Origin: an uncultured bacterium | GTDB taxonomy: Bacteria; Hydrothermota; Tepidihabitantia; Tepidihabitantales; Tepidihabitantaceae | DNA length: 64,000 nt | Assembly (NCBI GenBank): GCA_964626075.1 | Contig: CAZVDD010000011.1 | Span: forward strand, 12,566-76,565 | Reading direction: 5' to 3' | Part shown: in pieces, positions 1 to 64,000 of the stretch | Numbering within the stretch: the first letter of the stretch is position 1 | Layout of the letters: every line of letters starts with the position of its first letter | Position numbers and translations under genes: made by a program | Notes under the pieces: model-generated | Seen by the model: the letters and a program-made list of their open reading frames with translations, nothing else | What the model was told of the DNA's origin: nothing | Database searches by the model: none

Positions 1-1336
1 TTGGCAGGACCACGGAGAATTCTGAACCCTTGCCTGGTGTGCTTTCAACGCGAATTTTACCCTGATGTAGTTCGACGATATGTTTAACAATTGCCAGTCC
101 CAAACCGGTTCCCCCACTTTGTCTGGAACGGGAGCGGTCAACAACATAGAATCGCTCAAAAATTCTCGGGATGTGTTCGGCGGCAATGCCAATGCCCGTA
201 TCCTGAATCGAAATCACTACTTGGTCATCTACCACCTTAACACGCAGAGACACGGTGCCTTTTTCGGTGTATTTGATTGCGTTATCCAGCAGGTTGATAA
301 GTGCCTGCTCTAACCGCAGTCCGTCACCTTTTATCACCGGTGGTGGTTCGGGTATCTCTTGTATTAGTTTCAAACCCTTCCTTTTTGCCGCGTTCTCAAA
401 GATGGCGAGAACATTATTCGCGATGGTTTTCAGATTGACATCCTCCCAATAGAGCTTGACATTCGGATGTTCCAGCGCCGAGAGGTTGAGTAAATCCTGA
501 ACAAGGTTGATTAAGCGTTCGGTATGACGGCGGACAATTTGCAGATAAACCGCATTGTTTTCATCGGCAGTTTCCTCCATCGTTTCAATATAGCCCTTAA
601 TTGCGGTTAAGGGTGTTTTTAGTTCGTGTGAGACACTGGCAACAAAATCTCTTTTAATTTTTTCCGTGGTGACGATTTCGGTAATATCGGTAAAAGTCAG
701 AACGCGCTGGCCGGTATCGGATAAATGGACGGCGCTACAGAGAAATGTCTTTGAATTGAACTCAATTTCACCGAAGGCGGTGGTTTGTCCTGAAGTTAAT
801 TGTTGGAGCAGGTTTGAGAGCTGCGGAGTGCGAATAACTTCCCAGTAAAATTTGCCCGTGGCCCGTTCTCCATTCAAAAACTGTTGGAATTTATTATTCA
901 CGGCAACGATTTTATTTTGACGGTCCAGAATTAACAACCCTTCTTGTGATGTGTCGAACATGGCATCCCACCACGCTTTTTTCTGTCGTAATTGGACGAT
1001 TTCTTCATCAATGCGATTGGTAGTCTGGTTTAACACATTAAACAGGCGGGTGACTATTCCCAAACGGACCGGCGGAGACGGCACGGAAGTCTGACCGGAG
1101 CCGAGGCGGACGCATATCTCTTCAATTGCAACAGCCAGGGTCTGCAGCCGGGAAAACAGAATCCAGGCACTTAATATCGATACGACTATCAGGACGATGC
1201 TCGCGATTACCAGAACCGTTACTGTTGGTAGTTTAAGCAGGAAAAGGATTAACAAAACAGCAGCCGGAAGGCCGGCAACGATGAGATATCTACCGAGGAT
1301 GTGCAAGAAAAGCTGCTTCTCTGGTTTAAGATTCAC
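1..1336 (-). CDS. phoR: Sensor histidine kinase, PhoR-like. The C-terminal few residues run off the window edge.
   Basis: The reverse-strand frame is open from a GTG at about 1336 to the window edge. Its translation has an N-terminal TM helix, a PAS-like segment and a HisKA box (SVSHELKTPLT). It also has an HATPase_c domain (DTGIGI, GGTGLGLAIVK). It lies immediately downstream of phoB. Confidence 0.8.
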   Translation of the reverse strand, partial: MNLKPEKQLFLHILGRYLIVAGLPAAVLLILFLLKLPTVTVLVIASIVLIVVSILSAWILFSRLQTLAVAIEEICVRLGSGQTSVPSPPVRLGIVTRLFNVLNQTTNRIDEEIVQLRQKKAWWDAMFDTSQEGLLILDRQNKIVAVNNKFQQFLNGERATGKFYWEVIRTPQLSNLLQQLTSGQTTAFGEIEFNSKTFLCSAVHLSDTGQRVLTFTDITEIVTTEKIKRDFVASVSHELKTPLTAIKGYIETMEETADENNAVYLQIVRRHTERLINLVQDLLNLSALEHPNVKLYWEDVNLKTIANNVLAIFENAAKRKGLKLIQEIPEPPPVIKGDGLRLEQALINLLDNAIKYTEKGTVSLRVKVVDDQVVISIQDTGIGIAAEHIPRIFERFYVVDRSRSRQSGGTGLGLAIVKHIVELHQGKIRVESTPGKGSEFSVVLP

Positions 1337-1345
1337 AATGTGGCT

Positions 1346-2080
1346 TTAAAGTTCGAGTTTATACCCGACCCCGCGGATATTGCGTATCAGTTCGCCCGCT
1401 TTGCCCATTTTTTTTCGCAGGTGCTGAATATGGACATCAATAGTGCGGTCTAATATCGGTTTGTCATATCCCCACAGTTCATCAATAATCTGTTCCCTGG
1501 TAAAAACCCAGCCGGGTTTCGCTGCCAATACCATTAAAATCCGGAACTCGGTAGCGGTGAGGTCAATTTTCCTACCCGCCGCGGTTACTTCATGCTTTTT
1601 AGGATAAATAATCAATTCCGTACCAACGGTAATTTTTTCGTCGGCGGTTATTTGTTCCTGCCGCCGCAGTACCGCGCGAACACGGGCAACAACCTCTTTG
1701 GGCGAAAACGGTTTCGTAATGTAGTCATCAGCACCTAACTCTAAACCGGTAACACGGTCCGATTCTTCGCCGCGCGCGGTAAGCATAATTATCGGTATCG
1801 AGGCGAACCGTGGTTCCTGCTTGAGAAAACGGCAGATATCAATACCATCGACATCCGGGAGCATAAGGTCAAGGATTATCAGATGCGGCATCGTCTTTTC
1901 GAGGAATTGATAAAGCTCGGCGCCGCTTGTCATCTTTTTGACGCTAAAACCCGATTTTGTCAGGTGGAGGGATAGTAGTTCAAGAATATCCGGTTCGTCG
2001 TCCACGATTGCAATAAGTCGAGTTCGGGAAAGGGGCGTTTGTTCCTGTTTTTTATCAGGTGGGGAATTCACATTTGCCAT
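1346..2080 (-). CDS. phoB: OmpR-family phosphate-regulon response regulator
   Basis: 244 aa with an REC domain (IAIVDDEPDI, LDLMLPDVDG) and a winged-helix C-terminus (GVGYKL). It sits between phoU and the kinase and overlaps phoU by 26 nt. Confidence 0.85.
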   Translation of the reverse strand: MANVNSPPDKKQEQTPLSRTRLIAIVDDEPDILELLSLHLTKSGFSVKKMTSGAELYQFLEKTMPHLIILDLMLPDVDGIDICRFLKQEPRFASIPIIMLTARGEESDRVTGLELGADDYITKPFSPKEVVARVRAVLRRQEQITADEKITVGTELIIYPKKHEVTAAGRKIDLTATEFRILMVLAAKPGWVFTREQIIDELWGYDKPILDRTIDVHIQHLRKKMGKAGELIRNIRGVGYKLEL

Positions 2081-2723
2081 GTTTGATTACCGCTCCGGTC
2101 ACTGCATAAACCACATCTTCGGAGATATTGGTTGCGAGGTCGGCAATGCGTTCCAAATTCAAAGATATGAGCATGAGTTTTAATGACCGGTCAATGGTTG
2201 TAGCATCACTGGTCATATAAGTGATAAGTTCGCGGTTAATCTGGTCTTTCAACGAATCAACAATTGAGTCGCGGGCACAGACCTGGCGCGCCAGTGCGGC
2301 ATCTTTTTTTGTAAAGGCATCGAGACTGTCGCTCAGCATTTGAATTGTATGTTGCGCCATGCGGGGGAGGTCAATGAGCGGTTTTACCGCTGGACGCGGG
2401 ATAAGGAACAACGCAGCCTCGGCGATGTTAACCGCGTGGTCGCCGATGCGCTCCAGGTCATTATTTATTTTAATAATCATCGTAATGGTACGGAGATTAG
2501 ACGCCTCAGGTTGATGCAGGGCAATGAGGTTAATGGCGGTATCTTCAATTTCGATCTCCTCTTGGTTGATTTTCGGTTCAATCTCATTGATAACCTTTTC
2601 AGCCAGTTGGTGGTCTTTTGTCACCAGTGCCTGAACACTGCTGTCGACCATATTTTCTACTGCGGCCGCCATTGCCAGCAGTTTTTCTTTTAGGGCAGCG
2701 ATTTTTTCTTCGAGTAGTGTCAT
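2055..2723 (-). CDS. phoU: Phosphate signalling complex protein PhoU
   Basis: 222 aa with two PhoU repeats (ERIGDHAVNIAE, ERIADLATNISE), directly after pstB. Confidence 0.9.
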   Translation of the reverse strand: MTLLEEKIAALKEKLLAMAAAVENMVDSSVQALVTKDHQLAEKVINEIEPKINQEEIEIEDTAINLIALHQPEASNLRTITMIIKINNDLERIGDHAVNIAEAALFLIPRPAVKPLIDLPRMAQHTIQMLSDSLDAFTKKDAALARQVCARDSIVDSLKDQINRELITYMTSDATTIDRSLKLMLISLNLERIADLATNISEDVVYAVTGAVIKHGKCEFPT

Positions 2724-2785
2724 TGTTCATTTCCTCTCTGTCACTATAATGATAACTAAATTTTTCCTTTGGACAAGTACCGACA

Positions 2786-3544
2786 TTAGCCAAATTTACC
2801 GGTTAGAAAATCTTCAGTGCGCTTATCCTGCGGCTTAGTAAAAATTCGTTCTGTCGGCCCGAACTCCACAAGTTCACCTAGCATTAAAAAGGCACAGTGG
2901 TCTGATACACGAGCCGCTTGTTGCAAGTTGTGGGTGACGATGACGATGGTGTAATATTTCTTCAACTGGACAATTAGTTCTTCCAGTTTCGCTGTAGAGA
3001 AGGGGTCAAGAGCTGAAGCCGGTTCATCAAGAAGTATTATTTCAGGACCGACAGCAAGACAACGAGCGATGCAGAGGCGCTGTTGTTGTCCGCCGGAGAG
3101 GGAAAAGGCGTTGTCTCCCAGCCGATGTTTAACTTCGTCCCAGAGGTTTGCCAACTGGAGTGCTTCTTTAACCCGGCGTGGCACCTCCGCACCCGACGCC
3201 AGGTTGTGGATTTTGATCCCGAAAGCGACATTTTCGAAAATTGATTTGGGGAAGGGATTCGGTTTCTGAAAAACCATACCCACCCGTTTGCGCAGTTCAA
3301 TAACATCGACCTTTTCTCGGAAAATATCTTCGCCATCAATCAGAATACTCCCGGTAATTCTCGTATCGGTTATGAGGTCGTTCATCCGGTTGATGCTGCG
3401 TAGCAAGGTGGATTTACCACAACCCGAGGGGCCCATAATGGCAGTTACTGTTCGGGGTAAAATAGTAAACGAGATATTTTTAAGAATGTGATTTGTCCCA
3501 AACCAGAGGTTTAGATTGCTGATCTCAATATGTCCTTTTTCCAT
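2786..3544 (-). CDS. pstB: Phosphate ABC transporter ATP-binding protein with fully canonical motifs
   Basis: Walker [11 protein letters not shown]-loop MVFQKPNPF, signature LSGGQQQRL, Walker B ILLDEP, H-loop VTHN, C-terminal GKFG. Confidence 0.9.
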
Positions 3545-3547
3545 ATT

Positions 3548-4447
3548 TTAAACCTGCCATTTGTTAGTTGCAGCAAAACGCATTCTCGTAAAAAAGGCGA
3601 TGATGTCAAACCCGAGTACGAAAATCAGTAATACAACTGCGGTCGCGAACGCAATCGGGCGAACTTTTGTAAGTTGGTCGTGCTGGGTTGCCAGAACAAA
3701 GATGTGATAGGGCAACGCCATAAACTTTTCCAGAGGCGAACGCGGAATTTGACGAGTAAAATAGGTTACGCCGGTGAAAAGGATGGGCGCTGTTTCACCC
3801 ACGGTGCGGGCGATAGCGAGAAGTACGCCGGTGAGAATGCCGGGGAATGCGTAAGGTAAAACATTGCGCCGGATTGACTCCCATTTAGTTGCACCCAGGG
3901 CGAGTGCTCCTTCTCGAAAAGAGTTGGGAATTGCCGTAATAGACTCCTCGACCGTTGTAATAATCCAGGGTAGACTCATCAAGCCGAGAGTTAATCCTGA
4001 AGCGAGTACCGAAAGGCCGATCTGGAACGCTCGAATAAATAAAGCGACGCCGAAAAGTCCGTAGACAATACTCGGAATACCAGCAAGGGCGCGGATTGAG
4101 CTGCGCATAACCTGAGTAATAGAGTTATTGGGTGCGTACTCGGCAAGATAGATACCGGAAAAGAGGCCGACTGGTACAGAAAAAAGGAGCGATATGAGAG
4201 TAACATATAATGTGCCGATGATACAGGGGAAAATTCCGCCGGCGGTCATTCCTTTCTCGGGTGGCTGGGTGAGGAATTTCCAGGATATCACATTGATACC
4301 GTTCTTGAATAAGTAGAACACCATAAAACCGATGAAAAGGATAAAAATTATTAAAGGGATGGCGAGGATAGCAAAGCCGATGTTACTGGGGAAATGCTTT
4401 TTGTTTAGCCGACGGTAATTTTCAGGCGGTGGCAAAGTTCTGTTCAT
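3548..4447 (-). CDS. pstA: Phosphate ABC transporter permease PstA
   Basis: 299 aa polytopic protein with an EAA-type loop. Its position follows pstC. Confidence 0.9.
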   Translation of the reverse strand: MNRTLPPPENYRRLNKKHFPSNIGFAILAIPLIIFILFIGFMVFYLFKNGINVISWKFLTQPPEKGMTAGGIFPCIIGTLYVTLISLLFSVPVGLFSGIYLAEYAPNNSITQVMRSSIRALAGIPSIVYGLFGVALFIRAFQIGLSVLASGLTLGLMSLPWIITTVEESITAIPNSFREGALALGATKWESIRRNVLPYAFPGILTGVLLAIARTVGETAPILFTGVTYFTRQIPRSPLEKFMALPYHIFVLATQHDQLTKVRPIAFATAVVLLIFVLGFDIIAFFTRMRFAATNKWQV

Positions 4448-5370
4448 AAAGTGAAACTCCTTTTTTCCCGTCTGATTAGCGATTCGGCGATTAAGTTGGT
4501 CGCTAAGGCGATAACAAAGAGAACAAAACCAAGTGCAAAAAGGCTAAAGAAGTGGATGGAATTGGCTGCGGTTTCGCCCAGTTCAATGGCGAGGGTTGTA
4601 GTAATGGTGCGAACCGGGTCAAAAAGCGAGCGGGGAATGATGGGTGCATTCCCCGCCACCATTAAAACTGCCATCGTTTCACCAATTGCCCGACCAAAGC
4701 CCAGCATCACCGCTGCCAGAATACCGGAGCGTGCTGCCGGTAGGATTACCTTGATTGCGGTAGTCCAGGGTGATGCTCCGAGGGCATACGCTGCTTCCCG
4801 ATAGGAGTGAGGGACCACGCGCAGGGCATCTTCGGATACTGATATAATAGTGGGGAGAGACATCACTGCAAGGATGATACTGGCGGTGAAAAGGTTCAAG
4901 CCGGATGAAAGGTTAAAAGTCCGAGCAATAAGGGGCGCCAGAACCACCAGTCCAAATAAGCCGATGACTACCGAGGGAAATCCGGCAAAGAGTTCCACTA
5001 CCATTTTAACACCGATGCGCACCCAACCGGTAAGTCTTTCCGCGATAAATATGGCACCGGCAATTCCCAGCGGAACTGAAATGGTGAGGGCAATTAGTGT
5101 TGTTAACAGACTGCCCAAGAATAACGGGATTAAACCGTAGTGTGGTTTGCCGTAGGCGTCAGGGTTCCAAACAGTTCCAAATAGAAACCCGAGTATTGTA
5201 AGCGGCCGGGATTCTGGGTCGCCGGGGTCAGTTCCCGGTGCTGGAATGAAAGCCCGTACGCCGTAGGAGAACAGAAAGAGAAGGATACCAAACAAGACCC
5301 CGGCGGCCAAAACAGCGTTAACAAAGAAGGTTATCCCTGCGAATCTGTCGATCTTCTTGCGCAGCCGCAC
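4444..5370 (-). CDS. pstC: Phosphate ABC transporter permease PstC
   Basis: 308 aa polytopic permease with a 4-nt overlap with pstA. Confidence 0.9.
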   Translation of the reverse strand: MRLRKKIDRFAGITFFVNAVLAAGVLFGILLFLFSYGVRAFIPAPGTDPGDPESRPLTILGFLFGTVWNPDAYGKPHYGLIPLFLGSLLTTLIALTISVPLGIAGAIFIAERLTGWVRIGVKMVVELFAGFPSVVIGLFGLVVLAPLIARTFNLSSGLNLFTASIILAVMSLPTIISVSEDALRVVPHSYREAAYALGASPWTTAIKVILPAARSGILAAVMLGFGRAIGETMAVLMVAGNAPIIPRSLFDPVRTITTTLAIELGETAANSIHFFSLFALGFVLFVIALATNLIAESLIRREKRSFTL

Positions 5371-5405
5371 AGGAACCTTCCTTTACTTTTACTTTTTATC
5401 GTTGC

Positions 5406-6266
5406 TCACTGCAGTATTTTATTGTTCTTTTCGATGTACGGTTGGGTGACGGCGACAAACCCTTCTTCCTCAACGATTTTCTGACCTTCCGGGCTCAGTT
5501 CAAACCGAATAAAATCGAGCACCTGACCTTTGGGTTTACCGTTGGTGTACTGATATAGAGGTCGGGTAAGAGGATAAGCACCGCTTTTCACATCGGCTTC
5601 GTTCAACGGAGAAATGTACTGGTCCTGGGAACTTTTTGCGACCGCTAAGGGTCTTATGCCCTCAACATTTCGAATGTATCCTAGCCCCACATAACCAATG
5701 CCCCCTTCGTCGTTTTTTACCGCATCAACAATCTGGGCGTTGCCGTTCATCTGCCGCATATAAGATGCGTACTCTCCTTTTACCACTTCTTCCCGGAAGA
5801 AGACGAATGTACCGGAGTTGGGTTGTCGGCCATAGAGGACGATTTTCTTGTTGGGACCGCCGACTTCGTTCCAGTTTTTAATTTCGCCGCGGTATATTGC
5901 ACCGATTTGCTGGACGGTAAGGTTCTTTACCGGATTCTTACTGTTGACGATAACCGCTAAGCCATCAAGGGCGATGACGATTTCCACCGGATTCACGCCC
6001 TGGGCGCGAGCCGCCGAAATTTCCTTTGATTTGATGGCGCGCGATGCGTTGGCGATATCGACCTCACGGTTGGTGATTGCGGTGATGCCGACACCGGAAC
6101 CACCACCCGCAACCGAAACAGTGACATCACCACGGACCGCTCCAAATCCCTCAGCAAGTCGCTGTACGAGGTTCAGCATTGTATCTGAACCCTTGACGAT
6201 AATTTCACCCGCGATGAGCGATGTGCTCAGGGCAAAGGTTGTTATTAACGCAAGAAGTTTTTTCAT
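5406..6266 (-). CDS. pstS: Phosphate-binding protein PstS (periplasmic substrate-binding protein)
   Basis: 286 aa with a signal peptide and a PBP-fold phosphate-binding region (SVAGGGSGVGI). It heads pstCAB. Confidence 0.85.
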   Translation of the reverse strand: MKKLLALITTFALSTSLIAGEIIVKGSDTMLNLVQRLAEGFGAVRGDVTVSVAGGGSGVGITAITNREVDIANASRAIKSKEISAARAQGVNPVEIVIALDGLAVIVNSKNPVKNLTVQQIGAIYRGEIKNWNEVGGPNKKIVLYGRQPNSGTFVFFREEVVKGEYASYMRQMNGNAQIVDAVKNDEGGIGYVGLGYIRNVEGIRPLAVAKSSQDQYISPLNEADVKSGAYPLTRPLYQYTNGKPKGQVLDFIRFELSPEGQKIVEEEGFVAVTQPYIEKNNKILQ

Positions 6267-6292
6267 TTTATTGCCTCCTTTGACTTACTTAT

Positions 6293-7483
6293 TTATAGTT
6301 CTGGTTTATTGATTATCGTGCTCCACTCAAACCGCACCTGGGCGAGCAGAACATCGGTTGGTTTTAACTCGGTATTTTTGGGTTGAGTTCTGGTCCAGGC
6401 AAACTGAAACTCAAGACCGGGTTTGCCTTTTTCCCGCCGCATGAAATGGTAATTAAACCCAGCACCGTAGCGGATGAAACTTTTATCTTTATTGAGTTGC
6501 ATTTCATTGTCGTGTTCCTCTTTACGGTCCCACAGTGAGAAGCGGCCGAAAATTTCTAAGGTTCGTTTTGCAAGAGTAACCGTCGGCACAAGGTCTAACC
6601 CGCTGAACGAGTATTTCTTTGTCTTTTCGTTTAAGGTGGAGTCAACAACTGCGCCGGCACTGTCAAAGTTGATTTTGTAGTAACTGAAAAAGCGGGTGTA
6701 GTTGTAATTGATGTATTCGCCGAGCAGAGATACTGGGCCGTAAGCTAGTTTGAACATCGGGGCAAGGGCAAAACGATTTTTATTTGCCGTGTCAGCATTC
6801 ATAAAAAAAGTGCTACCGGATTGAGTCGTTCTGCCTTTTTTATCGTTTTTGTAATGACTCTGGTCAGCGGCATTTGTGAACATTGAGACGCCCAAAGCGA
6901 TGCCGGGGAATGGTGTGAGTCGAACATTGCCGAGTAGTTCGGGGGATAAGTTGACATACTTACCAGCGTACTTATAGCCTTCGCCGTTATAGACACCCAG
7001 TTGCAGTTCTCCCAGACCAGATGGGAGATAGCCGTTGATGGTCAATCCGTAGTCGGCTGATGCGCAAATCCCCTGGTCATCGGCGAGAGATTTTTCCGGA
7101 TGGGTGTAATCCCAGGAGTAGATAAGTCCAAAGTAGTGTTTCTGCAAACCGGCGGTGAAATTGAAATCGCGCACTACGGGCATTGCGATGTCGGCGTAAG
7201 CCTCTTTTAGCCGGACAGTAGCTCCTTCGGGGTATTTGTCTGATGAGAAGATGTCGACGGTCATTTTGGTAAAGAAGGGCGGGGCCCACTGGTAAGAAAA
7301 CCGGAGATAACCCCGTTCCAGAGAGAAGCGACTGACGCTCGGGTCGGTAATTTTGAATTCTGATGATTGGTTGGTGTAGCGGAACCAGCCGTTGTGTTCA
7401 AGCTCGGTTTGCCCTGGGTCAAGGGCGAACAGCGCGGCGGTGAAAATTGCCACCGCAAGCAGGACGATAGATTTACGTGACAA
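6293..7483 (-). CDS. Outer-membrane beta-barrel, phosphate-selective porin O/P-like. The start was re-called to a TTG preceded by AAGGAGG.
   Basis: The track ORF starts at 7513. However, AAGGAGG followed by a 6-nt spacer and TTG lies at about 7483, giving M-SRKSIVLLAVAIFTAALFA (signal peptide). The protein is about 396 aa, rich in alternating aromatic/hydrophilic beta-strands. It sits immediately upstream of pstS and behind a Pho-box-like array. Confidence 0.5.
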   Translation of the reverse strand: MSRKSIVLLAVAIFTAALFALDPGQTELEHNGWFRYTNQSSEFKITDPSVSRFSLERGYLRFSYQWAPPFFTKMTVDIFSSDKYPEGATVRLKEAYADIAMPVVRDFNFTAGLQKHYFGLIYSWDYTHPEKSLADDQGICASADYGLTINGYLPSGLGELQLGVYNGEGYKYAGKYVNLSPELLGNVRLTPFPGIALGVSMFTNAADQSHYKNDKKGRTTQSGSTFFMNADTANKNRFALAPMFKLAYGPVSLLGEYINYNYTRFFSYYKINFDSAGAVVDSTLNEKTKKYSFSGLDLVPTVTLAKRTLEIFGRFSLWDRKEEHDNEMQLNKDKSFIRYGAGFNYHFMRREKGKPGLEFQFAWTRTQPKNTELKPTDVLLAQVRFEWSTIINKPEL

Positions 7484-7535
7484 GGTTGCCTCCTTTATAA
7501 GGTTTTTAGACATCGCTAAAAATGGTACGGGCAGA

Positions 7536-7575
7536 AAGTTAAATGGATATAACCCTTTGGTTAATTTTTGGTTAA
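7536..7575 (-). promoter_or_regulatory. Pho-box-like array of four 7-nt direct repeats at exact 11-bp periodicity, upstream of the porin-pst-phoU-phoBR operon
   Basis: The minus strand reads TTAACCAaaaaTTAACCAaaggGTTATATccatTTAACTTtctg. The repeats start at plus-strand 7569, 7558, 7547 and 7536. The array is about 50-90 nt upstream of the re-called porin start, which is the architecture of PhoB-bound promoters. Confidence 0.5.
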
Positions 7576-7634
7576 CTCGTTCGGTGGTATAATGGTAAAA
7601 GCGAATTCCGGCTAACTAACTAAAAATCAATTTA

Positions 7635-8411
7635 TTAGCCGAATTTTCCCGAGATGTAGTTTTCTGTGTCAGGGTGTTTTGGTTTGGTAAAAATCTGGCT
7701 GGTTGTGCCGAACTCTATCAGGCGTCCCAGAAGCATAAATCCGGTGAAGTCCGAAACCCGTGCCGCTTGTTGCATATTGTGGGTGACGATGATAATGGTG
7801 TATTTCTCCCGGAGCTGGCGGAGTAGTTCTTCAATGTGCAGAGTGGCAATTGGGTCGAGAGCCGAGCAGGGTTCGTCAAGAAGCAGGACTTCGGGCTCAA
7901 CTGCCAGTAAACGGGCGATGCAGAGGCGCTGGCGTTGTTCGTCGGTAAGGGTTAAGGCATTTTTGTGGAGGTGGTCTTTGAGTTCGTCCCAGAGGCGAAC
8001 AGCCCGCAAACTGCGTTCAACGATTTCGGCAAGTCGAGAGTGACGCCTTTCACCGTGGATTCGTGGACCATAGGCAACATTGTCAAACACCGAGAACGGG
8101 AAGGCGTTAGGTCGTTGAAAAACCATGCCGACGCGCTGGCGCAGCTCCAGGACATTGAGTCGGTAAATATCGACGCCGTCAAGGAGAATTTCTCCCCGGA
8201 TGCGAGCACCTTCAATCAGTTCGTTCATCCGGTTGAAACTACGTAAGAGGGTAGATTTACCACAACCAGAAGGCCCGATAATTGCGGTGATGGCACACGG
8301 AGGGAAGTTGATGTTAACATCCTGAACCGCCCGAAAAGCGCCATAAAACACATTGAGGTTTTTAGTCTGAATTTTTGCGTTGGCGGTGGTTAACATCGTT
8401 TTGCTCCTCAA
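7635..8411 (-). CDS. pstB: PstB paralogue (PstB2a) with an intact ATPase core but a degenerate ABC signature
   Basis: Walker [11 protein letters not shown]-loop MVFQRPNAF, Walker B LLLDEP and H-loop VTHN are canonical. The signature reads LTDEQRQRL instead of LSGGQQQRL. Confidence 0.85.
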   Translation of the reverse strand: MRSKTMLTTANAKIQTKNLNVFYGAFRAVQDVNINFPPCAITAIIGPSGCGKSTLLRSFNRMNELIEGARIRGEILLDGVDIYRLNVLELRQRVGMVFQRPNAFPFSVFDNVAYGPRIHGERRHSRLAEIVERSLRAVRLWDELKDHLHKNALTLTDEQRQRLCIARLLAVEPEVLLLDEPCSALDPIATLHIEELLRQLREKYTIIIVTHNMQQAARVSDFTGFMLLGRLIEFGTTSQIFTKPKHPDTENYISGKFG

Positions 8412-9157
8412 CCGATGCGTCCGGAGATGTAGTCATCGGTGCGTTTGTCTGCCGGGCGGGTGAAGATGATTTCCGCTGAGTTTACTTCAATCAGTTGACC
8501 GGCGAGAAAAAAAGCAACCCGGTCCGAGACCCGTGCCGCCTGTTTGACATTGTTTGTTACGAGAATGAAAGTGTAGCGGTTTTTTAACTGGCGCATAGCA
8601 TCTTCAATCTGCGCCGTGGAGATAGGGTCGAGGCCCGAACAAGGTTCATCCATCATTACAACCTCGGGGTCAAGGGCGAGGGTGCGAGCGATGCAGAGCC
8701 TTTGCTGCTGACCGCCAGAGAGTCGCAGTGCCGAAGTGTCGAGGCGGTCTTTTACCTCATCCCAGAGGAAGGCAGCACGCAGCGTGTGTTCGACAATCTC
8801 GGTTAGTTTTCTTTTGTTGCGAATGCCCTTGAGCCGGGGGCCGTAGGCGATGTTGTCAAAGATGGTGCCCGGTAGTGGAATCGGAGTGGCAAATATGAGT
8901 CCAACCCGCCGACGTAATGTTTCGATATCCCAATTAAGTACATCTTTACCATCAAGGAGTAGTTTACCGGTTCGGCTAAACCCGGGCTGGGTTTCAATCA
9001 ACCGGTTAATAGTTCGTAAAAGGGTCGTCTTGCCGGAGTGAGCCGGACCGATAATGGAGAAAATTTCATGTTCCAAGATGGTGAGGTTGATGTTGGCAAG
9101 AATTGATTTGCCATCAGCGGTAACAGAGAGGTTTTGAATGGTAATTTTCTCGTTCAT
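8408..9157 (-). CDS. pstB: PstB paralogue (PstB2b) with a canonical signature but degenerate Walker A, Q-loop and H-loop
   Basis: Signature LSGGQQQRL and Walker B VMMDEP are intact. Walker A is GPAHSGKTT (G4 to H). The Q-loop is LIFATP (Q to A). The H-loop is VTNN (H to N). There is a 4-nt overlap with pstB2a. Confidence 0.85.
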   Translation of the reverse strand: MNEKITIQNLSVTADGKSILANINLTILEHEIFSIIGPAHSGKTTLLRTINRLIETQPGFSRTGKLLLDGKDVLNWDIETLRRRVGLIFATPIPLPGTIFDNIAYGPRLKGIRNKRKLTEIVEHTLRAAFLWDEVKDRLDTSALRLSGGQQQRLCIARTLALDPEVVMMDEPCSGLDPISTAQIEDAMRQLKNRYTFILVTNNVKQAARVSDRVAFFLAGQLIEVNSAEIIFTRPADKRTDDYISGRIG

Positions 9158-9994
9158 CTATCGGAAGCGGCGGGTAAGACGGAACAGAAGGATATAGGCG
9201 AAGGCGTTGATTACGAGGATGGAGATGATTAAGAGCAGGGCAGTGCCGTAGGCTCGGGGCATTGAGATACCCTCCCGGGCAAGGATATAGAAGTGAACTG
9301 CCATGGTACGTGCCGGGTCGAAAATTGAACGGGGCATGCGAAGGGATGAGCCGGCGGTGAATATTACCGCGGCCGTTTCAGCAACGCTCCTGCCCAAGCC
9401 GAGGATAATTCCGGTCAGGATGCCGGGCAGGGCATTGGGCAGTACGACATTGAGAATCGTCTGGGATTTTGTGCCTCCCAGCGAGTAACTGACTTCCCGA
9501 TAAGCATATGGTACGGTCCGAATCGCTTCTTCACTGGTGCGAATGATGGTCGGAAGAATCATCACGGCGAGGGTAAGGCTACCGGCAAGAATTGACCAAC
9601 CCATCTTCAGATAAATGACAAATAGGATGAACCCAAATAAGCCGAAGATAATTGAAGGAACACCAGCAAGGGCATCGGCGCCAAAACGAATAATCCGGGT
9701 CAGGGCTGATTCTCTGGTGTATTCGGTCAGATAGACGGCGGTGCCAACCCCGAGCGGCGTAGCGATGACAATGGCAAGGAGTGCAAGATAGATAGTGGCG
9801 ACAATTGTGGGCAGGATACCACCTTCTTTGCCCATCCGTTCCGGCATCCCGAAGAGAAACTCCGGCGTCAGGGTTGGCACACCTTTGGCGGTTATGTAAC
9901 CGATGATGAAGAAAAGGATTGTCAGGGTGAAGAGGGTAAGTAAGGCGAGGAGAAACCAGACGAGACGCTGAATTGTTAAGGGTCGGCGCTTCAT
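9158..9994 (-). CDS. pstA: Phosphate ABC permease PstA, second copy
   Basis: 278 aa polytopic permease homologous to the first pstA, with the same gene order. Confidence 0.85.
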   Translation of the reverse strand: MKRRPLTIQRLVWFLLALLTLFTLTILFFIIGYITAKGVPTLTPEFLFGMPERMGKEGGILPTIVATIYLALLAIVIATPLGVGTAVYLTEYTRESALTRIIRFGADALAGVPSIIFGLFGFILFVIYLKMGWSILAGSLTLAVMILPTIIRTSEEAIRTVPYAYREVSYSLGGTKSQTILNVVLPNALPGILTGIILGLGRSVAETAAVIFTAGSSLRMPRSIFDPARTMAVHFYILAREGISMPRAYGTALLLIISILVINAFAYILLFRLTRRFR

Positions 9995-10830
9995 ACCTTT
10001 TTTCGCAGGGCAAGTAGGGCAAAGGTGTTAAGAAGGGCGACGATGATGAAGAGGACGACGCCCGTGGCAAAGAGCGCCTCCTGATGGGTACCGGAGGCGT
10101 AGCCCATCTCGAGCGCGATGTTGGAGGTGAGAGTTCGGACCGGCTCAAGGGGCGATTTTGGTATGATAAGGGCGTTACCCGCAACCATAATGACCGCCAT
10201 CGTTTCACCGATTGCCCGGCCCATAGCGAGGATTAAACTGGCGATTATGCCACTTTTCGCAGCCGGCAAGGTTAGCCGATAGAGCGTCTGCCAGCGGGTG
10301 GCGCCAACCGCGAGCGAACCTTCCTTATAACTGAGTGGGACCGCGTTCAAAGCGTCAAGGGATATGGCGATGACAGTGGGTAGAATCATAATGCCGAGGA
10401 TGATGCCCGCGGCAAGAACGGAAAATCCCGGGCCACCGAGCGTTCTCCTAATTAGGGGTACCAAAACCAAAACGCCGATGAAGCCATAGACAACTGAAGG
10501 GATGCCAGCAAGGAGTTCGATCAGCGGTTTAAGGATACGGACGCTCCAGCGCGGGGCAAATTCGGCAAGGAACATCGCACAGGCAAGGCCCAGTGTGCCT
10601 CCCAGGATTAAGGCGAGCACGGTTACTTGCAGGGAGCCGACAATCATCGGCAATATCCCAAAGTGACCTCTGGTTGGCGCCCAGTTTGAAGAGAAAAGGA
10701 AGTTTGCCGGGCCAATTCGGAAGATGAGCGGCAGCCCTTCATAAAAGATAAAAAGGGCAATCAGGAACAAAGCGGTGACCGCGGAAAGGGCGCAGAGCAG
10801 TAAAATCTTTTCAAAAAGCTTTTCCCTCAT
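9991..10830 (-). CDS. pstC: Phosphate ABC permease PstC, second copy
   Basis: 279 aa permease with a 4-nt overlap with pstA2. Confidence 0.85.
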   Translation of the reverse strand: MREKLFEKILLLCALSAVTALFLIALFIFYEGLPLIFRIGPANFLFSSNWAPTRGHFGILPMIVGSLQVTVLALILGGTLGLACAMFLAEFAPRWSVRILKPLIELLAGIPSVVYGFIGVLVLVPLIRRTLGGPGFSVLAAGIILGIMILPTVIAISLDALNAVPLSYKEGSLAVGATRWQTLYRLTLPAAKSGIIASLILAMGRAIGETMAVIMVAGNALIIPKSPLEPVRTLTSNIALEMGYASGTHQEALFATGVVLFIIVALLNTFALLALRKKV

Positions 10831-11630
10831 GGCACCGCCTTAATCAATCCTTCATCCGCCAGCGTTTTCTGGCCCTCCGGACTCAATACAAAATCAAGAA
10901 AAGAACGGGCAAGGGCATCGGGCTCACCATTGGTGAGAAAAAGGAACCGCCGGGCAAGAGGGTAGGTATGAGCGACGATGGTTGATTCAGAAGGGGTGAT
11001 GCCGTTAACGGCTAAAGCGCTAACCCGCTCATCCACAAGCCCGAATGAGATGTAACCAATGGCGGATGGGTCCGAGGCAACAATTTCCCGCACCGCCCCA
11101 TTAGAGTCCTGAACAAGCGCATCCGCTGCGAAGTGTGCCCCGTGCATTACGATTTCTTCGAAACACCCCCTTGTGCCCGAACCTTCTTCGCGCGTGATGA
11201 CCGTGATTTTCTGGTCGGGACCACCCAGTGCGCGCCAGTTGCGAATTTTACCCGAGAAGACATCCTGTAACTGTTCAAGTGTGATGTTTCTCACCGGGTT
11301 ATGTTTATGAACAATCAGGACGATACCATCAAGGGCGATTGTCCACTGCTGAAGGTTTTGTTCCTCGGGCGTTAATGGTCGGGAGGACATACCGATGTCG
11401 CAGATACAATTCTGGACGGCGCGGATGCCGGCACTGGAACCGCCGCCCTGGACATTGATTTCGACCCCCGGGTGTTGCTGCATATATAGTTCAGCAAGGA
11501 GTTCGGCAAAAGGTTGAACCGAAGTTGAGCCAGCGATTGTCAGGCTGGTTTCGGCGCTGCGCCGGCAACCGGCAAAGGAAATAAAGATAACAGGAAACAG
11601 GGCGAAAAGTATGGTGATAAAGTTCCGCAC
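10827..11630 (-). CDS. pstS: Phosphate-binding lipoprotein PstS, second copy
   Basis: 267 aa with a GTG start and a lipobox (ISFAGC). It has PBP-fold phosphate-binding motifs (GSTSVQP, GGGSSAGI). Confidence 0.8.
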   Translation of the reverse strand: MRNFITILFALFPVIFISFAGCRRSAETSLTIAGSTSVQPFAELLAELYMQQHPGVEINVQGGGSSAGIRAVQNCICDIGMSSRPLTPEEQNLQQWTIALDGIVLIVHKHNPVRNITLEQLQDVFSGKIRNWRALGGPDQKITVITREEGSGTRGCFEEIVMHGAHFAADALVQDSNGAVREIVASDPSAIGYISFGLVDERVSALAVNGITPSESTIVAHTYPLARRFLFLTNGEPDALARSFLDFVLSPEGQKTLADEGLIKAVP

Positions 11631-11738
11631 CGGGTATTAAAAGTTAACGATTATTCGCTCTCGGTCAAGTTTGTATGTAAGAGAAGACAAAGCACAGTTT
11701 TTTGTTGACTGAGGGGCGATGTTCTGTATGCTTGAGCG

Positions 11739-12377
11739 ATGAAACCCGGGCAACTTTTTATCTGGTTTTCTGTAATTACCGCAGCGGTTTTTGCCGGTCC
11801 TGAAACGGTGTTAGGTGGTAACGCTGCAATTAGGGGCTGGGTAAAGTTACGGGAGCGGTATCTCGGGCTGAAGTCGCTCAGCGGCAGTTTTACTGAGAGA
11901 TTGGTGTCGGAGATGACAGGGGAAACAACCTTTTTTGCCGGCAGTTTTTACTTTCAGATGCCCAATCGATTTCGGCTGGAGGTCACCAAGCCGATGCGTC
12001 AGGTGATTGTGGGTAATGAATCGATTGTCTGGTTTTACCTTCCGGAGGAAAAACGGGCGGTGATGCAGAGGCGACAGGAACCCTTTCCTTTGCTGGCGTT
12101 TATTGCCCCGCTCCTCGATACAACCGGCACCATTACCGAACAGAGGTTGCCCGATGGCACAATGCTGCTCTTAATTCAAGATGAAGCCGGGGCGGTTTTC
12201 CGGGATATGAAACTGGAACTGGACAAAAGCGGCTCCAGGGTTGATGCCTTTTCGTTCGTTGACGACTGGGGCAATAGATGCCGATTTGTCTTGCAGAATC
12301 AAAGATGGAATCCGGTGCTCGGGCAGAAACTTTTCCGTTTTGTGCCGCCACCGGGCACCACAGTTGAGTACCAGTAA
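11739..12377 (+). CDS. LolA-like periplasmic lipoprotein carrier / outer-membrane lipoprotein-sorting protein
   Basis: 212 aa with a signal peptide. The SLSGSFTE motif and overall size resemble the LolA/LppX fold. This was not verified by search. Confidence 0.45.
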   Translation: MKPGQLFIWFSVITAAVFAGPETVLGGNAAIRGWVKLRERYLGLKSLSGSFTERLVSEMTGETTFFAGSFYFQMPNRFRLEVTKPMRQVIVGNESIVWFYLPEEKRAVMQRRQEPFPLLAFIAPLLDTTGTITEQRLPDGTMLLLIQDEAGAVFRDMKLELDKSGSRVDAFSFVDDWGNRCRFVLQNQRWNPVLGQKLFRFVPPPGTTVEYQ

Positions 12378-12772
12378 TGCCACGGCTCGAGAATCGGGAC
12401 ACCTGTTTTGCCTGTGGCAGGCAGAACCCTGATGGGTTGCAGTTGCCGATCAAGGTGGATGAAACGGGCGTCCGTTTTGAGAATTATGTCATTCCCCAGC
12501 GTTATGAGGGCTGGCACGGCATTGTTCACGGTGGAATTGTTGCCACACTTTTGGACGAGTTGATGGCCTGGTCGGTTAAACCTCGGGGGTACAACACCGT
12601 TACCGCGGAAATGACCGTGCGTTTTCGCAAACCGGTTCCGGTTGGCAAAGAGATTTCCGGCTCAGGCTGGATAACCGGTGAGGAGGGAAGAATTGTATAT
12701 GCCCGGAGCCGGCTTACGGACCGGGAAGGTGTCGTGCTGGCAGAGGCAACTGGCAAACTCTGGAAGGTGTAA
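12377..12772 (+). CDS. PaaI/YbgC-type hotdog-fold thioesterase
   Basis: 131 aa with the CFACGRQNPDGL motif followed by HGG, typical of PaaI-family thioesterases. Confidence 0.7.
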   Translation: MPRLENRDTCFACGRQNPDGLQLPIKVDETGVRFENYVIPQRYEGWHGIVHGGIVATLLDELMAWSVKPRGYNTVTAEMTVRFRKPVPVGKEISGSGWITGEEGRIVYARSRLTDREGVVLAEATGKLWKV

Positions 12773-12775
12773 ACG

Positions 12776-14008
12776 GTGCGGGCAGCGGTGGTGGCACTGG
12801 GCTGTCCGAAAAACCGGGTTGACTCCGAATATATCCTTGGTGCGCTTGTTGATGCGGGCTACGAACTAACAACAAATCCGCAGCAGGCAGACCTTATTGT
12901 TCTAACCACCTGTGCATTTCTCTCTTCGGCGGTACAGGAAAGTGAGGAGGCGATAAGGCGGCTGATGATTTTGAAGGAAAAAAATCACCAGGTTAAAATT
13001 TTTGTTGCCGGCTGTCTGGTAGAAAGGTATGGAAAAGGCTTAAGTAAAAGGTTTCCCGGCGTTGACCGGTGGTTAAATCTCAAAGAGATGAGCCAGATTT
13101 TTGCCGACAAAACAGCCCGGTTGGTTTCAACGCCAAGCCATTACGCCTATTTGAAGATTGCCGATGGGTGTGACAATCGGTGCAGTTACTGTTTAATTCC
13201 GAAAATTCGGGGTAGTTTTCATTCCCGACCGATTGAACAGGTTGTTGCCGAGGCTGAGGCGCTTGCCAGTGCCGGGGTTAAGGAGTTGATTCTTATCGCC
13301 CAGGACACCACCCTGTACGGTAAGGATATTTACGGTGCACCAGTACTGGCGCGTTTACTTACCAGACTGGAGCAGGTCAAAAAGGTACGCTGGATTCGGC
13401 TGATGTACACCCATCCGGCACATCTTCAGGAGGATGTGATTGAGCAGCTCGGCTCAAATTCTAAACTCTGCCGTTACATAGACCTGCCAGTTCAGCACAT
13501 ATCAGACCAGATGTTGCGCCTGATGAATCGGGGTTACACCAGAAAGGATGTGGAACAACTGCTCAACCGGTTAAGGAAGGTTCCTGAAATGCGGGTGCGA
13601 ACCACCGTCATCACCGGTTTTCCCGGTGAAACGGAAGCGGAGTTTGAGGAACTTTTGCGTTTTATCAAGGAGGCGCAGTTTGACCGACTGTCTGGCTATG
13701 CCTTTTCCCCTGAACCCGGAACCAAGGCGTTTGCAATGTCAGCGCAGATTGATAAACAAACCGCACAGTTGCGGTTGCATCGGATTTTGAAACTACAGGC
13801 GCAACTGTCGCGTGCCCGACTGAAATCGATGGTGGGACAGAATGTGGTGGTGCTGGTAGATTTCCCCAATGAAGGCAGAACCGAATGGGACGCACCGGAA
13901 ATTGATGGGGTGGTGCGTTTGCAGTACAAAAGGGCTTGCCCGGGAAAATTTATCAAGGTCAAAATTGTTGGTAGTTCCACCTACGATTTGATTGCCGATG
14001 AGGTTTGA
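12776..14008 (+). CDS. rimO: Radical-SAM methylthiotransferase, RimO-like (ribosomal protein S12 methylthiotransferase)
   Basis: The N-terminal MTTase domain has LGCPKN. The radical SAM motif is CDNRCSYC. There is a C-terminal TRAM-like domain. The length is 410 aa. Confidence 0.7.
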   Translation: MRAAVVALGCPKNRVDSEYILGALVDAGYELTTNPQQADLIVLTTCAFLSSAVQESEEAIRRLMILKEKNHQVKIFVAGCLVERYGKGLSKRFPGVDRWLNLKEMSQIFADKTARLVSTPSHYAYLKIADGCDNRCSYCLIPKIRGSFHSRPIEQVVAEAEALASAGVKELILIAQDTTLYGKDIYGAPVLARLLTRLEQVKKVRWIRLMYTHPAHLQEDVIEQLGSNSKLCRYIDLPVQHISDQMLRLMNRGYTRKDVEQLLNRLRKVPEMRVRTTVITGFPGETEAEFEELLRFIKEAQFDRLSGYAFSPEPGTKAFAMSAQIDKQTAQLRLHRILKLQAQLSRARLKSMVGQNVVVLVDFPNEGRTEWDAPEIDGVVRLQYKRACPGKFIKVKIVGSSTYDLIADEV

Positions 14009-14355
14009 CCGTCTTCGGGCACTTGGTAAAAATCGTTAATTCAATTCCGTTTCCGGCTCGAATAGTTTGCCAAAGAAAAACCGCATAAGTAATGGACAGT
14101 TTATAGAATAAAGTTGATACCGCGGATGGCAGGTTGATTGGTGAGCTGGCACGGAATCAATTTGCCCTGGGTTTGTATCGGCTTGTTTTACCAGATAAAA
14201 GGGCGGCAGGGGTATAAATGGTGTGCGCGATGCTCGGGAAACAACGGTGGATTGGAAAGGTAGTTAGGTATTAAATGAGGGCGCGATCAATGAATTGAAA
14301 AATATTTTTGCTAATTTAAAGTTAACAGTTCGCCCTGAAAAATGGATTTTGATGG

Positions 14356-14383
14356 TTGACTTTTTTGGGATGTTGGTTATAAT
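14356..14383 (+). promoter_or_regulatory. Sigma70-type promoter: TTGACT, 16-nt spacer, TATAAT
   Basis: TTGACT lies at about 14356 and TATAAT at about 14378. An AGGAGG RBS lies at about 14391 and a GTG start at about 14402. Confidence 0.55.
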
Positions 14384-14401
14384 GCAAAAAAGGAGGTGTT
14401 T

Positions 14402-15742
14402 GTGAAGGCGTTTTGGGTTTGTCTGTTAGGGGTGCTTGTCATCCCGGTGTTTGCCGAGTATGAATTCGGTTGCATCTGTTCAACCAATGCGGCTCATGCC
14501 ACTGGACCAAGCAACAGCCATAAACTCGCCTACCGCTCCGAGTTAATCAATCCTGACCGCGATACCGTAACCCTGATTTTTCAATCTGCGGAAAGTATTT
14601 ACATAGCAACTTCGGGCAACGGGAGTTCACCCTGGTCAAGACCCCAGGCGCTGTATCCAGGACAAAATCCCGGGATAACCTGGGGAAGGAGTGGACACCG
14701 GCATCTGGTCTGGGAGATGGTGGATACAGCATCAGGAGTGCGGAATATCTTTTACCGTAACCTTGAGTACCGGATGATGCCGATCAATGTCAGTCAGGGT
14801 ACAGTTGCTTGTTCTCATCCCGATGTTTACGGCGATTCTTTCCGTATGGCACATATTGTATGGCAAGAGGGTGGAGAAATCTGGTATCGTCGGGCAACTG
14901 AGAGTGGCGTTATTGGCGAACGATTCTGTGTATCCGGATATGCGGGCGTGGCTTGTGACTGGCCCGCGATTGAGGAGTTTAACGATGGCATTTCTGTCGT
15001 CTGGCAAATGTTTGACTCACAGACAGGTGTTTACCGGATAATGCAGCGCCGGCAGGTTGGTGGGATGTGGCAGCCCGAGCAGGTTTTAATGGAGAGCACT
15101 GACCCGCTGCGCCATCCTTCGGTTGATTTCAGTACGGGCGGCGAATCATTTTCGGCGGGCTGGGAGGTGAGCGTCGGCACAAACTTCGAAGTCCATTTTC
15201 ACGGAGGTAACGGTGGTGGTTATCCGACTCCGGGCAGTTCAACCGCGCCGGTGCTGACAACAATGGGTACGGTATGGTCTTATCTTTTCTGGGAGGAGGA
15301 TTCCCTCGGTACAAAGGATATTTTCACCCATTTTTACTACTTTATGACCGGCTGGAGCAGAAGTTCAATACGCAATATCTTTTCTATTGCCGAGCCGGTT
15401 TTTTCACCCAACTGTTTAGGTGCGCTGCTGGTCTGGACTCAGGGCGATGCCCCGCCTTACAAGGTGATGTGGGGGTTTTTCGATTATCCGATTGCGGCTG
15501 AAGAGCAAACGACGACTAACGCCAAACCGGCCCCGCCAATTCCAACAGTTGTCCGGAATGTAATTTTCCTTCAGGCGGCGGTGAACTCCGGGTGGGTGCA
15601 GGGAGGTTTGTTTGACCGTACCGGTAGAAAGGTTATGGACCTTAAAGCCGGTGCGAACGATGTTGCCCATCTGACTCCCGGGGTGTATTTTGTTCATCAA
15701 GCACAAAGGCAGGAATTGCGTAAGGTAATTATCACAAATTAA
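14402..15742 (+). CDS. Secreted protein with a T9SS (Por) C-terminal sorting domain
   Basis: It has a signal peptide. The C-terminus ...GGLFDRTGRKVMDLKAGANDVAHLTPGVYFVHQAQRQELRKVIITN matches the Por_Secre_tail / FlgD-Ig-like pattern. It is preceded by a near-consensus promoter. Confidence 0.6.
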   Translation: MKAFWVCLLGVLVIPVFAEYEFGCICSTNAAHATGPSNSHKLAYRSELINPDRDTVTLIFQSAESIYIATSGNGSSPWSRPQALYPGQNPGITWGRSGHRHLVWEMVDTASGVRNIFYRNLEYRMMPINVSQGTVACSHPDVYGDSFRMAHIVWQEGGEIWYRRATESGVIGERFCVSGYAGVACDWPAIEEFNDGISVVWQMFDSQTGVYRIMQRRQVGGMWQPEQVLMESTDPLRHPSVDFSTGGESFSAGWEVSVGTNFEVHFHGGNGGGYPTPGSSTAPVLTTMGTVWSYLFWEEDSLGTKDIFTHFYYFMTGWSRSSIRNIFSIAEPVFSPNCLGALLVWTQGDAPPYKVMWGFFDYPIAAEEQTTTNAKPAPPIPTVVRNVIFLQAAVNSGWVQGGLFDRTGRKVMDLKAGANDVAHLTPGVYFVHQAQRQELRKVIITN

Positions 15743-15772
15743 ATTGCGAAGCGATTAGTTTAACAGCCGGAA

Positions 15773-16852
15773 CTACAGTTTTGTTTCCAATTGAGGGGTG
15801 TTCAGCGCTGAGCGGACAAGTTCGGCGATTTTTGGGCCTCCATTGATTGGGTATTTGTTCCAGCCGGCATGCGCCATCTGAAGGAGTTTGCCCTGAGTCC
15901 GTAAGGTTAAAATATAAGAGCCGAACTTTGCCGGGTCTTCAAGGGGCAGACAGACGCCCTGGTTTTCGGCAAACTGGAAGTTCAACGGAGCAAATGGCCC
16001 GATGTGAGGCAAAAGGGCAAACATCGGTAGTCCCAAGCCCACTGCCCAGTTGGTTCGTTCGTCTGTTGCGGCAACGAAAAGGTCAATTTGGGGTAGAAGT
16101 TGGGCGGTTGCGGTTGCCTCTTCTGAATATGAGGGGAAAACATACACCGGGCAGTTGATTTTTTTCTTAAATAGCCGGGCGGTTTTGTAATCAACGCCGC
16201 AGAAGATAAAGGGGCGCAATCGGGCGTTGAGAACGGAGCGGGCGGCAGTTAGGATTGCTTTGATGTGGGGTCGGGGTGAGGCGCCGGAGAGGAAAAAGCC
16301 GATGTTAAGAGGTTCGTGGGAGGCGATACGCTGGAGTCGCGATTGAAAACCGGTTTCGGCAACTTTAAGTAGTTCGGGTTCAATAACCAGTCCGGTTACA
16401 GACACAGCATCGGGGTTAACGCCAAAGGCGATGAGTCTCTCGGCGGTGTTTTGTATCGGAACAAAGATGAAGCGAGCATTGGGGATGGCACAAACAGGCG
16501 GTGCCGCGATTTCGCCGTGGAGGTAGGCAACCGGACAGTACGGGGCGAGCAAATGGCTAACAAGCGGATGGTCAGTGAAGACCATACCACGGGTGTTTTT
16601 TAACCGGTTTAATTCCGGAGATTGAAGAGACCAAAGGATTAGTCGGCTCGGTTTTTTCCCTGCCCGCAAGCGGTTGTAAAGAACGGTATAGATGCCGCCG
16701 CAACCTCCCAACAGGTAGAGCCGCCGGGCGATTTGCCATCCCATGCCCGTTGCTTTAACTATGGGAACATCAGGCAGATAGGTGAGGACCGAACGGAGAT
16801 ACTCGGGATGGCCGCGGCCGATACCGGCGGTTACGGCAACAAGTTCAGTCAT
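15773..16852 (-). CDS. Hypothetical protein, possibly a GT-B-fold (GT28/MGDG-synthase-like) glycosyltransferase
   Basis: 359-aa ORF with the N-terminal motif AGIGRGH. It is divergent from the ABC exporter pair. The function is not established from sequence. Confidence 0.4.
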   Translation of the reverse strand: MTELVAVTAGIGRGHPEYLRSVLTYLPDVPIVKATGMGWQIARRLYLLGGCGGIYTVLYNRLRAGKKPSRLILWSLQSPELNRLKNTRGMVFTDHPLVSHLLAPYCPVAYLHGEIAAPPVCAIPNARFIFVPIQNTAERLIAFGVNPDAVSVTGLVIEPELLKVAETGFQSRLQRIASHEPLNIGFFLSGASPRPHIKAILTAARSVLNARLRPFIFCGVDYKTARLFKKKINCPVYVFPSYSEEATATAQLLPQIDLFVAATDERTNWAVGLGLPMFALLPHIGPFAPLNFQFAENQGVCLPLEDPAKFGSYILTLRTQGKLLQMAHAGWNKYPINGGPKIAELVRSALNTPQLETKL

Positions 16853-16934
16853 ACTAACAGGATATTGAAAAGTGAGATGATGGTCAAAGTGTTATATGGA
16901 CAGGTAGACTTTTTTCAGTAATAATACCCTTCTT

Positions 16935-18713
16935 ATGTGGTTCGGTGATTTTGACCTGGCCGAAGAAGAGACAAAACCTCGAGGCCGAGCATTAGATTAT
17001 CTGCGCCGGCTTTGGCCCTTTTTCTCTCCTTATCGGGGGCGGATCGTCGCCGCCGGGATTTTACTACTGGTTGCCAGCGGACTGGGTCTGATCGGGCCGA
17101 TTCTCTTCCGGCGCGCGATTGATGTCAATTTAACTCAGGGTGATTTAAAGGGTCTGGCGCTGACCTCGTTTGGCTATCTTTTAACGCAGGTGGCGATAAT
17201 CTTTGCCACTTATTTTCAGATGGTGTGGCTTGCCTATGTCGGAGAAAGGGGCGCCGCTAATTTAAAGGAAACGCTTTTTGCGCACATCCTTAAATTACCG
17301 ATGCGGTTTTTTGACCGGATGCCGAGCGGTAAGTTGATTTCCCGAGTGGAGAGCGATACCGAGGCGTTGAAGATGGTTTTTACCCGGACTTCAGTGCTGA
17401 TGGTGCAGAGTCTTTTGATGGTTGTGGGGATGAGTGTGGTGATGGCGGTAATTGACTGGCGTTTGTTTCTTTTCGTTGCAGCGTTGCTGCCCCCTTTCGT
17501 CGTTGCGTTCTGGTTGTTTCAAAAGAAGGTGCGGCCCATCTATATCGGTGTGCGCCGGACCGTGGCGGACATCAACAATTTAATCCTTGAGACATTAAAG
17601 GGGTTGCCGGTAGTTCAAGTTTTTTGTCAGGAGCGGCGTTTCGCCCAGAAGATGGACGACTTGAACCGGCTGAAGTTCCGCCAAGAGTTGCGAGCGCAAT
17701 GGCTCTGGTATCTGGTGTGGTTTCTGGTTGATTTCGGGGAAGTGGCGGGGATTGTTTTGGTGTTGAGCGTCGGCGGGGTCTGGGCGCTCAAAGGTGGATT
17801 GACGATTGGTACCCTGGTGCTTTTTGTTTCGTACATCAGCCGGCTTTTCGCTCCGGTGCGGTCGATATCAGACCAAATCAATATGTTGCAGCGGGCACTG
17901 GCTTCAGCCGAACGGACGATTGAGATTCTTGACCAGGAAATGGAACCAAAAGGAAAGGTGAAAGATGTTCGGCATTTAAAGGAGGGGTTGGTTTTTCAGG
18001 GGGTGAGTTTTGCCTACGATGAGGAGTTTGTCCTCAAAGGGGTCAATCTGAAGATTTGCAAAGGGGAAAAGGTGGCACTGGTTGGGGAGACGGGTGGGGG
18101 AAAAACCTCAATTGTAAATCTGCTTTTGAAGTTTTATGCGCCCCAAATGGGCAAAATAATCTTTGACGGAGTTGATTTGAGTGAGATTGACCAACAAGCG
18201 CTGCGCCGGTTGATAGGGTTTGTGCCGCAGGAGGTGGTGGTGTTTCCGGGTACGGTTATGGACAATCTGCGGATGTTCGATGACACGATTCCCGCCGAGG
18301 AGGTGAAAAGAGCAGCAGCACGGGTGCGGATCGATGAGGTCATCAAGCGGTTCCCGAATGGTTACGATACGGTGCTTGCCGAAGGCGGGGTAAACTTTTC
18401 TCTGGGCGAAAGACAACTTTTAGCCTTTGCCCGGGCGCTGGTGCGGAATCCGGAACTTTTGATTCTGGATGAGGCGACATCGTCGGTTGACCCGCAAACT
18501 GAGGCGTTGATTCAGGAAGGTTTACGGGAGCTGCTCGCAGGCCGGACCGCGATTATCGTTGCACATCGGTTGGCAACTGTGCAGATGGCGGACCGAATTG
18601 TTGTTGTCCACCGGGGACAAATCGCTGAGGAGGGCAGCCATGAGGAACTACTGGCGCGGGGCGGGGTTTATTCGCGGCTTTATCGGTTGCAGTTTGTGCC
18701 GGAGGAAGGTTAA
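16935..18713 (+). CDS. ABC exporter half-transporter (TMD-NBD), the degenerate-signature partner
   Basis: Six-TM domain plus NBD. Walker A GETGGGKTS, Walker B LILDEAT and H-loop AHRL are canonical. The signature is FSLGERQ rather than LSGGQ. Confidence 0.85.
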   Translation: MWFGDFDLAEEETKPRGRALDYLRRLWPFFSPYRGRIVAAGILLLVASGLGLIGPILFRRAIDVNLTQGDLKGLALTSFGYLLTQVAIIFATYFQMVWLAYVGERGAANLKETLFAHILKLPMRFFDRMPSGKLISRVESDTEALKMVFTRTSVLMVQSLLMVVGMSVVMAVIDWRLFLFVAALLPPFVVAFWLFQKKVRPIYIGVRRTVADINNLILETLKGLPVVQVFCQERRFAQKMDDLNRLKFRQELRAQWLWYLVWFLVDFGEVAGIVLVLSVGGVWALKGGLTIGTLVLFVSYISRLFAPVRSISDQINMLQRALASAERTIEILDQEMEPKGKVKDVRHLKEGLVFQGVSFAYDEEFVLKGVNLKICKGEKVALVGETGGGKTSIVNLLLKFYAPQMGKIIFDGVDLSEIDQQALRRLIGFVPQEVVVFPGTVMDNLRMFDDTIPAEEVKRAAARVRIDEVIKRFPNGYDTVLAEGGVNFSLGERQLLAFARALVRNPELLILDEATSSVDPQTEALIQEGLRELLAGRTAIIVAHRLATVQMADRIVVVHRGQIAEEGSHEELLARGGVYSRLYRLQFVPEEG

Positions 18714-20459
18714 ATGACAGTACTGCGACCCAGGAGCGGATTAAAGGTGGTGTTCGACTTCTGGCGTCGGCACAAACTGCTTATTCTGGCGCTAATTTTT
18801 ACCACCATTGTGGGCGCCGGGGTTGGCGTGGCATTTCCCTATATTTTACGACTGATTATCGATGGAATTAAACAGGGGATTACGAGAGCAAAGCTGCTTC
18901 GTTACTGTGGGTTTTTAGTCGCGTTCGGCGTTTTGCGCGCAGCGCTGGATGGCTTCTTACCGTTTTTACGGGGCAGAACCAATGAGTTATTTGCCTGGGA
19001 GTTCCGGAGCCGGGTGTTCCGGGAGATAATTGCTCGGGGCTATCGTTTCACGTGCCGGTTTCCTTCGGGCGATGTGATGGAACGACTGGACCACGATATG
19101 CAGGAACTTTCCTGGTTTGCCTGCTCCGGGATATTTCGATTTCTCGCCGCATTTCTTTTAGCCCTGTTCACGGTCGTAATGATGATAAAGATGAACTTAC
19201 TGTTGACGGTGTTAACGGTATTGCCGGCGAGTCTTGCGGTCGTTGGCTGGATGAATATGGGACCAAAGATTTACGCCTGGTTTATGAAGTGGCGCGAAAA
19301 GATTGCGGAGATTAACAATCAGTTACAGGTAGCGTTTTCCGGTATTCGGTTGGTCAAGGCGTTTGTGATGGAGAGACAGCTGGCGGGCCGATTCCGTCAG
19401 GCGCTGGCGGACAGGGTCAACGTTGCGGTCCAGGAAGCAAGAGCCGAGGCAAAGGTACAGGCATCTTATATGGCAATTGCCGAGATTGCATTACTGATGG
19501 TGCTTTGGGCAGGCGGCTTTTTTGTAATTCGTCAAAGGATAACGATAGGTGAGTTTGTTGCTTTCAACGCCTACCTTTTGATGCTTTTGGGTCCGATGTT
19601 TGATATTGGCAATCTGTTTGTGTCGGGACGGAGGGCGGCGGGCGCCGGTGAGCGCATTGTCGGCCTGATTGAAACCGCACCCGAGGTGGATGTGCGGTCC
19701 GGAGTTAAAACCCCGGTTCCGGGCGAGTTGAAACTGGAACGGGTCAGTTTCCGTTATGATAACAAGTTGGTACTCAAAGATGTGACGATGGTATTTCCCT
19801 TCGGTAAGAAACTGGGAATAGCCGGTACCGTTGGTTCGGGCAAAACCACGATACTGTATTTGTTGATGCGGCTGATTGACCCTACGAGTGGCACCGTCCT
19901 TTTGAATGGTAGTGATATCAAAGAATACAATTTTGAGGAGTATCGAAGGCTTTTTGGTTATGCACCTCAGGAACCGACACTTTTTTCTGACACATTAAAG
20001 AACAACATCCTGTTCGGGCGTGAGGTTAGTGATGAGGAGTTGCGGCAGGTGGTGGCACAGGCGCAGTTGACCGATGTTGTGGCGGATTTGCCCCATGGTA
20101 TTGACGAAGTGCTGGGCGAAAGGGGCAGCGGCCTTTCGGGGGGACAGAAGGCGCGGGTTGCCATTGCCCGGGCGTTGGTCAATATGCCACCGATTCTGGT
20201 ACTGGACGATGTCACGGCGGCGCTGGATGCTGACACCGAGCAGGAGTTGCTCCAGCAGTTGTTCGCCACGGTTAAAGACCGAACCTTGATTGTTGTGTCG
20301 CATCGGCTGGCGGTGCTCGCGGCGTGCGATTACATCTATATGCTTGACCAGGGAGAGGTGAAAGAGGCGGGCAGTCACAACGAGCTACTCGTGCGCCAAG
20401 GGCTTTACTGGCGGCTATATCAGCGCCAGTTGATTACCGAGGAGTTGGAAAAACTTTAA
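18714..20459 (+). CDS. ABC exporter half-transporter (TMD-NBD), the partner whose catalytic Glu is replaced by Asp
   Basis: Walker A GTVGSGKTT and signature LSGGQKARV are canonical. Walker B reads LVLDDV (E to D). The H-loop is SHRL. It is adjacent and co-oriented with the preceding half-transporter, like TM287/288 or BmrCD heterodimers. Confidence 0.85.
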   Translation: MTVLRPRSGLKVVFDFWRRHKLLILALIFTTIVGAGVGVAFPYILRLIIDGIKQGITRAKLLRYCGFLVAFGVLRAALDGFLPFLRGRTNELFAWEFRSRVFREIIARGYRFTCRFPSGDVMERLDHDMQELSWFACSGIFRFLAAFLLALFTVVMMIKMNLLLTVLTVLPASLAVVGWMNMGPKIYAWFMKWREKIAEINNQLQVAFSGIRLVKAFVMERQLAGRFRQALADRVNVAVQEARAEAKVQASYMAIAEIALLMVLWAGGFFVIRQRITIGEFVAFNAYLLMLLGPMFDIGNLFVSGRRAAGAGERIVGLIETAPEVDVRSGVKTPVPGELKLERVSFRYDNKLVLKDVTMVFPFGKKLGIAGTVGSGKTTILYLLMRLIDPTSGTVLLNGSDIKEYNFEEYRRLFGYAPQEPTLFSDTLKNNILFGREVSDEELRQVVAQAQLTDVVADLPHGIDEVLGERGSGLSGGQKARVAIARALVNMPPILVLDDVTAALDADTEQELLQQLFATVKDRTLIVVSHRLAVLAACDYIYMLDQGEVKEAGSHNELLVRQGLYWRLYQRQLITEELEKL

Positions 20460-20461
20460 GG

Positions 20462-21628
20462 TTAAATCCGGGTGTGCCGGAAAAACTCTTTTTTCAACCT
20501 TTCCATCAGTTCCGGTCGTCGGTCGTAAAGGCGCCGCAGTTTACGCGGTTTGTGTTTGGCAAGGGCGTACGCGGTTAAGAGCGGCAAGGCGACGGTGCTA
20601 TCGAGATAGCAGACGATGGCATCCGGTAACCGGTCCGGGTCAACTTTTCCCCAGGAGACCGCTTCGTGGGGGGTCGCGCCCGAAAGCCCGCCGGTGTCAG
20701 GCCGGGCATCGGTGAACTGGATAAAGTAGTCCTGCCCGACATCGCGTAACATCAGAATCTCCTGAATCTGGGGCTCAGTCTGAAGCACAAAGTTTTTCGG
20801 CGAGCCACCCCCAATTAAGAGGACACCAGATTCGCCGCCCGAACGTTTGGCGTAAAGGACATAGGAGGTGGTTTCATTGACATCGATTGAGGGGTTGATG
20901 CGCAACTTTAAACCTTTCAGTTCCAGTCCGGCGATGTTCATCCCGATAGTAGAGTCACCGGGTGAACTGGTGTGGATGGGAACACCGCAGCGGTAAGCGG
21001 CAGCGAGGACGCTGACATCTTTGTTGCCGGTCTTTTCTTCCCATTCGGCGGCGTATCTTCCGAGCAGGTAGTAGAACTCAGCGGTGCCCATTTCCTTTTG
21101 AAATTCGGGCTGGACAAGAATTTTTCGGAGAATTTCATCAGTGGCACAGAGGCAGTCGGTGTAACCCAAGAAGATGTCGTAAATGCGCACGACATCGTTA
21201 TTGCGCAGGTCGGTATCGTCTACCGCTGGGGAGCCACAATAAAGCGGAAAGTTGAAGGCAAAGTGAAGGTCGTGATACATATTGGCACCGGTGGCAACAA
21301 TCCAGTCAACAAATCCCGCTTTAATCAACGGCACGATGCAGGATGGTCCTAAACCAGCTGGAGTCAGGGCACCAGCAAGAGACATGCCGACCACCGTTTT
21401 GGGGCGCAGCAGCTTTTTGGTAAACAGTTCGCAAGCCTGCCGCAAACGGGCGGAGTTGTAGGCGAGGAAAGTCTCGCTAATGAGGTCGGTCAGTTTTTCT
21501 TTACCGGTGATAGCCGGGGGCAGGATGCGTTTACCCGAGAGGTAAATTTTTTTGCGGGGGCAACGCCGGTTGCGCAGCCAATCGGGCAATTCGCTCAGGT
21601 CTTCACGAAACCGATAATTTTTCTTCAT
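20462..21628 (-). CDS. Deoxyhypusine synthase-like protein (candidate homospermidine synthase)
   Basis: 388 aa. The motifs GGGSPKNF and [10 protein letters not shown] match the DHS active-site region (human GGGVVKHH ... PDEAVSWGKI). Confidence 0.75.
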
Positions 21629-21637
21629 CGCACCTCC

Positions 21638-22783
21638 TTAAGGGACAATTACGGTTTTTGCCGGCGGTATGCCGTTAAAACTGGTAGCGTGCGTTATTGA
21701 GTAGGCACCGATATTGCGGGCGTAGACCAAATCGCCCAACTCCAGTTCCGGCAGTTCTTCAGCGGGCGAGATGATATCAAGGGAGTCACAAGTTGGTCCG
21801 GCAAGGGTCGTCAACTGGGTTGGGCCCCTTTTGAAGGCTTCAAACTGGTATTTGCAATGGTCAAAAATCGTTCCGGAGAGTGCCCCGTAGACGCCATCGT
21901 CAAGATAGTACCAGTGTTTGTTGTTACGAATCGACTTGCCAATAACCGACATCACAAGGATGGCAGCCGGTCCGATAAGCGCCCGTCCGGGTTCGGCGAT
22001 GATACGGATTTCCGGCGCAAACAGCCGCGCCAGTTCGAGATTGAGCGCCGGGGCCATCTCCGCAAACCAGTCTTCATCGGAGTCAAAATGGCGGATGGGG
22101 AAGCCACCACCGATGTCGATGATGGTTAAGTTGAGTCCTTTTTGCGCCGCTTCGGCGAGGATAATCTTGGCGAGTTCCAGCGCTTCAAGGTAGTTGTTGC
22201 CATAGGTGCACTGGGAACCGACATGGAAGGCGATGCCCACCGGTTCCAGTCCCAGTTTGCGCGCCTTGAGCAGGAAAGGAACGGCATCGCTCGGTTCGGC
22301 ACCGAACTTAAGGGACAGTTCAACCACCGAGCCGACATTCGGGACTTTGATACGGACTAAAACCCGGGCACCGGGCGCATAGCGGGCAATTTTGGTTAGT
22401 TCGTATTCGGAGTCGAAGGTCATCAGATTCACCCTGTGGCGCCGGGCGAACTGAATTGCGCCCGTCCGTTTAATGGTGTTGGCGAAAATTAGCCTTTCGG
22501 GCTCAACCCCGGCACCGAGGACAAGTTCCATCTCCGGTTCGGATGCGACATCAAAGCCACAGCCGTGCCGGGCAAGTAGTTTTATCACTTCGGGGTTGGG
22601 ATTTGCCTTTACGGCATAAAACGGTTCAACCCGGGGTAGGAGTTTGCGGAAACGGCTGAGCTGGGCGAGCAGCAGGGTGCGACTGATGATGAAGAGCGGT
22701 GTGCCGTGCTTTCTTGCCAACCCGGGCAGGACGGTACGGAGTTTCTTGAGATAGGTTTGAGTATGGTTATGGAACTTTTTCAC
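21638..22783 (-). CDS. PLP-dependent ornithine decarboxylase-like enzyme (alanine-racemase fold, group IV)
   Basis: It has the PFYAVKANPNPE PLP-lysine motif, GGGFPI, and GPTCDSLD (ODC-type Cys). Its length of 381 aa is typical of compact bacterial ODCs. Confidence 0.75.
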   Translation of the reverse strand: MKKFHNHTQTYLKKLRTVLPGLARKHGTPLFIISRTLLLAQLSRFRKLLPRVEPFYAVKANPNPEVIKLLARHGCGFDVASEPEMELVLGAGVEPERLIFANTIKRTGAIQFARRHRVNLMTFDSEYELTKIARYAPGARVLVRIKVPNVGSVVELSLKFGAEPSDAVPFLLKARKLGLEPVGIAFHVGSQCTYGNNYLEALELAKIILAEAAQKGLNLTIIDIGGGFPIRHFDSDEDWFAEMAPALNLELARLFAPEIRIIAEPGRALIGPAAILVMSVIGKSIRNNKHWYYLDDGVYGALSGTIFDHCKYQFEAFKRGPTQLTTLAGPTCDSLDIISPAEELPELELGDLVYARNIGAYSITHATSFNGIPPAKTVIVP

Positions 22784-22813
22784 GCCTCAATTATTGCCGA
22801 TGTAATTCTTTAG

Positions 22814-23863
22814 TCAAGAACGGGTAGTTTCGCCTGTTAAAACCGCGGCACCGGGTAACAAACTTTTTTTGACGGCAATCAACGCCTCGTTTGCCTGATG
22901 GAGGAGAAAGGTTGTGACCGTGGTTTTTAATGGAATTTCGGCGGCGAGGTTGATAATGTCAACGACATCTTGACGGGTGCTATTGGCAACAGAGCGGACG
23001 GTGCGTTCCTGATAGATGAGGGAATAGTCAAAAGAGGGGATTGGGCTCATATGGATACCGGCAAGGGCGAGGGTGCCACCAGGGTTGAGATGGCTTAAAG
23101 CAAGGGGAATCAGTTCTCCGGCAGGGGCAAAGATAACGCCGGCGTCAAGTTTAAAGGGCGGTGTTTCCTGAGCGGTACCGACCCAGTCAGCACCCAGTTG
23201 CCAGGCATGTTCTTGATGAACCCGGGCACGGGTGAAAATTGCGGTTTGACAACCCCAGTATTTGAGGATTTGCAGACAGATGTGCGCTGAAGCACCAAAT
23301 CCGTAAAGGCCAAAGGCAAGATGGTTAAGAGAATTTTGTTTTGGGCTGAAGTCCGCAAAGGTGTTAAACGGCAGGGCAAGGCGCAAAGCCCGGTACCCAA
23401 TGACGCCGGCACAGAGAAAAGGCGCGGCACTAATCGGGTCAAGTTTTTGGGGTATCGGATAGCAGTAACCGGACTGGATTAGTGTGTATTCGGCATAGCC
23501 ACCATCGGTGTGAAAGCCGGTGAAGCGGATGTTGGCGCAAAGGTTTTCCCGACCTTGCTGGCAGTAGGGGCATTTACCGCAGGTTGCAGCGAGCCAGGGG
23601 ATGCCAACGATTGTGCCGCGGGGCGGAAAATTAACACCGGGACCGTGCTTATCAAGGATACCAACGATTTCGTGCCCCGGGGTTAAAGGTAATCGGGGTA
23701 GTTTCAAGTCACCCTCGATTTCATGGATGTCGGTGTGACAGACACCGCAGGCCAGAACTCGGACCCGGATTTGACCGGCGTCTGGTTCGGGGATGGGGAT
23801 GTCAAGCAACTGCAAGGGGTTGGTCTCAACTGGTGCCTGATGCAAAAGCCGCATTGCCCGCAT
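22814..23863 (-). CDS. Zinc-dependent alcohol dehydrogenase (MDR family)
   Basis: It has the GVCHTDIHEIEGD catalytic-zinc motif, structural-zinc cysteines (CGKCPYCQ) and a Rossmann-type GxGxxG. Confidence 0.8.
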   Translation of the reverse strand: MRAMRLLHQAPVETNPLQLLDIPIPEPDAGQIRVRVLACGVCHTDIHEIEGDLKLPRLPLTPGHEIVGILDKHGPGVNFPPRGTIVGIPWLAATCGKCPYCQQGRENLCANIRFTGFHTDGGYAEYTLIQSGYCYPIPQKLDPISAAPFLCAGVIGYRALRLALPFNTFADFSPKQNSLNHLAFGLYGFGASAHICLQILKYWGCQTAIFTRARVHQEHAWQLGADWVGTAQETPPFKLDAGVIFAPAGELIPLALSHLNPGGTLALAGIHMSPIPSFDYSLIYQERTVRSVANSTRQDVVDIINLAAEIPLKTTVTTFLLHQANEALIAVKKSLLPGAAVLTGETTRS

Positions 23864-23945
23864 AGAGATTATTAAACTGGAAAATCAAATATTGGCAAGG
23901 TTTGCGATAATTGACGGAAAAAGAGAGTTAAGATAGATTTATTGT

Positions 23946-24299
23946 ATGGAGAAAAAAAGCGTAATGCTGTTGGCAATCAGTTCTGACCCGGTGGTGTTTG
24001 CCCATACTTTGTTGAATGCACTGGATATGAAGGAACGGGGCTGGGAGGTGAAGGTGGTGATTGAAGGTGATGCGACCAAGCAGGTTTCGCTCTTGCGCAA
24101 TGAGACCAAACCTTTTGCTAATATCTGGCAGCAGGCAAAGAAGGCGCAGTTGATTGGTGGTGTGTGCCGGGCGTGCGCCCAGAAGAACACAGTGGTGCCG
24201 GCGGTGGTGGAGCAGGGGCTCAAACTGCTGGATGAGATGAGTGGCCATCCCAGTGTTGCCCGTTACCTTGAAGCCGGCTATTTTGTGCTCGTCTTCTGA
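23946..24299 (+). CDS. DsrE/YchN-like small protein
   Basis: 117 aa. An N-terminal hydrophobic core precedes conserved Cys residues in GGVCRACAQ. This resembles the DsrE/DsrF/TusD fold but was not verified. Confidence 0.45.
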   Translation: MEKKSVMLLAISSDPVVFAHTLLNALDMKERGWEVKVVIEGDATKQVSLLRNETKPFANIWQQAKKAQLIGGVCRACAQKNTVVPAVVEQGLKLLDEMSGHPSVARYLEAGYFVLVF

Positions 24300-24300
24300 A

Positions 24301-24948
24301 ATGGTGAAAAGCCCGTTTGATGAGCAGGCCGACAAGTACGATGCCTGGTACGATACCAAAGGGAAACTGGCATTTGAGATTGAACTGGCGGCGCTGAAAC
24401 CGCTTTTAGCAGATTTGCCCAAGCCCTGGCTTGAGGTGGGCGTGGGCAGTGGCAGATTTGCCGAACAGCTGGGGATTGAGACGGGTGTTGACCCTTCAGA
24501 AAAATTGCTGGAATTTGCCCGCCGCCGCGGGATAAAGGTGTTTTGGGCATTCGGTGAAAGCCTGCCGTTTGAAGACGGTTCGTTCGGTACGGTGTTTCTT
24601 TTGACGACCTGGGAGTTTCTGGGTGAACCGTTGCCGGTTTTAAAGGAGATTTATCGGGTGCTGAAGCCTGAAGGTAGGTTGGTCAACGGTTATCTTGACC
24701 GAAATGGAAAGTGGGGAAGAAGTTATCTTGAGAAGGCGCATCAGGGTCATCAGTTGTTCCGACACGCCCGGTTCGATGAGTACGATACGGTTGCCGGGCT
24801 AACCCGCCAGGCGGGTTTTGAGGTCCTGCGCACCGTTTCTACTTTGTTTCAGGGTCCAGGAGAAACGGTCACCATTGAAGAACCGCAGGAGGGTTATGTG
24901 CCGGGAGCAAGTTTTGTCGTGATTGTTGCCCGGAAATCGACCGCTTGA
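24301..24948 (+). CDS. Class I SAM-dependent methyltransferase
   Basis: It has motif I LEVGVGSGRF and post-I/II motifs (VLKPEGRLV). The probable ATG at about 24301 abuts the DsrE-like stop. The track ORF starts earlier at 24241. Confidence 0.75.
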   Translation: MVKSPFDEQADKYDAWYDTKGKLAFEIELAALKPLLADLPKPWLEVGVGSGRFAEQLGIETGVDPSEKLLEFARRRGIKVFWAFGESLPFEDGSFGTVFLLTTWEFLGEPLPVLKEIYRVLKPEGRLVNGYLDRNGKWGRSYLEKAHQGHQLFRHARFDEYDTVAGLTRQAGFEVLRTVSTLFQGPGETVTIEEPQEGYVPGASFVVIVARKSTA

Positions 24949-25071
24949 TTCGTTCTGGTTTGTCACACGGTAAGTTACAATATAATCAAAAGTTAATGGA
25001 TAATTAGGGAAGAGGTTCACACCCCAAGCGTTACCAATATTACAGTTGAAGAGCAGGGGTTGGTAGAAATA

Positions 25072-25107
25072 GTCCCCGGAACGGCCCAGGGGACGGTATC
25101 TTTTTTC
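25072..25107 (+). terminator. Possible intrinsic terminator downstream of the methyltransferase
   Basis: The hairpin GTCCCC-11 nt loop-GGGGAC is followed after 6 nt by a TTTTTT run. The spacing is not ideal. Confidence 0.3.
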
Positions 25108-25258
25108 TAACTATTATATTTTCTGTTAGTTATAAATCCGTTAATTTCGCCCGAGAATGGGGTCTTATAATTAGAAGTCGTAATATTTATTTTGTCTGCT
25201 TCGGCTAATGTTCGCAGCTACCTTTTTAGAGCCTTATCCGGGGCGTTTTTCTCTCTAT

Positions 25259-26983
25259 CTATTTCCGGGTCAGGTCCAGTTCTGCTGCGAATTCGGACTC
25301 TTGGAATTCGAACTCACCCCGGACGCCTTTGTTTTTCAGTTCCTGGTCGTACGCCTTTAAGTCTTTGCGCATCACCTTGGCGCTGATGGTTTTAGGGAAT
25401 TCACGCATAAATTCAATGGTGCGTGGTCGTTTGTAAGGTGCCATCCGTTCGCGGATGAAACGGAAGATTTCAAGTGCCAGGGCGCGGCTGGGGTTGAAGC
25501 CCGGTTTTAAAACGATAAACGCCTTGGGGACGATACGCTGGCGTTCGTCGGTAGTGGGCACGACAGCAACTTCGAGGACCGCCTGGTGCTCCATTAGTTC
25601 GCTCTCCACTTCGAATGGACTGATGCGATAGTCGAGGCTCTTGAACACATCGTCGGTTCGGCCAATGAACCTGAAATAGCCGTCTTCGTCAACGGTAGCG
25701 GTGTCACCGGTCAGGTAGTAGCCGCCTTTAAACACCTGGGCGTTTTTTGCCGGGTCGTTCAGGGCGTGAAGGAGTCCTAATGGTTTAACCGGATAAATCT
25801 CAACCGCCAGTTGGCCGTCTTGATTAAATTTTACCGGGTCGAGCAGTTCGTTCACCGGGACGATGTTGTAGCCCGGTGCCACTTTACCGAGGGAGCCTTC
25901 TCGAATCGGCTCGCCGATAAAGTTGCCAATCATCAGGGTGCTTTCGGTCTGGCCATAGCCCTCGCGTAAATCTAAACCGATTTTTTCCTTTACCTGACGC
26001 AGGATTTCCGGGTTGAGCGGTTCACCAGCGCTGACCAGTTGTTTAAAAGCGAACCGGTAGGCACTCAGGTCTTCCACTAAAAAAAGTTTCCAGACGCTCA
26101 AGGGGGCACAAAGGGTCGTCACCCGGTACTTCTCCATCATTGATAGCACAGCGCGGGCGATAAACCGTTTGTAGCGGTAAACAAAGATTGTGGCTTCAGC
26201 ATTCCAGGGTGCAAAGAAACTGCTCCAGGCGTACTTTGCCCAACCCGGGGCGCTGATGTTGTAATGGATATCACCCTTTTTGCAGCCGAGCCAGTAGGTT
26301 GTTGTGAGATGACCCACCGGATAGTTGTGGGTGTGGATTACCAGTTTGGGTTTTGCGGTGGTGCCGGAGGTGAAGAACGAACAGAGTTCATCGGTGGAGT
26401 AGGTGACAAAAGGGGGCTGGAATTCGGTGGGGAGTTTAGCAACGGTGGCGAAGTCAATCCAGGAAGCAGGCGGACTGTCAGGTGCGGTATCGACCACGAT
26501 TTTAGCGGTGAGGGAATCGGCGCGGGCAAACTTATCAAGGTATGCGCGGTGGACAAAGACAAACTTTATGTCCGCCGCGGTGATGCGGTCGGCAACATCG
26601 TCGGGTGAGAGGAGCGTTGAAACCGGGATGATGACCCCGCCCGCTTTTATTATTCCCAGTAAAATCTGGTGCAGTTCGACCGAGTGGTCCATCATCACAA
26701 GCACCCGTTCGCCTTTTTTAAGTCCGAGGTCGATGAGAAGATTGGCAACCTGATTGCTTTTTTGGCGCAGCTCCTCGAAGGTAACCTGTTTTTCCGAACC
26801 GGCTTCGTCGGCGTAAATTAACGCCCGATTGTTGTTACCGCGGGCGATGTAGTCAAAGTAGTCCAGCGCCCAGTTGAATTTTACCAGCCGGGGCCAGTAA
26901 AACTTCTCGCGACAGGTGGTGTAATCTGGACCACTCAAGATAAAGTCGCGCAATTTTAAAAACTCGGTTAGTTCTTTTTTCAT
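25259..26983 (-). CDS. AMP-forming acyl-CoA synthetase/ligase (medium-chain/acetate-CoA ligase-like)
   Basis: 574 aa with AMP-binding motifs (SGTTAKPK, YGQTE, GDTATVDEDGYFRFIGRTDD). Confidence 0.8.
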   Translation of the reverse strand: MKKELTEFLKLRDFILSGPDYTTCREKFYWPRLVKFNWALDYFDYIARGNNNRALIYADEAGSEKQVTFEELRQKSNQVANLLIDLGLKKGERVLVMMDHSVELHQILLGIIKAGGVIIPVSTLLSPDDVADRITAADIKFVFVHRAYLDKFARADSLTAKIVVDTAPDSPPASWIDFATVAKLPTEFQPPFVTYSTDELCSFFTSGTTAKPKLVIHTHNYPVGHLTTTYWLGCKKGDIHYNISAPGWAKYAWSSFFAPWNAEATIFVYRYKRFIARAVLSMMEKYRVTTLCAPLSVWKLFLVEDLSAYRFAFKQLVSAGEPLNPEILRQVKEKIGLDLREGYGQTESTLMIGNFIGEPIREGSLGKVAPGYNIVPVNELLDPVKFNQDGQLAVEIYPVKPLGLLHALNDPAKNAQVFKGGYYLTGDTATVDEDGYFRFIGRTDDVFKSLDYRISPFEVESELMEHQAVLEVAVVPTTDERQRIVPKAFIVLKPGFNPSRALALEIFRFIRERMAPYKRPRTIEFMREFPKTISAKVMRKDLKAYDQELKNKGVRGEFEFQESEFAAELDLTRK

Positions 26984-27058
26984 TGTTACTCCTTTGTGCG
27001 AAATTGAACTAATATGATAAAAGTTTAGAAACTCTGGTCAAATTTTTCTAACCGGTGT

Positions 27059-28036
27059 TTAGTGGTTGATTTTACGCACCGCCGCTTCGTGTTCCTGGGG
27101 GGTTGTTGAGAAGATGTGGGTACCATCACCCCGCGAGACAAAGAAGAGGTAGTTGTGTTGGGCGGGAAAGAGTACGGCTTTGAGTGCCAGTTTACCAGGA
27201 TTGCAGATGGGACCGGGTGGCAAGCCGGGGCGGAGATAGGTGTTGTAAGGGGAGGGGGTTTTCAGGTCGTTGAAACTCAAGCGCTCTTTTGGTTGGGGCA
27301 GGACGAATTCAACGGTGGCGCAGGATTGAAGCGGCAGGTTGCGCCGGAGGCGGTTGAGAAAGACGCCGGCAATTATCGGGAACTCTTCCGGCACCTTTGC
27401 TTCCTTTTCAACGATAGAGGCGAGGATGATAACCTGGGGTTCTGATAGGGCGGTTTTGGACTCTTTTTTTAAATCCGTCAGGACAAGGCGACACTGACGC
27501 ACAAGTCGGCGGACAATGGCGTGAGGGTCAGAGCCGGTCTGGAATTCGTAAGTTTCGGGGAAGAGATAACCCTCCGCCGTTTTGAAGGGGATGTCAAGGG
27601 AACGGAGCAGGACGGTGTCGCGGCAGGCAGCGAGAAAACTGTCACCTGGGCAAATACCATTCTTATCGAGCAGTTGCGCAATCTGGCCGGTTGTGTACCC
27701 TTCGGGAATGGTTACCATCAAAAGTGCCGGGACATCGCGGATTAGTGTTTTTAATACCAGATGAGGGTCGGTGTTGGGGGCAAAGCGATACCGCCCGGGC
27801 TGAATCCGGGTTTCATAGTTGTTCAGCCAGGCAAGGAAACGAAAGACGAGAACCGAGTTGATAACCTGCCGCTGGCGCAAACTTTCGGCAATCGCCGTGA
27901 GCGACATTCCGGGCTTGATGGTGATTTCTCTTTTCGGTCCGGCAAAGGCAGGAGGAAGTTGTTCATTACAGTTTGGGCTCAAAAGGAGGAGAAGTAAGCA
28001 ATAGATTGGGAGAGGAAACTTGAATTTAGCATCCAT
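27059..28036 (-). CDS. mltG: Endolytic murein transglycosylase MltG (YceG family)
   Basis: It has an N-terminal TM helix, a YceG-like domain and the SIVEKEA catalytic-region motif. Confidence 0.8.
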   Translation of the reverse strand: MDAKFKFPLPIYCLLLLLLSPNCNEQLPPAFAGPKREITIKPGMSLTAIAESLRQRQVINSVLVFRFLAWLNNYETRIQPGRYRFAPNTDPHLVLKTLIRDVPALLMVTIPEGYTTGQIAQLLDKNGICPGDSFLAACRDTVLLRSLDIPFKTAEGYLFPETYEFQTGSDPHAIVRRLVRQCRLVLTDLKKESKTALSEPQVIILASIVEKEAKVPEEFPIIAGVFLNRLRRNLPLQSCATVEFVLPQPKERLSFNDLKTPSPYNTYLRPGLPPGPICNPGKLALKAVLFPAQHNYLFFVSRGDGTHIFSTTPQEHEAAVRKINH

Positions 28037-28039
28037 AGT

Positions 28040-28492
28040 TTAGCTTTCGTGCCGGTTATTAAGCCGGGCAAGGTAGTTTTCCAAGATGACAGTTGCCGCA
28101 ATACGGTCAATAGGATGGGTTGCGGTGCGGCGGCGGTTATTGGTGGGGCGAAAACGACGGCCGGTTACTTCGGTGTAGATTTCCTGGGCGCGGGTGGTGG
28201 AGAACCGTTCGTCAAAAAGTTCGACCGGCAAGGCAAGGTTGGCACGCAGTTTGTGAGCAAACTGGCGAATTTTTTCTGAGCGGGTGCTGGGTTTGCCGGA
28301 AAGGCTCAAGGGCAAACCGATGACAATTTTGCCGACATTGTAATTGTTGCTGAGGCGCCTGATGGCGGTGATGAGTTCTTTATCGGTTTTGTGGGAAAGG
28401 GTGGTAAGGCTCTGGGCAATGGTACGGGTTTCGTCGGAAATCGCCACGCCGGTGCGTCGTTCACCGAGGTCAAGGCAGAGGATACGGCACAT
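28040..28492 (-). CDS. ruvX: RuvX/YqgF Holliday-junction resolvase-like nuclease
   Basis: 150 aa. The N-terminus ILCLDLGERRTGVAISD is the canonical RNase H-like start of YqgF. Confidence 0.85.
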   Translation of the reverse strand: MCRILCLDLGERRTGVAISDETRTIAQSLTTLSHKTDKELITAIRRLSNNYNVGKIVIGLPLSLSGKPSTRSEKIRQFAHKLRANLALPVELFDERFSTTRAQEIYTEVTGRRFRPTNNRRRTATHPIDRIAATVILENYLARLNNRHES

Positions 28493-28571
28493 CGGAGAAA
28501 ATTTTATAATGGTTATGAGGCGATGTCCAGTAGCGGACTGAGTTGACTTTGAAGGGGGGCTGGATATAGTT

Positions 28572-30041
28572 TTGCCGATGAGTGGTCAAGAATTGCAACC
28601 CCCAACCGCGACGGGTTATGAAGTTCGGATGCAGAAACTTTCCCAGTTGCGGCAAGCGGGCATTTTGCCCTATGCCTACCATTTTGAGCGTACCCACTTT
28701 GCCGCTGAGGTAATCAGAAACTTCGCAACGCTTCAGGGTAAGGTGGTGAGTGTTGCGGGCCGACTTGTGACACGACGCCGGCATGGTAAGACGCAGTTTG
28801 CTCATATCCAGGATACGAGTGGCAAATTACAGGTTTATTTGCGGCAGGATACTCTGGGGCAAGAGGTTTATGAACTGCTGGAACTGCTGGACATCGGAGA
28901 TGTGCTCGGGATGCGGGGCGAGGTTTTTAAGACCAAGACGGGTGAAGTGACGGTTCATGTTCAGGAGTGGCAACTGCTTGCGAAGTCGCTTCAACCCCTG
29001 CCGGAGAAGTTTCATGGATTACGGGATGTGGAGACGCGCTATCGGCAACGGTATCTCGACCTTCTGGTTAATGAGGATTCAAAACGGGTGTTTGAAATGC
29101 GGTCCAAAATCATCCGTCTTATCCGTCAGTTTCTTGAGCAACGGGGTTTTATCGAGGTTGAGACACCGGTTTTACAGCCGATTTACGGGGGCGCTGCGGC
29201 ACGACCGTTTCAAACTTATTACAATGTGCTGGAACAGGAGATGTTTCTGAGGATATCGGATGAGTTGTATCTCAAACGGTTGATTGTGGGCGGACTGGAG
29301 CGGGTGTACGAAATTGGCAAGGATTTTCGCAATGAGGGGCTGGACCGGTTTCACAATCCCGAATTTACCCAGATGGAACTTTATCAGGCTTACGCCGACT
29401 ATCACGATATGATGACACTGGTTGAAGAACTTTTTAAGTTCCTGGCGCAGGAGCTGTACGGTAAAACCGAGATTGAATTCAGTGGCCATAGGATTGACTT
29501 CGGTAAACCGTGGCGCCGACTGCGATTTGTTGAGGCGCTGCAGGAGAAAATCGAAGTTAATCCCCTGGAGTTGAGTGATACACTGCTGACCAAGGTGGCG
29601 GCGCGTTTTGGTATAGAGGTTAAACCGGGGACAACGCGGGCAAAGTTGCTGGACAAGTTGTTCAGTGAGCTGATTCAGGAAAGTATCGTGGAACCAACTT
29701 TTGTGATGGACCATCCCAAGGAAACTACGCCTCTGGCAAAGCCCCATCGAGAAGATGGCAGGCTGGTTGAGCGATTCGAACCGGTGGTGTGTGGCCTTGA
29801 GGTCGGCAACGCCTTCAGCGAACTGAACGACCCGCTGGAACAAAGGCAGCGATTTGAGGAGGCGGTGCAAAGGAATGAAGAGTTCGCCACCCTCGATGAA
29901 GATTACTGCCGTGCCCTGGAGTACGGTATGCCACCCACCGGTGGTTTGGGTATCGGCATTGACCGGCTGGTGATGCTTTTTACCAATCAGGATTCAATCC
30001 GCGATGTGATTCTTTTCCCGCAGTTAAAGAAGGGTAAGTAG
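28572..30041 (+). CDS. lysS: Lysine--tRNA ligase (class II)
   Basis: It has an OB anticodon-binding N-terminus and class II motifs (FRNEG, GGLGIGIDRLVM). The start is a TTG at 28572 or an ATG at 28578. Confidence 0.9.
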   Translation: MPMSGQELQPPTATGYEVRMQKLSQLRQAGILPYAYHFERTHFAAEVIRNFATLQGKVVSVAGRLVTRRRHGKTQFAHIQDTSGKLQVYLRQDTLGQEVYELLELLDIGDVLGMRGEVFKTKTGEVTVHVQEWQLLAKSLQPLPEKFHGLRDVETRYRQRYLDLLVNEDSKRVFEMRSKIIRLIRQFLEQRGFIEVETPVLQPIYGGAAARPFQTYYNVLEQEMFLRISDELYLKRLIVGGLERVYEIGKDFRNEGLDRFHNPEFTQMELYQAYADYHDMMTLVEELFKFLAQELYGKTEIEFSGHRIDFGKPWRRLRFVEALQEKIEVNPLELSDTLLTKVAARFGIEVKPGTTRAKLLDKLFSELIQESIVEPTFVMDHPKETTPLAKPHREDGRLVERFEPVVCGLEVGNAFSELNDPLEQRQRFEEAVQRNEEFATLDEDYCRALEYGMPPTGGLGIGIDRLVMLFTNQDSIRDVILFPQLKKGK

Positions 30042-31310
30042 TTGATGGGTCAGGATGCTCCGCGTTGGGAAAGTTCCCTCAGCCGGAGGCTGGCGTTTGA
30101 GTTTTTCATCGCCCGCCGTTATCTCCGGGGGCGGGGCAAAAGGTCGTTTTCGGGAAATGCAACAATTGCGATTGGTGGGGTTTTTGTGGGTGTGGCGGCG
30201 ATTATCATCGTTCTTTCGGTGCAAAACGGTTTTCATAAAGAGTTGCGAGACAGGATTCTTGGTTCATCGCCCCATATTGTTGTTTCCCAGTACGGGTACA
30301 AGCCGATTGACTACACGGGCGTCGGCGATTCGATAGTAGAGAAAATCAGGGGTGTGCCCGGTGTAATTGCGGTGGCACCGTTTCTTTATTCGAAGATTTT
30401 GATGAAAGCGGGCGGGCTGGTGGAAGGCGGTGTGGTGCGCGGTATTGAACCGGAACTGGAAGGAAATTTGACTGAAGTTGCCCGGAGCATTATTGAGGGT
30501 TCATTCTCTTTTGACTCTTCCGGGGTAGTTATCGGCGTCGAACTGGCACGGTCTTTAGGGGTGTTTGTCGGCGACCGAATTGTTCTCGCCTCGCCTTTTT
30601 CCGGGACGGGCACACCTTTAGGGTATCTGCCCCGGACAAAGTCTTTTCGGGTCAACGGTGTTTTTGATGCCGGGATGTATGAGTACAACGCCAGTTTGGT
30701 GTTCGCGGGGTTGCGCGACCTGCAGGAGTTTCTCGGCATGACCGGCAAGGTAAACGGTTATGAGGTCCGGGTGATTGATGTCGACAATGCGGGTCGGGTT
30801 GCGCGCCGGATTGCAATGAAACTGGATATGCCGTTTCGAGCGATTGACTGGATAACGCAGAACAAAAACCTTTTTACCGCCCTGCGACTGGAAAAGACAG
30901 TGACATTTATTGTCCTGGTGCTTATTGTGCTGGTGGCGGCGTTCAACATAATCGGGATGCTGACGATGATGGTTATCAGAAAAACCCGGGAAATCGGGAT
31001 TCTAAAGACAATCGGGACGAAGTCACCAAGTATTACCCGGATATTTATGATGGTGGGCGCTTCAATTGGTGTGATTGGCACCGGCGCCGGCGCGGTGTTT
31101 GGGTTTATTGTCTCTTGGCTTTTGAACCGTTACCGTTTTGTAAACTTACCGGGTGATGTGTATTTTATTAAAAATCTGCCGGTGCAGATGCAGTGGCAGG
31201 ATTTTGTTGTCGTCTGTTTGTCGGCGCTAATTATTACCTTCGCTGCCACCATTTATCCGGCGTATCGGGCAGCGAAACTGCAACCGGTGGAGGCGATTCG
31301 GTATGAATGA
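30042..31310 (+). CDS. lolE: Lipoprotein-releasing system permease LolC/E (FtsX/MacB-like)
   Basis: It has a MacB-type periplasmic domain between TM1 and TM2 and an FtsX C-terminal four-helix domain. It is followed by lolD. Confidence 0.8.
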   Translation: MMGQDAPRWESSLSRRLAFEFFIARRYLRGRGKRSFSGNATIAIGGVFVGVAAIIIVLSVQNGFHKELRDRILGSSPHIVVSQYGYKPIDYTGVGDSIVEKIRGVPGVIAVAPFLYSKILMKAGGLVEGGVVRGIEPELEGNLTEVARSIIEGSFSFDSSGVVIGVELARSLGVFVGDRIVLASPFSGTGTPLGYLPRTKSFRVNGVFDAGMYEYNASLVFAGLRDLQEFLGMTGKVNGYEVRVIDVDNAGRVARRIAMKLDMPFRAIDWITQNKNLFTALRLEKTVTFIVLVLIVLVAAFNIIGMLTMMVIRKTREIGILKTIGTKSPSITRIFMMVGASIGVIGTGAGAVFGFIVSWLLNRYRFVNLPGDVYFIKNLPVQMQWQDFVVVCLSALIITFAATIYPAYRAAKLQPVEAIRYE

Positions 31311-31989
31311 GCCGGTGTTGGTTGCCGATGGGCTCTGGCGCAGTTTTAAGACCGGCCCCGAAAAACTGGATGTACTGAAAGGGGTTCAATTTGAAGTTCG
31401 CCGTGGTGAACTGGTAGCAATTGTTGGGCCATCGGGCTCCGGGAAATCGACGCTTTTACACATCCTCGGCGGTTTGGACCGGCCCGATAAAGGCCGGGTT
31501 ATGCTTGATTCTATTGATATTTTTAAGTATCCTGAATCAAGGTTGCCGGAGTTGCGTAATCAGAAGGTTGGTTTTGTGTTTCAATTCCATCATCTTCTGG
31601 CAGAGTTTACCGTGCTGGAAAATGTTGCCGTGCCCTTGCTCATTGCCGGTGTTGAGCGACAAACGGCGTTGACAAAGGCGAAACAGGTGCTGGAAGAGGT
31701 CGGTTTTACGACGAGGTTGCAACATCGTCCGGGGGAACTTTCCGGAGGTGAACGGGCACTGGTAGCGGTGGCGCGGGCGCTGGCAAATACGCCGGTGGTG
31801 GTGTTTGCCGATGAACCGACCGGCAATCTGGACACGAGGTCAGCAAACGCTTTAATGGATTTGCTGGTGAAATTGAGCCAGGAAAAAGGCAGAACGATTT
31901 TAGTCGTCACCCATAACGAAGCACTGGCTGGCCGGGCGCAAAGGAAGTTAAGGTTGTGTGATGGGAGGCTGGAAGATGAAACTGTGTGA
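31303..31989 (+). CDS. lolD: Lipoprotein-releasing system ATP-binding protein LolD
   Basis: Walker A GPSGSGKST, signature LSGGERALVAVARAL, Walker B VFADEP and H-loop THN. It overlaps lolE by 8 nt. Confidence 0.85.
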   Translation: MNEPVLVADGLWRSFKTGPEKLDVLKGVQFEVRRGELVAIVGPSGSGKSTLLHILGGLDRPDKGRVMLDSIDIFKYPESRLPELRNQKVGFVFQFHHLLAEFTVLENVAVPLLIAGVERQTALTKAKQVLEEVGFTTRLQHRPGELSGGERALVAVARALANTPVVVFADEPTGNLDTRSANALMDLLVKLSQEKGRTILVVTHNEALAGRAQRKLRLCDGRLEDETV

Positions 31990-32473
31990 TATCTGCGGGA
32001 AAAAAGAGGCGACGCTGGTGGTGCGACAGCTGGATAAAGAGGGGAAGGCAACCGATTTGAATGTGTGCGCCGAATGTGCCAAGAAGCGAGGGTTTACCGG
32101 AGTTGAGGAATGCGAGCCCGACAGTGGTGCGGTCATTGCCGAATTGAAGTCCAGGATGGAGGAGAGCGATAGAAAAGTTATCTGCCCGCGCTGCGGGATG
32201 AGTTTTGCCGAATTTAAGAGGGCGGGAAGGCTCGGATGTGCCGATTGTTATCAGGCGTTTATTGAAAAGTTAAAACCGATAATCCGGCGTTTGCACGGCG
32301 CGGTTCAGCATATTGGCAAGACGGCAAACCAGGGGCGAAAGCGCGCCCAGGAGCGCCTTGAGATTCAGCGGCTGCGGGCGGAACTGGAGAAGGCGATAAA
32401 ACAAGAGGATTATGAAAAGGCGGCAGCGCTGCGCGACCGTCTGAAACGGAGAGAGGATGAAACTGACTCCTGA
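31976..32473 (+). CDS. mcsA: McsA-like activator of protein arginine kinase (zinc-ribbon plus UVR domain)
   Basis: Cys pairs CDICG...CAEC and CPRCG...CADC are followed by a UVR-like motif (YEKAAALRDRL). It lies immediately upstream of mcsB, overlapping it. The probable ATG is at about 31976. Confidence 0.65.
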   Translation: MKLCDICGKKEATLVVRQLDKEGKATDLNVCAECAKKRGFTGVEECEPDSGAVIAELKSRMEESDRKVICPRCGMSFAEFKRAGRLGCADCYQAFIEKLKPIIRRLHGAVQHIGKTANQGRKRAQERLEIQRLRAELEKAIKQEDYEKAAALRDRLKRREDETDS

Positions 32474-33500
32474 GAAGGTCGGTACCTGGTTGTCCAGTAG
32501 CGGGCCTGATTCTGATGTGGTCATTTCTAGCCGGGTGCGATTTGCGCGTAATCTAATTGATGTCCCATTTGTCGTCAGGATGAAACAGTTTGAGCAGGAG
32601 CTGGTTCTGGAGACGGTGCGCTGGGCACTTGCCGACATCGGGTTTCTAAAACAGGGGCGATTTTTTGAAGAAGGGATGCTGGCCGAACCAGATGGGCTCT
32701 ATTTTGTTGAACGGCATCTGGCGTCACTTGATTTGATAACCAGTAAAAACCGAAAAGGGCTTTTTGTTTCTGAGGATGAGACGGTGAGTCTAATGGTCAA
32801 CGAGGAAGACCATATCCGGTTCCAGGTTCTCTCATCAGGTTTTGACTTCGCTACGGCGTTTGGAAAAGCAGCCGAGCTTGATGAAAAACTTGAGGGGCAA
32901 CTGGCTTATGCCTTTTCACCCGAGTTCGGATTCCTTACCAGTTGTCCGACTAATGTCGGTACCGCACTTCGTGTTTCGGTATTTCTTCACTTGCCTGGGC
33001 TGGTGCTGACCAAAGAAATTGAGCGGGTTTTGCGTGGCGCCTATGCCCTTGGTTTGCTGGTGCGCGGCGTATACGGCGAAGGGACCGAGCCCCGGGCAAA
33101 CTTGTTTCAGATTTCCAATCGGCGGACCCTTGGACAGTCAGAGGCAGAGATTGTCGAGGTGGTCAGTAGCGTCTGCCGGCAGATAGTTGATTATGAACAC
33201 AAGGCACGACAGTTTCTGATGCACAATCTGCGGGTGGAGGTTGAAGACAAAGTATTTCGTTCCCTGGGGCTTTTGCGCGGCGCTCGTATTATCTCTACTG
33301 AAGAGGCGACCGATTTGCTGGCGATGGTGCGGTTCGGAGTGGCGCTGGGGATTATCAATGAACTGAGACTTGCCGAGGTAACTCAATTGTTAATCCTGAT
33401 TCGGCCGGCGAATCTTCAGGCTGTTTTAGGTGAAAAGTTGCACGGCGACGAACAGGACGAGCGTCGGGCAACATTTATCCGCGAGAAGTTGGTGCGGTGA
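32457..33500 (+). CDS. mcsB: Protein arginine kinase McsB (ATP:guanido phosphotransferase family)
   Basis: It has the phosphagen-kinase active-site motif CPTNVGTALR and a length of 347 aa. Confidence 0.85.
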   Translation: MKLTPEKVGTWLSSSGPDSDVVISSRVRFARNLIDVPFVVRMKQFEQELVLETVRWALADIGFLKQGRFFEEGMLAEPDGLYFVERHLASLDLITSKNRKGLFVSEDETVSLMVNEEDHIRFQVLSSGFDFATAFGKAAELDEKLEGQLAYAFSPEFGFLTSCPTNVGTALRVSVFLHLPGLVLTKEIERVLRGAYALGLLVRGVYGEGTEPRANLFQISNRRTLGQSEAEIVEVVSSVCRQIVDYEHKARQFLMHNLRVEVEDKVFRSLGLLRGARIISTEEATDLLAMVRFGVALGIINELRLAEVTQLLILIRPANLQAVLGEKLHGDEQDERRATFIREKLVR

Positions 33501-33503
33501 ATT

Positions 33504-34910
33504 ATGGGATTAACTGAGCAGGAAAAAAAGGAACGGTTGCGCCAGTTGCCTGCGGTGGAAAAGGTCCTCGGCGATGAGCGGTTGTCAGCGGTTATTACCG
33601 GGTTGCATCCGCGACTGGCAAAATGGATAATCCGGCGTTATCTGGAGGAGGTGCGGGCAGAAATTCTCAACGGAAAAGAGGCGCAGTTTGACATTGAAGA
33701 GTTACAACTCAGGTTGGCGGAGAACCATAAACCCAGTCTGGTCCGGGCAATAAATGGGTTGGGCGTGGTGTTACACACCGGGCTGGGCCGGGCACCTCTT
33801 CCCAAGGTGGCACAGCAGGCGTTGATTGATGTCAGTGAAAATTTTTGCACCCTGGAGATCAACCGAAGAGATGGAAGGCGAGGGAGTCGATATCGTCATA
33901 TTGAACCGCTGCTTTGTGAACTGACCGGAGCCGAGGCGGCAATGGTGGTGAACAACAACTGCGCGGCGACTTTGCTTATTCTCTCCACGATTGCCCAAAA
34001 CAAAGAGGTTGTTGTGTCTCGGGGGCAGTTGATTGAAATTGGCGGTTCGTTTCGAATTCCCGATGTGATGCGCCAGAGCGGGTGCCGAATGGTAGAGGTG
34101 GGGACAACCAATCGCACCCATCTGCGGGATTATGAAAATGCCATTACCCCGGAAACAGCAGCGATTTTACGGGTGCACACCTCTAATTACCGCATCGTTG
34201 GTTTTACCAAGGAGGTCGGGTTGGAGGAACTGGTAGCGCTGGGGCGGAAGCATCAAATCCCGGTAATAGACGATTTGGGTTCGGGCGCTTTGGTTGACCT
34301 TTCTAAATACGGTTTGCCCAAAGAACCGGTGGTTGGGGAGTCAATTGCGCTCGGCGCTGATGTTGTTTGTTTCTCAGGTGATAAACTTATTGGTGCCGGT
34401 CAAGCGGGCATCATTGTTGGTAAAAAGGTGTTGATTGAGCGGATGAAGAAAAATCCGCTTACCCGGGCACTGCGCTGTGACAAACTGACCTATGCGGTGC
34501 TGGAAAGAACTTTAGAACTTTTTCTTGATGAAGAACGGGTAATCCGGGAGCATGCTCTGTTTCAGGTCATTTTAAAGCCGCTTGCGCAGATGGAGGAGGA
34601 GGCGCGGGCGCTTTTAATGGTAATAAAGGATAAGTTAAAAGATAAAGCGGAGTTTGCCATTCGACCGACAAAGGCGGAAGTCGGAGGTGGCTCGCTGGCG
34701 ACAGAAACGCTTGATTCAATCGCCCTGACAGTTAAACCAAGAGGGATATCGGTGGCTGAACTGGCAAAGAGGCTGCGGTTTTACTCAATACCGGTTTTTG
34801 CCCGGGTGGCAAACGAGGAACTGTACCTTGACTTCCGCACCATCCGGAGCGACGAGGTCTCAATTGTTGGTGATGCCCTTATCTGGGCGCTGACGAAGGA
34901 AGGTGGCTGA
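33504..34910 (+). CDS. selA: L-seryl-tRNA(Sec) selenium transferase
   Basis: 468 aa. The PLP-lysine motif FSGDKLIGAGQAGII matches E. coli FSGDKLLGGPQAGII. Confidence 0.8.
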   Translation: MGLTEQEKKERLRQLPAVEKVLGDERLSAVITGLHPRLAKWIIRRYLEEVRAEILNGKEAQFDIEELQLRLAENHKPSLVRAINGLGVVLHTGLGRAPLPKVAQQALIDVSENFCTLEINRRDGRRGSRYRHIEPLLCELTGAEAAMVVNNNCAATLLILSTIAQNKEVVVSRGQLIEIGGSFRIPDVMRQSGCRMVEVGTTNRTHLRDYENAITPETAAILRVHTSNYRIVGFTKEVGLEELVALGRKHQIPVIDDLGSGALVDLSKYGLPKEPVVGESIALGADVVCFSGDKLIGAGQAGIIVGKKVLIERMKKNPLTRALRCDKLTYAVLERTLELFLDEERVIREHALFQVILKPLAQMEEEARALLMVIKDKLKDKAEFAIRPTKAEVGGGSLATETLDSIALTVKPRGISVAELAKRLRFYSIPVFARVANEELYLDFRTIRSDEVSIVGDALIWALTKEGG

Positions 34911-35679
34911 GGTGTTTCCAGTACTTTTAAGATTGGGTAACTTTCAACTTTATTCTTACGGTGTGATGCTCTTTATTTCTTTTATCCTGGGCATCGCAAT
35001 TGTCGAAAGTCGGGCAAAGCGGTTTGGTGTTGACCCAAAGAAAATAACTGATTTGGCTTTGTGGGTGCTTCTGGCAGTGGTTTTGGGGGCGCGACTTTTC
35101 TATGTGGTGTTTCACTGGGAGGAGTTCCGTTACAATCTGATTGATACGATTAAGTTTTGGGGCAATCCCCCCGGACTTTCTGGCTTGATGTTTTACGGTG
35201 GATTTCTCGGCGGATTTGTTGCCGGGTTGCTGTATGTCTGGTGCAATCACCTGCCGGTAGTGAAACTGCTTGATGCGGTAGCACCCGCGGTAGTGTTGGG
35301 TGAAGGGTTTACACGGATTGGATGTTTCCTGAATGGTTGTTGTTTTGGCAAGCCTACCGATTCGTTCCTCGGCGTAATTTTCCCTCCTAACTCAGCAGCT
35401 GGCGCCCAGTTTCCGGGGCAACCGATTTATCCCACCCAACTGTTTTCTTCTTTAGCCGGGTTTGTTCTTTTTGGAATTGCCCTGTTCCTGGAACGACGAA
35501 AACTCAAGCCCGGTGTTTTGTTTTCGATTATATTGATTCTGTATTCGCTTTTCCGGTTTGGAATTGATTTTGTTCGTTTTTACGAGAACGAGGCAAATTT
35601 CTGGGGTAATCAAATTGTCGCATTAGGTTTGACGCTAATCGGGCTGGTTCTTCTCGTTATCTTCCTGCGCCGCAAATGA
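34903..35679 (+). CDS. lgt: Prolipoprotein diacylglyceryl transferase
   Basis: 258-aa polytopic protein. It has Y...GVM at the N-terminus and the Lgt signature region TRIGCFLNGCCFGKPT. Confidence 0.85.
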   Translation: MAEVFPVLLRLGNFQLYSYGVMLFISFILGIAIVESRAKRFGVDPKKITDLALWVLLAVVLGARLFYVVFHWEEFRYNLIDTIKFWGNPPGLSGLMFYGGFLGGFVAGLLYVWCNHLPVVKLLDAVAPAVVLGEGFTRIGCFLNGCCFGKPTDSFLGVIFPPNSAAGAQFPGQPIYPTQLFSSLAGFVLFGIALFLERRKLKPGVLFSIILILYSLFRFGIDFVRFYENEANFWGNQIVALGLTLIGLVLLVIFLRRK

Positions 35680-36467
35680 GTTTTCTTGGGGCGACTTTCG
35701 CCCGCGTGCAGCGGTTGTTTAAACCGTTTGTCGATTTTCTCTTCCCGCCAGTTTGTTTTGGCTGCGATGAGGAGATTGAAGACGGGCTAATCTGTGACTC
35801 CTGCCGGCTGTTGCTTTTCACCAGTGAACTGGATGTTTGTGGTCGATGCGGTAGACCCTGTTTACCCGGGGCGGGCAGATGTGGTTGTTGTGACCCGCCG
35901 CTGGCATTGAGTCGGATTCGAGCGGTAGGTGTTTATGGGAAGCCGTTTGTAGGCTTAATTCAGGCATTGAAGTATCAGGAGAAAAAGGCACTGGTACCAA
36001 TTTTAGGCGGGGCTTTAGCGCTTCTGGTGGAGCAGGATAGCGGTTTAAAAAGGGCGGATCGAATTTGTCCAGTACCGTTACACCCGGCGCGGCGGCGGGA
36101 ACGGGGCTACAATCAGGCGTCTCTTTTAGCGGAAGAGGTGGCGCGGATAACCGGTATTCCGTTTGCCGACCTTTTGGTCCGCAAGAAGAATACTCCAAGT
36201 CAAACAAAACAGAATAGCAACGAAAGTCGATTTAGCAATGTCCGGGGCGCCTTTGGTGTGAAAAAGGGGGAACGGTTTGATGGAATGAGGGTGATACTAA
36301 TTGACGATGTGATGACGACGGGGGCGACGCTTTCCGCAGCCGCCGAGGAGTTGCGCAAAGCAGGTGCCGCAGAGGTTATGGGATTGGTTGTTGCGGCAGC
36401 GGTTGGTTTAGAATCGAAAGCAAACTGTCGCGATAAGAGCGAAAAGCGGGCAGGTAGGCGAGTTTAA
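35676..36467 (+). CDS. comF: ComF family protein (double zinc ribbon plus phosphoribosyltransferase domain)
   Basis: The N-terminus has CFGCD...CDSC...CGRCG. The C-terminal PRTase motif is VILIDDVMTTGATL. Confidence 0.7.
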   Translation: MSFLGATFARVQRLFKPFVDFLFPPVCFGCDEEIEDGLICDSCRLLLFTSELDVCGRCGRPCLPGAGRCGCCDPPLALSRIRAVGVYGKPFVGLIQALKYQEKKALVPILGGALALLVEQDSGLKRADRICPVPLHPARRRERGYNQASLLAEEVARITGIPFADLLVRKKNTPSQTKQNSNESRFSNVRGAFGVKKGERFDGMRVILIDDVMTTGATLSAAAEELRKAGAAEVMGLVVAAAVGLESKANCRDKSEKRAGRRV

Positions 36468-37641
36468 GCGCGCCAGCACGAGGTGGGTTTAGACGCAACG
36501 GGTTGACCGGCGCGCCAAATTTACGTACTTCGTAGTGCAGGTGCGGGCCGGTAGAAAGGCCGGTTGAGCCAACATAGCCGATAATTTGTCCCTGGGTTAC
36601 CGGTGCACCGTTTTTTATCCCTTTGCCAAAACTACTTAGATGGCCGTAACGAGTTTCGTAACCATCACGGTGACCGATGCGCACCAAACGCCCGTAACCA
36701 CCGTACCAGCCCGCGGAAATAACACGACCATCGGCAACACACGAAACCGGTGTGCCGGTTGGTGCTGCATAATCGATGCCGTAATGAGCACAGCGAATGT
36801 GGCGTATGGGGTGGAACCGGTTGCCAAAGAAGGAGGAAATACGGGAGAAACGCAAGGGCGATTTTAAGAAGAGTTTACGCATTGATAACCCATCCCGGTT
36901 GTAGTAGTCGGTATTTCCTTCCGGGTCGGTGAAAAGGAAGGCGTTGAATTCACCGATTACTCCTTTGTAGCGGGCAGCGATAATTTTACCATAACCTACT
37001 AACACCGAGTCGATATATTTACGCATCACCAGTATAACAAAAGAATCACCGGGTTGGGTTTCTGAGAAGAAGTCGATTTCCCAATCAAAAATTTCGGTGT
37101 AAGCGGCAACCAGGGCGGGTTTTTCTCCCAAATTGAGTAACGACTGATACAGGGAGCCGGTGATTGCTCCTTTGATAACGGTGGGGACCGTGTTGATGGG
37201 AAGGGATGTTAATGTAACGGTGCATGGGCTGGAATCGAGGTTGATCTGGTAGATGGAGTCGTAGTTGCGCCAGTAGCGAATTTGAACAATCGAGTCACTG
37301 CGATAGACAAGGATAAGACTGTCACCAGGTCGGATGCGGCGGAAATTGAAACCGAACCTGGCTAACGCGCCAATAACCTGCTCTGAAATTTGGGTGGGGA
37401 CACCGGCACGGTTGAAAACAAATGGCAAAATTTCTCCGGGCTGAACCGCGAAACTTTTAGTTGTAAGTGGTAGCGTCTGAAATTGAGCAGGTGAAGTTAC
37501 TGTCCGAGGATGACGGGGCCGGATAAGGATGAATATCAAGGTGGTTAAAATTATCACGCCCACAACAACGACCAGGCGAAGCGAGTTACTTCTGCGCAAT
37601 CGAGGGGATGCGGGTTCAAGTAGTGGACGGGGTTTTAACAT
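36376..37641 (-). CDS. M23 family metallopeptidase (LytM-like)
   Basis: It has an N-terminal TM segment and the M23 motifs HYGIDYAAPTGTPV and GSTGLSTGPHLHYEVR. The 3' end overlaps comF by about 90 nt. Confidence 0.8.
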   Translation of the reverse strand: MLKPRPLLEPASPRLRRSNSLRLVVVVGVIILTTLIFILIRPRHPRTVTSPAQFQTLPLTTKSFAVQPGEILPFVFNRAGVPTQISEQVIGALARFGFNFRRIRPGDSLILVYRSDSIVQIRYWRNYDSIYQINLDSSPCTVTLTSLPINTVPTVIKGAITGSLYQSLLNLGEKPALVAAYTEIFDWEIDFFSETQPGDSFVILVMRKYIDSVLVGYGKIIAARYKGVIGEFNAFLFTDPEGNTDYYNRDGLSMRKLFLKSPLRFSRISSFFGNRFHPIRHIRCAHYGIDYAAPTGTPVSCVADGRVISAGWYGGYGRLVRIGHRDGYETRYGHLSSFGKGIKNGAPVTQGQIIGYVGSTGLSTGPHLHYEVRKFGAPVNPLRLNPPRAGALKLAYLPAFRSYRDSLLSILNQPLPQQPIP

Positions 37642-37693
37642 AGTTAATATAATTATAATACTCTATATTACTCAGAGGGCAATAAATTTAGGC

Positions 37694-37722
37694 TTGACCC
37701 TGGAGAGGTGCTGGCTTATCAT
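37694..37722 (+). promoter_or_regulatory. Candidate sigma70 promoter (TTGACC, 17-nt spacer, TATCAT) with the -10 ending about 6 nt before the apbE ATG
   Basis: TTGACC lies at about 37694 and TATCAT at about 37717. The ATG at about 37729 has no Shine-Dalgarno sequence. Confidence 0.4.
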
Positions 37723-37728
37723 TTTGCG

Positions 37729-38709
37729 ATGAGACCGTTTTTACTCGGGATGTTAAGTTTAATGTTTTTTTGTTGCAATTCGCGCCCGGTTTATCAGGTT
37801 GATGAGACCGAAATTGGTTTTGGTAGTTATATCCGGATTTGTGCCCGAGGCAAGACAAAAGAAGGGACTTATAATGCGGTGCGTAAGGCTTTTGGGGAGA
37901 TGCATCGGCTGGACACGTTGTGGTCGAGATTTCTGGATAAGAGCGAAGTGGCACAGTTGAACCGGTTAAGGAAGATGCGGGTTTCGGAGGAGACTCGTAA
38001 TCTGATTGATAAAGGAAAAGCGATAGGCGAAGAGACGGCAGGTGCATTTGACATCACCGTGGAGCCGTTGATGCGATTATGGGGGTTTTATGACCGGGAT
38101 TACCGTGTGCCCGAAAGCGCCGAGGTTAAAGCAATGTTAAAGCGGGTTGATTATCGTCAGGTAGTGGTATCCGGCGACAGTATAATTCTTGGTGAAAACG
38201 TCAATGTTGACTTTGGTGGCATTGCGGTTGGTTGTGCGGTTGACCGGGCGGTAGCAATTTTGGAGTCGGCGGGTTTGAGCGAAGGACTGGTTGATGCAGG
38301 CGGTGACATTCGGGTGTTTGGGAATAAGGTGTGGCGGATTGGGGTGCAGAATCCGCGGGGGGGAGGGATTGTAAGGGTGCTGAAGTTGAAAAATCAAGCG
38401 GTTTCAACCTCGGGCGATTATGAGAATTTTTTTGAAGTTGGCGACCAGCGCTACTGCCACATAATTGACCCGAAAACTGGTTATCCGGTTTCACGCTGGG
38501 TTGCAGTAACGGTCCTAGCACCGAATGCTTGGGAAGCGGATGCCTTTTCCACGGCGCTGTTTAGTTTGGGCGACGCCGGTAGAGAGTTTGTAGGTAAAAA
38601 GCAGGCTAACATTCAAGACAGGGGCGAGGCCGCAAAATGGGGAGCACTTTTTTTTGAGGTACAGAGTGAATCCGTGGTTACAAAAAAGGCTGGGAGGGTA
38701 GATGAATAA
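37729..38709 (+). CDS. apbE: ApbE-family FAD:protein FMN transferase lipoprotein
   Basis: It has a lipoprotein signal (MRPFLLGMLSLMFFCCNS). Conserved ApbE regions include GGIAVGCAVDRA and TSGDYE. The track ORF begins earlier, at a GTG at 37708. Confidence 0.8.
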   Translation: MRPFLLGMLSLMFFCCNSRPVYQVDETEIGFGSYIRICARGKTKEGTYNAVRKAFGEMHRLDTLWSRFLDKSEVAQLNRLRKMRVSEETRNLIDKGKAIGEETAGAFDITVEPLMRLWGFYDRDYRVPESAEVKAMLKRVDYRQVVVSGDSIILGENVNVDFGGIAVGCAVDRAVAILESAGLSEGLVDAGGDIRVFGNKVWRIGVQNPRGGGIVRVLKLKNQAVSTSGDYENFFEVGDQRYCHIIDPKTGYPVSRWVAVTVLAPNAWEADAFSTALFSLGDAGREFVGKKQANIQDRGEAAKWGALFFEVQSESVVTKKAGRVDE

Positions 38710-39688
38710 AGAGGCGCGTTACTACACGGTTGAAGGTGAAAGGGTGCGTTGTCTTTTGTGTCCGAATCGGTGTCTTGTTGCATCAGGGAAGTTGGGACGG
38801 TGTCTTGGTAGAAAGAATATCAATGGTAAATTCTTTGCCATCAATTACGGTGAATTGGTATCGATGGCGGTTGACCCGATTGAAAAAAAGCCCCTTTACC
38901 ACTTTTATCCCGGAGCAGAGATTTTTTCCGTCGCAACCTATGGTTGCAATCTGCAGTGTCCGTTCTGCCAGAACTGGGAAATATCCCAGGAGGTAGCGCC
39001 CAGTCGATATGTTAATCCTGAAGAGTTGTTAAGAATGGTTGTGGAGTCAGGTTGCCGGTTCATCGCCTGGACCTATTCGGAACCGGTCATCTGGTTTGAG
39101 TATTTGCTGGATGCCGGGGAGTTGATGCATAAGGCGGGAATTAAGAATGTGTTGGTTACAAACGGGATGATTAATCCCGAACCCCTGGATGAACTTTTAG
39201 CGATAGTTGACGCGATGAATATTGATTTGAAATCTATCCGAAAGGAATTTTATCGGGATTATATCCATGGCGACCTTGAGACCGTTTTAAATACAATCAG
39301 AACTGCTCGAACGAGGTGTTTTGTGGAATTGACCACCCTTTTGATTTCGGGCAAGAACGATTCAGATGAGGAAATTTTTGAACTGACCGAATTTGTTGCC
39401 AGTCTGGGAAGGGAAACGGTTTTGCATTTTTCCCGTTTTTTTCCAAGATACCGGGCGGAGGAACCACCCACACCGGTAGAGACACTTATTCGAGCCGCCG
39501 AAATTGCCCGAAATAAACTGGACTATGTGTATTTAGGGAATATCGCATTGGATGAACGGTTCCGGGACACATTTTGTCCCGCGTGTGGTACGAAACTGGT
39601 TGACCGCAGTCAATACCGGGGCAGAGTTGTGGGAATAAAAGATGACAAATGTCAGCGCTGTGGAAGGAAGGTGGACATAGTTTTGTGA
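38702..39688 (+). CDS. Radical SAM enzyme of the AmmeMemoRadiSam (AmrS) / PFL-activase-like family
   Basis: It has an N-terminal Cys cluster (CLLCPNRC...C), the radical SAM motif CNLQCPFC and a C-terminal Cys pair (CPACG...CQRCG). It overlaps apbE by 8 nt. Confidence 0.7.
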   Translation: MNKEARYYTVEGERVRCLLCPNRCLVASGKLGRCLGRKNINGKFFAINYGELVSMAVDPIEKKPLYHFYPGAEIFSVATYGCNLQCPFCQNWEISQEVAPSRYVNPEELLRMVVESGCRFIAWTYSEPVIWFEYLLDAGELMHKAGIKNVLVTNGMINPEPLDELLAIVDAMNIDLKSIRKEFYRDYIHGDLETVLNTIRTARTRCFVELTTLLISGKNDSDEEIFELTEFVASLGRETVLHFSRFFPRYRAEEPPTPVETLIRAAEIARNKLDYVYLGNIALDERFRDTFCPACGTKLVDRSQYRGRVVGIKDDKCQRCGRKVDIVL

Positions 39689-40047
39689 AAATAGTTAAGG
39701 TGGGAGATTTAATTCTGATTGCATTTTTCCTTGTCTTGGGGGCGGGGAGTGGTGTTTTATTCTGGAACAGGGCGGAGACTGCTAATGTTTGTGTGATTAA
39801 GTCAATCGAAGGAGTACAAAGGATTGTCTTGCCAGCGGATACTGTTGTCACCCTTATAGGTCCGGTAGGGAAAACGGTCGTTGAGGTTAAAGGTAAACGG
39901 GTTCGGGTGCGGGAGTCAGACTGTCTAAATAAAATCTGTGTTCGCACCGGCTGGATTAGCATTTCCGGACAGATGAGCGTGTGTGCACCGAATCGGGTAA
40001 TAGTTCAAGTCACGCAGGGCGATGGGGTTGATGGTATTACAAGATAG
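39684..40047 (+). CDS. NusG domain II-like (DUF1312-type) small membrane-anchored protein
   Basis: About 120 aa from a GTG that overlaps the radical-SAM stop as GTGA. It has an N-terminal TM helix and a beta-rich domain resembling NusG_II proteins found with ApbE/Gx transporters. This was not verified. Confidence 0.45.
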
Positions 40048-40534
40048 AATAAGGCGGATAGCGATTTATGGGGCACTCGCGGTAGGACTGTACACCGTGG
40101 AGAACTTGCTACCAACGCCGCTGCCGTGGTTGCGTATTGGGGTGGCAAATGTTGCGGTGGTGTTGGCGCTAACAGATCTGGGATTAACCGCGGCGGCTTT
40201 AGTTTTTCTGGCAAAGTTAATTCTGGGTTCAATCATCACCGGCCGGTTTCTGACCCCCTTCTTCTTTTTCGGTGCGGTTGGGGGTGTTATTGCACTCGGG
40301 GCAATGTTACTTGTCTGGGTTTTGGGTCGGAAGGTGGTAAGTGTTGTAGGGATAAGTGTCGCGGGTGGTGTTTTTCATAATATCGGTCAACTTCTGGTTG
40401 CCCGCTTTGCACTGATACAGAGTCCGGCGCTCTGGCGGCTTTTACCGGTGTTTATCATCATAGGGGTTGGAACCGGTACCGGTATCGGCATTGTTGCCCG
40501 CTTGATTCAGTTAAGGATAAAGGAATATGCTTGA
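40022..40534 (+). CDS. Gx transporter family protein (heptaprenyl-diphosphate-synthase component I-like membrane protein)
   Basis: 170 aa with 4-5 TM helices. It has a conserved Glu/Asn in ENLLPTPLPWLRIGVANV near the N-terminus, as in PF07456-type proteins. Confidence 0.55.
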   Translation: MGLMVLQDRIRRIAIYGALAVGLYTVENLLPTPLPWLRIGVANVAVVLALTDLGLTAAALVFLAKLILGSIITGRFLTPFFFFGAVGGVIALGAMLLVWVLGRKVVSVVGISVAGGVFHNIGQLLVARFALIQSPALWRLLPVFIIIGVGTGTGIGIVARLIQLRIKEYA

Positions 40535-40592
40535 TTAACGATAATGGGATGTTATAGTTTTCAATCGGGAGTGAATCAGAAGGAGTTAAATT

Positions 40593-40874
40593 ATGAAGAG
40601 TAGAGGAGTGCGTTCGGGTGGCAGGTCAATTGGGCTGTTAATTCTGGCAATTGTCGTGGCGGGAATTGCCGGCAGTATACTTTCTTATTTTCTATCCGGA
40701 CTGTTTCCGCCGGGTCCGGTCCGTGATTTCTTTTTCAAATCAATGCAGATTGGAGTGCCGACATTCACATTAAATCTTGGGTTTGCAACTTTAACTTTTG
40801 GACTTTCATTTGCGGTAACTACGTTTGCGGTGCTCTTGTTGATTCTGGCGGTCTATCTCTGGTATCGGTTTTAG
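40593..40874 (+). CDS. Small two-TM membrane protein (DUF4321-like), the last gene of the cluster
   Basis: 93 aa and hydrophobic. It has an RBS GGAG upstream and is followed by a strong terminator. Confidence 0.4.
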   Translation: MKSRGVRSGGRSIGLLILAIVVAGIAGSILSYFLSGLFPPGPVRDFFFKSMQIGVPTFTLNLGFATLTFGLSFAVTTFAVLLLILAVYLWYRF

Positions 40875-40906
40875 TCATTAAACATTAAATTTGGCTGATA
40901 AAAAAA

Positions 40907-40933
40907 TCGGGGGCGGTTTTACCGCCCCCGATT
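40907..40933. terminator. Intrinsic terminator hairpin between convergent genes, with the U-tract on the minus-strand side
   Basis: ATCGGGGGCGG-TTTTA-CCGCCCCCGAT forms a perfect 11-bp GC-rich stem. The plus strand has AAAAAAA 5' of it, giving a U-run for the minus-strand transcript of the 1335-aa gene. It may also stop the plus-strand cluster. Confidence 0.7.
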
Positions 40934-40950
40934 CAGTGTTAACCAGTTTT

Positions 40951-43900
40951 TCAACGCTGGACGATAAGTTTCCGAGAGTATACCTTATTGCCGGTTTCCA
41001 ATTTCAGGAAATAGACACCAGGTGGGGCATAGGTTCCTTTGTCAGTTATCAGATTCCAGGTGAATTTGTGCCTACCGGCGGGCAGGGTGCTGTTGAGAAT
41101 GTTTTTGGTTTGGGCGCCGGTCGCATCGTAGATGGTAAGCCGGATGTGCTGGGATGTTGGTAGGTTGCACAGGATAGTGAGACTGTTTTTGCCGATTGGG
41201 TTGGGGAAAAGAGCCAATTCAGGTGCCGATGGCAATGGCACATTTTCTGCCATTACTCCCTGACGCTCAGGAGTGGTGAAGAACAGTGGCAGATTGCCTA
41301 AGGAGTCAGTTTCAGGGCGGTACTCCCAGAATTCATACACATAGGAGCCTTTGAGGCAGAAGATGGCACTGTTAGTGGCGGCAAGGGCGGCACCACGTTT
41401 GACTTTGGTGCGTTTGCCGGTTAGCGCAATTGGAATGTCAGAGCGCCGGACCCAGGAGTCGCGTACTCCGACTGGATAAGACCAGAACTCCTGGGTGTTA
41501 CCACCTTTGAGTACGTAGAGGTTGGAGTTTAGATAAGTTATCGCACCCCCTGCTTTAACCCTGCGGTTTCGATTACCAATTAGACTGACTTGGTCAAGGG
41601 GTGTAAGATACCAGGAGTCGAACGCGGGATAGTATTTCCAGACTTCGGTGGTATTGTTACCTTTGAGGAGGTAGATGATGCTATCTCCGTCATACACCAT
41701 ATCGGTGCCGTAACGGCAGGAACGACGACGGATTGGGATAAAAGGTACATCCGGACAGCGCGCCCAGGTGTCCGCACCGATATCATAGCGGACAAAGGTA
41801 AGTGAGTTGTTGCCGGTTGCGCAGTAAACCGCACCTTCAGGACCATGGGTCGGGACATAGGCGAGAGCGGCGCCGATTTTGGGCCAACGGAAGGTAAATC
41901 CGCGCACGCTGACCGACCGCCTGATTTGCCAGGTTCGGCTGGCGATGTCAAACGAGTAGAAATCAGGCACACCGCCCCCTTTGATTGCCCATATGGTGCC
42001 TTGCGTACCGGTGAACTGGTCATAAGTAAGGTCGCAGCCTTCTTTCGCCTTTTTGCCCGACGGGTCCAGTGGCATACTTGGTAGTGATTCCCAGGTGCCG
42101 GTAGCGATGTCATAAGAGTAGAATTCGTTTGTGTTCCCGCCTTTGAGCGCATAAAGTTTATTTGTTGCCGGGGCATAGACGAGGGAGGCGTTTTTCACTT
42201 TGCGGCGGGCAGGACCAATCGGAATGTCTTCACGCTGCACCCAGGAAGAAGAGACAAAGACTTTGCTGAAAATGTCGTTAGCCGGGTTGATATCTCCAGC
42301 CATTGCGGTTGAACATACCGCCGAGAATGTGCCTCGACCATACCAGGTGCTTGGCATCGTTACGGTTGTCTCGGCACCGGGTGCCAGTCCAGTTACAAGG
42401 ACAGAGTCGAAATAATCGCCCGGCATTATTCTCAGATAAGCCCAGATAGAATCACCCACGGTGCCGTAGTTCTGGATTTTGACCTGAGGGAAAAGCGTCT
42501 CTGGGAATGTGTAAGTAGCGGGCGTCACTATATCAAGTGCCGCGGCGTCCCGGAACTCATGGTACAATTTTATCGCCCGACCTGATGTTAATCGGTTCTG
42601 GGGGTCGTTGGTTGCTGCGGAGAGAGGGGACAGGGAGTAAAGGTAGTTGACACCGCCATTACCTTCTTTGTTTTCCATGCCAATTGATGTGTTTTTGCCG
42701 TAGTCGTAGTTCAAGTCACCGGTGGTTACATCCTGATACTGAAAGACCACGGTGCCGTTTTCATTGAGGATGGCTTCAAAGGTAACGAGGTCAGTGGTGT
42801 CGGTGTACTTCAGGTTGACATTCTGCCAGATGACGACGAACTGTCTATTAGGTGACTGGCCGATTGTTTTGTAGTAAACCTTTCCGGCAGAACGGAGTTC
42901 ATGGTCAGCCCACCAGGGTGCAATCAGGGCGTTTGGTAGGTTGGAGTTCGGGATGCGTTGCGGGTTGGGCGCAAATTCGTGAGGGTCGTAACCGAGCGCA
43001 AGCCAGCCGTTGGTGCATACATAACAGTTATTGTAGGTTGTATCGGAGTAGGGGAAGTCAAAACCGATGGGTACGAAAATGCGGTATTCGTCCTCCCGCT
43101 GGATGGCGATGTTCGCACCGCTGGTGTCAATCCAGGAGTAAACCGGACCGCCGGTAGTATCGGAGTCAATCCAGGCGTAACCTGTGGCGACCCTGCCCGT
43201 ATAAGCCCCCTTGACAAGGTCAAACCCGAACCGTTTCTCGTCGTTCTGCGGTACCTCATCACCAACCGGCGCACCGCTCCAGTCAAAATAGACGATGACC
43301 GAACAGGGCTGGGAGGCAATTGTTGGGACCCAGCCGTTGAAGTCGACCGCAATTTTGTCACCCGGCCCAAGCGCGGCAATGGTGGCAGAGCCCGTGAAGA
43401 GCGGATTGTGGGTTATATCGATAACCGAACAGCGTACCGGGATGTTGTATAAACTTTCCATGCCAAAGTTTTCAATATGGGCACGAATCGGGCAGGGCGC
43501 ATCAAAAGGACGCTGGATAAATTCATAGAGCGGTTGTTCAATAAATGTCACCCGGGCGTCGTGATTTGAAGGGGTAAGCGGGTTATGATTGACAATGACC
43601 CGGAGCATCAGGTCACCAGGTGGGGTTTCTGGGAGCATTGTTCCGTCCCGGTAGTAAGTCCAATAGTTGTTGGGGTTATTGAGGTTGCCATCGTTGGCGA
43701 GTTGCGGGCATTCAGGCGGTTCTCCAACCTGGAGGTAGAAAACATAGAAGTCGCCGACAACCGGTATCTGTTCGCCGGTGTCAGCAACGAAGACCGAGTT
43801 CCAGCCCGCGCCAGGTGCTGCGTAAAGAACCGGGGTCTTAAATAGGAATGGTCCGGGGATTCCGGTGCCAAGGTCAGGAGCGATGGCAAGTTGGTATCGC

Positions 43901-44958
43901 GAATGTGCCGGGTTAACTGGCGAGTTAAGATAAACCTTGAGCGACTCTATAAAAACCGGGTTGGAGATAGAAAATTTGGCGCCCCAGCCGTAATGGCCTA
44001 CGGGCCAGGTGCGATAACCCGCAGGAGTGCCGTTGTCATTGGCAATCTCTTCAAGGTTTGAGACCACAAAGTTGCGGGTCAGGGTGTCGTTAGCGCGGTT
44101 GTAGTCGGAGTCCGCCGCGCACCAGAACTTAATTGAGTAGTGACCGACGGTCAACGGGAAGGAGGTAGAGTCAAAAAACGACACCTTCTCGCCGGTGAGA
44201 GCAAGGAGGGTATCAATTGTGTCCTGCCACAGGTAGAGAGAGTTGCCAAGGCTGTCAAAAAGTTCGCAATAGACCGGAATAGCGTACTGGTCCTGTAAAC
44301 CGATGTTGCGAAAGCGGGCTTGAGGATAAAGGTTACCCGGAAGTTCAAAGTAGTCGGGTTCTAAAATACGCTGGCACCGGATGTCGTAAGTAAGGATTGA
44401 GTCACCGGTAACGACGACATCGTCAAACATCCACCAGTTGATGTTGAACAAATCGCCCTGAAAAACCCAGGCGATGACAACACTATCGCGCCTTGTTGCC
44501 GAAGGCAGTTCAAAAGATTCGAGAACACCGGGCCCGACATTTTGTTCGTAATAGTCCCTAAGAACATAAGGAAATGTTTGACCACCATCAATTGAGTAAC
44601 GGATCTGAGCGGTATAGGAGTTAGAAATTCGGTGGGAGAAGTAGGTGCTGCAGGTGAGTACAATATTACGATAGGTGGCGCAGTTGATGACCGGAGAGAT
44701 GAGCATATCCGGGGTTTGGTTCTGGTTCATTTGCCAGAAGATTGCCGGATATGGTGAAGGATGGTCGGTCCAGGGTGCGGCGTTTGCCGGTTCCCGGTGC
44801 CAATCGGCATAATTCTGGGGGTTTAAACTGTCGTAAATAACCTTCCAGCCCGGGGGCGGGTTTTGGGGTGTCCAGGGAGCATCAAAGTTTTCGACAAGAA
44901 GGGTGTCGGCAAACCCCAGTGTCAAGAGCACAATTAAACCGACAACCAGATTTCTCAT
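40951..44958 (-). CDS. Giant secreted protein (about 1335 aa) with Kelch-type beta-propeller repeats and a T9SS C-terminal sorting domain
   Basis: It has a signal peptide. Kelch-like repeats are repeated (LYALKGGNTNEFYSYDIATGTWESLPSMP, IWAIKGGGVPDFYSFDIASRTWQ, LYVLKGGNTQEFWSYP, IFCLKGSYVYEFWEYRPETDS). The C-terminus ...RLTIYDATGAQTKNILNSTLPAGRHKFTWN...GVYFLKLETGNKVYSRKLIVQR matches a T9SS CTD. An AAGGAGG RBS favours the second ATG. Confidence 0.8.
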   Translation of the reverse strand: MRNLVVGLIVLLTLGFADTLLVENFDAPWTPQNPPPGWKVIYDSLNPQNYADWHREPANAAPWTDHPSPYPAIFWQMNQNQTPDMLISPVINCATYRNIVLTCSTYFSHRISNSYTAQIRYSIDGGQTFPYVLRDYYEQNVGPGVLESFELPSATRRDSVVIAWVFQGDLFNINWWMFDDVVVTGDSILTYDIRCQRILEPDYFELPGNLYPQARFRNIGLQDQYAIPVYCELFDSLGNSLYLWQDTIDTLLALTGEKVSFFDSTSFPLTVGHYSIKFWCAADSDYNRANDTLTRNFVVSNLEEIANDNGTPAGYRTWPVGHYGWGAKFSISNPVFIESLKVYLNSPVNPAHSRYQLAIAPDLGTGIPGPFLFKTPVLYAAPGAGWNSVFVADTGEQIPVVGDFYVFYLQVGEPPECPQLANDGNLNNPNNYWTYYRDGTMLPETPPGDLMLRVIVNHNPLTPSNHDARVTFIEQPLYEFIQRPFDAPCPIRAHIENFGMESLYNIPVRCSVIDITHNPLFTGSATIAALGPGDKIAVDFNGWVPTIASQPCSVIVYFDWSGAPVGDEVPQNDEKRFGFDLVKGAYTGRVATGYAWIDSDTTGGPVYSWIDTSGANIAIQREDEYRIFVPIGFDFPYSDTTYNNCYVCTNGWLALGYDPHEFAPNPQRIPNSNLPNALIAPWWADHELRSAGKVYYKTIGQSPNRQFVVIWQNVNLKYTDTTDLVTFEAILNENGTVVFQYQDVTTGDLNYDYGKNTSIGMENKEGNGGVNYLYSLSPLSAATNDPQNRLTSGRAIKLYHEFRDAAALDIVTPATYTFPETLFPQVKIQNYGTVGDSIWAYLRIMPGDYFDSVLVTGLAPGAETTVTMPSTWYGRGTFSAVCSTAMAGDINPANDIFSKVFVSSSWVQREDIPIGPARRKVKNASLVYAPATNKLYALKGGNTNEFYSYDIATGTWESLPSMPLDPSGKKAKEGCDLTYDQFTGTQGTIWAIKGGGVPDFYSFDIASRTWQIRRSVSVRGFTFRWPKIGAALAYVPTHGPEGAVYCATGNNSLTFVRYDIGADTWARCPDVPFIPIRRRSCRYGTDMVYDGDSIIYLLKGNNTTEVWKYYPAFDSWYLTPLDQVSLIGNRNRRVKAGGAITYLNSNLYVLKGGNTQEFWSYPVGVRDSWVRRSDIPIALTGKRTKVKRGAALAATNSAIFCLKGSYVYEFWEYRPETDSLGNLPLFFTTPERQGVMAENVPLPSAPELALFPNPIGKNSLTILCNLPTSQHIRLTIYDATGAQTKNILNSTLPAGRHKFTWNLITDKGTYAPPGVYFLKLETGNKVYSRKLIVQR

Positions 44959-45066
44959 CATTGCCTCCTTTTAATTGCCTGCGTTTGGTCTCATTAATTA
45001 AAAATGTAACCCGGGGTTGAGTATTTAGATTAGTCTCAGCCCCAGCCGCTATCAGCAGCCAGTTTG

Positions 45067-45095
45067 ATTATAGAAGGATAATAGTTTCCTGTCAA
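45067..45095 (-). promoter_or_regulatory. Consensus sigma70 promoter (TTGACA, 17-nt spacer, TATAAT) driving the giant T9SS cargo gene
   Basis: The minus strand reads cTTGACAggaaactattatccttcTATAATc. It lies about 100 nt upstream of the AAGGAGG-ATG of the 1335-aa ORF. Confidence 0.55.
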
Positions 45096-45120
45096 GTTAA
45101 ATTCGAGTTAAGCGAGGTTG

Positions 45121-45148
45121 TTGACAGCGGTTTTATGGTAAAGATAAT
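45121..45148 (+). promoter_or_regulatory. Sigma70-like promoter (TTGACA, 16-nt spacer, GATAAT) for the prfA operon
   Basis: The plus strand reads TTGACAgcggttttatggtaaaGATAATg. It is about 95 nt upstream of the prfA ATG and divergent from the previous promoter. Confidence 0.5.
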
Positions 45149-45241
45149 GAGTTGTGGCTGGAAAGTTGCAAAGTTTTAGAGTCTGTAGTCTCGTGGTTCG
45201 GTTGGGGCAATTCCTTTAGTTTTAACTGAAAGAAAGCTTTT

Positions 45242-46312
45242 ATGCCAGGTGCTTTTGAAAAGTTTAAAAAGAGGTTTGCGGTGCTTCAACAACGCAAAAT
45301 AGAGATTGAGCGGTTGCTTGTGGACCAGGAGGTAATGAAGGATGTGCCGCGGCTGCAGACGTTGACGAAGGAGCACCGGCAGTTGAGTGCAATTCTGGCG
45401 CGCTGGACTGAGTATGAAAGATTGAGGCAGGAACAGCGGGATGTTGAAGAGCTTGTTCGGACTACTCAGGATGGCGAGATGAGAGAGCTCGCTGAGGCAG
45501 AGTTGAAAAGGCTACAGGAGGCGGAGGAAAAACTGGTAACAGAGCTGGAAGAGGCGTTGCGACCGAAACCACCCGAATGGGAAAGGGGTTGTATCGTGGA
45601 GATTCGGGCGGCAGCAGGGGGCGAAGAGGCAGCGCTTTTTGCCGCGGATTTGTTCCGGATGTACTCAAGATATGCGGAACGACACAATTTGAAGGTGGAG
45701 GTGCTTTCTTCCCGACCGAGCGACCTGAAGGGGCTTAAGGAGATTGTGTTCTCGGTGGAGGGTGATTCACCTTATCGGTTCTTTCGGTTTGAGAGCGGTG
45801 TCCACCGGGTGCAAAGGGTGCCGGAAACTGAGGCGTCAGGAAGGATTCACACTTCAACGGTTACGGTAGCGGTGCTCTTAGAGCAGGAGGAGTTTGAGTT
45901 GAAAGTGAATCCGGATGAAATCAAGATGGAGACGTTTCGGGCTGGCGGGCACGGCGGACAGAATGTGAATAAGGTAAGTTCGGCGGTGCGGCTTACCCAT
46001 ATTCCGACCGGCATTACCGTCGTGTGTCAGGATGAGAGGTCGCAGGCACGGAACCGAATGAAGGCGATGAAGGTACTGTTGGCGCGGCTGGGCGATATGC
46101 GTCGTCAAGAGGAGATGGCGCGCACGACCGAAACCCGACGGAAGCAAATCGGTAGCGGTGAACGGAGTGAGAAAATTCGCACTTATAATTTTCCCCAGAA
46201 TCGGGTTACCGACCATCGCATCGGTTTTTCCCTGCACAATCTCGAAGCGGTGCTGGATGGCGAACTTGACCCGCTGTTTCAGGAACTGGAGAAGGCGGAG
46301 GCGGCGCTGTGA
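45242..46312 (+). CDS. prfA: Peptide chain release factor 1
   Basis: It has the GGQ motif ([12 protein letters not shown]) and an RF1-type tripeptide region [17 protein letters not shown] (PxT-class, here P-E-T). Its length is 356 aa. Confidence 0.9.
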
Positions 46313-47217
46313 GAGCTGATGGATGTTTGGAAATTGAATTGGAGCAGGATAAGGAGAAGACAACAACGGTTGCGGAGTTAAAGAGTGCGGCACGAATGAT
46401 TCGCCGGGAAGAGGCGGAGTTTCTTTTAATGGGGATGCTGGGATTAAAAAGACACCAGCTTTATTATGATAGCCGACAGATGGACACGAAGCAGGTCCAG
46501 GAGTTCTGGCACATGGTCAGAGCGGTAAAGAGGGGAACACCGGTTCAGTATCTCGTTAAGAAGGCGTATTTTCTGGACTTGGAACTGTATGTTGACGAGC
46601 GGGTGTTCATTCCCAGACCGGAAACTGAAGAACTGGTTCTTCGGGCAGCAGCGCGGGTAAAGAACCCGGAGGTGATTGTTGATTATGGCACGGGTTCCGG
46701 GTGCATCGCCATTGCGCTGGCGCGGATGTTTCCCAATGCCGAAGTCTGGGCGGTTGATGTCTCACCGCAGGCATTGGCGGTGGCAGAGATGAATGTGCGG
46801 CGCTATCGGTTAAGTGAGCGGGTGAGACTGGTTCAGACGGTGTCGCCGATCGATAGCAAACTTAATTTTATGCGGGGTCAGGTGGACCTGTTGATTTCCA
46901 ACCCGCCTTACATTCCGAGTGGGCGATTACATCGTTTATCGGTGCGGGTGCGGGATTATGAACCCCGCATCAGCCTTGACGGTGGTGCGAAAGGGGTGGA
47001 AGTGGTGAAGATGTTGATAACCAAAGGTCTCGGACAACTGGCACCGGGCGGGGTTCTGGCGCTGGAAATTGACCATACCCAGGGTGCGTTTGTGCGCCGG
47101 TTGTTACCGGGCGCGAAAGTTGAGCGCGACCTGTTCCGTAAGGTGCGTTATGTGTTTTATCGTAAAGAACGGGCGGGCGGAAAAGAGATGAGGGAGGTGA
47201 AGAATGAAGTCCGGTAA
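46309..47217 (+). CDS. prmC: Release-factor glutamine N5-methyltransferase PrmC/HemK
   Basis: It has motif [11 protein letters not shown] and the NPPY motif ([10 protein letters not shown]). It overlaps prfA by 4 nt. Confidence 0.85.
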
Positions 47218-48064
47218 GAAGATTAAAATCGGGCTGGTGGTAAACTGGAGTAAACCTTTAGCACAACGGTTTGTGCCTGAACTAATACACTGGCTGAAAG
47301 AGAATGGTTTTGATGTTTCTCTTGCCGACAAACCGGCGATGGGAATTCGGCACTTTCGCAAGGGGATTAAAGATGTTGACCTCATGGTGGCGTTAGGAGG
47401 CGACGGAACGCTTCTGCGAGCGGTTCAGATAGTCGGGGAAAGGGAGACACCGATAATGGGGGTGAACTTAGGGGGACTTGGTTTTCTGACCGAATTTTCA
47501 ACCGGTGAGGCGCGACAGGGAATCCGTGATTTTGCCCGGGGTAAGTTTGGCGAGGAAAGAAGGATGGTGCTTGCCTGCCAGATGATTGACGGTGCGGGAC
47601 AGAAAAAGATGGGGTACGCCTTGAACGATTGTGCGGTGAATATGGGTCCTTCGGGCAGGGTCGTGGAGGTGGTTTTAAACTGGCAGGGTCAGTTCTTGAA
47701 TAAGTTTGTGGGTGATGGGGTTGTTGTCGCTACGCCGACCGGTTCAACCGCTTATTCGCTTGCCGCGGGTGGCCCGGTTGTTTATCCGACGATGACGGCG
47801 CTTGTCATTACCCCGCTCTGTCCGCACGCACTGACCGCAAGACCGATTGTTTTACCGGGAGACGGGACAGTTGAATTAGAACTTACCGGTAAATCAGAGG
47901 AGGCGGTTGTGACTCTTGACGGACAGCACCGCTGGGTTTTTCACCGGGGTGACCGTTTGACTGTGACCCGGGCAAAGCACGCGGTGCGGCTGGTAGTGCC
48001 GAAAAAGAAAAGTTATTTTGCAATCCTGCGCAAAAAGTTGAAATGGTCCGGGAGTCAAAGGTGA
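47204..48064 (+). CDS. nadK: NAD kinase
   Basis: It has the GGDGTLLRA motif and an NE/DGxxV-type C-terminal domain. Its length is 286 aa. Confidence 0.85.
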   Translation: MKSGKKIKIGLVVNWSKPLAQRFVPELIHWLKENGFDVSLADKPAMGIRHFRKGIKDVDLMVALGGDGTLLRAVQIVGERETPIMGVNLGGLGFLTEFSTGEARQGIRDFARGKFGEERRMVLACQMIDGAGQKKMGYALNDCAVNMGPSGRVVEVVLNWQGQFLNKFVGDGVVVATPTGSTAYSLAAGGPVVYPTMTALVITPLCPHALTARPIVLPGDGTVELELTGKSEEAVVTLDGQHRWVFHRGDRLTVTRAKHAVRLVVPKKKSYFAILRKKLKWSGSQR

Positions 48065-48684
48065 AAGACAAAATTGAAAAGGGCGAGCCCAGAAATGGAA
48101 ACCGTTTGCTGACCATTCCTAACCTGCTGTCAATTTCTCGTTTGGTGCTTTTGCCCCTGGTCCTTTTTTTTCTTTTTCGGCGTGCCGCGGTTGCCGCGGT
48201 GATTGTGATGCTTATCTCCTGGTCAACTGATGCACTGGACGGTTTTCTTGCCCGGCGATTGGGACAGGTTTCTAATACCGGACGGGTGCTTGACCATCTG
48301 GTTGACAAAATCTGGATTGGTTCGGTTTTGATTACTTTGGTTTTCATCAGCGACCTGCCGCTGTTTGTTGCCGGGGCGGTCATCGTACGTGATTTGCTGA
48401 TTCTCGCTGGCAGTGCGGTGGTGATGAAGTTTCGTGGTTCTTTTGTCTCTTCTGATGTGGTGGGAAAGATTACGGGCTGTGCGTTTGCCCTGCTGATTCT
48501 TTTTTACACATTAAGCAGTGATGCCGGAAACGGTTTCTTGAGCGGAATTGTACCCCGTCTGGACCATCTGAAGGTTTTTGCCGATTACACGGTCCTGGTT
48601 TTGATAGTGGTTTCTTTTATCAACTACCTCGTTGTTTTTTTGCGGATAATGGTCAAATTCCGGCTGCCGGGTGAACAGGATTAA
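48043..48684 (+). CDS. CDP-alcohol phosphatidyltransferase family protein (PgsA/PssA-like)
   Basis: It has the motif DALDGFLARRLGQVSNTGRVLDHLVDK (D-G-x2-A-R...G-x3-D-x3-D) and multiple TM helices. Confidence 0.75.
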   Translation: MVRESKVKDKIEKGEPRNGNRLLTIPNLLSISRLVLLPLVLFFLFRRAAVAAVIVMLISWSTDALDGFLARRLGQVSNTGRVLDHLVDKIWIGSVLITLVFISDLPLFVAGAVIVRDLLILAGSAVVMKFRGSFVSSDVVGKITGCAFALLILFYTLSSDAGNGFLSGIVPRLDHLKVFADYTVLVLIVVSFINYLVVFLRIMVKFRLPGEQD

Positions 48685-48700
48685 CAGAACGAAAGCGTTG

Positions 48701-48895
48701 TTATAGAAAAGCCCTTGGTCCGCCTGAGACAACAGTCGTAAGGATTGTTAAACCGGTAATAACACCAGCAATCGGTATAAGCGCTTCAGCCGGACCCAAA
48801 TTGGCACTGGCTGCCCAGCCGAGCGTAATTACCAGTAACCCGGCAAGCAGGAGGTTTGAGGGACGCGTGCGCTTTAATTTCATCTTCCTTCCCAC
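48701..48895 (-). CDS. Possible small hydrophobic protein (64 aa) of doubtful status
   Basis: It is an ORF with a basic N-terminus and two hydrophobic stretches. I saw no clear RBS and recognised no homology. Confidence 0.2.
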   Translation of the reverse strand: MGRKMKLKRTRPSNLLLAGLLVITLGWAASANLGPAEALIPIAGVITGLTILTTVVSGGPRAFL

Positions 48896-49070
48896 CGATT
48901 AAATATGCACTAGTTATGCCGCAGGGTTTTTATACGTTAATTAATCAATTTTCAATGTGTTAGGTAATAAAACCGCTGGGAAACAGTTTGTCGAGGGTGA
49001 GCAGGTGCAACAGGAACGCAGTATTAACTCGTTAATTTACAACTTGTTAACTACTGCGACCTTCAGGTTG

Positions 49071-50162
49071 TTACTTTTCCACCACCTTCTTGTAAGCCTG
49101 ATAGAACTGTTTTAGTACCCGGTCGGCTTCGGTTTTTGTCATCGGTGCCATATGGCCGATGCGCACCACCTTACCACGCAATTCTGCCTGGCCATTAGCG
49201 AGAAGGATGCGATTCTGGGTCTTGCAGATGTCAACGATTTTCGTGCCGTCCACGCCATCAGGTAAGCGGATGACAGTGAGGGCGTTTGCCGGGTTCTTGG
49301 GGAAAATGGTGAACCCCATCATTACGACCTTTTCCCGGACATAACGGGCAAGGGTTGCCTTTTCCTGCCAGATTTTCTTGACACCGCGCCGATGGCATTT
49401 CTTGAGGGCGAGGTCAAGGGCATAGTAGATTGAGATTGCTGGGGTCCAGGGTGTTTGCCCCTTTTCGGCAAACTGGCGGTATTTGCGCAGGTCAAAGTAG
49501 TAACGGGTGTTTTTGCACTTCTCAACCTGCTCCCAGGCACGGGGGCTGAGGGCGATGAAAGACAGTCCGGGCGGCACCGCTAATCCCTTCTGCGAACCGG
49601 CAATGACAACATCGAGATGCCAGGCGTCCATTTGCAGTTCATCAACACCCATACCGGCAACGGCATCAACGATTAGAATTCGGTTAAGGCGGTAGCAGAT
49701 TTCGCCGAACGCTTTGATGTCGTTGAGGGCACCGGTGGATGTTTCGGTGAGCGTGGTAAAAACGCAGCGGGCAGCATCGTTTGATTTCAGTTTACGCTCC
49801 AGTTCTTCGGGAGGGATTGATTCACCGTAGGGGCGATTGAGTTCGTCAACATAACCACCGAACCTGATAGCCAGTTCCCGCCAGCGCTCACCAAACTTAC
49901 CACAAACGGCAACGATAACCCGGTCCTGAGGGTTGACAAGATTGGCGACAGCCGCTTCCATCGCACCGGTCCCCGAAGCGGTGAGGACATAGACCGGCTG
50001 GCTGGTAAAAAAAAGTTTTGCCAGTCCCTTCATCACTGAATCCTGAAGAGAGGCAAAACTTGCCTCGCGGTGGTAAACGAGGTCGTTGTTCATGGCTTTG
50101 AGGTAGTCAGCTGGAACCGCGACCGGTCCCGGTGTGTAGAGTTTGTATTTTGGTTTAATCAT
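49071..50162 (-). CDS. Class V aminotransferase (serine-pyruvate/alanine-glyoxylate aminotransferase-like)
   Basis: It belongs to PLP fold-type I class V (LTETSTGALNDI..., ...DAVAGMG, the SQKGL lysine region). The likely ATG (MIKPKYKLYTPGP) overlaps the thiC stop as ATGA. The track ORF extends 15 codons further. Confidence 0.75.
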   Translation of the reverse strand: MIKPKYKLYTPGPVAVPADYLKAMNNDLVYHREASFASLQDSVMKGLAKLFFTSQPVYVLTASGTGAMEAAVANLVNPQDRVIVAVCGKFGERWRELAIRFGGYVDELNRPYGESIPPEELERKLKSNDAARCVFTTLTETSTGALNDIKAFGEICYRLNRILIVDAVAGMGVDELQMDAWHLDVVIAGSQKGLAVPPGLSFIALSPRAWEQVEKCKNTRYYFDLRKYRQFAEKGQTPWTPAISIYYALDLALKKCHRRGVKKIWQEKATLARYVREKVVMMGFTIFPKNPANALTVIRLPDGVDGTKIVDICKTQNRILLANGQAELRGKVVRIGHMAPMTKTEADRVLKQFYQAYKKVVEK

Positions 50163-51400
50163 AGAATAGTCTCCTTTGTTTTCTTTACCGCACAAAATTC
50201 GCCGCACATTGTGCAGGCGCCTTCGGTGCGCGAAGGCTGAATGGCAAAAACCGCCTTTGCCCGTTCCGGGTCAAGACTGTGGGCAATCATTTTGCCCCAC
50301 TGGAGGCGGGCACGAAAGCGGGAAAGTTTGTTGTCCCAGTCAATCGCGCCCGGGTGATGCCGGGCGATATCAGCCGCATGGGCGGCAATGCGTGATGCGA
50401 TAACCCCTTCCCGGACATCCTCGACATCGGGCAGTCCGAGGTGCTCTGATGGGGTGACATAACAGAGAAAATCAGCACCGTAATAGGCGGCAAGGGCGCC
50501 ACCGATCGCCGCCGTAATGTGGTCGTAGCCGCAGGCGATGTCGGTTACCAGAGGACCCAGGACATAAAATGGCGCGCCGTCGCATACCGTCTTTTCAAGT
50601 AAAATGTTCGCCTCAATCTGGTCAATCGGAATGTGACCCGGTCCTTCAACCATTGCCTGAACACCAGCCACCCGGGCACGCTGCACCAGTTCACCAATGG
50701 TTAAAAGTTCAGAAATCTGAGCCTCATCGGTGGCATCGGCAATGGCACCGGGCCGCAGGCCGTCGCCTAAAGACAGGGTGGCATGGTACTCTTTTGCCAT
50801 TGCGAGCAGTTCGTCGTAGTGCTCATAAAGGGGGTTTTCCCGATTGTTGAACTTCATCCATTCCATCATCATCACGCCACCCCGGCTGACAACACCACCC
50901 AAACGGCGGCGTACGGTGCTGAAACTTTTTCGGGTGACACCACAGTGTACGGTGATGAAGTCAACGCCATCGGCGAGGTGTTTTTCAATGCCCTGGAAAA
51001 TGTCTTTAACGGTAACTTCGGGGAAAGAGCGCCGGTGCTGACGCGCGGTTATTGCCACCTGGTAGATGGGCACAGTGCCCACCGGAATTGGGGCGTTGCG
51101 AATAATCTCCCGGCGAATTTCGTCCACATCACCGCCCACCGAAAGGTCCATTATCGTATCGGCACCGGCAGCAATTGCAACGCGCAGTTTCTCCAGTTCT
51201 GTTTCCAGGTCAACCCGGTCCGGCGATGTGCCGATGTTGGCGTTGACCTTGACCCGGGTTTTCTCGCCAATGGCGAGCGGCTTGATTTTTCGCTTCCGAT
51301 TCTGCAGAAGAACAACCCGGCCTGATTCGACCAAGCGGCGTAGTTCATTGGGCTTCAGCCCTTCTTCTCGGGCGAGCGCCGCCAATGTTGATTTATTCAT
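50159..51400 (-). CDS. thiC: Phosphomethylpyrimidine synthase ThiC
   Basis: It has the GTVPIYQ motif and ThiC core regions. The C-terminal cluster is CTMCGEFCAV. Its 413 aa are typical of short anaerobe-type ThiC. Confidence 0.85.
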   Translation of the reverse strand: MNKSTLAALAREEGLKPNELRRLVESGRVVLLQNRKRKIKPLAIGEKTRVKVNANIGTSPDRVDLETELEKLRVAIAAGADTIMDLSVGGDVDEIRREIIRNAPIPVGTVPIYQVAITARQHRRSFPEVTVKDIFQGIEKHLADGVDFITVHCGVTRKSFSTVRRRLGGVVSRGGVMMMEWMKFNNRENPLYEHYDELLAMAKEYHATLSLGDGLRPGAIADATDEAQISELLTIGELVQRARVAGVQAMVEGPGHIPIDQIEANILLEKTVCDGAPFYVLGPLVTDIACGYDHITAAIGGALAAYYGADFLCYVTPSEHLGLPDVEDVREGVIASRIAAHAADIARHHPGAIDWDNKLSRFRARLQWGKMIAHSLDPERAKAVFAIQPSRTEGACTMCGEFCAVKKTKETIL

Positions 51401-52193
51401 TGTTGTTCACCTCCTCGAGCGCAACCGTTTCCTCGGTGCCTTCTTGATAACGGACTGTGAGACGATGGGTTAGGGGGTCAACTCCAGTAACCGTTCCCAC
51501 GCCCCGGGCGGTTTTTATCCGGTCGCCGATACGCGGACAAAGGAGTAGCCAGCGGTAAGTTTCTTCTTCATAGGCAAGGCAGCAGAGCAGTTTGCCACAG
51601 AGCCCGGAGATTTTGGTCGGTTCGACAAACAGGTTCTGCTGGCGTGCCATCCGCAGGGTAATCGGTTTCAACTCTTTGAGAAATTGCTGGCAGCACAGTA
51701 TGCGACCGCAGGGTCCAATGCCACCGAGAAGGCGCGCATGGTCGCGGACGCCAATCTGTTTAATTGCCACTCGTACATTGAGCGCCGAGGCGAGCGCTTT
51801 GTGGAACATCCGGAAGTTCAGTTTCTGATCGGATACGAAGTAAAAACAGACCTTTTTCTTATCCAGCCGCCAGTGGGCGCCAACCACTTGCATCTCCAGC
51901 CGATACTCATCACGCAACCGGCGGAAAATTTCCAGTGTTTGTTGGGTTTTGCGGTCCAGTTCCTGGCGGGTGCGGAGGTCTTCTTCCGTGGCCCGGCGCA
52001 AAACGACCGCTTCGGCGGGGCGAACACCGTTGGTGTCAATCATTACCAGTTTACCTAAATCCTCGCCCTCTTCATCGCCCACGACAACGAAATCACCCAA
52101 AGAGAAGTCAAGACCGGCGGGCAGAACACACCAGTCACTCTTGAAGGTGTTAAATTCGACAAGGGCGCAGCGGTCTTTTTCGGCCATTGGCAT
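51393..52193 (-). CDS. PSP1 C-terminal domain protein (YaaT/RicT-like)
   Basis: 266 aa. It has the Cys-rich PSP1 motifs GPCGRILCCQQF and GLCGKLLCCLAYEEE. Confidence 0.8.
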   Translation of the reverse strand: MPMAEKDRCALVEFNTFKSDWCVLPAGLDFSLGDFVVVGDEEGEDLGKLVMIDTNGVRPAEAVVLRRATEEDLRTRQELDRKTQQTLEIFRRLRDEYRLEMQVVGAHWRLDKKKVCFYFVSDQKLNFRMFHKALASALNVRVAIKQIGVRDHARLLGGIGPCGRILCCQQFLKELKPITLRMARQQNLFVEPTKISGLCGKLLCCLAYEEETYRWLLLCPRIGDRIKTARGVGTVTGVDPLTHRLTVRYQEGTEETVALEEVNNNE

Positions 52194-52198
52194 ACCCG

Positions 52199-53455
52199 TT
52201 AGCGAAACTGGTCAATTTCTTCCGGGGTCAACAGGTTTTCCAGCCCGGTGGCGGGTTCGTCAGGACTGTTGGTCCAGGCGAGGCGGTAATTACCGTCACC
52301 CCGGGTGTCGATGAAGACGAAGGTGTAGCCTAACTGGTAATAGAACCAGTATTCGCGGGGTTTTATCTCCATCTCCATCGTTTTGCGTTCCACCGCATCC
52401 GGTTCGCCGTAGCGGACATACACCCGACCCCGGTCGGTGTTTATGCCGGAAGTCCGGCCGCTGCGGTAGCGTCCCTCGGCGGTTTCCATGCGGCGCACAA
52501 ACTCAGCGAGATTGTGTTTTGACCAGAACCAGGCGAGGTACGACATTTTACCGGTGTCGGAAAGCGAATTGTAGTAAGCCAGTTCTTTGGGCGTGGCGAT
52601 GAACTCCAGTTTCCGGTAGTACTTTTCCTCCTGGGGCGAGGGTTGAAAGGTATAGGGACGGAGTATTGGTGCCGGACTACCGATGGTAAACTGCTGATGG
52701 GCGTTGACCGTTTGGTCGTTGCTCAGGTCGGTGACATTCACGACAAAGAGATACGAGCCCTCGGCAAGGTTTTCAATGCCCAGTTCCAGCGTGACGGTGG
52801 CTTTTGCGCCCGACTTTTTCCGGACAACCGGCCGGGAACGGACAACGGTGTCTTTTGTTGCGAGGTCAAGCAGGAGGTAGGAGAACTGGTAATTACCGGA
52901 GTCGGGCAAAAGCCCGTACACTTCCCAATAGGCGAACAGGTTTTGGGCGCGGGGGTCAAACCGGCGTCCAGGATTGGGCACAACGACAAGTCTACCGGTG
53001 GCGGTGTCCCGCAGGAGGGCAAGCGCCAGCTGGATAGAACTCAGGGCGAGGTGGGAGGTGAAATCCGGGATATTGACCGTGTCGATAATTGTGCCCTGGT
53101 TCAAAGAGTCGGCGATTGTTACCCGGACCTGATAACTGCCCGGCGGAGCAACGATGCTGAACTGGTCAACAAACGTCCGCTGGTGCTGTACCGCCTCCTG
53201 AAAACTTTTGACGCGGGCGCGTTTGTTTATCGTGCCGGATTCGCTAAACTGGACATCAATCCCATTCATCTCCGTAGCGACCGTAAACAGGGCAAAAATG
53301 CCCTCGGTACCGGGTTGAAATGTTAGCTGGTCGTAGGGCACGCCGTAGTAAAATTCGACCCGACCAGAGTCGTTCTCAGTTAAGAAAACCGCCCAATCAA
53401 GGTCAAACTGTAGTGTTCCGAAAACGGTTAAACTGAGCAATAGTAAACTTAACAT
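52199..53455 (-). CDS. GWxTD domain protein
   Basis: It has a signal peptide. The C-terminal region has YLAWFW...GINTDRGRVYVRYGEPD, the GW/xTD/G-PD pattern of the GWxTD family. Confidence 0.6.
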   Translation of the reverse strand: MLSLLLLSLTVFGTLQFDLDWAVFLTENDSGRVEFYYGVPYDQLTFQPGTEGIFALFTVATEMNGIDVQFSESGTINKRARVKSFQEAVQHQRTFVDQFSIVAPPGSYQVRVTIADSLNQGTIIDTVNIPDFTSHLALSSIQLALALLRDTATGRLVVVPNPGRRFDPRAQNLFAYWEVYGLLPDSGNYQFSYLLLDLATKDTVVRSRPVVRKKSGAKATVTLELGIENLAEGSYLFVVNVTDLSNDQTVNAHQQFTIGSPAPILRPYTFQPSPQEEKYYRKLEFIATPKELAYYNSLSDTGKMSYLAWFWSKHNLAEFVRRMETAEGRYRSGRTSGINTDRGRVYVRYGEPDAVERKTMEMEIKPREYWFYYQLGYTFVFIDTRGDGNYRLAWTNSPDEPATGLENLLTPEEIDQFR

Positions 53456-54625
53456 CTAACGCCTCCCCGGTGTTTGCAGGACAAATTCACCGGACCCAAA
53501 ACGGTCGACAAATACAAATGTCAGGTTTCTTTCGTAGTAGTACCAAATTTCTTGGGCGGGTCGGTCGATGTTAAAGGGTTGCGACTCAATCTGGTCCGGT
53601 GGCCCGTACAGGACATAAATCTTTGCCCGGTCGCTTCGATAACCCTTATCGCCCCGGGAAAAGTTTTTTTCACAGTAGGCAATGCGCTCAAAGTACTCTT
53701 CTTCTTTCTCATTGACCGCAGTGGAGGGGTTGGGGTCTTTATCCTGCCAGAACTCGTGCCATGCCTTAAGCCGCTGGGCGCGGGGTGTTTTCTTCAACTG
53801 CCGCATCTCTTCGTAGGAGGCGATGTAGAGCAACTGGTCAACCTTCACCGCCCAGAGGCTATCGTCGTAGTAAAAAGGAAGGTTGACCGCAAAATCGGTT
53901 TTCGTCGCCGGGGTGATGCTCTCTTGTGATAAAAGAGACGCTTCAAGCGTGTATGTGCCGGAACTGAGCCGGGCGTTGCCCGCGGAATCGGCAACCGGCA
54001 GAACAAAATACGCCCTCTGGAGGCCAAGCGATTCGACAACCAAAAGGGTTTGGCGCTGGACTACCCTTGAACCTTTACGAAGGATAAACTGGACACTGTC
54101 GCCTTTGCGTCCGGGAGCGGCTTCAGCCCGGATCTCGATTGTGTCGTTAAGCCCGTAAGTTCGGCCGGGATTTATCTGCCCAGATTTCAAAGCACGCAAC
54201 CGGAGGGCGCCGGGTTCAATTTTAACAGGAAGGGTGGCAACCGTCTGGCGCTCGCTCTGCCGGTCCTGGACGGTGAGCCGAATCACCGTTGCGGCACGAG
54301 GTATGGGCGTGGTGAGCAACTCGGTGAAACTCAAATCGGAACGCTGGGTTAACGGGTATTCGTCAAGGCCGTGCCGTCTTTCCCACACCTCGGCAAAAAG
54401 GAGATTGTGCTTTTTGTCAAGCACCTCAAGGGTGAGGCAAAACCGGGAGACAAACCGTCCGGAATCTCTAACAAAAGAGAGCGAGCTGTAAGGAATTTCG
54501 TAAGACAGTTCAAGGTAGGGCGATTGGGTGCTATCGAGATAGACCATCTGGTCGATTTCAACTTTCAAATTCCCCTGCCCGGTTACCATATTCAACACCG
54601 CTGCGACCGCCATAATAATGGTCAT
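53456..54625 (-). CDS. GWxTD domain protein, a tandem paralogue
   Basis: The C-terminus has AWHEFW...GDKGYRSDRAKIYVLYGPPD. It has the same architecture as the downstream gene, from which it is separated by 0 nt. Confidence 0.6.
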   Translation of the reverse strand: MTIIMAVAAVLNMVTGQGNLKVEIDQMVYLDSTQSPYLELSYEIPYSSLSFVRDSGRFVSRFCLTLEVLDKKHNLLFAEVWERRHGLDEYPLTQRSDLSFTELLTTPIPRAATVIRLTVQDRQSERQTVATLPVKIEPGALRLRALKSGQINPGRTYGLNDTIEIRAEAAPGRKGDSVQFILRKGSRVVQRQTLLVVESLGLQRAYFVLPVADSAGNARLSSGTYTLEASLLSQESITPATKTDFAVNLPFYYDDSLWAVKVDQLLYIASYEEMRQLKKTPRAQRLKAWHEFWQDKDPNPSTAVNEKEEEYFERIAYCEKNFSRGDKGYRSDRAKIYVLYGPPDQIESQPFNIDRPAQEIWYYYERNLTFVFVDRFGSGEFVLQTPGRR

Positions 54626-55037
54626 TGTTCAGTCTTTAAGTTTAGGAAATTATTCAGTTAAAGTCAAGGATAGGGGTGAGAATTTGGCAGGACAACAAAC
54701 GCGGGGAAAGCGAGCGGTTTGAGTTTAACAGGGAAAATTTTGAGTTAATTCAACACCAGCGCAGGGTTGTGACTGGTTGCGGTTGGATACTTTAAAGTAT
54801 AAGTTCAGGGATGGGAATTATTGGCGTAAGAGTTTGTGTTTCCAATGGTTAAGCTTCTGAGGCGTAATTTTCCCTGCCCAACCCTGGGGTTGTTACCGGG
54901 ATGGTATGGGATATTTGCGCCCGGGGTAATTTTAAGGTTGGTTTTGTAGTGAGGTCGGGTTGTCTAATCTATTGAACGGCGGACTTTTTCCTGCCCCCAG
55001 TTTGAGGATGGTTTTACTCTGGTCAAAGGAACGGTTT

Positions 55038-55700
55038 TTAGCGGTTTAGTCGGCGCAGAATCGAGCGAATCTCATCCAGCTGTTGTTCGTAGCCTGGACC
55101 GCTTAAAGCCTGTTCTGCTGCCTGCTGGGTGGTGTAGTCCGGGCTGGCAAGTTTGCGTTCGATTGCTGCCATTCCCTTCGGGTCACCAATCCGGCGCAGG
55201 GCAGAAATGGCGGCTTTGCGCACCTGGGGGTCAGGGTCGTTAAGACGCCCGATTAATGGGTCAACCGCTTTGTTGGCGCCGATTTTGCCCAGTGCCTGGC
55301 AGGCGGTTATGCGCACCAGCCGGCGCGGTGCGCTAATTAAGGTGATGAGGTAATCAAGCGCATCGACGCCCAAATCACCGAGCGCCTTGGTGAACGCCAT
55401 TGCGATGTCTTCCTGCGGTTCTTTTGTGATGGCGTTGAAGAGCGGTTCAATCGCCTGTTTGGCGCCGATTTTGCCCAGTGCCAGTCCGGCTTCAAACCGT
55501 ACCACGGGTACGGAATCTTTTAGGAGATTGAGCAAAAGAGGAACCGAAGGTTTGTCTTTGAGTTCGCCCAGCCGTTTTGCTGCGTCAGCACGGAGTTCGG
55601 GGTCCAGGCTGGTAAGTTGTTTGCGCAGGCGGGCGGTTTCCGACTGACAGGCAAGAATCAAAAGGGTTGCCAGGAGTAATGTCAAGCAGTTTTTTGCCAC
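55038..55700 (-). CDS. HEAT-repeat (PBS-lyase-type) lipoprotein
   Basis: It has a lipobox (LILACQ). Repeated about 31-aa HEAT-like units contain V/IRxxAxxALGxIGD. Confidence 0.65.
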   Translation of the reverse strand: MAKNCLTLLLATLLILACQSETARLRKQLTSLDPELRADAAKRLGELKDKPSVPLLLNLLKDSVPVVRFEAGLALGKIGAKQAIEPLFNAITKEPQEDIAMAFTKALGDLGVDALDYLITLISAPRRLVRITACQALGKIGANKAVDPLIGRLNDPDPQVRKAAISALRRIGDPKGMAAIERKLASPDYTTQQAAEQALSGPGYEQQLDEIRSILRRLNR

Positions 55701-55827
55701 AGGTAAGATTTTACTATCGCTTGATATTTAGTCAAATGAAAAGCGGGGTGCCGGTTGTTAGCAATGCCCGGGCTGGGATACGATGGGCAAAAAGTTGCTC
55801 GGTTTTTCGGATGTATTATGGTGTGAA

Positions 55828-55855
55828 TTGACATTTGTTCTGGGATAAATATTAT
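55828..55855 (+). promoter_or_regulatory. Candidate promoter (TTGACA, 16-nt spacer, TATTAT) for glyS
   Basis: It lies inside the 5' end of the track ORF. It is followed by GAGGAG and a TTG at about 55874 that yields LLEIGTEELP, the conserved GlyS N-terminus. Confidence 0.45.
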
Positions 55856-55873
55856 CCCTGCGTGAGGAGTTTT

Positions 55874-57928
55874 TTGCTGGAAATTGGCACCGAGGAGTTG
55901 CCACCGGGTGTGATTGAACCGGCGGCGTGTGAGCTTTTGCGCCGGATTTGTGCCCGATTGGAAGAGGAAGGACTCAAGACCGGCGCAGGGGAGATATTTT
56001 ACACGCCGCGCCGGATAACGGTTAGGATAAGTGATGTGCCGGAAGAAAAACCGGGCGGTGTGGTTGAGTTGCAGGGGCCACCGAAGCGGGCGGGTTTTGA
56101 CCCGGAAGGGAAGCCGTCGAAAACCGCCATCGGATTTGCCCGAGCCCAGGGTAAAGGGGTAGAAGATTTGTATGTGAAGACAACACCGAAGGGCGAGTAT
56201 CTGTTCGTAAAGAAGGATGTGCCCCCGGTGCCGGTCAAGGCGATTTTAGAAAAGAGTCTCCCGGATTTGGTCCCGACCCTGCCTTTTCCCAAGACGATGC
56301 GCTGGAGTAGTTCTGGGCTACGGTTTTCCCGACCGATACGCTGGATTTTATGCCTTTTTGGTGCGGAAAAGGTACGGTTTGAGTTTGACGGCATTGAGTC
56401 GGGAAGCTGGACCATGGGGCACCGTAATTTCAGTTCCCAGCCGGTGGTGATTGCGCGGCCGGAAGATTACGAGCGGGTGCTGTTGGGCTGTCGGGTGATG
56501 GTAAATCCGGCCCAGAGGCGGGAGGCGGTAAGCGAGCGTTGTCGGCAACTGGCACAGGAGGTTGGGGGCGCAGTTGTGCCGGACCCGGCGCTGATTGAGG
56601 AGACGGTGAACATCACCGAGTATCCCGAGCCGATTCGGTGTCAGTTTAATCCGGACTATCTTGTTCTGCCCAAAGAGGTTTTGATAACCGCTTTGAAGAT
56701 GCATCAGCGCTGTTTTTCAATTCAGGGCCAGAACGGTAAGTTGCTGCCTTTCTTTATCGCGGTGGCAAACACGCCGGGTTGCGATAAGGATTGGGTGCGG
56801 TTCTGGTACGAGCGGGCGATTGAGTCGCGGTTGCGCGACGCCCGATTTTTTGTTGAAAGCGATTTGAAGGTCGGGCTAACGCCGCTGGTTGAGGAGGAGA
56901 AGCGGGTTGTCTGGATTGAAGGGCTGGGCAGTTATTACGAAAAGACGCAACGGCTCAGGGAGTTGTGCCGATTTCTTGCCCGGACGATTGGCGGGGTTGA
57001 TGAACTTCTGCTGGACCGGGCGGCGCTTTTATGTAAGGCGGATTTGTTGACCTCGGTTGTGCGGGAAAAGGAGTTCACCTCGCTGCAGGGTGTGATGGGC
57101 GGTATTTATGCAAAACTTTTAGGTGAGCCGGACCTGATAGCCCAGGCGATTAAAGAGCATTATCTGCCGAAAAGCCCGCAAGACCGGCTGCCCGAATCGT
57201 TGCTGGGCAGCGTCTTGAGTATTGCTGATAAGACCGACAATATCGTGGGCACCTATCTTGCGGGTGAGATTCCGACCGGTTCTGAGGACCCGTTCGGTGT
57301 TCGGCGTCAGGCAACCGGGGTGCTGCTCATCATTTTGCAGAAGCGGTTGCCGGTGGGGATTCCCGAACTGGTGAATAAGGGTTTAGCCCTGTTAGGCAGT
57401 AGTGACTGTAAGGTGCAGGATATGGTGCTGGAACTTTTCCGGGAGCGGTTGAGCGCAATCCTTGCCGAGGAGGGGATAAGGTACGATGTGGCGAATGCGG
57501 TTTTAGCAACGGTCTGGCACACACCGAGTGAAGCCCGGGCCCGGGCACAGGCGCTGGTCGAGTTTCGCGACCAGCCCGAGTTTGCGCGGTTGATTGTCGG
57601 GCAGAAGCGGGTTGCAAACATCCTGCGCGGTCAGGAGGTTTCTGGATTACCAGACCAGGCGCTGTTTCAGGAAGAGGCGGAGCGGGTTTTGTGGGATGAG
57701 GCGCAGAAGATTGCGTCCGAACTGAAAGATAAACTGCAGCGCGCTGACTATCGCTCGGCACTGGAACTTTTGCTCTCTTTACGCCCGGCGATTGACCGGT
57801 TGTTTGATGATGTACTGGTGATGTGTGAAGATGAAAGTTTAAGGATGAATCGGCTCCGGCTGCTCTCTTATGTGCGGTCGCTTTTTGCCCAGGTCGCAGA
57901 CCTTTCCCAGATTGTCCTTGAAGGTTAA
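55874..57928 (+). CDS. glyS: Glycine--tRNA ligase beta subunit
   Basis: About 685 aa. The N-terminus LLEIGTEELPP and an HD/anticodon-binding C-terminal region match GlyS. The start was re-called to a TTG after the GAGGAG RBS. Confidence 0.85.
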   Translation: MLEIGTEELPPGVIEPAACELLRRICARLEEEGLKTGAGEIFYTPRRITVRISDVPEEKPGGVVELQGPPKRAGFDPEGKPSKTAIGFARAQGKGVEDLYVKTTPKGEYLFVKKDVPPVPVKAILEKSLPDLVPTLPFPKTMRWSSSGLRFSRPIRWILCLFGAEKVRFEFDGIESGSWTMGHRNFSSQPVVIARPEDYERVLLGCRVMVNPAQRREAVSERCRQLAQEVGGAVVPDPALIEETVNITEYPEPIRCQFNPDYLVLPKEVLITALKMHQRCFSIQGQNGKLLPFFIAVANTPGCDKDWVRFWYERAIESRLRDARFFVESDLKVGLTPLVEEEKRVVWIEGLGSYYEKTQRLRELCRFLARTIGGVDELLLDRAALLCKADLLTSVVREKEFTSLQGVMGGIYAKLLGEPDLIAQAIKEHYLPKSPQDRLPESLLGSVLSIADKTDNIVGTYLAGEIPTGSEDPFGVRRQATGVLLIILQKRLPVGIPELVNKGLALLGSSDCKVQDMVLELFRERLSAILAEEGIRYDVANAVLATVWHTPSEARARAQALVEFRDQPEFARLIVGQKRVANILRGQEVSGLPDQALFQEEAERVLWDEAQKIASELKDKLQRADYRSALELLLSLRPAIDRLFDDVLVMCEDESLRMNRLRLLSYVRSLFAQVADLSQIVLEG

Positions 57929-57959
57929 GACTCTTTTTGTCTTTTGCGCCGGGGTCGGG

Positions 57960-58445
57960 GTGTTGTTGCTCCTCGTTTTTTGTGCCGGCGCTTGCCGGAG
58001 TCGGATAAAGAAGCGGTTTGATTTCCAGCGGCAGGAATCAAGCGGCACAGCGAGTCGGCAAGAAAAATCGGCCCTTACCCTGACAATCAAGGGGAACAGG
58101 ATTGAGGCTGAGGTGGCGGCAACGCCCGAGAAGCAAATTCAAGGGCTTTCCTTCCGCACCGCACTGCATCCGGATTCGGGGATGGTTTTTGTTTTTGAAA
58201 ATGAGCAAACGCTGCGTTTCTGGATGAAGAATACCTATATTCCCCTGGCGATTGCCTTCATCGATAAGCAGGGCGTGATTACCGATGTTATGGAGATGGC
58301 GCCCCTTGACACCGAAACCAGATATCAGTCTTCCCGGCCGGCAAGTTACGCCCTGGAGGTAAATTCGGGCTGGTTTTTAATCCACAATGTCAAACCGGGC
58401 GACACGGTGCTTGGATTGCCCGGGCCGAGTTTCCTCAGACATTGA
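57960..58445 (+). CDS. DUF192 (COG1430) family secreted or lipoprotein
   Basis: It has a GTG start with a signal/lipobox (LLLLVFCAGAC). The conserved core is MVFVFENEQTLRFWMKNTYIPLAIAFID. The track ORF begins earlier, inside glyS. Confidence 0.55.
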   Translation: MLLLLVFCAGACRSRIKKRFDFQRQESSGTASRQEKSALTLTIKGNRIEAEVAATPEKQIQGLSFRTALHPDSGMVFVFENEQTLRFWMKNTYIPLAIAFIDKQGVITDVMEMAPLDTETRYQSSRPASYALEVNSGWFLIHNVKPGDTVLGLPGPSFLRH

Positions 58446-58510
58446 ATTTTCCAGCGGGCTGTTTCCTTGACAGAAGATAGGTTTAGAAGTATTTTCTTTT
58501 TGAGGATAGA

Positions 58511-59815
58511 TTGAACTGGCTGCGATTTGGTTTTATTGCTGCCCTGGGCGTAGCACTTGCCAGCTGCGCCTATTTTAACACCTTTTACAATGCCGAGATG
58601 TTTTATCGGGAGGGTATGAGGTTGAAGGCACAGGGTCAGACAGGTGCGGCACTGCCCAAGTTTGATAAGGCGATTGAGAAGTCGGCGTTGGTGATTAATC
58701 GCTGGCCTAAATCCCGCTGGGTTGACGATGCCCTGTTTCTGATTGGGCGCAGTTACTATGAAAAGGGTGATTATGCCCGGGCGGCGAGTTATTTTGAAAG
58801 GCTGGGTCTGGCTTTTGACCGGTCGCCATATCTGCCTGAGGCGGAACTTTATCGGGGGCTGGCGCTTTTCCGAAGCGGTGAGGCGGGGAGTGCCCGGCTT
58901 GTGCTCGAGGGTGTGAAGAAGCGGTCTCCTAAACTGGGTGGGCTCGCCGATTACTACATTGCGACTTATGAAATTGAGCAGGGCGAGGTTCGAGAGGGTG
59001 TTGATTCGCTTGTCGCGCTGGTGCAGCGTTACCCCCGTTTTCCTTATGTTAAGGATGCGGTGAGCCGTATTGCCGAGGGCAAGATGCAGCTGGGCGAGTT
59101 TGAAGATGCGGAGCGCTGGCTTCGGCGTTATGTGGAACTGGAGCCGTTGCCCCGGCTACGGGCCGAGGCGCAGATGAAGATTGCCCGCTGCCGATTAGAG
59201 CAGGGGAAAAGCGATGAGGCGGTGCGGATGGTTGAGGAGGTGCGGGGCAAATATCCGGACCTGGACGAGGCGTTGAATCTACTTTTGGGCAAAGCCTATC
59301 TGACGCTGGGAAAGAACGAGCAGGCGCTGGCGGCGTTTTCCCGGGTTCGGGGAAACAACGCAACCGGTGCCGAGGCGGCGTTTCTCATCGGCAAATTTTA
59401 CGAGGAAAACAGGGATTTTGCCCGGGCAAAGGTTTATTACGACAGTGCGCGGCTGCGCCGCGCCGATTCGGAACAGGGGGTTCAGGCCGCAAAACGGCTG
59501 GCGTTGCTCAAGGCGCTGGAGGAAGATACAACAGGCATTAGGGATGCGGCGGAAATGAAGTTTTTGCTTGCCGAGGTACACAACCTGAACCTGGGAGATT
59601 TTGATACCGCGCTGCTTCTTTACCAGCAGGTTTACGACTCCTTTCCCCAGAGCAACTGGGCAGCGAAGGCGCTTTTGGCTCGGGCGTGGATTCTTTTGTA
59701 CAAGAGGGCAGATACCAGCGCTACCCTTGAGGAGTTGAACAAAATCGTTCGTTGGTATCCTGATACGGAGTTCGCTACTGAGGCGAAGCGGTGGCTGGAG
59801 AAATTTAAGCGCTAA
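58511..59815 (+). CDS. Tetratricopeptide-repeat lipoprotein (BamD/YfiO-like N-terminus)
   Basis: It has a lipobox (ALASC) and many TPR units. The first units resemble BamD. Confidence 0.6.
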   Translation: MNWLRFGFIAALGVALASCAYFNTFYNAEMFYREGMRLKAQGQTGAALPKFDKAIEKSALVINRWPKSRWVDDALFLIGRSYYEKGDYARAASYFERLGLAFDRSPYLPEAELYRGLALFRSGEAGSARLVLEGVKKRSPKLGGLADYYIATYEIEQGEVREGVDSLVALVQRYPRFPYVKDAVSRIAEGKMQLGEFEDAERWLRRYVELEPLPRLRAEAQMKIARCRLEQGKSDEAVRMVEEVRGKYPDLDEALNLLLGKAYLTLGKNEQALAAFSRVRGNNATGAEAAFLIGKFYEENRDFARAKVYYDSARLRRADSEQGVQAAKRLALLKALEEDTTGIRDAAEMKFLLAEVHNLNLGDFDTALLLYQQVYDSFPQSNWAAKALLARAWILLYKRADTSATLEELNKIVRWYPDTEFATEAKRWLEKFKR

Positions 59816-59833
59816 GGCGGTGCGGAGGAAGGT

Positions 59834-60592
59834 TTGGTTATCCAGGCGAACGGTCCAGTAACCGAGGTCAAGCGGTTGGGGAGCGAGATATTTTCGGTTT
59901 GGATTTCCGAGGCGAGAATCAGTCAGAAAATCAAGCCCGGGCAGTTTATCGGGGTTAAGGTATCAGAAGGGACGGATTTGCTTTTGCGCCGGCCCTTTTC
60001 TGTGGCGGATGTCAATGGGGATAAAATCAGGATAGTTTTTCGGGTTGTGGGACCGGGGACCGAAAGGCTTGCCCGTAGTAAAAAGGGAGATAAGTGGGAC
60101 ATCATCGGGCCGTTGGGCAAACCGGCGCCTCTGGTAAGGAACAGGACTGTTGTAATCTGTGGGGGTGGTGTCGGTGTGGCGCCATTGCTTTATCTCACCA
60201 GAGTATTGCATAAGGCGAATCAGGTTGTCGTGCTGCTGGGGGCGCGCTGCGCCCCAGAGTTGATTATGGTGTCCGATTTTCGAAGAGTCGGGGTAAAGGT
60301 GCAGTTAACAACCGAAGATGGCAGTCAGGGTGTAAAGGGATTGGTGACCGAGGCGCTGGCGCCGGTGCTATCAGAGATGCGGGCGCCGGTTGTCTACGCC
60401 TGTGGACCCAAGGGGATGATTAAGGCGCTTTACCCGTTGAGTGAAAAGGTCAAGGTCTGGGCGTTTTTAGAGGAGAGGATGGGATGTGGTATTGGGGTTT
60501 GCTACGGCTGCGCGGTGCAGAAAAAAGCGGGGGGATATCTGCGATTGTGTAAGGATGGTCCGGTTGTGAGTCTGGATGAGGTGGTGCTGTGA
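59834..60592 (+). CDS. pyrK: Dihydroorotate dehydrogenase electron-transfer subunit
   Basis: It has an FAD/NAD-binding FNR-like fold and a C-terminal 2Fe-2S cluster (CGIGVCYGCAV). Confidence 0.85.
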   Translation: MVIQANGPVTEVKRLGSEIFSVWISEARISQKIKPGQFIGVKVSEGTDLLLRRPFSVADVNGDKIRIVFRVVGPGTERLARSKKGDKWDIIGPLGKPAPLVRNRTVVICGGGVGVAPLLYLTRVLHKANQVVVLLGARCAPELIMVSDFRRVGVKVQLTTEDGSQGVKGLVTEALAPVLSEMRAPVVYACGPKGMIKALYPLSEKVKVWAFLEERMGCGIGVCYGCAVQKKAGGYLRLCKDGPVVSLDEVVL

Positions 60593-61497
60593 AGTTTGAG
60601 GTTCTTATCCGCAATGTGAAATTTCCCAATCCAGTGCTCGCCGCATCCGGAACATTCGGCTTCGGGCTGGAGTTTTTAGCGGTGGCGAATCGGCTCGGTG
60701 GTGTTGTTACCAAGGGTTTGACAGTAAAACCGAGGGCGGGCAATCCACCGCCCAGAATTGTGGAAACGCCAAGTGGGGTGGTAAATTCAGTTGGTCTGGA
60801 GAACCCCGGGGTTGCGGTGTTTAAAACAGATATTCTGCCCCGGCTTAAAAGACTTAAATGTCCGGTTCTTGTTAACCTGGCGGCAGGGAGTGGAGACGAG
60901 TTCTGTGAGTTAACCGAGATTCTCGAAGAGACACCAGTTGCTGGACTGGAACTGAACCTGTCCTGCCCGAATGTGAAGGAAGGCGGTGTGGCTTTTGGCC
61001 AGAACCCGTCGCGGGTCGCGGAGATTACAAGGGCGGTGCGCAAGAGGACCGATAAGTTGCTGGTCGTGAAGTTGACCGCAAACTTTGTTGACCCGGCAGA
61101 GACGGCAAAAGCGGCTGAGGCAGCGGGCGCCGATGCGGTAAGTTTGATAAATACGCTGTTTGCTCTGGTGCTGGACCAAAATGGCAGACCATTTCTTGGC
61201 GGCAAGACCGGTGGGCTTTCTGGTCCGGCGATAAAACCTTTCGCCCTGTATTGCGTGGCAAGGGTGGCGAAGGCGGTTAAGATTCCGGTTATCGGGATAG
61301 GAGGAATCAGGACGGGGCAGGATGCGTTTGAGTTCATCAGCGCCGGTGCCCATCTGGTTCAGGTGGGAACGGCAAACTTAACGCGGCCGGACGGCGCGGT
61401 TGAAGTGCTGAAGGGGTTGAGAAGGTTGGCGCGCATTCAGGGCTGGCAGAACTGGGATGATGTTCGAGGAAAGGCAGGAGAGGGTTGTTTCTGTTGA
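60589..61497 (+). CDS. pyrD: Dihydroorotate dehydrogenase catalytic subunit (class 1B)
   Basis: It is a TIM-barrel DHODH with NLSCPN and GGI...G motifs. It overlaps pyrK by 4 nt. Confidence 0.9.
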   Translation: MKFEVLIRNVKFPNPVLAASGTFGFGLEFLAVANRLGGVVTKGLTVKPRAGNPPPRIVETPSGVVNSVGLENPGVAVFKTDILPRLKRLKCPVLVNLAAGSGDEFCELTEILEETPVAGLELNLSCPNVKEGGVAFGQNPSRVAEITRAVRKRTDKLLVVKLTANFVDPAETAKAAEAAGADAVSLINTLFALVLDQNGRPFLGGKTGGLSGPAIKPFALYCVARVAKAVKIPVIGIGGIRTGQDAFEFISAGAHLVQVGTANLTRPDGAVEVLKGLRRLARIQGWQNWDDVRGKAGEGCFC

Positions 61498-61509
61498 GAG
61501 GAGAGGTAG

Positions 61510-62217
61510 ATGACCAGGTTAATTCTGGCTTTAAATGTTGACAGTAAGGAGCGAGCAAGAGAGATTTATCAAAGAGTTGGGTCTCGGGTTGATGTGTACA
61601 AAATAGGCATTGACCTATGGACCAGAACGGGCCCAGAATTGGTGAAGGAGTTTGTTTCTCAAGGGGCAGAGGTTTTTCTCGACCTTAAGTTTTGCGATAT
61701 CCCATCGGTTGTTGCCAAGGCGGTGGCGGCGGCAGCAGAACTGGGGGTGAAGATGTTGACCGTTCATACAATGGGCGGGGCGGCGATGTTGTACGCGGCG
61801 GTTAAAGCGGCGCAGGCGGCAGGGGAGAAAAAACCGCTGGTTTTGGGCGTGACGGTGTTGACCAGTTTCGACCGTTCGGCTCTGGCGCAGGTGACGGGCT
61901 GCGACCAGGAGGTGGAAACCCGGGTTCTGGCGCTGGCAGAACTGGCACAGAGTATGGGTTGCGATGGGGTCGTCGCGGCGCCGTTAGAAATTAAGTTGAT
62001 TCGAAAACGGTGCGGTCCGAAACTTGCAATCGTGACCCCGGGCATAAGACTGGAAACAGTGCCCTCAATTGACGACCAGGCGCGGACATTGACACCAATA
62101 GCGGCGGCGCAAGCCGGAGCGGATTACATTGTTGTGGGAAGACCGATATACGAGGCAGTAGACCCGGGATTGGTGATTGCGGAGATTAAAAGGCAGTTGG
62201 GGAGGGGAGATGAATGA
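61510..62217 (+). CDS. pyrF: Orotidine 5'-phosphate decarboxylase
   Basis: It has the motifs VYKIG and FLDLKFCDIPSVV (a DxKxxDIP variant). Confidence 0.85.
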   Translation: MTRLILALNVDSKERAREIYQRVGSRVDVYKIGIDLWTRTGPELVKEFVSQGAEVFLDLKFCDIPSVVAKAVAAAAELGVKMLTVHTMGGAAMLYAAVKAAQAAGEKKPLVLGVTVLTSFDRSALAQVTGCDQEVETRVLALAELAQSMGCDGVVAAPLEIKLIRKRCGPKLAIVTPGIRLETVPSIDDQARTLTPIAAAQAGADYIVVGRPIYEAVDPGLVIAEIKRQLGRGDE

Positions 62218-62779
62218 TGATTTTGCCCGTTTGTTGCGCGCTGTTGGGGCGTTGCGGGAGGGCCATTTTCTTTTGACTTCAGGGCTACATTCCGCAAGAT
62301 ATTTTGAGAAGTTTCGGATACTTGAACGGCCCGAACTGTGTGAGCGTTTTGCCCGACCGATTGGAGAACGGTTTCAGCGTGCTGGAGTTACCGTGGTTTG
62401 CGGGCCCACGACCGGTGGGGTGATTGTTGCTTATGAAGTGGCACGCCAGATGGGCTGTCGCTGCGTCATTGCGGAAAAGTCAGAGGCCGGTCGGAAGATT
62501 GGCCGGGGGTTTTCGGTTGCCGGTTCAGACCGGGTCTTGATTGTGGACGATGTGTTAACCACCGGCGGGTCAATTAAAGAAACCTTTGGGGCACTTGAGT
62601 CGACGGGCGCACAAATTGTTGGGGTAGGCGTATTTATTGACCGCTCTTTCGGCGTTAATTTCCCGGTGCCCTTTTTTGCAACTTATCGGGAGCAGGTGAT
62701 AAACTACCAGCCTGATAACTGCCCGTTATGCCAGGCAGGGGTTCCACTTGAATCACCGGGCAGAAGTGGCAAGGGTTAA
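62210..62779 (+). CDS. pyrE: Orotate phosphoribosyltransferase
   Basis: It has the PRTase motif LIVDDVLTTGGSI. The ATG overlaps the pyrF stop by 8 nt. The track ORF starts earlier at 62177. Confidence 0.85.
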   Translation: MNDDFARLLRAVGALREGHFLLTSGLHSARYFEKFRILERPELCERFARPIGERFQRAGVTVVCGPTTGGVIVAYEVARQMGCRCVIAEKSEAGRKIGRGFSVAGSDRVLIVDDVLTTGGSIKETFGALESTGAQIVGVGVFIDRSFGVNFPVPFFATYREQVINYQPDNCPLCQAGVPLESPGRSGKG

Positions 62780-62864
62780 GGGGTAAATTTTTCTTGACAT
62801 AAGGACAAAAACTCGTTAAATTTAAGCGTTAAGTTCTTTAGGCAATTAAACAGGAGGAGTAAGT

Positions 62865-63365
62865 ATGAAGAGAGTAACCAGAGTTACGATAATGTTGCTG
62901 GCTTTTATGTTCGCACTGGCACTGATGGGGTGTCCGAAAAAGTGCGTGAAGCCGGCGGCTGAAGAACCGGTTATTGTTGAAGAACCCCAGGTAGAGGAAG
63001 AGATTACACCGACCCCGGCGGAATTGAATCTCCAGACTATTTACTTTGACTTTGATAAGTCGGACATCAGACCGGGTGATGCCACAATCCTTCAGGCGAA
63101 TGCCGACCAGATTAAGAAGGCGGTTAATGCGGGACAGAAATTTTCGGTGACGATTGAGGGTCACTGCTGCCCGCTGGGCACCTCAGAGTACAATATGGCA
63201 TTGGGCTGGCGCCGGGCAGAGTCGGCAAAGTCTTATCTGGTTAAATTGGGCGTTGACGCCGGACTGCTCAACACCATCAGTTACGGTGAGGAGCGGCTGG
63301 TGACGAACGACCCGAACCAGTATCACCTGAACCGGCGCTGCGAGTTCAAAACAACCGCGAAGTAA
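62865..63365 (+). CDS. pal: OmpA-family peptidoglycan-associated lipoprotein (Pal-like)
   Basis: It has a lipobox (LMGCP) and an OmpA_C domain (TIYFDFDKSDI...EGHCCPLGTSEYNMALGWRRAES). An AGGAGG RBS and a weak TTGACA promoter lie at about 62794. Confidence 0.75.
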   Translation: MKRVTRVTIMLLAFMFALALMGCPKKCVKPAAEEPVIVEEPQVEEEITPTPAELNLQTIYFDFDKSDIRPGDATILQANADQIKKAVNAGQKFSVTIEGHCCPLGTSEYNMALGWRRAESAKSYLVKLGVDAGLLNTISYGEERLVTNDPNQYHLNRRCEFKTTAK

Positions 63366-63392
63366 CCTTTATAATTTAAGATTGATGGTCAA

Positions 63393-64000
63393 TGACAGCC
63401 GGTAGGCAGGAACGGTCCGCCAGCAAATATCTGGCAGCCATCACAAGCCTGCTGGCTGTCATCTTATTTTCGGGTTGCGGTCTCCAGCGCGAGTTTGTAC
63501 GGCGGGGTGAACTACTTGATTCGATTGCGTTGCAGGTGCAGCGGTTGGAAAAAGAGCAAATGGCGCAGCGCGAAGCGCTCAATCGACTGCGCGCCGATGC
63601 CCTGACCGGCCTGGAGGGTGTTGCGGCAAGGCTCAATGAGGTTGACGCGCAGTTAAACGACTTTGGCGAGCGGCTGGACCGAATTGGCAGGAGGGTCGGT
63701 GCGTGGCGCGGGGATTTAACTCCGGAGACGCCAGCGCGCGACGAGTCAATACCGGTAGCTGCGCCCGAAACGGTAAATTTTGGGATTGATGCCGATCGGC
63801 TTTACAACACCGCATACCTCGATTTTACCCGGGGAAATTATCAGGTGGCGATAATCGGCTTTCGCCGTTTTATCAAGTTGTTTCCCTCGAGCGAGATGGC
63901 GGACAACGCCCAGTACTGGGTTGGCGAATGTTTTTATTCACTCGGACAACTGGACAGTGCCGAGGCCGAGTTTCAACGGGTCATCAGTGAATATCCCCAG
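63393..64000 (+). CDS. cpoB: CpoB/YbgF-like TPR protein of the Tol-Pal system, 3'-truncated at the window edge
   Basis: The frame is open from the ATG at about 63393 to the window end. It has a lipobox-like signal (LFSGCG) and a coiled-coil region. A C-terminal TPR region (YNTAYLDFTRGNYQVAIIGFRRFIKLFP...AQYWVGECFYSLGQ) is typical of YbgF. Confidence 0.55.

Follow-up and report, generated by a model that had tools for sequence, protein, structure and literature searches.

A tandem pair of PstB ATPases with complementary motif degeneracy in a second Pst operon points to a phosphate importer with a single consensus ATP site

Organization of the two pst operons

The window analysed here, that is the whole stretch of 64,000 nucleotides from an uncultured WOR-3 bacterium, carries two pst operons, both on the minus strand together with the genes that accompany them. 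The first operon consists of pstS1 (5406..6266), pstC1 (4444..5370), pstA1 (3548..4447) and a sole pstB gene, pstB1 (2786..3544), next to which lie phoU (2055..2723; Pfam PhoU), a gene for a PhoB-type response regulator (1346..2080; Pfam Response_reg and Trans_reg_C) and, after the latter, that of a PhoR-like kinase running off the start of the window, whose translation displays the motifs SHELKTPLT and GTGLGLAIV. PstB1 scores 381.6 bits against TIGR00972, the NCBIfam equivalog model for PstB with a curated whole-protein cut-off of 343.2 bits, and every one of its motifs is canonical, just as an earlier note on this DNA, made from the sequence alone, had claimed.

The second operon opens with pstS2 (10827..11630), which encodes a lipoprotein-type phosphate-binding protein (TIGR02136 PstS family, 243 bits for a cut-off of 206.6; Pfam PBP_like_2), and continues with the genes of the permeases PstC2 (9991..10830; TIGR02138 PstC, 294.4 bits, cut-off 196.45) and PstA2 (9158..9994; TIGR00974 PstA, 277.4 bits, cut-off 193.45). 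Directly 3' of these three genes, in the same operon and on the same strand, there are two adjacent pstB genes: pstB2b (8408..9157), which encodes the 249-residue 'b' subunit and was assigned by homology to E. coli PstB and by its best match, TIGR00972, followed by pstB2a (7635..8396), which encodes the 253-residue 'a' subunit and was assigned by TIGR00972 and by homology to the PstB of structure 9k3x. The TTG at position 8411, given as the start of pstB2a in the list of open reading frames, overlaps the stop codon of pstB2b and was rejected in favour of the ATG at 8396. This ATG follows, at a distance of 7 nt, a GGAG placed straight after the TGA stop of pstB2b (8410..8408), and it yields a protein of 253 residues, the same length as the database protein P0121. 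The adjacency of the two genes and the position of the GGAG against the pstB2b stop indicate that their translation is coupled.

Operon 2 is without a phoU gene of its own, and a porin gene (6293..7513, minus strand) comes after it instead, between the two pst operons. This gene is predicted to encode a divergent phosphate-selective porin of the OprO/OprP family (406 residues). The open reading frame itself has no Pfam or NCBIfam match, and the assignment comes from its homologues, 8 of the 21 aligned (50-81% identity) matching PF07396 (Porin_O_P) with a best E-value of 6e-8. The porin gene occupies the same position in four related loci (L005, L015, L020 and L027). Upstream of it lie Pho-box-like direct repeats, TTAACC-N5-TTAACC-N5-GTTATA-N5-TTAACT (7537..7575, minus strand); an exact match to TTAACCN5TTAACC occurs once only in the window, at these repeats, and related loci have equivalent repeats upstream of their porin or pstS2 genes.

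Motif states of PstB2a and PstB2b

The two PstB2 proteins are 49% identical to each other and align over their full length with E. coli PstB, PstB2a at 54% identity (9k3x_C, E-value 3.5e-87 over residues 1-253) and PstB2b at 48% (9k3x_C, E-value 1.9e-71 over residues 4-249). PstB2a scores 368.7 bits against TIGR00972, above the cut-off of 343.2, while PstB2b scores 320.2, below it, yet with this model as its best match by a wide margin. At 48-54% identity to a solved PstB, the ABC ATPase fold predicted for both proteins is not in doubt. Motif positions were fixed in two ways, by alignment to the co-resident, canonical PstB1 and by gapless alignment to the solved E. coli PstB (9k3x), and motif frequencies were taken from 120 relatives of PstB2a and 120 relatives of PstB2b.

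On the Walker side, PstB2a is unremarkable: its Q-loop Gln, Walker B (DEP), D-loop (SALD) and H-loop His are all retained, its Walker A (8250..8276) and its Q-loop are of the canonical kind found in 120 of 120 a relatives, and its H-loop VTHN (7776..7787) recurs in 116 of 120. The signature of PstB2a is degenerate: the sequence LTDEQ (L150-Q154; 7935..7949) falls without a gap on the LSGGQ of E. coli PstB, and LTDEQ[RK] is found in 113 of 120 a relatives. Lacking LSGGQ, PstB2a does not contain the full ABC catalytic motif set.

PstB2b displays the opposite pattern. Its signature LSGGQ (L146-Q150; 8708..8722) is intact, as it is in 118 of 120 b relatives and in each of the 23 b subunits that the genome loci yielded, and its Walker B VVMMDEP (8642..8662) keeps Asp170 and Glu171, with a D-loop of SGLD. 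The Q-loop LIFATP (8882..8899) has Ala90 in place of Gln, a residue that is Ala throughout the b family (108 of the 108 b relatives in which the Q-loop could be parsed) and Gln throughout the a family. In the H-loop VTNN (8549..8560), His is replaced by Asn202, with Lys205 following in place of a Gln, and both the Asn and the Lys are 100% conserved in the b family. Finally, the Walker A GPAHSGKTT (G37-T45; 9023..9049) carries His40 instead of the second Gly and retains Lys43 and Thr44, where PstB1 has GPSGCGKST; GPAHSGKTT occurs in 109 of 120 b relatives, and the His is fully conserved in the family. PstB2b, too, falls short of the full ABC catalytic motif set, for it lacks the second Gly of Walker A, the Gln of the Q-loop and the His of the H-loop.

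The earlier note had proposed these same motif states for the two proteins, and the alignments to PstB1 and 9k3x bear them out, with one qualification. It had counted the Walker A of PstB2b among the degenerate motifs. The loss of the second Gly holds when the motif is compared with the ABC-type GxxGxGKST, the only pattern from which it departs, but the general P-loop pattern GxxxxGK[ST] is still satisfied; the P-loop of RecA, for example, reads GPESSGKTT. A variant Walker A as the sole cause of a dead site was therefore rejected, and since this motif is still P-loop-like, inactivity is argued from the Q-loop, the H-loop and the signature of the partner.

A further change in PstB2b, absent from the earlier note, concerns the A-loop. 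The region SVTADG (9110..9127, minus strand, as are all motifs described here) has lost the aromatic residue present in NLWFG, NVFYG and NFYYG, the corresponding sequences of PstB1, PstB2a and E. coli PstB, respectively. This aromatic residue is gone in most WOR-3 b subunits and present in those of Chloroflexota, Planctomycetota and Acidobacteriota.

In the PstB structure, ATP is held by Walker A and Walker B of one monomer and the LSGGQ of the other (PMC12976172). When the deviations of PstB2a and PstB2b are mapped in this manner, on the alignment to the solved PstB, they all fall into the same composite site and leave its reciprocal fully consensus, precisely the distribution that had been claimed from the sequence alone.

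Conservation and evolution of the a-b pair

In order to find such pairs in other genomes, a scan for the back-translated sequence GP[AS]HSGKTTLL was performed, which returned 29 matches. Three of these (L012, L022 and L028) lie outside pstB and are chance matches, one locus (L004) is cut at the locus end and two (L018 and L024) are fragmentary. The gene order pstS-pstC-pstA-b-a is invariant, being the same in 26 loci. The complementary pattern, for which the earlier note had suggested a survey of related genomes, recurs throughout: all 20 complete b-then-a pairs, derived from WOR-3, Planctomycetota, Acidobacteriota, Chloroflexota and Zixibacteria, place their defects in one composite site, as does one more distant pair (L030). 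The carriers of the system are all uncultured and mostly anaerobic bacteria. A tblastn search of plasmids with PstB2b retrieved only canonical PstB, at no more than 52% identity.

The means by which the deviant site is reached vary. The signature of the a subunit differs with lineage, reading LTDEQ, LNPGQ (in Chloroflexota), LLPDE, LQLDQ or LSAEQ, and the routes of inactivation on the Walker side differ as well: either the H-loop His is changed to Asn with DEP retained, or, in the b subunits of Chloroflexota and Zixibacteria, Walker B becomes DNP (Glu to Asn) and the H-loop His is kept. The distant pair combines a b subunit with GPAGAGKTT, in which the Walker A Gly is kept, and VTNN with an a subunit carrying LSAEQ.

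Across the alignments, 23 columns reach 90% conservation or more inside each family and yet differ between a and b, and these columns cluster on the Walker A, Q-loop, signature and H-loop. On the evidence of the alignments, this clustering of a/b differences on ATP-site motifs is far beyond chance. The dN/dS values, 0.03-0.24 for pstB2b and 0.06-0.28 for pstB2a, indicate that both genes are under purifying selection (0.03-0.28 overall). In a bootstrapped tree of a and b sequences built on Kimura distances, the b clade was monophyletic in 100 of 100 replicates and the a clade in only 54 of 100; the a tree and the b tree have mirrored topologies, a picture of co-diversification. Taken from these sequence data, the asymmetry is a conserved family trait under selection, neither a case of sporadic decay nor private to this genome. 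The a-b arrangement probably arose once, by duplication and complementary degeneration, and was then maintained in several phyla.

A proposed one-site phosphate importer

We propose that PstS2-PstC2-PstA2 would form a type I ABC phosphate importer with two different NBD subunits, PstB2b and PstB2a. In a head-to-tail NBD dimer, the Walker A, Q-loop, Walker B and H-loop of PstB2a would combine with the LSGGQ of PstB2b into a consensus, ATP-hydrolysing site, and the Walker side of PstB2b would face the LTDEQ of PstB2a in a non-hydrolytic one. Since neither homodimer would possess a consensus site, the a-b heterodimer would be obligate. It is likely, judging from the motifs and their conservation, that PstB2b and PstB2a form an obligate heterodimer in which one ATP site is consensus and the other non-hydrolytic. 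A single ATP would then power the transport cycle, as in Pdr5, TM287/288 and TAP.

The deviant site is predicted to be non-hydrolytic because the Q-loop Gln and the H-loop His are missing and the signature is acidic; the catalytic Glu171 is present. Because PstB2b keeps the Walker A Lys and Thr and the Walker B Asp, this site would most likely still hold a nucleotide, or else serve as a permanent latch between the NBDs. It may bind nucleotide and may even sustain weak residual hydrolysis, since the P-loop pattern with its Lys and Thr and the Walker B pair Asp170-Glu171 are retained. The loss of the A-loop aromatic residue in this lineage, on the other hand, argues for weak or no nucleotide binding and against a stably occupied site.

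Three other explanations were weighed against the obligate heterodimer. One is that the deviant site has been re-purposed, either for another ligand (ADP, Pi, (p)ppGpp or polyphosphate ends) or as a nucleotide-independent latch in which His40 and Lys205 of the b subunit would engage Asp152/Glu153 of the a subunit; in either version, transport would become sensitive to energy or phosphate status. The residues concerned (His40, Ala90, Asn202 and Lys205 in b, Asp152 and Glu153 in a) are 97-100% conserved, and such near-invariant replacements speak of positive constraint and not of relaxed drift. The missing A-loop aromatic residue, which would stack on the adenine, fits this explanation too, as does the fact that four of the five signature variants carry an acidic residue where the second Gly would be (LTDEQ, LLPDE, LQLDQ and LSAEQ, the exception being LNPGQ). 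However, the residues vary by phylum, as seen from LNPGQ in Chloroflexota and the Walker A Gly of the distant pair, which argues against a universal new pocket, and we regard re-purposing as unlikely. It also appears quite improbable that PstB2a homodimers drive transport despite LTDEQ, with PstB2b in an accessory or regulatory role as a pseudo-ATPase, such as that of a signalling subunit facing PhoU/PhoR. A precedent of sorts is found in E. faecalis, where overexpressed PstB2 suffices and its tandem partner is accessory (PMC12096839); moreover, contacts of PstB with PhoU and PhoR are known (PMC12976172), and the missing phoU of operon 2 would be in keeping with such a role. Against this, an a2 dimer would have LTDEQ in both sites, and acidic replacement of the signature glycine is a hallmark of non-catalytic sites, as in the LNVEQ of Pdr5. 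Furthermore, the strict retention of LSGGQ by the b subunits (118 of 120 relatives; 23 of 23 loci) is explained only by its donation to a working site, and b always lies directly before a and after pstA, with its translation coupled.

The remaining possibility, that operon 2 is a duplicate which has lost its function and is decaying, or else a product of sequencing or assembly error, has a negligible chance of being correct. PstB2b does fall under the curated PstB cut-off, and in a related MAG (L020) operon 2 is present in eroded form, with gene fragments and a b/a chimera, which implies that the operon-2 system is dispensable when a canonical Pst is present. Nevertheless, in the window both open reading frames are intact, the dN/dS values lie in the range given above, PstS2, PstC2 and PstA2 score well over their curated cut-offs, and identical motif states recur in hundreds of independent assemblies from five phyla. 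Readings as a pseudogene or an assembly artefact were rejected on this conservation and on dN/dS.

Comparison with known systems

The second operon shares its pstS-pstC-pstA-pstB core with the canonical E. coli PstSCAB-PhoU system (cryo-EM structures 9k3x and 9k3s; PMC12976172). There, a PstB homodimer provides two consensus ATP sites, whereas here two different PstB proteins would provide one. Tandem pstB genes as such have been encountered before: in E. faecalis, pstB1 and pstB2 are likewise adjacent paralogues after pstA in one operon and have non-equivalent functions, both are canonical in their motifs, and overexpressed PstB2 can replace PstB1 (PMC12096839), so that tandem PstB proteins need not be obligate heterodimers in general. 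In the present pair, by contrast, the degeneracy is complementary and neither homodimer would have a consensus site. The genes pstBA/pstBB of B. subtilis and pstB2/pstB3 of Nostoc punctiforme are also found in tandem after pstA in one operon. The earlier view that such asymmetry is unusual for a Pst system thus appears justified: our literature searches found no description of a degenerate or heterodimeric PstB, the E. faecalis tandem is canonical, and reviews place degenerate ATP sites mainly in exporters (PMC3971661).

Parallels are found among the asymmetric exporters Pdr5/Cdr1, TM287/288, TAP1/2, TmrAB, CFTR and MRP1, which likewise have one consensus and one deviant site and in which, as here, an NBD changed on its Walker side is matched by a partner with a deviant signature. 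Pdr5 retains only the D-loop unchanged in its deviant site, where the other motifs are altered (Glu to Asn in Walker B, His to Tyr, LNVEQ as the signature) and ATP stays bound (PMC8421411, PMC7756269). The a-b family resembles it in several respects: LNVEQ is similar to LTDEQ and LSAEQ, the E to N change in Walker B recurs in the Chloroflexota b subunits, the H-loop His is lost and the D-loop is largely kept. There are also clear differences, since these exporters have type IV/V folds with NBDs often fused to the TMDs, whereas the present system is predicted to be a type I, binding-protein-dependent importer with free-standing NBDs; and, unlike them, this WOR-3 lineage keeps the catalytic Glu and loses the Q-loop Gln. 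Among importers, HisP2MQJ illustrates that a single active site can suffice (PMC3971661), and the fused RbsA and NupO of B. subtilis have one ATP site deviant in its signature and Walker motifs (PMC11466899). RbsA and NupO are of type II (CUT2-type), with both NBDs in one polypeptide, in contrast to the two polypeptides of this type I phosphate system.

Significance

The number of ATP molecules used per substrate by type I importers, and the role of the second site, are old questions which so far have been approached mainly through engineered mutants (HisP, MalK) and exporters. The a-b pairs may, though we put this forward only tentatively and with rather more doubt than confidence, represent the first recognised natural family of type I ABC importers working on a single catalytic ATP site, spread over at least five phyla and, in WOR-3, present beside a canonical two-site Pst. 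If so, the cell would possess two mechanistically distinct phosphate pumps, and the deviant site, acting as a latch or sensor (His40, Asn202 and Lys205 of b; Asp152 and Glu153 of a), could halve the ATP cost per phosphate. A naturally one-site Pst beside a two-site Pst, for the same substrate and in the same genome, would offer a built-in comparison for stoichiometry, coupling, maximum accumulation ratio and PhoU/PhoR signalling. The pair would also illustrate neatly how two paralogues become locked into an obligate heterodimer when they degenerate in complementary ways after a duplication. As regards annotation, PstB2b is named only generically because it falls under the PstB cut-off, and operons of this kind seem to carry a redundant ATPase where both genes are probably indispensable.

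Motif states of the PstB proteins

System 2, one of the two Pst phosphate importers of this WOR-3 bacterium, is encoded on the minus strand by pstS2 (11630..10827), pstC2 (10830..9991), pstA2 (9994..9158), pstB2b (9157..8408; 249 aa) and pstB2a (8396..7635; 253 aa). The assignment to candidate division WOR-3 follows from the names that databases give to identical or near-identical proteins. The scores of PstS2, PstC2 and PstA2 exceed the curated thresholds of TIGR02136, TIGR02138 and TIGR00974, respectively, which makes system 2 a genuine Pst-type importer. The start codon of PstB2a is the ATG at 8396 rather than the TTG at 8411, giving a protein of 253 aa, equal to the database protein P0121; a GGAG directly follows the pstB2b stop codon ahead of this ATG, suggesting that the two genes are translationally coupled.

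PstB2a, PstB2b and PstB1, the single PstB of system 1, were aligned with one another and with the solved E. coli PstB (PDB 9k3x). All of the motif assignments of the earlier note hold in this alignment, and the substituted positions are indeed Walker A, Q-loop, H-loop and signature residues. PstB1 is canonical throughout. PstB2a is canonical in all Walker-side motifs, while its LTDEQ (residues 150-154) falls exactly on LSGGQ in a gapless part of the alignment. PstB2b retains LSGGQ, Walker B (Asp170-Glu171) and the D-loop SGLD, and carries Ala90 in place of the Q-loop Gln and Asn202 in place of the H-loop His. Its Walker A, which had also been listed as defective, deviates from the canonical GPSGCGKST (GPAHSGKTT), but still conforms to the P-loop pattern in its general form, Lys43 and Thr44 included, and is hence a variant rather than a destroyed motif. 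PstB2b also lacks the A-loop aromatic (residues 11-16), reading SVTADG as compared with NLWFG, NVFYG or NFYYG. Against TIGR00972 (cut-off 343.2 bits), PstB1 (381.6) and PstB2a (368.7) score above the threshold and PstB2b (320.2) below it, in agreement with the generic source names of PstB2b relatives.

Predicted asymmetry of the ATP sites

All ABC NBDs, PstB included, hold each ATP between the Walker A/B motifs of one subunit and the LSGGQ of its partner (PMC12976172). It follows that a PstB2a-PstB2b dimer has one fully consensus site, which would be formed by the Walker side of PstB2a and the LSGGQ of PstB2b, and a second site that gathers every deviation, just as the earlier note had deduced. 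A PstB2a homodimer would carry LTDEQ in both sites, and a PstB2b homodimer would lack the Q-loop Gln and H-loop His in both. That neither would have intact sites argues most strongly for an obligate heterodimer, which is what we infer.

The deviant site is predicted to be non-hydrolytic, both because it lacks the H-loop His and the Q-loop Gln (in Chloroflexota, the Walker B Glu) and because acidic residues replace the signature glycines. As to nucleotide binding there, the residues point both ways: Lys43, Thr44 and Asp170 of PstB2b favor continued binding, whereas the loss of the A-loop aromatic in the WOR-3 lineage of the window argues against it. A type I importer such as system 2 could plausibly run on one ATP per cycle; in HisP2MQJ, one active site is enough (review PMC3971661).

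Conservation in relatives and in other genomes

Such changes might reflect private decay of PstB2a and PstB2b, a possibility ruled out by family-wide motif conservation and purifying selection. Among the 120 database clusters closest to PstB2b (67%-100% identity), GPAHSGKTT occurs in 109 and the remaining 11 keep His at the fourth position; all 108 with a parsable Q-loop have Ala there, and LSGGQ occurs in 118, DEP in 119 and SGLD in all 120. The 120 closest relatives of PstB2a all have a canonical Walker A and Q-loop, with VTHN in 116 and LTDEQ[R/K] in 113. Columns at least 90% conserved inside each family and different between the two number 23 and concentrate on four motifs: Walker A (PstB2b Ala39, His40, Ser41, Thr44), Q-loop (PstB2b Ile88, Ala90, Thr91, Leu95), signature (PstB2a Thr151, Asp152, Glu153) and H-loop (PstB2b Leu199, Asn202, Lys205). 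Pairwise dN/dS (NG86) is low for both genes (0.03-0.24 for PstB2b, 0.06-0.28 for PstB2a), and hence both are under purifying selection, with the deviant residues constrained too.

A scan of one genome per GTDB species with back-translated GP[AS]HSGKTTLL returned 29 loci (L numbers below), 25 of them real pstB loci. Both genes lie inside the locus in 20 cases, invariably in the order pstS-pstC-pstA-b-a (b and a denoting the PstB2b and PstB2a types), and the defects are complementary in all 20: every a has canonical Walker A, Q-loop, Walker B and H-loop with a non-LSGGQ signature, and every b has LSGGQ with a deviant Walker side. In WOR-3 pairs, a carries LTDEQ and b the H-loop His to Asn change with DEP kept. 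The a signature is LLPDE in Planctomycetota (L007) and LQLDQ in Acidobacteriota (L001), where b is additionally altered (DEF, IAID). In Chloroflexota, Anaerolineae and Zixibacteria (L002, L008, L023, L029) it is LNPGQ. The b proteins of these loci combine Walker A GPSHSGKTT and an intact H-loop His (VPHS) with a Walker B DNP, in which Asn replaces the catalytic Glu; these pairs represent a different route to the same predicted one-dead-site outcome. The A-loop aromatic of b, which stacks on adenine, is absent from most WOR-3 lineages and kept in WOR-3 loci L006, L009, L019, L025 and L026 and in Chloroflexota, Planctomycetota and Acidobacteriota, a distribution suggesting that the dead site went on degenerating step by step, and differently from lineage to lineage.

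An exhaustive search over 50%-identity representatives yielded more b-like clusters (GPAGAGKTT, GPAGSGKTS, GPANSGKTT), described as keeping the second Walker A Gly, with a non-Gln Q-loop, VTNN and SGLD, and additional a-like clusters with signatures LSAEQ, LTEEQ or LS[LIV]GQ. One b-like cluster, P0264, lies in the gene order pstC-pstA-b-a and has an LSAEQ partner. No reversion was seen: the a signature is never LSGGQ and the b Q-loop never Gln. As judged from these sequences, the pairing has been maintained while dead-site residues drifted or were re-fixed in each lineage. Neighbour-joining recovers the b clade with bootstrap support of 100/100 and the a clade with 54/100. The two subtrees are mirror images in topology, in keeping with a gene that duplicated once, long ago, and a pair that then diversified or was transferred together. 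The interpretation of the earlier note is supported and extends to a conserved family. Every carrier found is a metagenome-assembled genome; in a tblastn search of 72,556 plasmids the only matches were canonical PstB, at identities of up to 52%.

Comparison with known transporters

Mechanistically, yeast Pdr5 comes closest as a precedent: in its non-catalytic site all motifs but the D-loop differ (Asn for the Walker B Glu, Tyr for the H-loop His, signature LNVEQ), yet ATP stays bound there throughout the cycle (PMC8421411, PMC7756269). The b-type DNP of L002, L008, L023 and L029 resembles N334 of Pdr5. Degenerate sites are chiefly assigned to exporters in reviews (PMC3971661, PMC7756269), and the only importer examples found were the fused NBDs of RbsA and NupO (PMC11466899), which bears out the view that such asymmetry occurs in exporters and some importers and is unusual for Pst. 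Firmicutes and cyanobacteria are known to carry pstB genes in tandem, the sole functional study being that of E. faecalis; its PstB1 and PstB2 are both canonical in motifs (PMC12096839), a different situation from the degenerate pair. No paper describing a PstB that is degenerate or asymmetric turned up in our literature searches. The asymmetric NBD dimer is a known principle and Pst a known transporter family; their conserved, multi-phylum combination is apparently new to the literature.

Genomic context and coexistence with a canonical Pst system

Positions 1..11630 (minus strand) form a single long phosphate-acquisition cluster. A 406-aa ORF (7513..6293) separates system 2 from system 1, which comprises pstS1 (6266..5406), pstC1 (5370..4444), pstA1 (4447..3548) and pstB1 (3544..2786), with phoU (2723..2055) and a PhoB-type response regulator (2080..1346) beyond. 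A PhoR-like histidine kinase (1..1343; H-box SHELKTPLT, G2-box GTGLGLAIV), which extends past the window start, adjoins this regulator directly downstream, making the whole 11.6-kb stretch one Pho supercluster.

The 406-aa ORF has no direct Pfam or NCBIfam match. Its 304 homologues are mostly from WOR-3, some are named 'Porin' in UniRef, and 8 of 21 aligned homologues match PF07396 (Porin_O_P, phosphate-selective porin O/P); its position is conserved in L005, L015, L020 and L027. The ORF probably encodes a divergent phosphate porin of the outer membrane that is regulated by Pho. A four-unit direct repeat with an 11-bp period (7575..7537, minus strand; TTAACC-N5-TTAACC-N5-GTTATA-N5-TTAACT) lies some 25-60 nt ahead of its start codon and resembles a Pho box that the PhoB-type regulator of this cluster, encoded further downstream, would recognise; exact TTAACCN5TTAACC occurs once in the window. 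Equivalent repeats precede the porin in L005, L015, L020 and L027, and pstS2 in L011, L016, L017, L021 and L024. The region upstream of pstS2 in the window (11631..11700) holds no clear copy, so the two systems may perhaps differ in regulation. Divergent from pstS2 is a gene for a LolA-family outer-membrane lipoprotein carrier (11739..12377, plus strand), which together with the porin candidate indicates a diderm envelope for this organism.

The close relatives L005, L015, L020 and L027 share the supercluster (b-a, porin, pstS1C1A1), and in L027, which reaches further, pstB1, phoU and the response regulator come next. Asymmetric and canonical Pst thus coexist stably in this lineage, with the exception of L020. 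There (MAG contig CAYPNB010000008.1, 3897..5206), what remains of system 2 is pstS2 in truncated form, part of pstA2 and, in different frames, the N-terminal 99 aa of b and the C-terminal 128 aa of a, with pstC2 missing. Downstream of these remnants, the porin and pstS1-pstC1-pstA1 match at full length within the stretch covered. This erosion is either real gene decay, the asymmetric system being dispensable there, or a co-assembly artefact.

Follow-up and report, generated by a model that had tools for sequence, protein, structure and literature searches.

The five co-directional genes at positions 37729-40874 (+) of the 64-kb window, which is the whole stretch of DNA analysed here, from a candidate-division WOR-3 bacterium, form a genuine cluster. 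They probably constitute a composite operon, in which a flavin-export and flavin-attachment module is combined with AmrS, an AmmeMemoRadiSam-type radical SAM enzyme, working in the same pathway. Profile searches bore out each of the five families that a sequence-only reading of the window had named (PF02424, PF04055/TIGR04337, PF07009, PF07456 and PF14209). The flavin module itself is known; the linkage of AmrS to ApbE, EetA and EetB, of which no published description was found in the literature, appears to be the new part.

The first gene encodes an ApbE-family FAD:protein FMN transferase, a predicted lipoprotein (37729..38709, +; PF02424, 265.8 bits, E 5.6e-79), with the N-terminus MRPFLLGMLSLMFFC followed by C and the motif SGDYE..YCHIIDPKTGYP. 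Its ATG at 37729 is backed by WOR-3 homologues, which begin with MRP or MRR and continue through a hydrophobic stretch to a Cys, and a lipoprotein-type N-terminus with this Cys is conserved among relatives. The nearest solved relative is Thermotoga maritima TM1553 (PDB 1VRM; 154 bits, E 3.6e-44), after which come FAD:protein FMN transferases named from experiment. In the Thermotogaceae locus AMMECR1-AmrS-ApbE, the ApbE scores 280 bits against TM1553 and is clearly its orthologue, and the AmrS-linked ApbEs of Caldatribacterium (139 bits) and Deferribacterales (100 bits) likewise have TM1553 as their top match. Since its margin over other ApbEs is nil in Deferribacterales (100 vs 99 bits), these scores give at most a hint of a distinct AmrS-linked ApbE subfamily. 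The genes are packed as tightly as had been claimed, as read from the overlaps of the ORFs. The apbE stop overlaps the start of the radical SAM gene by 8 nt, and the stop of the latter overlaps the GTG start of eetA at 39685 by 4 nt (GTGA), with a Shine-Dalgarno (SD) sequence, GGAAGGAAGG, about 10 nt upstream of this GTG. The overlap between eetA and eetB is 17-26 nt, according to the ATG chosen, and the 58-nt spacer between eetB and the DUF4321 gene holds a GAAGGAG SD and a promoter-like site. The five genes are presumably expressed as a single transcript.

The third and fourth genes encode an EetA-type protein with an N-terminal membrane anchor and a NusG_II domain (39685..40047, +; PF07009, E 2.9e-22) and an EetB-type membrane protein, or "Gx transporter" (40022..40534, +; PF07456, 128.2 bits, E 3.3e-37 over residues 18-160 of the 170-aa form; a 145-aa gene call found on some contigs would drop the first helix). 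The Pfam name of the latter family, Hpre_diP_synt_I (heptaprenyl diphosphate synthase component I), is a misnomer. EetA homologues share the motif DCxxxxCVxxGW..C.PN, and no function has been assigned to the solved relatives (4OBI, 2KPP/3LD7 and 4ESN). By the positive-inside rule, the NusG_II domain is predicted to face outward. The combination of ApbE, NusG_II and Gx transporter had been described as functionally uncharacterised, which is out of date, because the three make up the ApbE-EetA-EetB module for flavin trafficking, already published (Rivera-Lugo et al., mBio 2023, PMC9973259). In that study, PF07009 is labelled EetA (Data Set S1) and EetB is an ECF-S-like FAD-export subunit; in Listeria, ApbE/FmnB-dependent flavinylation, FAD export and PplA flavinylation all require EetB (PMC9973259). 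Furthermore, eetB is colocalised with eetA in 3,328 of 4,214 genomes and with apbE in 2,169 (PMC9973259). The idea of the Gx transporter as an FAD exporter for ApbE is right, but had already been published for Listeria (PMC9973259) and is not new.

The flavin part of the extracellular electron transfer (EET) locus of Listeria monocytogenes comprises FmnB/ApbE, EetA, EetB and FmnA (Rivera-Lugo et al., mBio 2023, PMC9973259), and the window shares with the Listeria/Firmicutes apbE-eetA-eetB clusters the same ApbE lipoprotein (PF02424), EetA and EetB. The activity expected in common would be export of FAD and then transfer of FMN outside the cytosol, by analogy with the homologues on which others have demonstrated both steps. 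In contrast to the Listeria module, the window has no FmnA-type ECF-T, EcfA/A', Ndh2, PplA or DmkA/B, carries a radical SAM gene between apbE and eetA, and continues 3' with the DUF4321 gene. It also differs from the Firmicutes clusters in phylum (WOR-3) and in having no adjoining Rnf or other flavinylated target. Neither a flavinylation target nor rnf/nqr nor an ECF-T/A partner for EetB was found within the 64 kb.

The embedded radical SAM protein (38702..39688, +; PF04055), a cytoplasmic enzyme, scores 306.1 bits against TIGR04337 (AmmeMemoSam_rS; cutoff 220), and the AmrS assignment, which had been offered as refutable, is upheld. The AmmeMemoRadiSam system consists of an AMMECR1 homologue (TIGR04335), a Memo homologue (TIGR04336) and the radical SAM enzyme (TIGR04337), all of whose invariant Cys are present in the window protein. 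Across 14 homologues these are C17/C20/C24/C34, C82/C86/C89 (CX3CX2C) and C292/C295/C317/C320, so that four-Cys clusters at both the N- and C-terminus accompany the radical SAM motif. In a neighbor-joining tree, the window protein nests among AmrS that adjoin AMMECR1 or Memo+AMMECR1 fusions, and AmrS linked to ApbE or EetA/EetB are interleaved with those linked to AMMECR1 in an order that follows taxonomy, indicating that the flavin-linked AmrS do not form a special paralogue but are orthologous to the others. The window protein is a true orthologue of the AmmeMemoRadiSam radical SAM enzyme. The cluster nevertheless lacks AMMECR1 and Memo, with flavin-trafficking genes adjoining AmrS instead; their absence, already noted, extends to the whole 64-kb window, where neither gives an HMM match even at E<=10. 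An AlphaFold2 model of AmrS (pLDDT 89, pTM 0.90) has as its closest PDB fold pyruvate formate-lyase activating enzyme (PFL-AE; 3C8F, TM 0.78 on target, Foldseek E 3e-15, 20% identity). The compact partial-barrel radical SAM core is common to AmrS, PFL-AE (3C8F/3CB8) and other glycyl-radical activases, whereas AmrS adds an N-terminal four-Cys beta domain and a C-terminal CxxC...CxxC ribbon and has no glycyl-radical enzyme nearby. Identity as the PFL-AE equivalog was rejected (55 bits against a cutoff of 231).

The linkage recurs outside the window, in WOR-3 relatives and in other phyla; the conservation of the neighbourhood, likewise offered as refutable, was thus found. Among 79 GTDB species-level loci found with the AmrS profile, a sample that is not unbiased because it was drawn from the 80 AmrS nearest to the WOR-3 protein, AmrS directly adjoins ApbE, EetA, EetB or DUF4321 in 11. 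These loci show four gene orders, often with overlapping stop/start codons, and include six named phyla (WOR-3, Atribacterota, Thermotogota, Cloacimonadota, Spirochaetota and Deferribacterota). AmrS lies next to ApbE in L007, L008, L010, L015, L018, L046 and L053, next to EetA in L008, L027, L052, L053, L057 and L062, next to EetB in L008, L052, L053 and L062, and next to DUF4321 in L007 and L010. Besides the window, L008, L010, L015, L018, L027, L046, L053, L057, L089 and L090 have overlapping stop/start codons. The flanking DNA, about 1.05 Mb in total, gave 19 HMM matches to the ApbE, EetA, EetB and DUF4321 families; all fall within the AmrS-containing gene run, and none lies outside it in the ±8 kb flanks. 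The order AMMECR1-AmrS-ApbE is found in two loci (L018 and L046), and a Thermotogota locus with AMMECR1, rSAM (331 aa) and ApbE appears in the published eetB neighbourhood table, which is independent of this sample (PMC9973259). In 27 of the 79 loci AMMECR1/Memo is present instead of flavin genes, and many loci have neither. Within WOR-3, the steadiest AmrS neighbour is DUF4321, which in the window is a small membrane protein of 93 aa (40593..40874, +; PF14209, E 6.7e-9). Its gene lies directly 3' of AmrS in L007, L010, L089, L090, L091 and L092, the last four being further WOR-3 relatives (57-70% identity) with ApbE-AmrS-DUF4321 (L089, L090 and L091) or AmrS-DUF4321 (L092). From these gene orders, ApbE-AmrS-DUF4321 looks like the conserved WOR-3 core and EetA-EetB like an insertion.

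Because the adjacency of AmrS and the module extends over six named phyla and takes four gene orders, we infer that they act in the same pathway rather than being neighbours by accident. In the proposed scheme, EetB would carry FAD across the cytoplasmic membrane with outward-facing EetA as its conserved accessory, and lipoprotein ApbE would use the exported FAD to link FMN covalently to redox proteins of the envelope at Thr or Ser. The usual targets of ApbE are of the Rnf/Nqr type, and the flavinylated proteins would here be encoded elsewhere in the genome. AmrS, as a cytoplasmic enzyme of PFL-AE-like fold translationally coupled to the module genes among which it is embedded, would subject a cofactor or protein to a radical reaction before it is handled via EetB/ApbE. 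The parts assigned to AmrS and DUF4321, like the identity of the flavinylated protein, are suggested by gene context. AmrS lies in the cytoplasm, on the other side of the membrane from ApbE and the EetA domain, and a direct enzyme-substrate pair is therefore not evident. The recurring pairing provides a testable lead to the role of AmrS rather than proof of it.

A lesser but appreciable likelihood belongs to retained synteny, whereby AmrS, ApbE, EetA, EetB and DUF4321 are unrelated housekeeping and envelope genes of an old neighbourhood with polyprenyl synthase, maf and mreBCD-PBP2, kept by inheritance or for co-expression, and AmrS has no flavin role. Several linked loci run on into maf/mreC/PBP2 (L053 into Maf, L018 into MreC and PBP2), and in clostridial loci DUF4321 is preceded by EetB or Rnf and followed by maf/mreB (rows EetB-DUF4321-Maf and RnfB-DUF4321-MreB-MreC; Data Set S1, PMC9973259), so that the pattern may in part be old synteny. 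A polyprenyl synthetase upstream of AmrS in seven loci, the Firmicutes AmrS in a truA-rplM-rpsI-amidase...glmM region and the housekeeping genes that flank the cluster in the window point the same way. However, immediate adjacency, often with overlapping codons, persists through the different gene orders and phyla, and the separate pairings of AmrS with ApbE alone, EetA alone and EetA-EetB are not predicted by one inherited ancestral order.

Radical SAM enzymes need low-potential electrons, and ApbE flavinylates Rnf/Nqr-type complexes that make reduced ferredoxin or flavodoxin; co-regulation because AmrS depends on this supply is an unlikely explanation. It parallels the classical Salmonella apbE thiamine phenotype, which acts via the radical SAM enzyme ThiC, and it accords with the radical SAM cluster motif and PFL-AE-like fold of AmrS and with an FeFe hydrogenase upstream of the L018 cluster. 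Rnf is also the most frequent colocaliser of EetB in Clostridia (PMC9973259). Nevertheless, rnf, nqr, ferredoxin or flavodoxin genes lie beside AmrS in 0 of 79 loci and are absent from the window, and the argument covers every radical SAM enzyme, leaving the linkage of AmrS in particular unexplained. Comparably doubtful is an isoprenoid or quinone route, in which AmrS (and AMMECR1/Memo, if encoded) would modify a lipid of polyprenyl or quinone type used by the envelope electron-transfer systems that bear the flavinylated proteins, and EetA/EetB/ApbE adjoin because both cofactors serve one pathway. The polyprenyl synthetase (PF00348) is directly 5' of AmrS in its seven loci, including L053, where it precedes AmrS-ApbE-EetA-EetB, and DmkA/DmkB sit with EetA/EetB in the Listeria EET locus. 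Burroughs and co-workers reportedly tied Memo/AMMECR1/radical SAM contexts to "nucleotide base and aliphatic isoprenoid modification". Against this, polyprenyl synthase and quinone genes are absent from the window, and the "heptaprenyl" name of PF07456, as a historical misannotation, is no evidence. Very improbable is a variant of the sequence-only reading in which ApbE flavinylates, or AmrS modifies, a member of the cluster itself, either the NusG_II protein or DUF4321: Cloacimonadota AmrS and EetA are adjacent with overlapping ORFs and without ApbE or EetB, EetA has three conserved Cys and proteins are the substrates of PFL-AE-like enzymes, but the flavinylation motif [ST]GA[ST] is absent from both EetA and DUF4321 of the cluster, Listeria ΔeetA has no EET phenotype (PMC9973259), the EetA domain is predicted to lie outside and AmrS is cytoplasmic, the EetA Cys are not conserved in an alignment with Listeria-type EetA, and WOR-3 relatives keep ApbE-AmrS without EetA.

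Regarding transcription of the proposed composite operon, the shared promoter that had been suggested is present as a site, TTGACC-17-TATCAT (37694..37722, +), matching the consensus at 10 of 12 positions, but a consensus scan of the region found nine such sites against 4.7±2.2 in shuffles, which makes it weak evidence. The -10 box ends 6 nt upstream of the ApbE ATG with no Shine-Dalgarno sequence there, so that the mRNA starting at apbE may be leaderless. A possible internal promoter, TTGATT-16-TATAGT with TG (40531..40558, +), identified by its consensus match alone (9 of 12), is the site in the spacer before DUF4321. The strong terminator that had been claimed is real as a GC-rich hairpin of 14 bp (40904..40934; about -32 kcal/mol on either strand, z about -5.7 to -5.9) between the convergent DUF4321 gene and a gene for a 1336-aa T9SS (type IX secretion system) cargo protein. 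It is flanked by an A7 and a T7 run, one on each side, and the scan calls it as a minus-strand terminator; with its T-run on that strand, it best fits the convergent 1336-aa gene and is bidirectional at most.

All five plus-strand ORFs named by the sequence-only reading are present between 37729 and 40874 of the window, and each matches its family in the Pfam or TIGR models. The cluster encodes ApbE (37729-38709; PF02424, 265.8 bits), the AmmeMemoRadiSam-type radical SAM protein AmrS (38702-39688; TIGR04337, 306.1 bits against a cutoff of 220), a NusG_II protein of the EetA type (39685-40047; PF07009, 79.3 bits), the Hpre_diP_synt_I "Gx transporter" of the EetB type (40022-40534; PF07456, 128.2 bits) and a DUF4321 protein (40593-40874; PF14209, 35.9 bits against a cutoff of 27). 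No NCBIfam model matched the EetA, EetB or DUF4321 protein of the cluster. The tight packing proposed for these genes is borne out by their spacing. The ApbE and AmrS genes overlap by 8 nt, the AmrS stop codon overlaps the GTG start of the NusG_II gene within the sequence GTGA, preceded by the Shine-Dalgarno (SD) sequence GGAAGGAAGG, and the NusG_II and PF07456 genes overlap by 17-26 nt; the DUF4321 gene follows a 58-nt spacer containing an SD and a promoter-like site. ApbE homologues of WOR-3, the candidate division of the window organism, start with MRP or MRR followed by a hydrophobic stretch and a Cys residue, in the same register as translation from ATG 37729, which is therefore the likely start.

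The proposed control signals stood up only in part. A candidate promoter site matches 10 of 12 consensus positions, but it is a consensus match only, in a region that contains 9 such sites against 4.7±2.2 in shuffled sequences. Its -10-like box, TATCAT, ends 6 nt 5' of the ApbE ATG (37717-37731), and no SD accompanies it; a leaderless mRNA is thus possible, and ApbE, as the first gene, may undergo leaderless translation. The hairpin proposed as a strong terminator exists at 40904-40934 (about -32 kcal/mol, z about -5.7 on both strands), but its T-run lies on the minus strand, and the best reading is a terminator for the convergent gene of a 1336-aa protein, bidirectional at most. That protein (40951-44961, minus strand) shows Por_Secre_tail and FlgD_ig signals, which mark it as a type IX secretion system (T9SS) cargo, and faint NIDO/Kelch similarity; its homologue lies directly 3' of DUF4321 in two WOR-3 relatives (loci L089 and L091). 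An FMN riboswitch or other RNA element 5' of the cluster was considered and rejected, as no Rfam family reached the gathering score in this intergenic region of only 87 nt, nor did any in a scan of the whole 64-kb window.

The association of ApbE with NusG_II and Gx transporter genes, previously taken to be uncharacterised, has already been published as the ApbE-EetA-EetB flavin module (PMC9973259). Rivera-Lugo et al. (mBio 2023) described Listeria EetB (PF07456) as an ECF-S-like subunit; together with FmnA, a paralogue of ECF-T, it exports the FAD that FmnB, a transferase of the ApbE type, requires. The target PplA is not flavinylated when EetB is lacking, and a ΔeetA strain shows no phenotype (PMC9973259). 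In their survey, 4,214 genomes carried eetB, which adjoined eetA in 3,328 and apbE in 2,169 (PMC9973259). The earlier idea that the Gx transporter exports FAD for ApbE is thus correct by the Listeria work and is not new (PMC9973259). Data Set S1 of that study labels PF07009 as EetA, and on this mapping the adjacent, overlapping PF07009 and PF07456 genes are the EetA and EetB genes of the window. By family assignment and gene order, three genes of the cluster make it a member of the ApbE-EetA-EetB kind. In a Listeria-type EET locus, FmnB/EetA/EetB occur with Ndh2, PplA, DmkA/DmkB and FmnA, whereas none of these four was found among the Pfam lists (about 14.5 to 63 kb) or in a scan of 2.8-11.6 kb; the cluster is therefore not a locus of that type. 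Neither an ECF-T (FmnA-like) nor an ECF-A partner for EetB occurs in the window, the ABC systems of which are of the MacB/FtsX type, two ABC_membrane exporters and two Pst-type importers. The window ApbE begins with MRPFLLGMLSLMFFC|C, read by eye as a lipobox, and the relatives' enzymes carry ...ALAC, ...LAGC, ...FTTC, ...LINC or ...LLFC at this position, so that the window enzyme is a predicted extracytoplasmic lipoprotein. It matches solved ApbE structures (PDB 1VRM, 5MGY, 7ESA, 2O18, 6NXI and 4IFU; E 4e-44 to 5e-27); its score against the E. coli-type equivalog NF007774 (128.6 vs 498) means only that it is not that orthologue.

No credible flavinylation target with the [S/T]GA[S/T] motif was found in the cluster or the 64-kb window. 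Only five window ORFs contain the motif, and all were rejected as exported targets: the nucleotide loop of a ComF-type PRTase, a deoxyhypusine-synthase-like protein, a cytoplasmic 359-aa protein and two short ORFs. The NusG_II domain is predicted to face outward (positive-inside rule, topology read by eye) and contains the motif DCxxxxCVxxGW..C.PN, which is not retained in Listeria-type structures. A glycyl-radical-type motif in EetA (CVxxGW against RVxG[YFW]) was dismissed by eye on account of its different spacing and the outward orientation of the domain.

The TIGR04337 match, which spans model positions 4-329 of 349, places the radical SAM protein in the AmrS family as proposed. Its three Cys clusters (C17/C20/C24/C34, a CX3CX2C motif at C82/C86/C89, and C292/C295/C317/C320) contain eleven motif Cys residues, all invariant among 14 homologues. 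The close homologues carry the name candidate division WOR-3, and 10 metagenome contigs, the longest of them 289 kb, encode the identical protein in an unchanged gene order. We know of no solved AmrS structure. A confident AlphaFold2 model (pLDDT 89, pTM 0.90) has the pyruvate formate-lyase activase PFL-AE as its closest solved fold (E 3e-15, TM 0.78 on target, 20% identity), so AmrS resembles a protein-directed activase in its modelled fold. AmrS nevertheless lies outside the glycyl-radical enzyme activases, scoring 55 bits against a cutoff of 231.75 for the PFL-AE equivalog TIGR02493.

Conservation of AMMECR1 and Memo, the usual system partners of AmrS, extends from archaea to humans, and they have been linked with disease in humans; to our knowledge, the chemistry of the prokaryotic three-gene system is not known. 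Their absence was correctly noted, since HMMs built from 25 AMMECR1 and 16 Memo/LigB neighbours of AmrS loci, run against all six frames of the 64-kb window, gave no match even at E<=10; the flanks of the WOR-3 relatives L089 and L090 contained neither gene. Within 64 kb, the cluster consequently falls outside the AmmeMemoRadiSam three-gene definition.

The neighbourhoods of AmrS were compared after a profile scan of one genome per GTDB species, from which the best 80 loci were taken and their ORFs searched using the window proteins as queries and then HMMs derived from the resulting matches. The arrangement recurs both in WOR-3 relatives and in other phyla. A flavin-module gene adjoins AmrS in 11 of the 79 loci with an intact radical SAM gene, a set that holds the nearest AmrS relatives of the WOR-3 protein and not a random sample. 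The order ApbE-AmrS(-EetA-EetB)(-DUF4321) occurs in WOR-3 and allies (L007, L008, L010 and L015), (AMMECR1-)AmrS-ApbE(-EetA-EetB) in Caldatribacterium (L018), Thermotogaceae (L046) and Deferribacterales (L053), EetA-EetB-AmrS in two Spirochaetales (L052 and L062), and AmrS-EetA in two Cloacimonadota (L027 and L057). In about 1.05 Mb of flanking sequence, all 19 matches to ApbE, EetA, EetB or DUF4321 lie within the AmrS-containing gene run. Among the same loci, AMMECR1 lies within about 2.5 kb of AmrS in 27, accompanied in 17 of these by a separate or fused LigB/Memo domain (both identities Pfam-confirmed), and two loci join both AMMECR1 and ApbE to AmrS. The Caldatribacterium locus (L018, 5279-12939) reads FeFe hydrogenase, a 135-aa ORF, AMMECR1, AmrS, ApbE, MreC, a 159-aa ORF and PBP2; the Deferribacterales locus (L053, 7026-11329) reads polyprenyl synthase, AmrS, ApbE, EetA, EetB and Maf. 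Domain fusions of AmrS were also sought, but the long ORFs of L063, L066, L079 and L029 proved to be frames left open upstream through high-GC sequence, or short extensions, rather than fusions. In a neighbour-joining (distance-based) tree of the 79 locus proteins and the window protein, AmrS tracks taxonomy, and flavin-linked members, including the window clade, are interleaved with AMMECR1-linked ones; the flavin-linked AmrS are therefore orthologues and not a specialised paralogue. An independent source, the published eetB neighbourhood table, contains a Thermotogota row with AMMECR1, a radical SAM protein (331 aa) and ApbE and an Acidaminococcus row with LigB+AMMECR1 and a radical SAM protein, while the text nowhere names radical SAM (PMC9973259).

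Exact-protein look-up revealed further WOR-3 relatives (57-70% identity) with ApbE-AmrS-DUF4321 (L089, L090 and L091) or AmrS-DUF4321 (L092). From this comparison, the WOR-3 core is ApbE-AmrS-DUF4321, and the EetA-EetB pair of the window, also found in L008, looks like an insertion. In WOR-3, AmrS has no more constant neighbour than DUF4321; within the 80 loci, a jackhmmer search found none adjoining AmrS outside the WOR-3-like clade, and a small ORF family (c36) is acylphosphatase-like. DUF4321 goes unmentioned in the searchable literature. In Clostridia, DUF4321 lies between EetB or RnfB and maf/mreB (Data Set S1, PMC9973259), and it may belong, so far unrecognised, to the flavin module or to a cell-shape cluster.

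By homology to tested proteins, EetB would move FAD outward, and the lipoprotein ApbE would put FMN on Thr/Ser residues of envelope redox proteins encoded elsewhere, while EetA would assist the module in an unspecified manner. Among EetB proteins, that of Listeria alone is known to export FAD. Judging from gene context, AmrS would act in the cytoplasm on a cofactor or pre-export protein feeding the same flavin route. AmrS is placed in this route because it is paired separately with ApbE, EetA and EetA-EetB, in differing orders and with translational coupling, and because two loci join AMMECR1 and ApbE to it. This overall picture is reasonably probable; any specific AmrS chemistry is unlikely to be right. 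One such proposal, itself doubtful, is that AmrS, and through it the AmmeMemoRadiSam system, performs a cytoplasmic step of extracytosolic flavin trafficking, tailoring a flavin, companion cofactor or protein for export by EetB and installation by ApbE. If so, the conserved AMMECR1/Memo/AmrS system would gain its first biochemical context, and WOR-3 would run a reduced version, ApbE-AmrS-DUF4321, minus AMMECR1/Memo.

The neighbourhoods could instead reflect old synteny with no mechanistic tie, a possible though rather unlikely explanation next to the separate pairings and differing orders. It is favoured by several AmrS loci that run on into maf, mreC and PBP2, by a polyprenyl synthase gene 5' of AmrS in 7 loci, and by the clostridial DUF4321 genes between EetB or Rnf and maf/mreB (PMC9973259); the window would then hold an ordinary flavinylation cassette beside an ordinary housekeeping gene. 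Co-regulation for redox supply through flavinylated Rnf is improbable, as AmrS had no rnf, ferredoxin or flavodoxin gene beside it in the 79 loci, and neither rnf nor nqr occurs in the 64-kb window. An isoprenoid or quinone role for AmrS fits the polyprenyl synthase context, and the Burroughs 2019 abstract is said to be consistent with it, yet the chance of this being the function is slim. That EetA itself is the substrate, as the sequence-only reading suggested, is very improbable, since it lacks the motif, its domain faces outward by prediction and it is missing from most WOR-3 versions; it counts as a conserved accessory protein, not as an established target.

For each of four AmrS-linked ApbE proteins compared, the best solved relative is T. 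maritima TM1553 (PDB 1VRM). The Thermotogaceae enzyme of the AMMECR1-AmrS-ApbE locus (L046, 8954-9775) is a clear TM1553 orthologue (280 bits), so the 1VRM crystal structure covers an orthologue of an AmrS-linked ApbE. The window and Caldatribacterium enzymes score 154 and 139 bits, respectively, and the Deferribacterales enzyme has no margin over other ApbEs (100 vs 99 bits), which leaves only a hint of an AmrS-linked ApbE subfamily. A text search for TM1551-TM1553 returned only unrelated C. elegans strain names.

The flavin cassette itself is ordinary; its recurring tie to AmrS is a testable handle on a long-unassigned conserved system. Found in six phyla (WOR-3, Atribacterota, Thermotogota, Cloacimonadota, Spirochaetota and Deferribacterota), with AMMECR1 in two loci, the tie of AmrS to ApbE/EetA/EetB makes AMMECR1/Memo/AmrS chemistry experimentally approachable. 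The experimentally defined Firmicute FAD-export module now extends to WOR-3 and other little-studied anaerobes, and DUF4321 is flagged as a possible further component. As the sequence-only reading supposed, no description of the AmrS-flavin link was found in the searchable literature, although Burroughs et al. 2019 (JBC) might list ApbE/PF07456 neighbours. That literature yielded no paper combining AMMECR1 with ApbE, or flavinylation or ApbE with radical SAM, and only passing mentions of "AmmeMemoRadiSam", in 6 papers.

The remainder of the window consists of housekeeping genes, including AspRS, a MacB-type ABC system, McsA/McsB, SelA, Lgt, the ComF-type PRTase and an M23 peptidase; 3' of the cluster, the T9SS cargo gene is joined by RF1, PrmC and NAD kinase, and farther out are ThiC, GlyS, pyrimidine genes and the phosphate importers. 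The latter form two tandem Pst-type operons (2786-11630, minus strand), each with a PBP_like_2 binding protein and two BPD_transp_1 permeases, with one ABC_tran ATPase gene in the first and two in the second; between the operons lies a 406-aa ORF (6293-7513) that matches no Pfam family. At 20462-22783 (minus strand), the deoxyhypusine-synthase-like gene (PF01916) lies beside an Orn/Arg/DAP decarboxylase gene, a pairing that suggests homospermidine-type polyamine synthesis. Genes for a McsA-like UVR protein, the protein arginine kinase McsB and the selenocysteine synthase SelA follow one another at 31958-34910 (plus strand), which would imply that this WOR-3 organism uses selenoproteins and has quality control based on arginine phosphorylation. 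The radical SAM enzyme ThiC, which has a history of association with apbE phenotypes, is encoded about 10 kb away from the cluster; a PSP1-domain gene comes next, and then two neighbouring genes for GWxTD-domain proteins (50159-54625, minus strand). That ThiC lies near ApbE is probably a coincidence. Every 2-kb bin of the window (1-64000) has a positive GC skew whatever the gene orientation, and the cumulative skew climbs monotonically to 5.2, so the entire window lies on one replichore.
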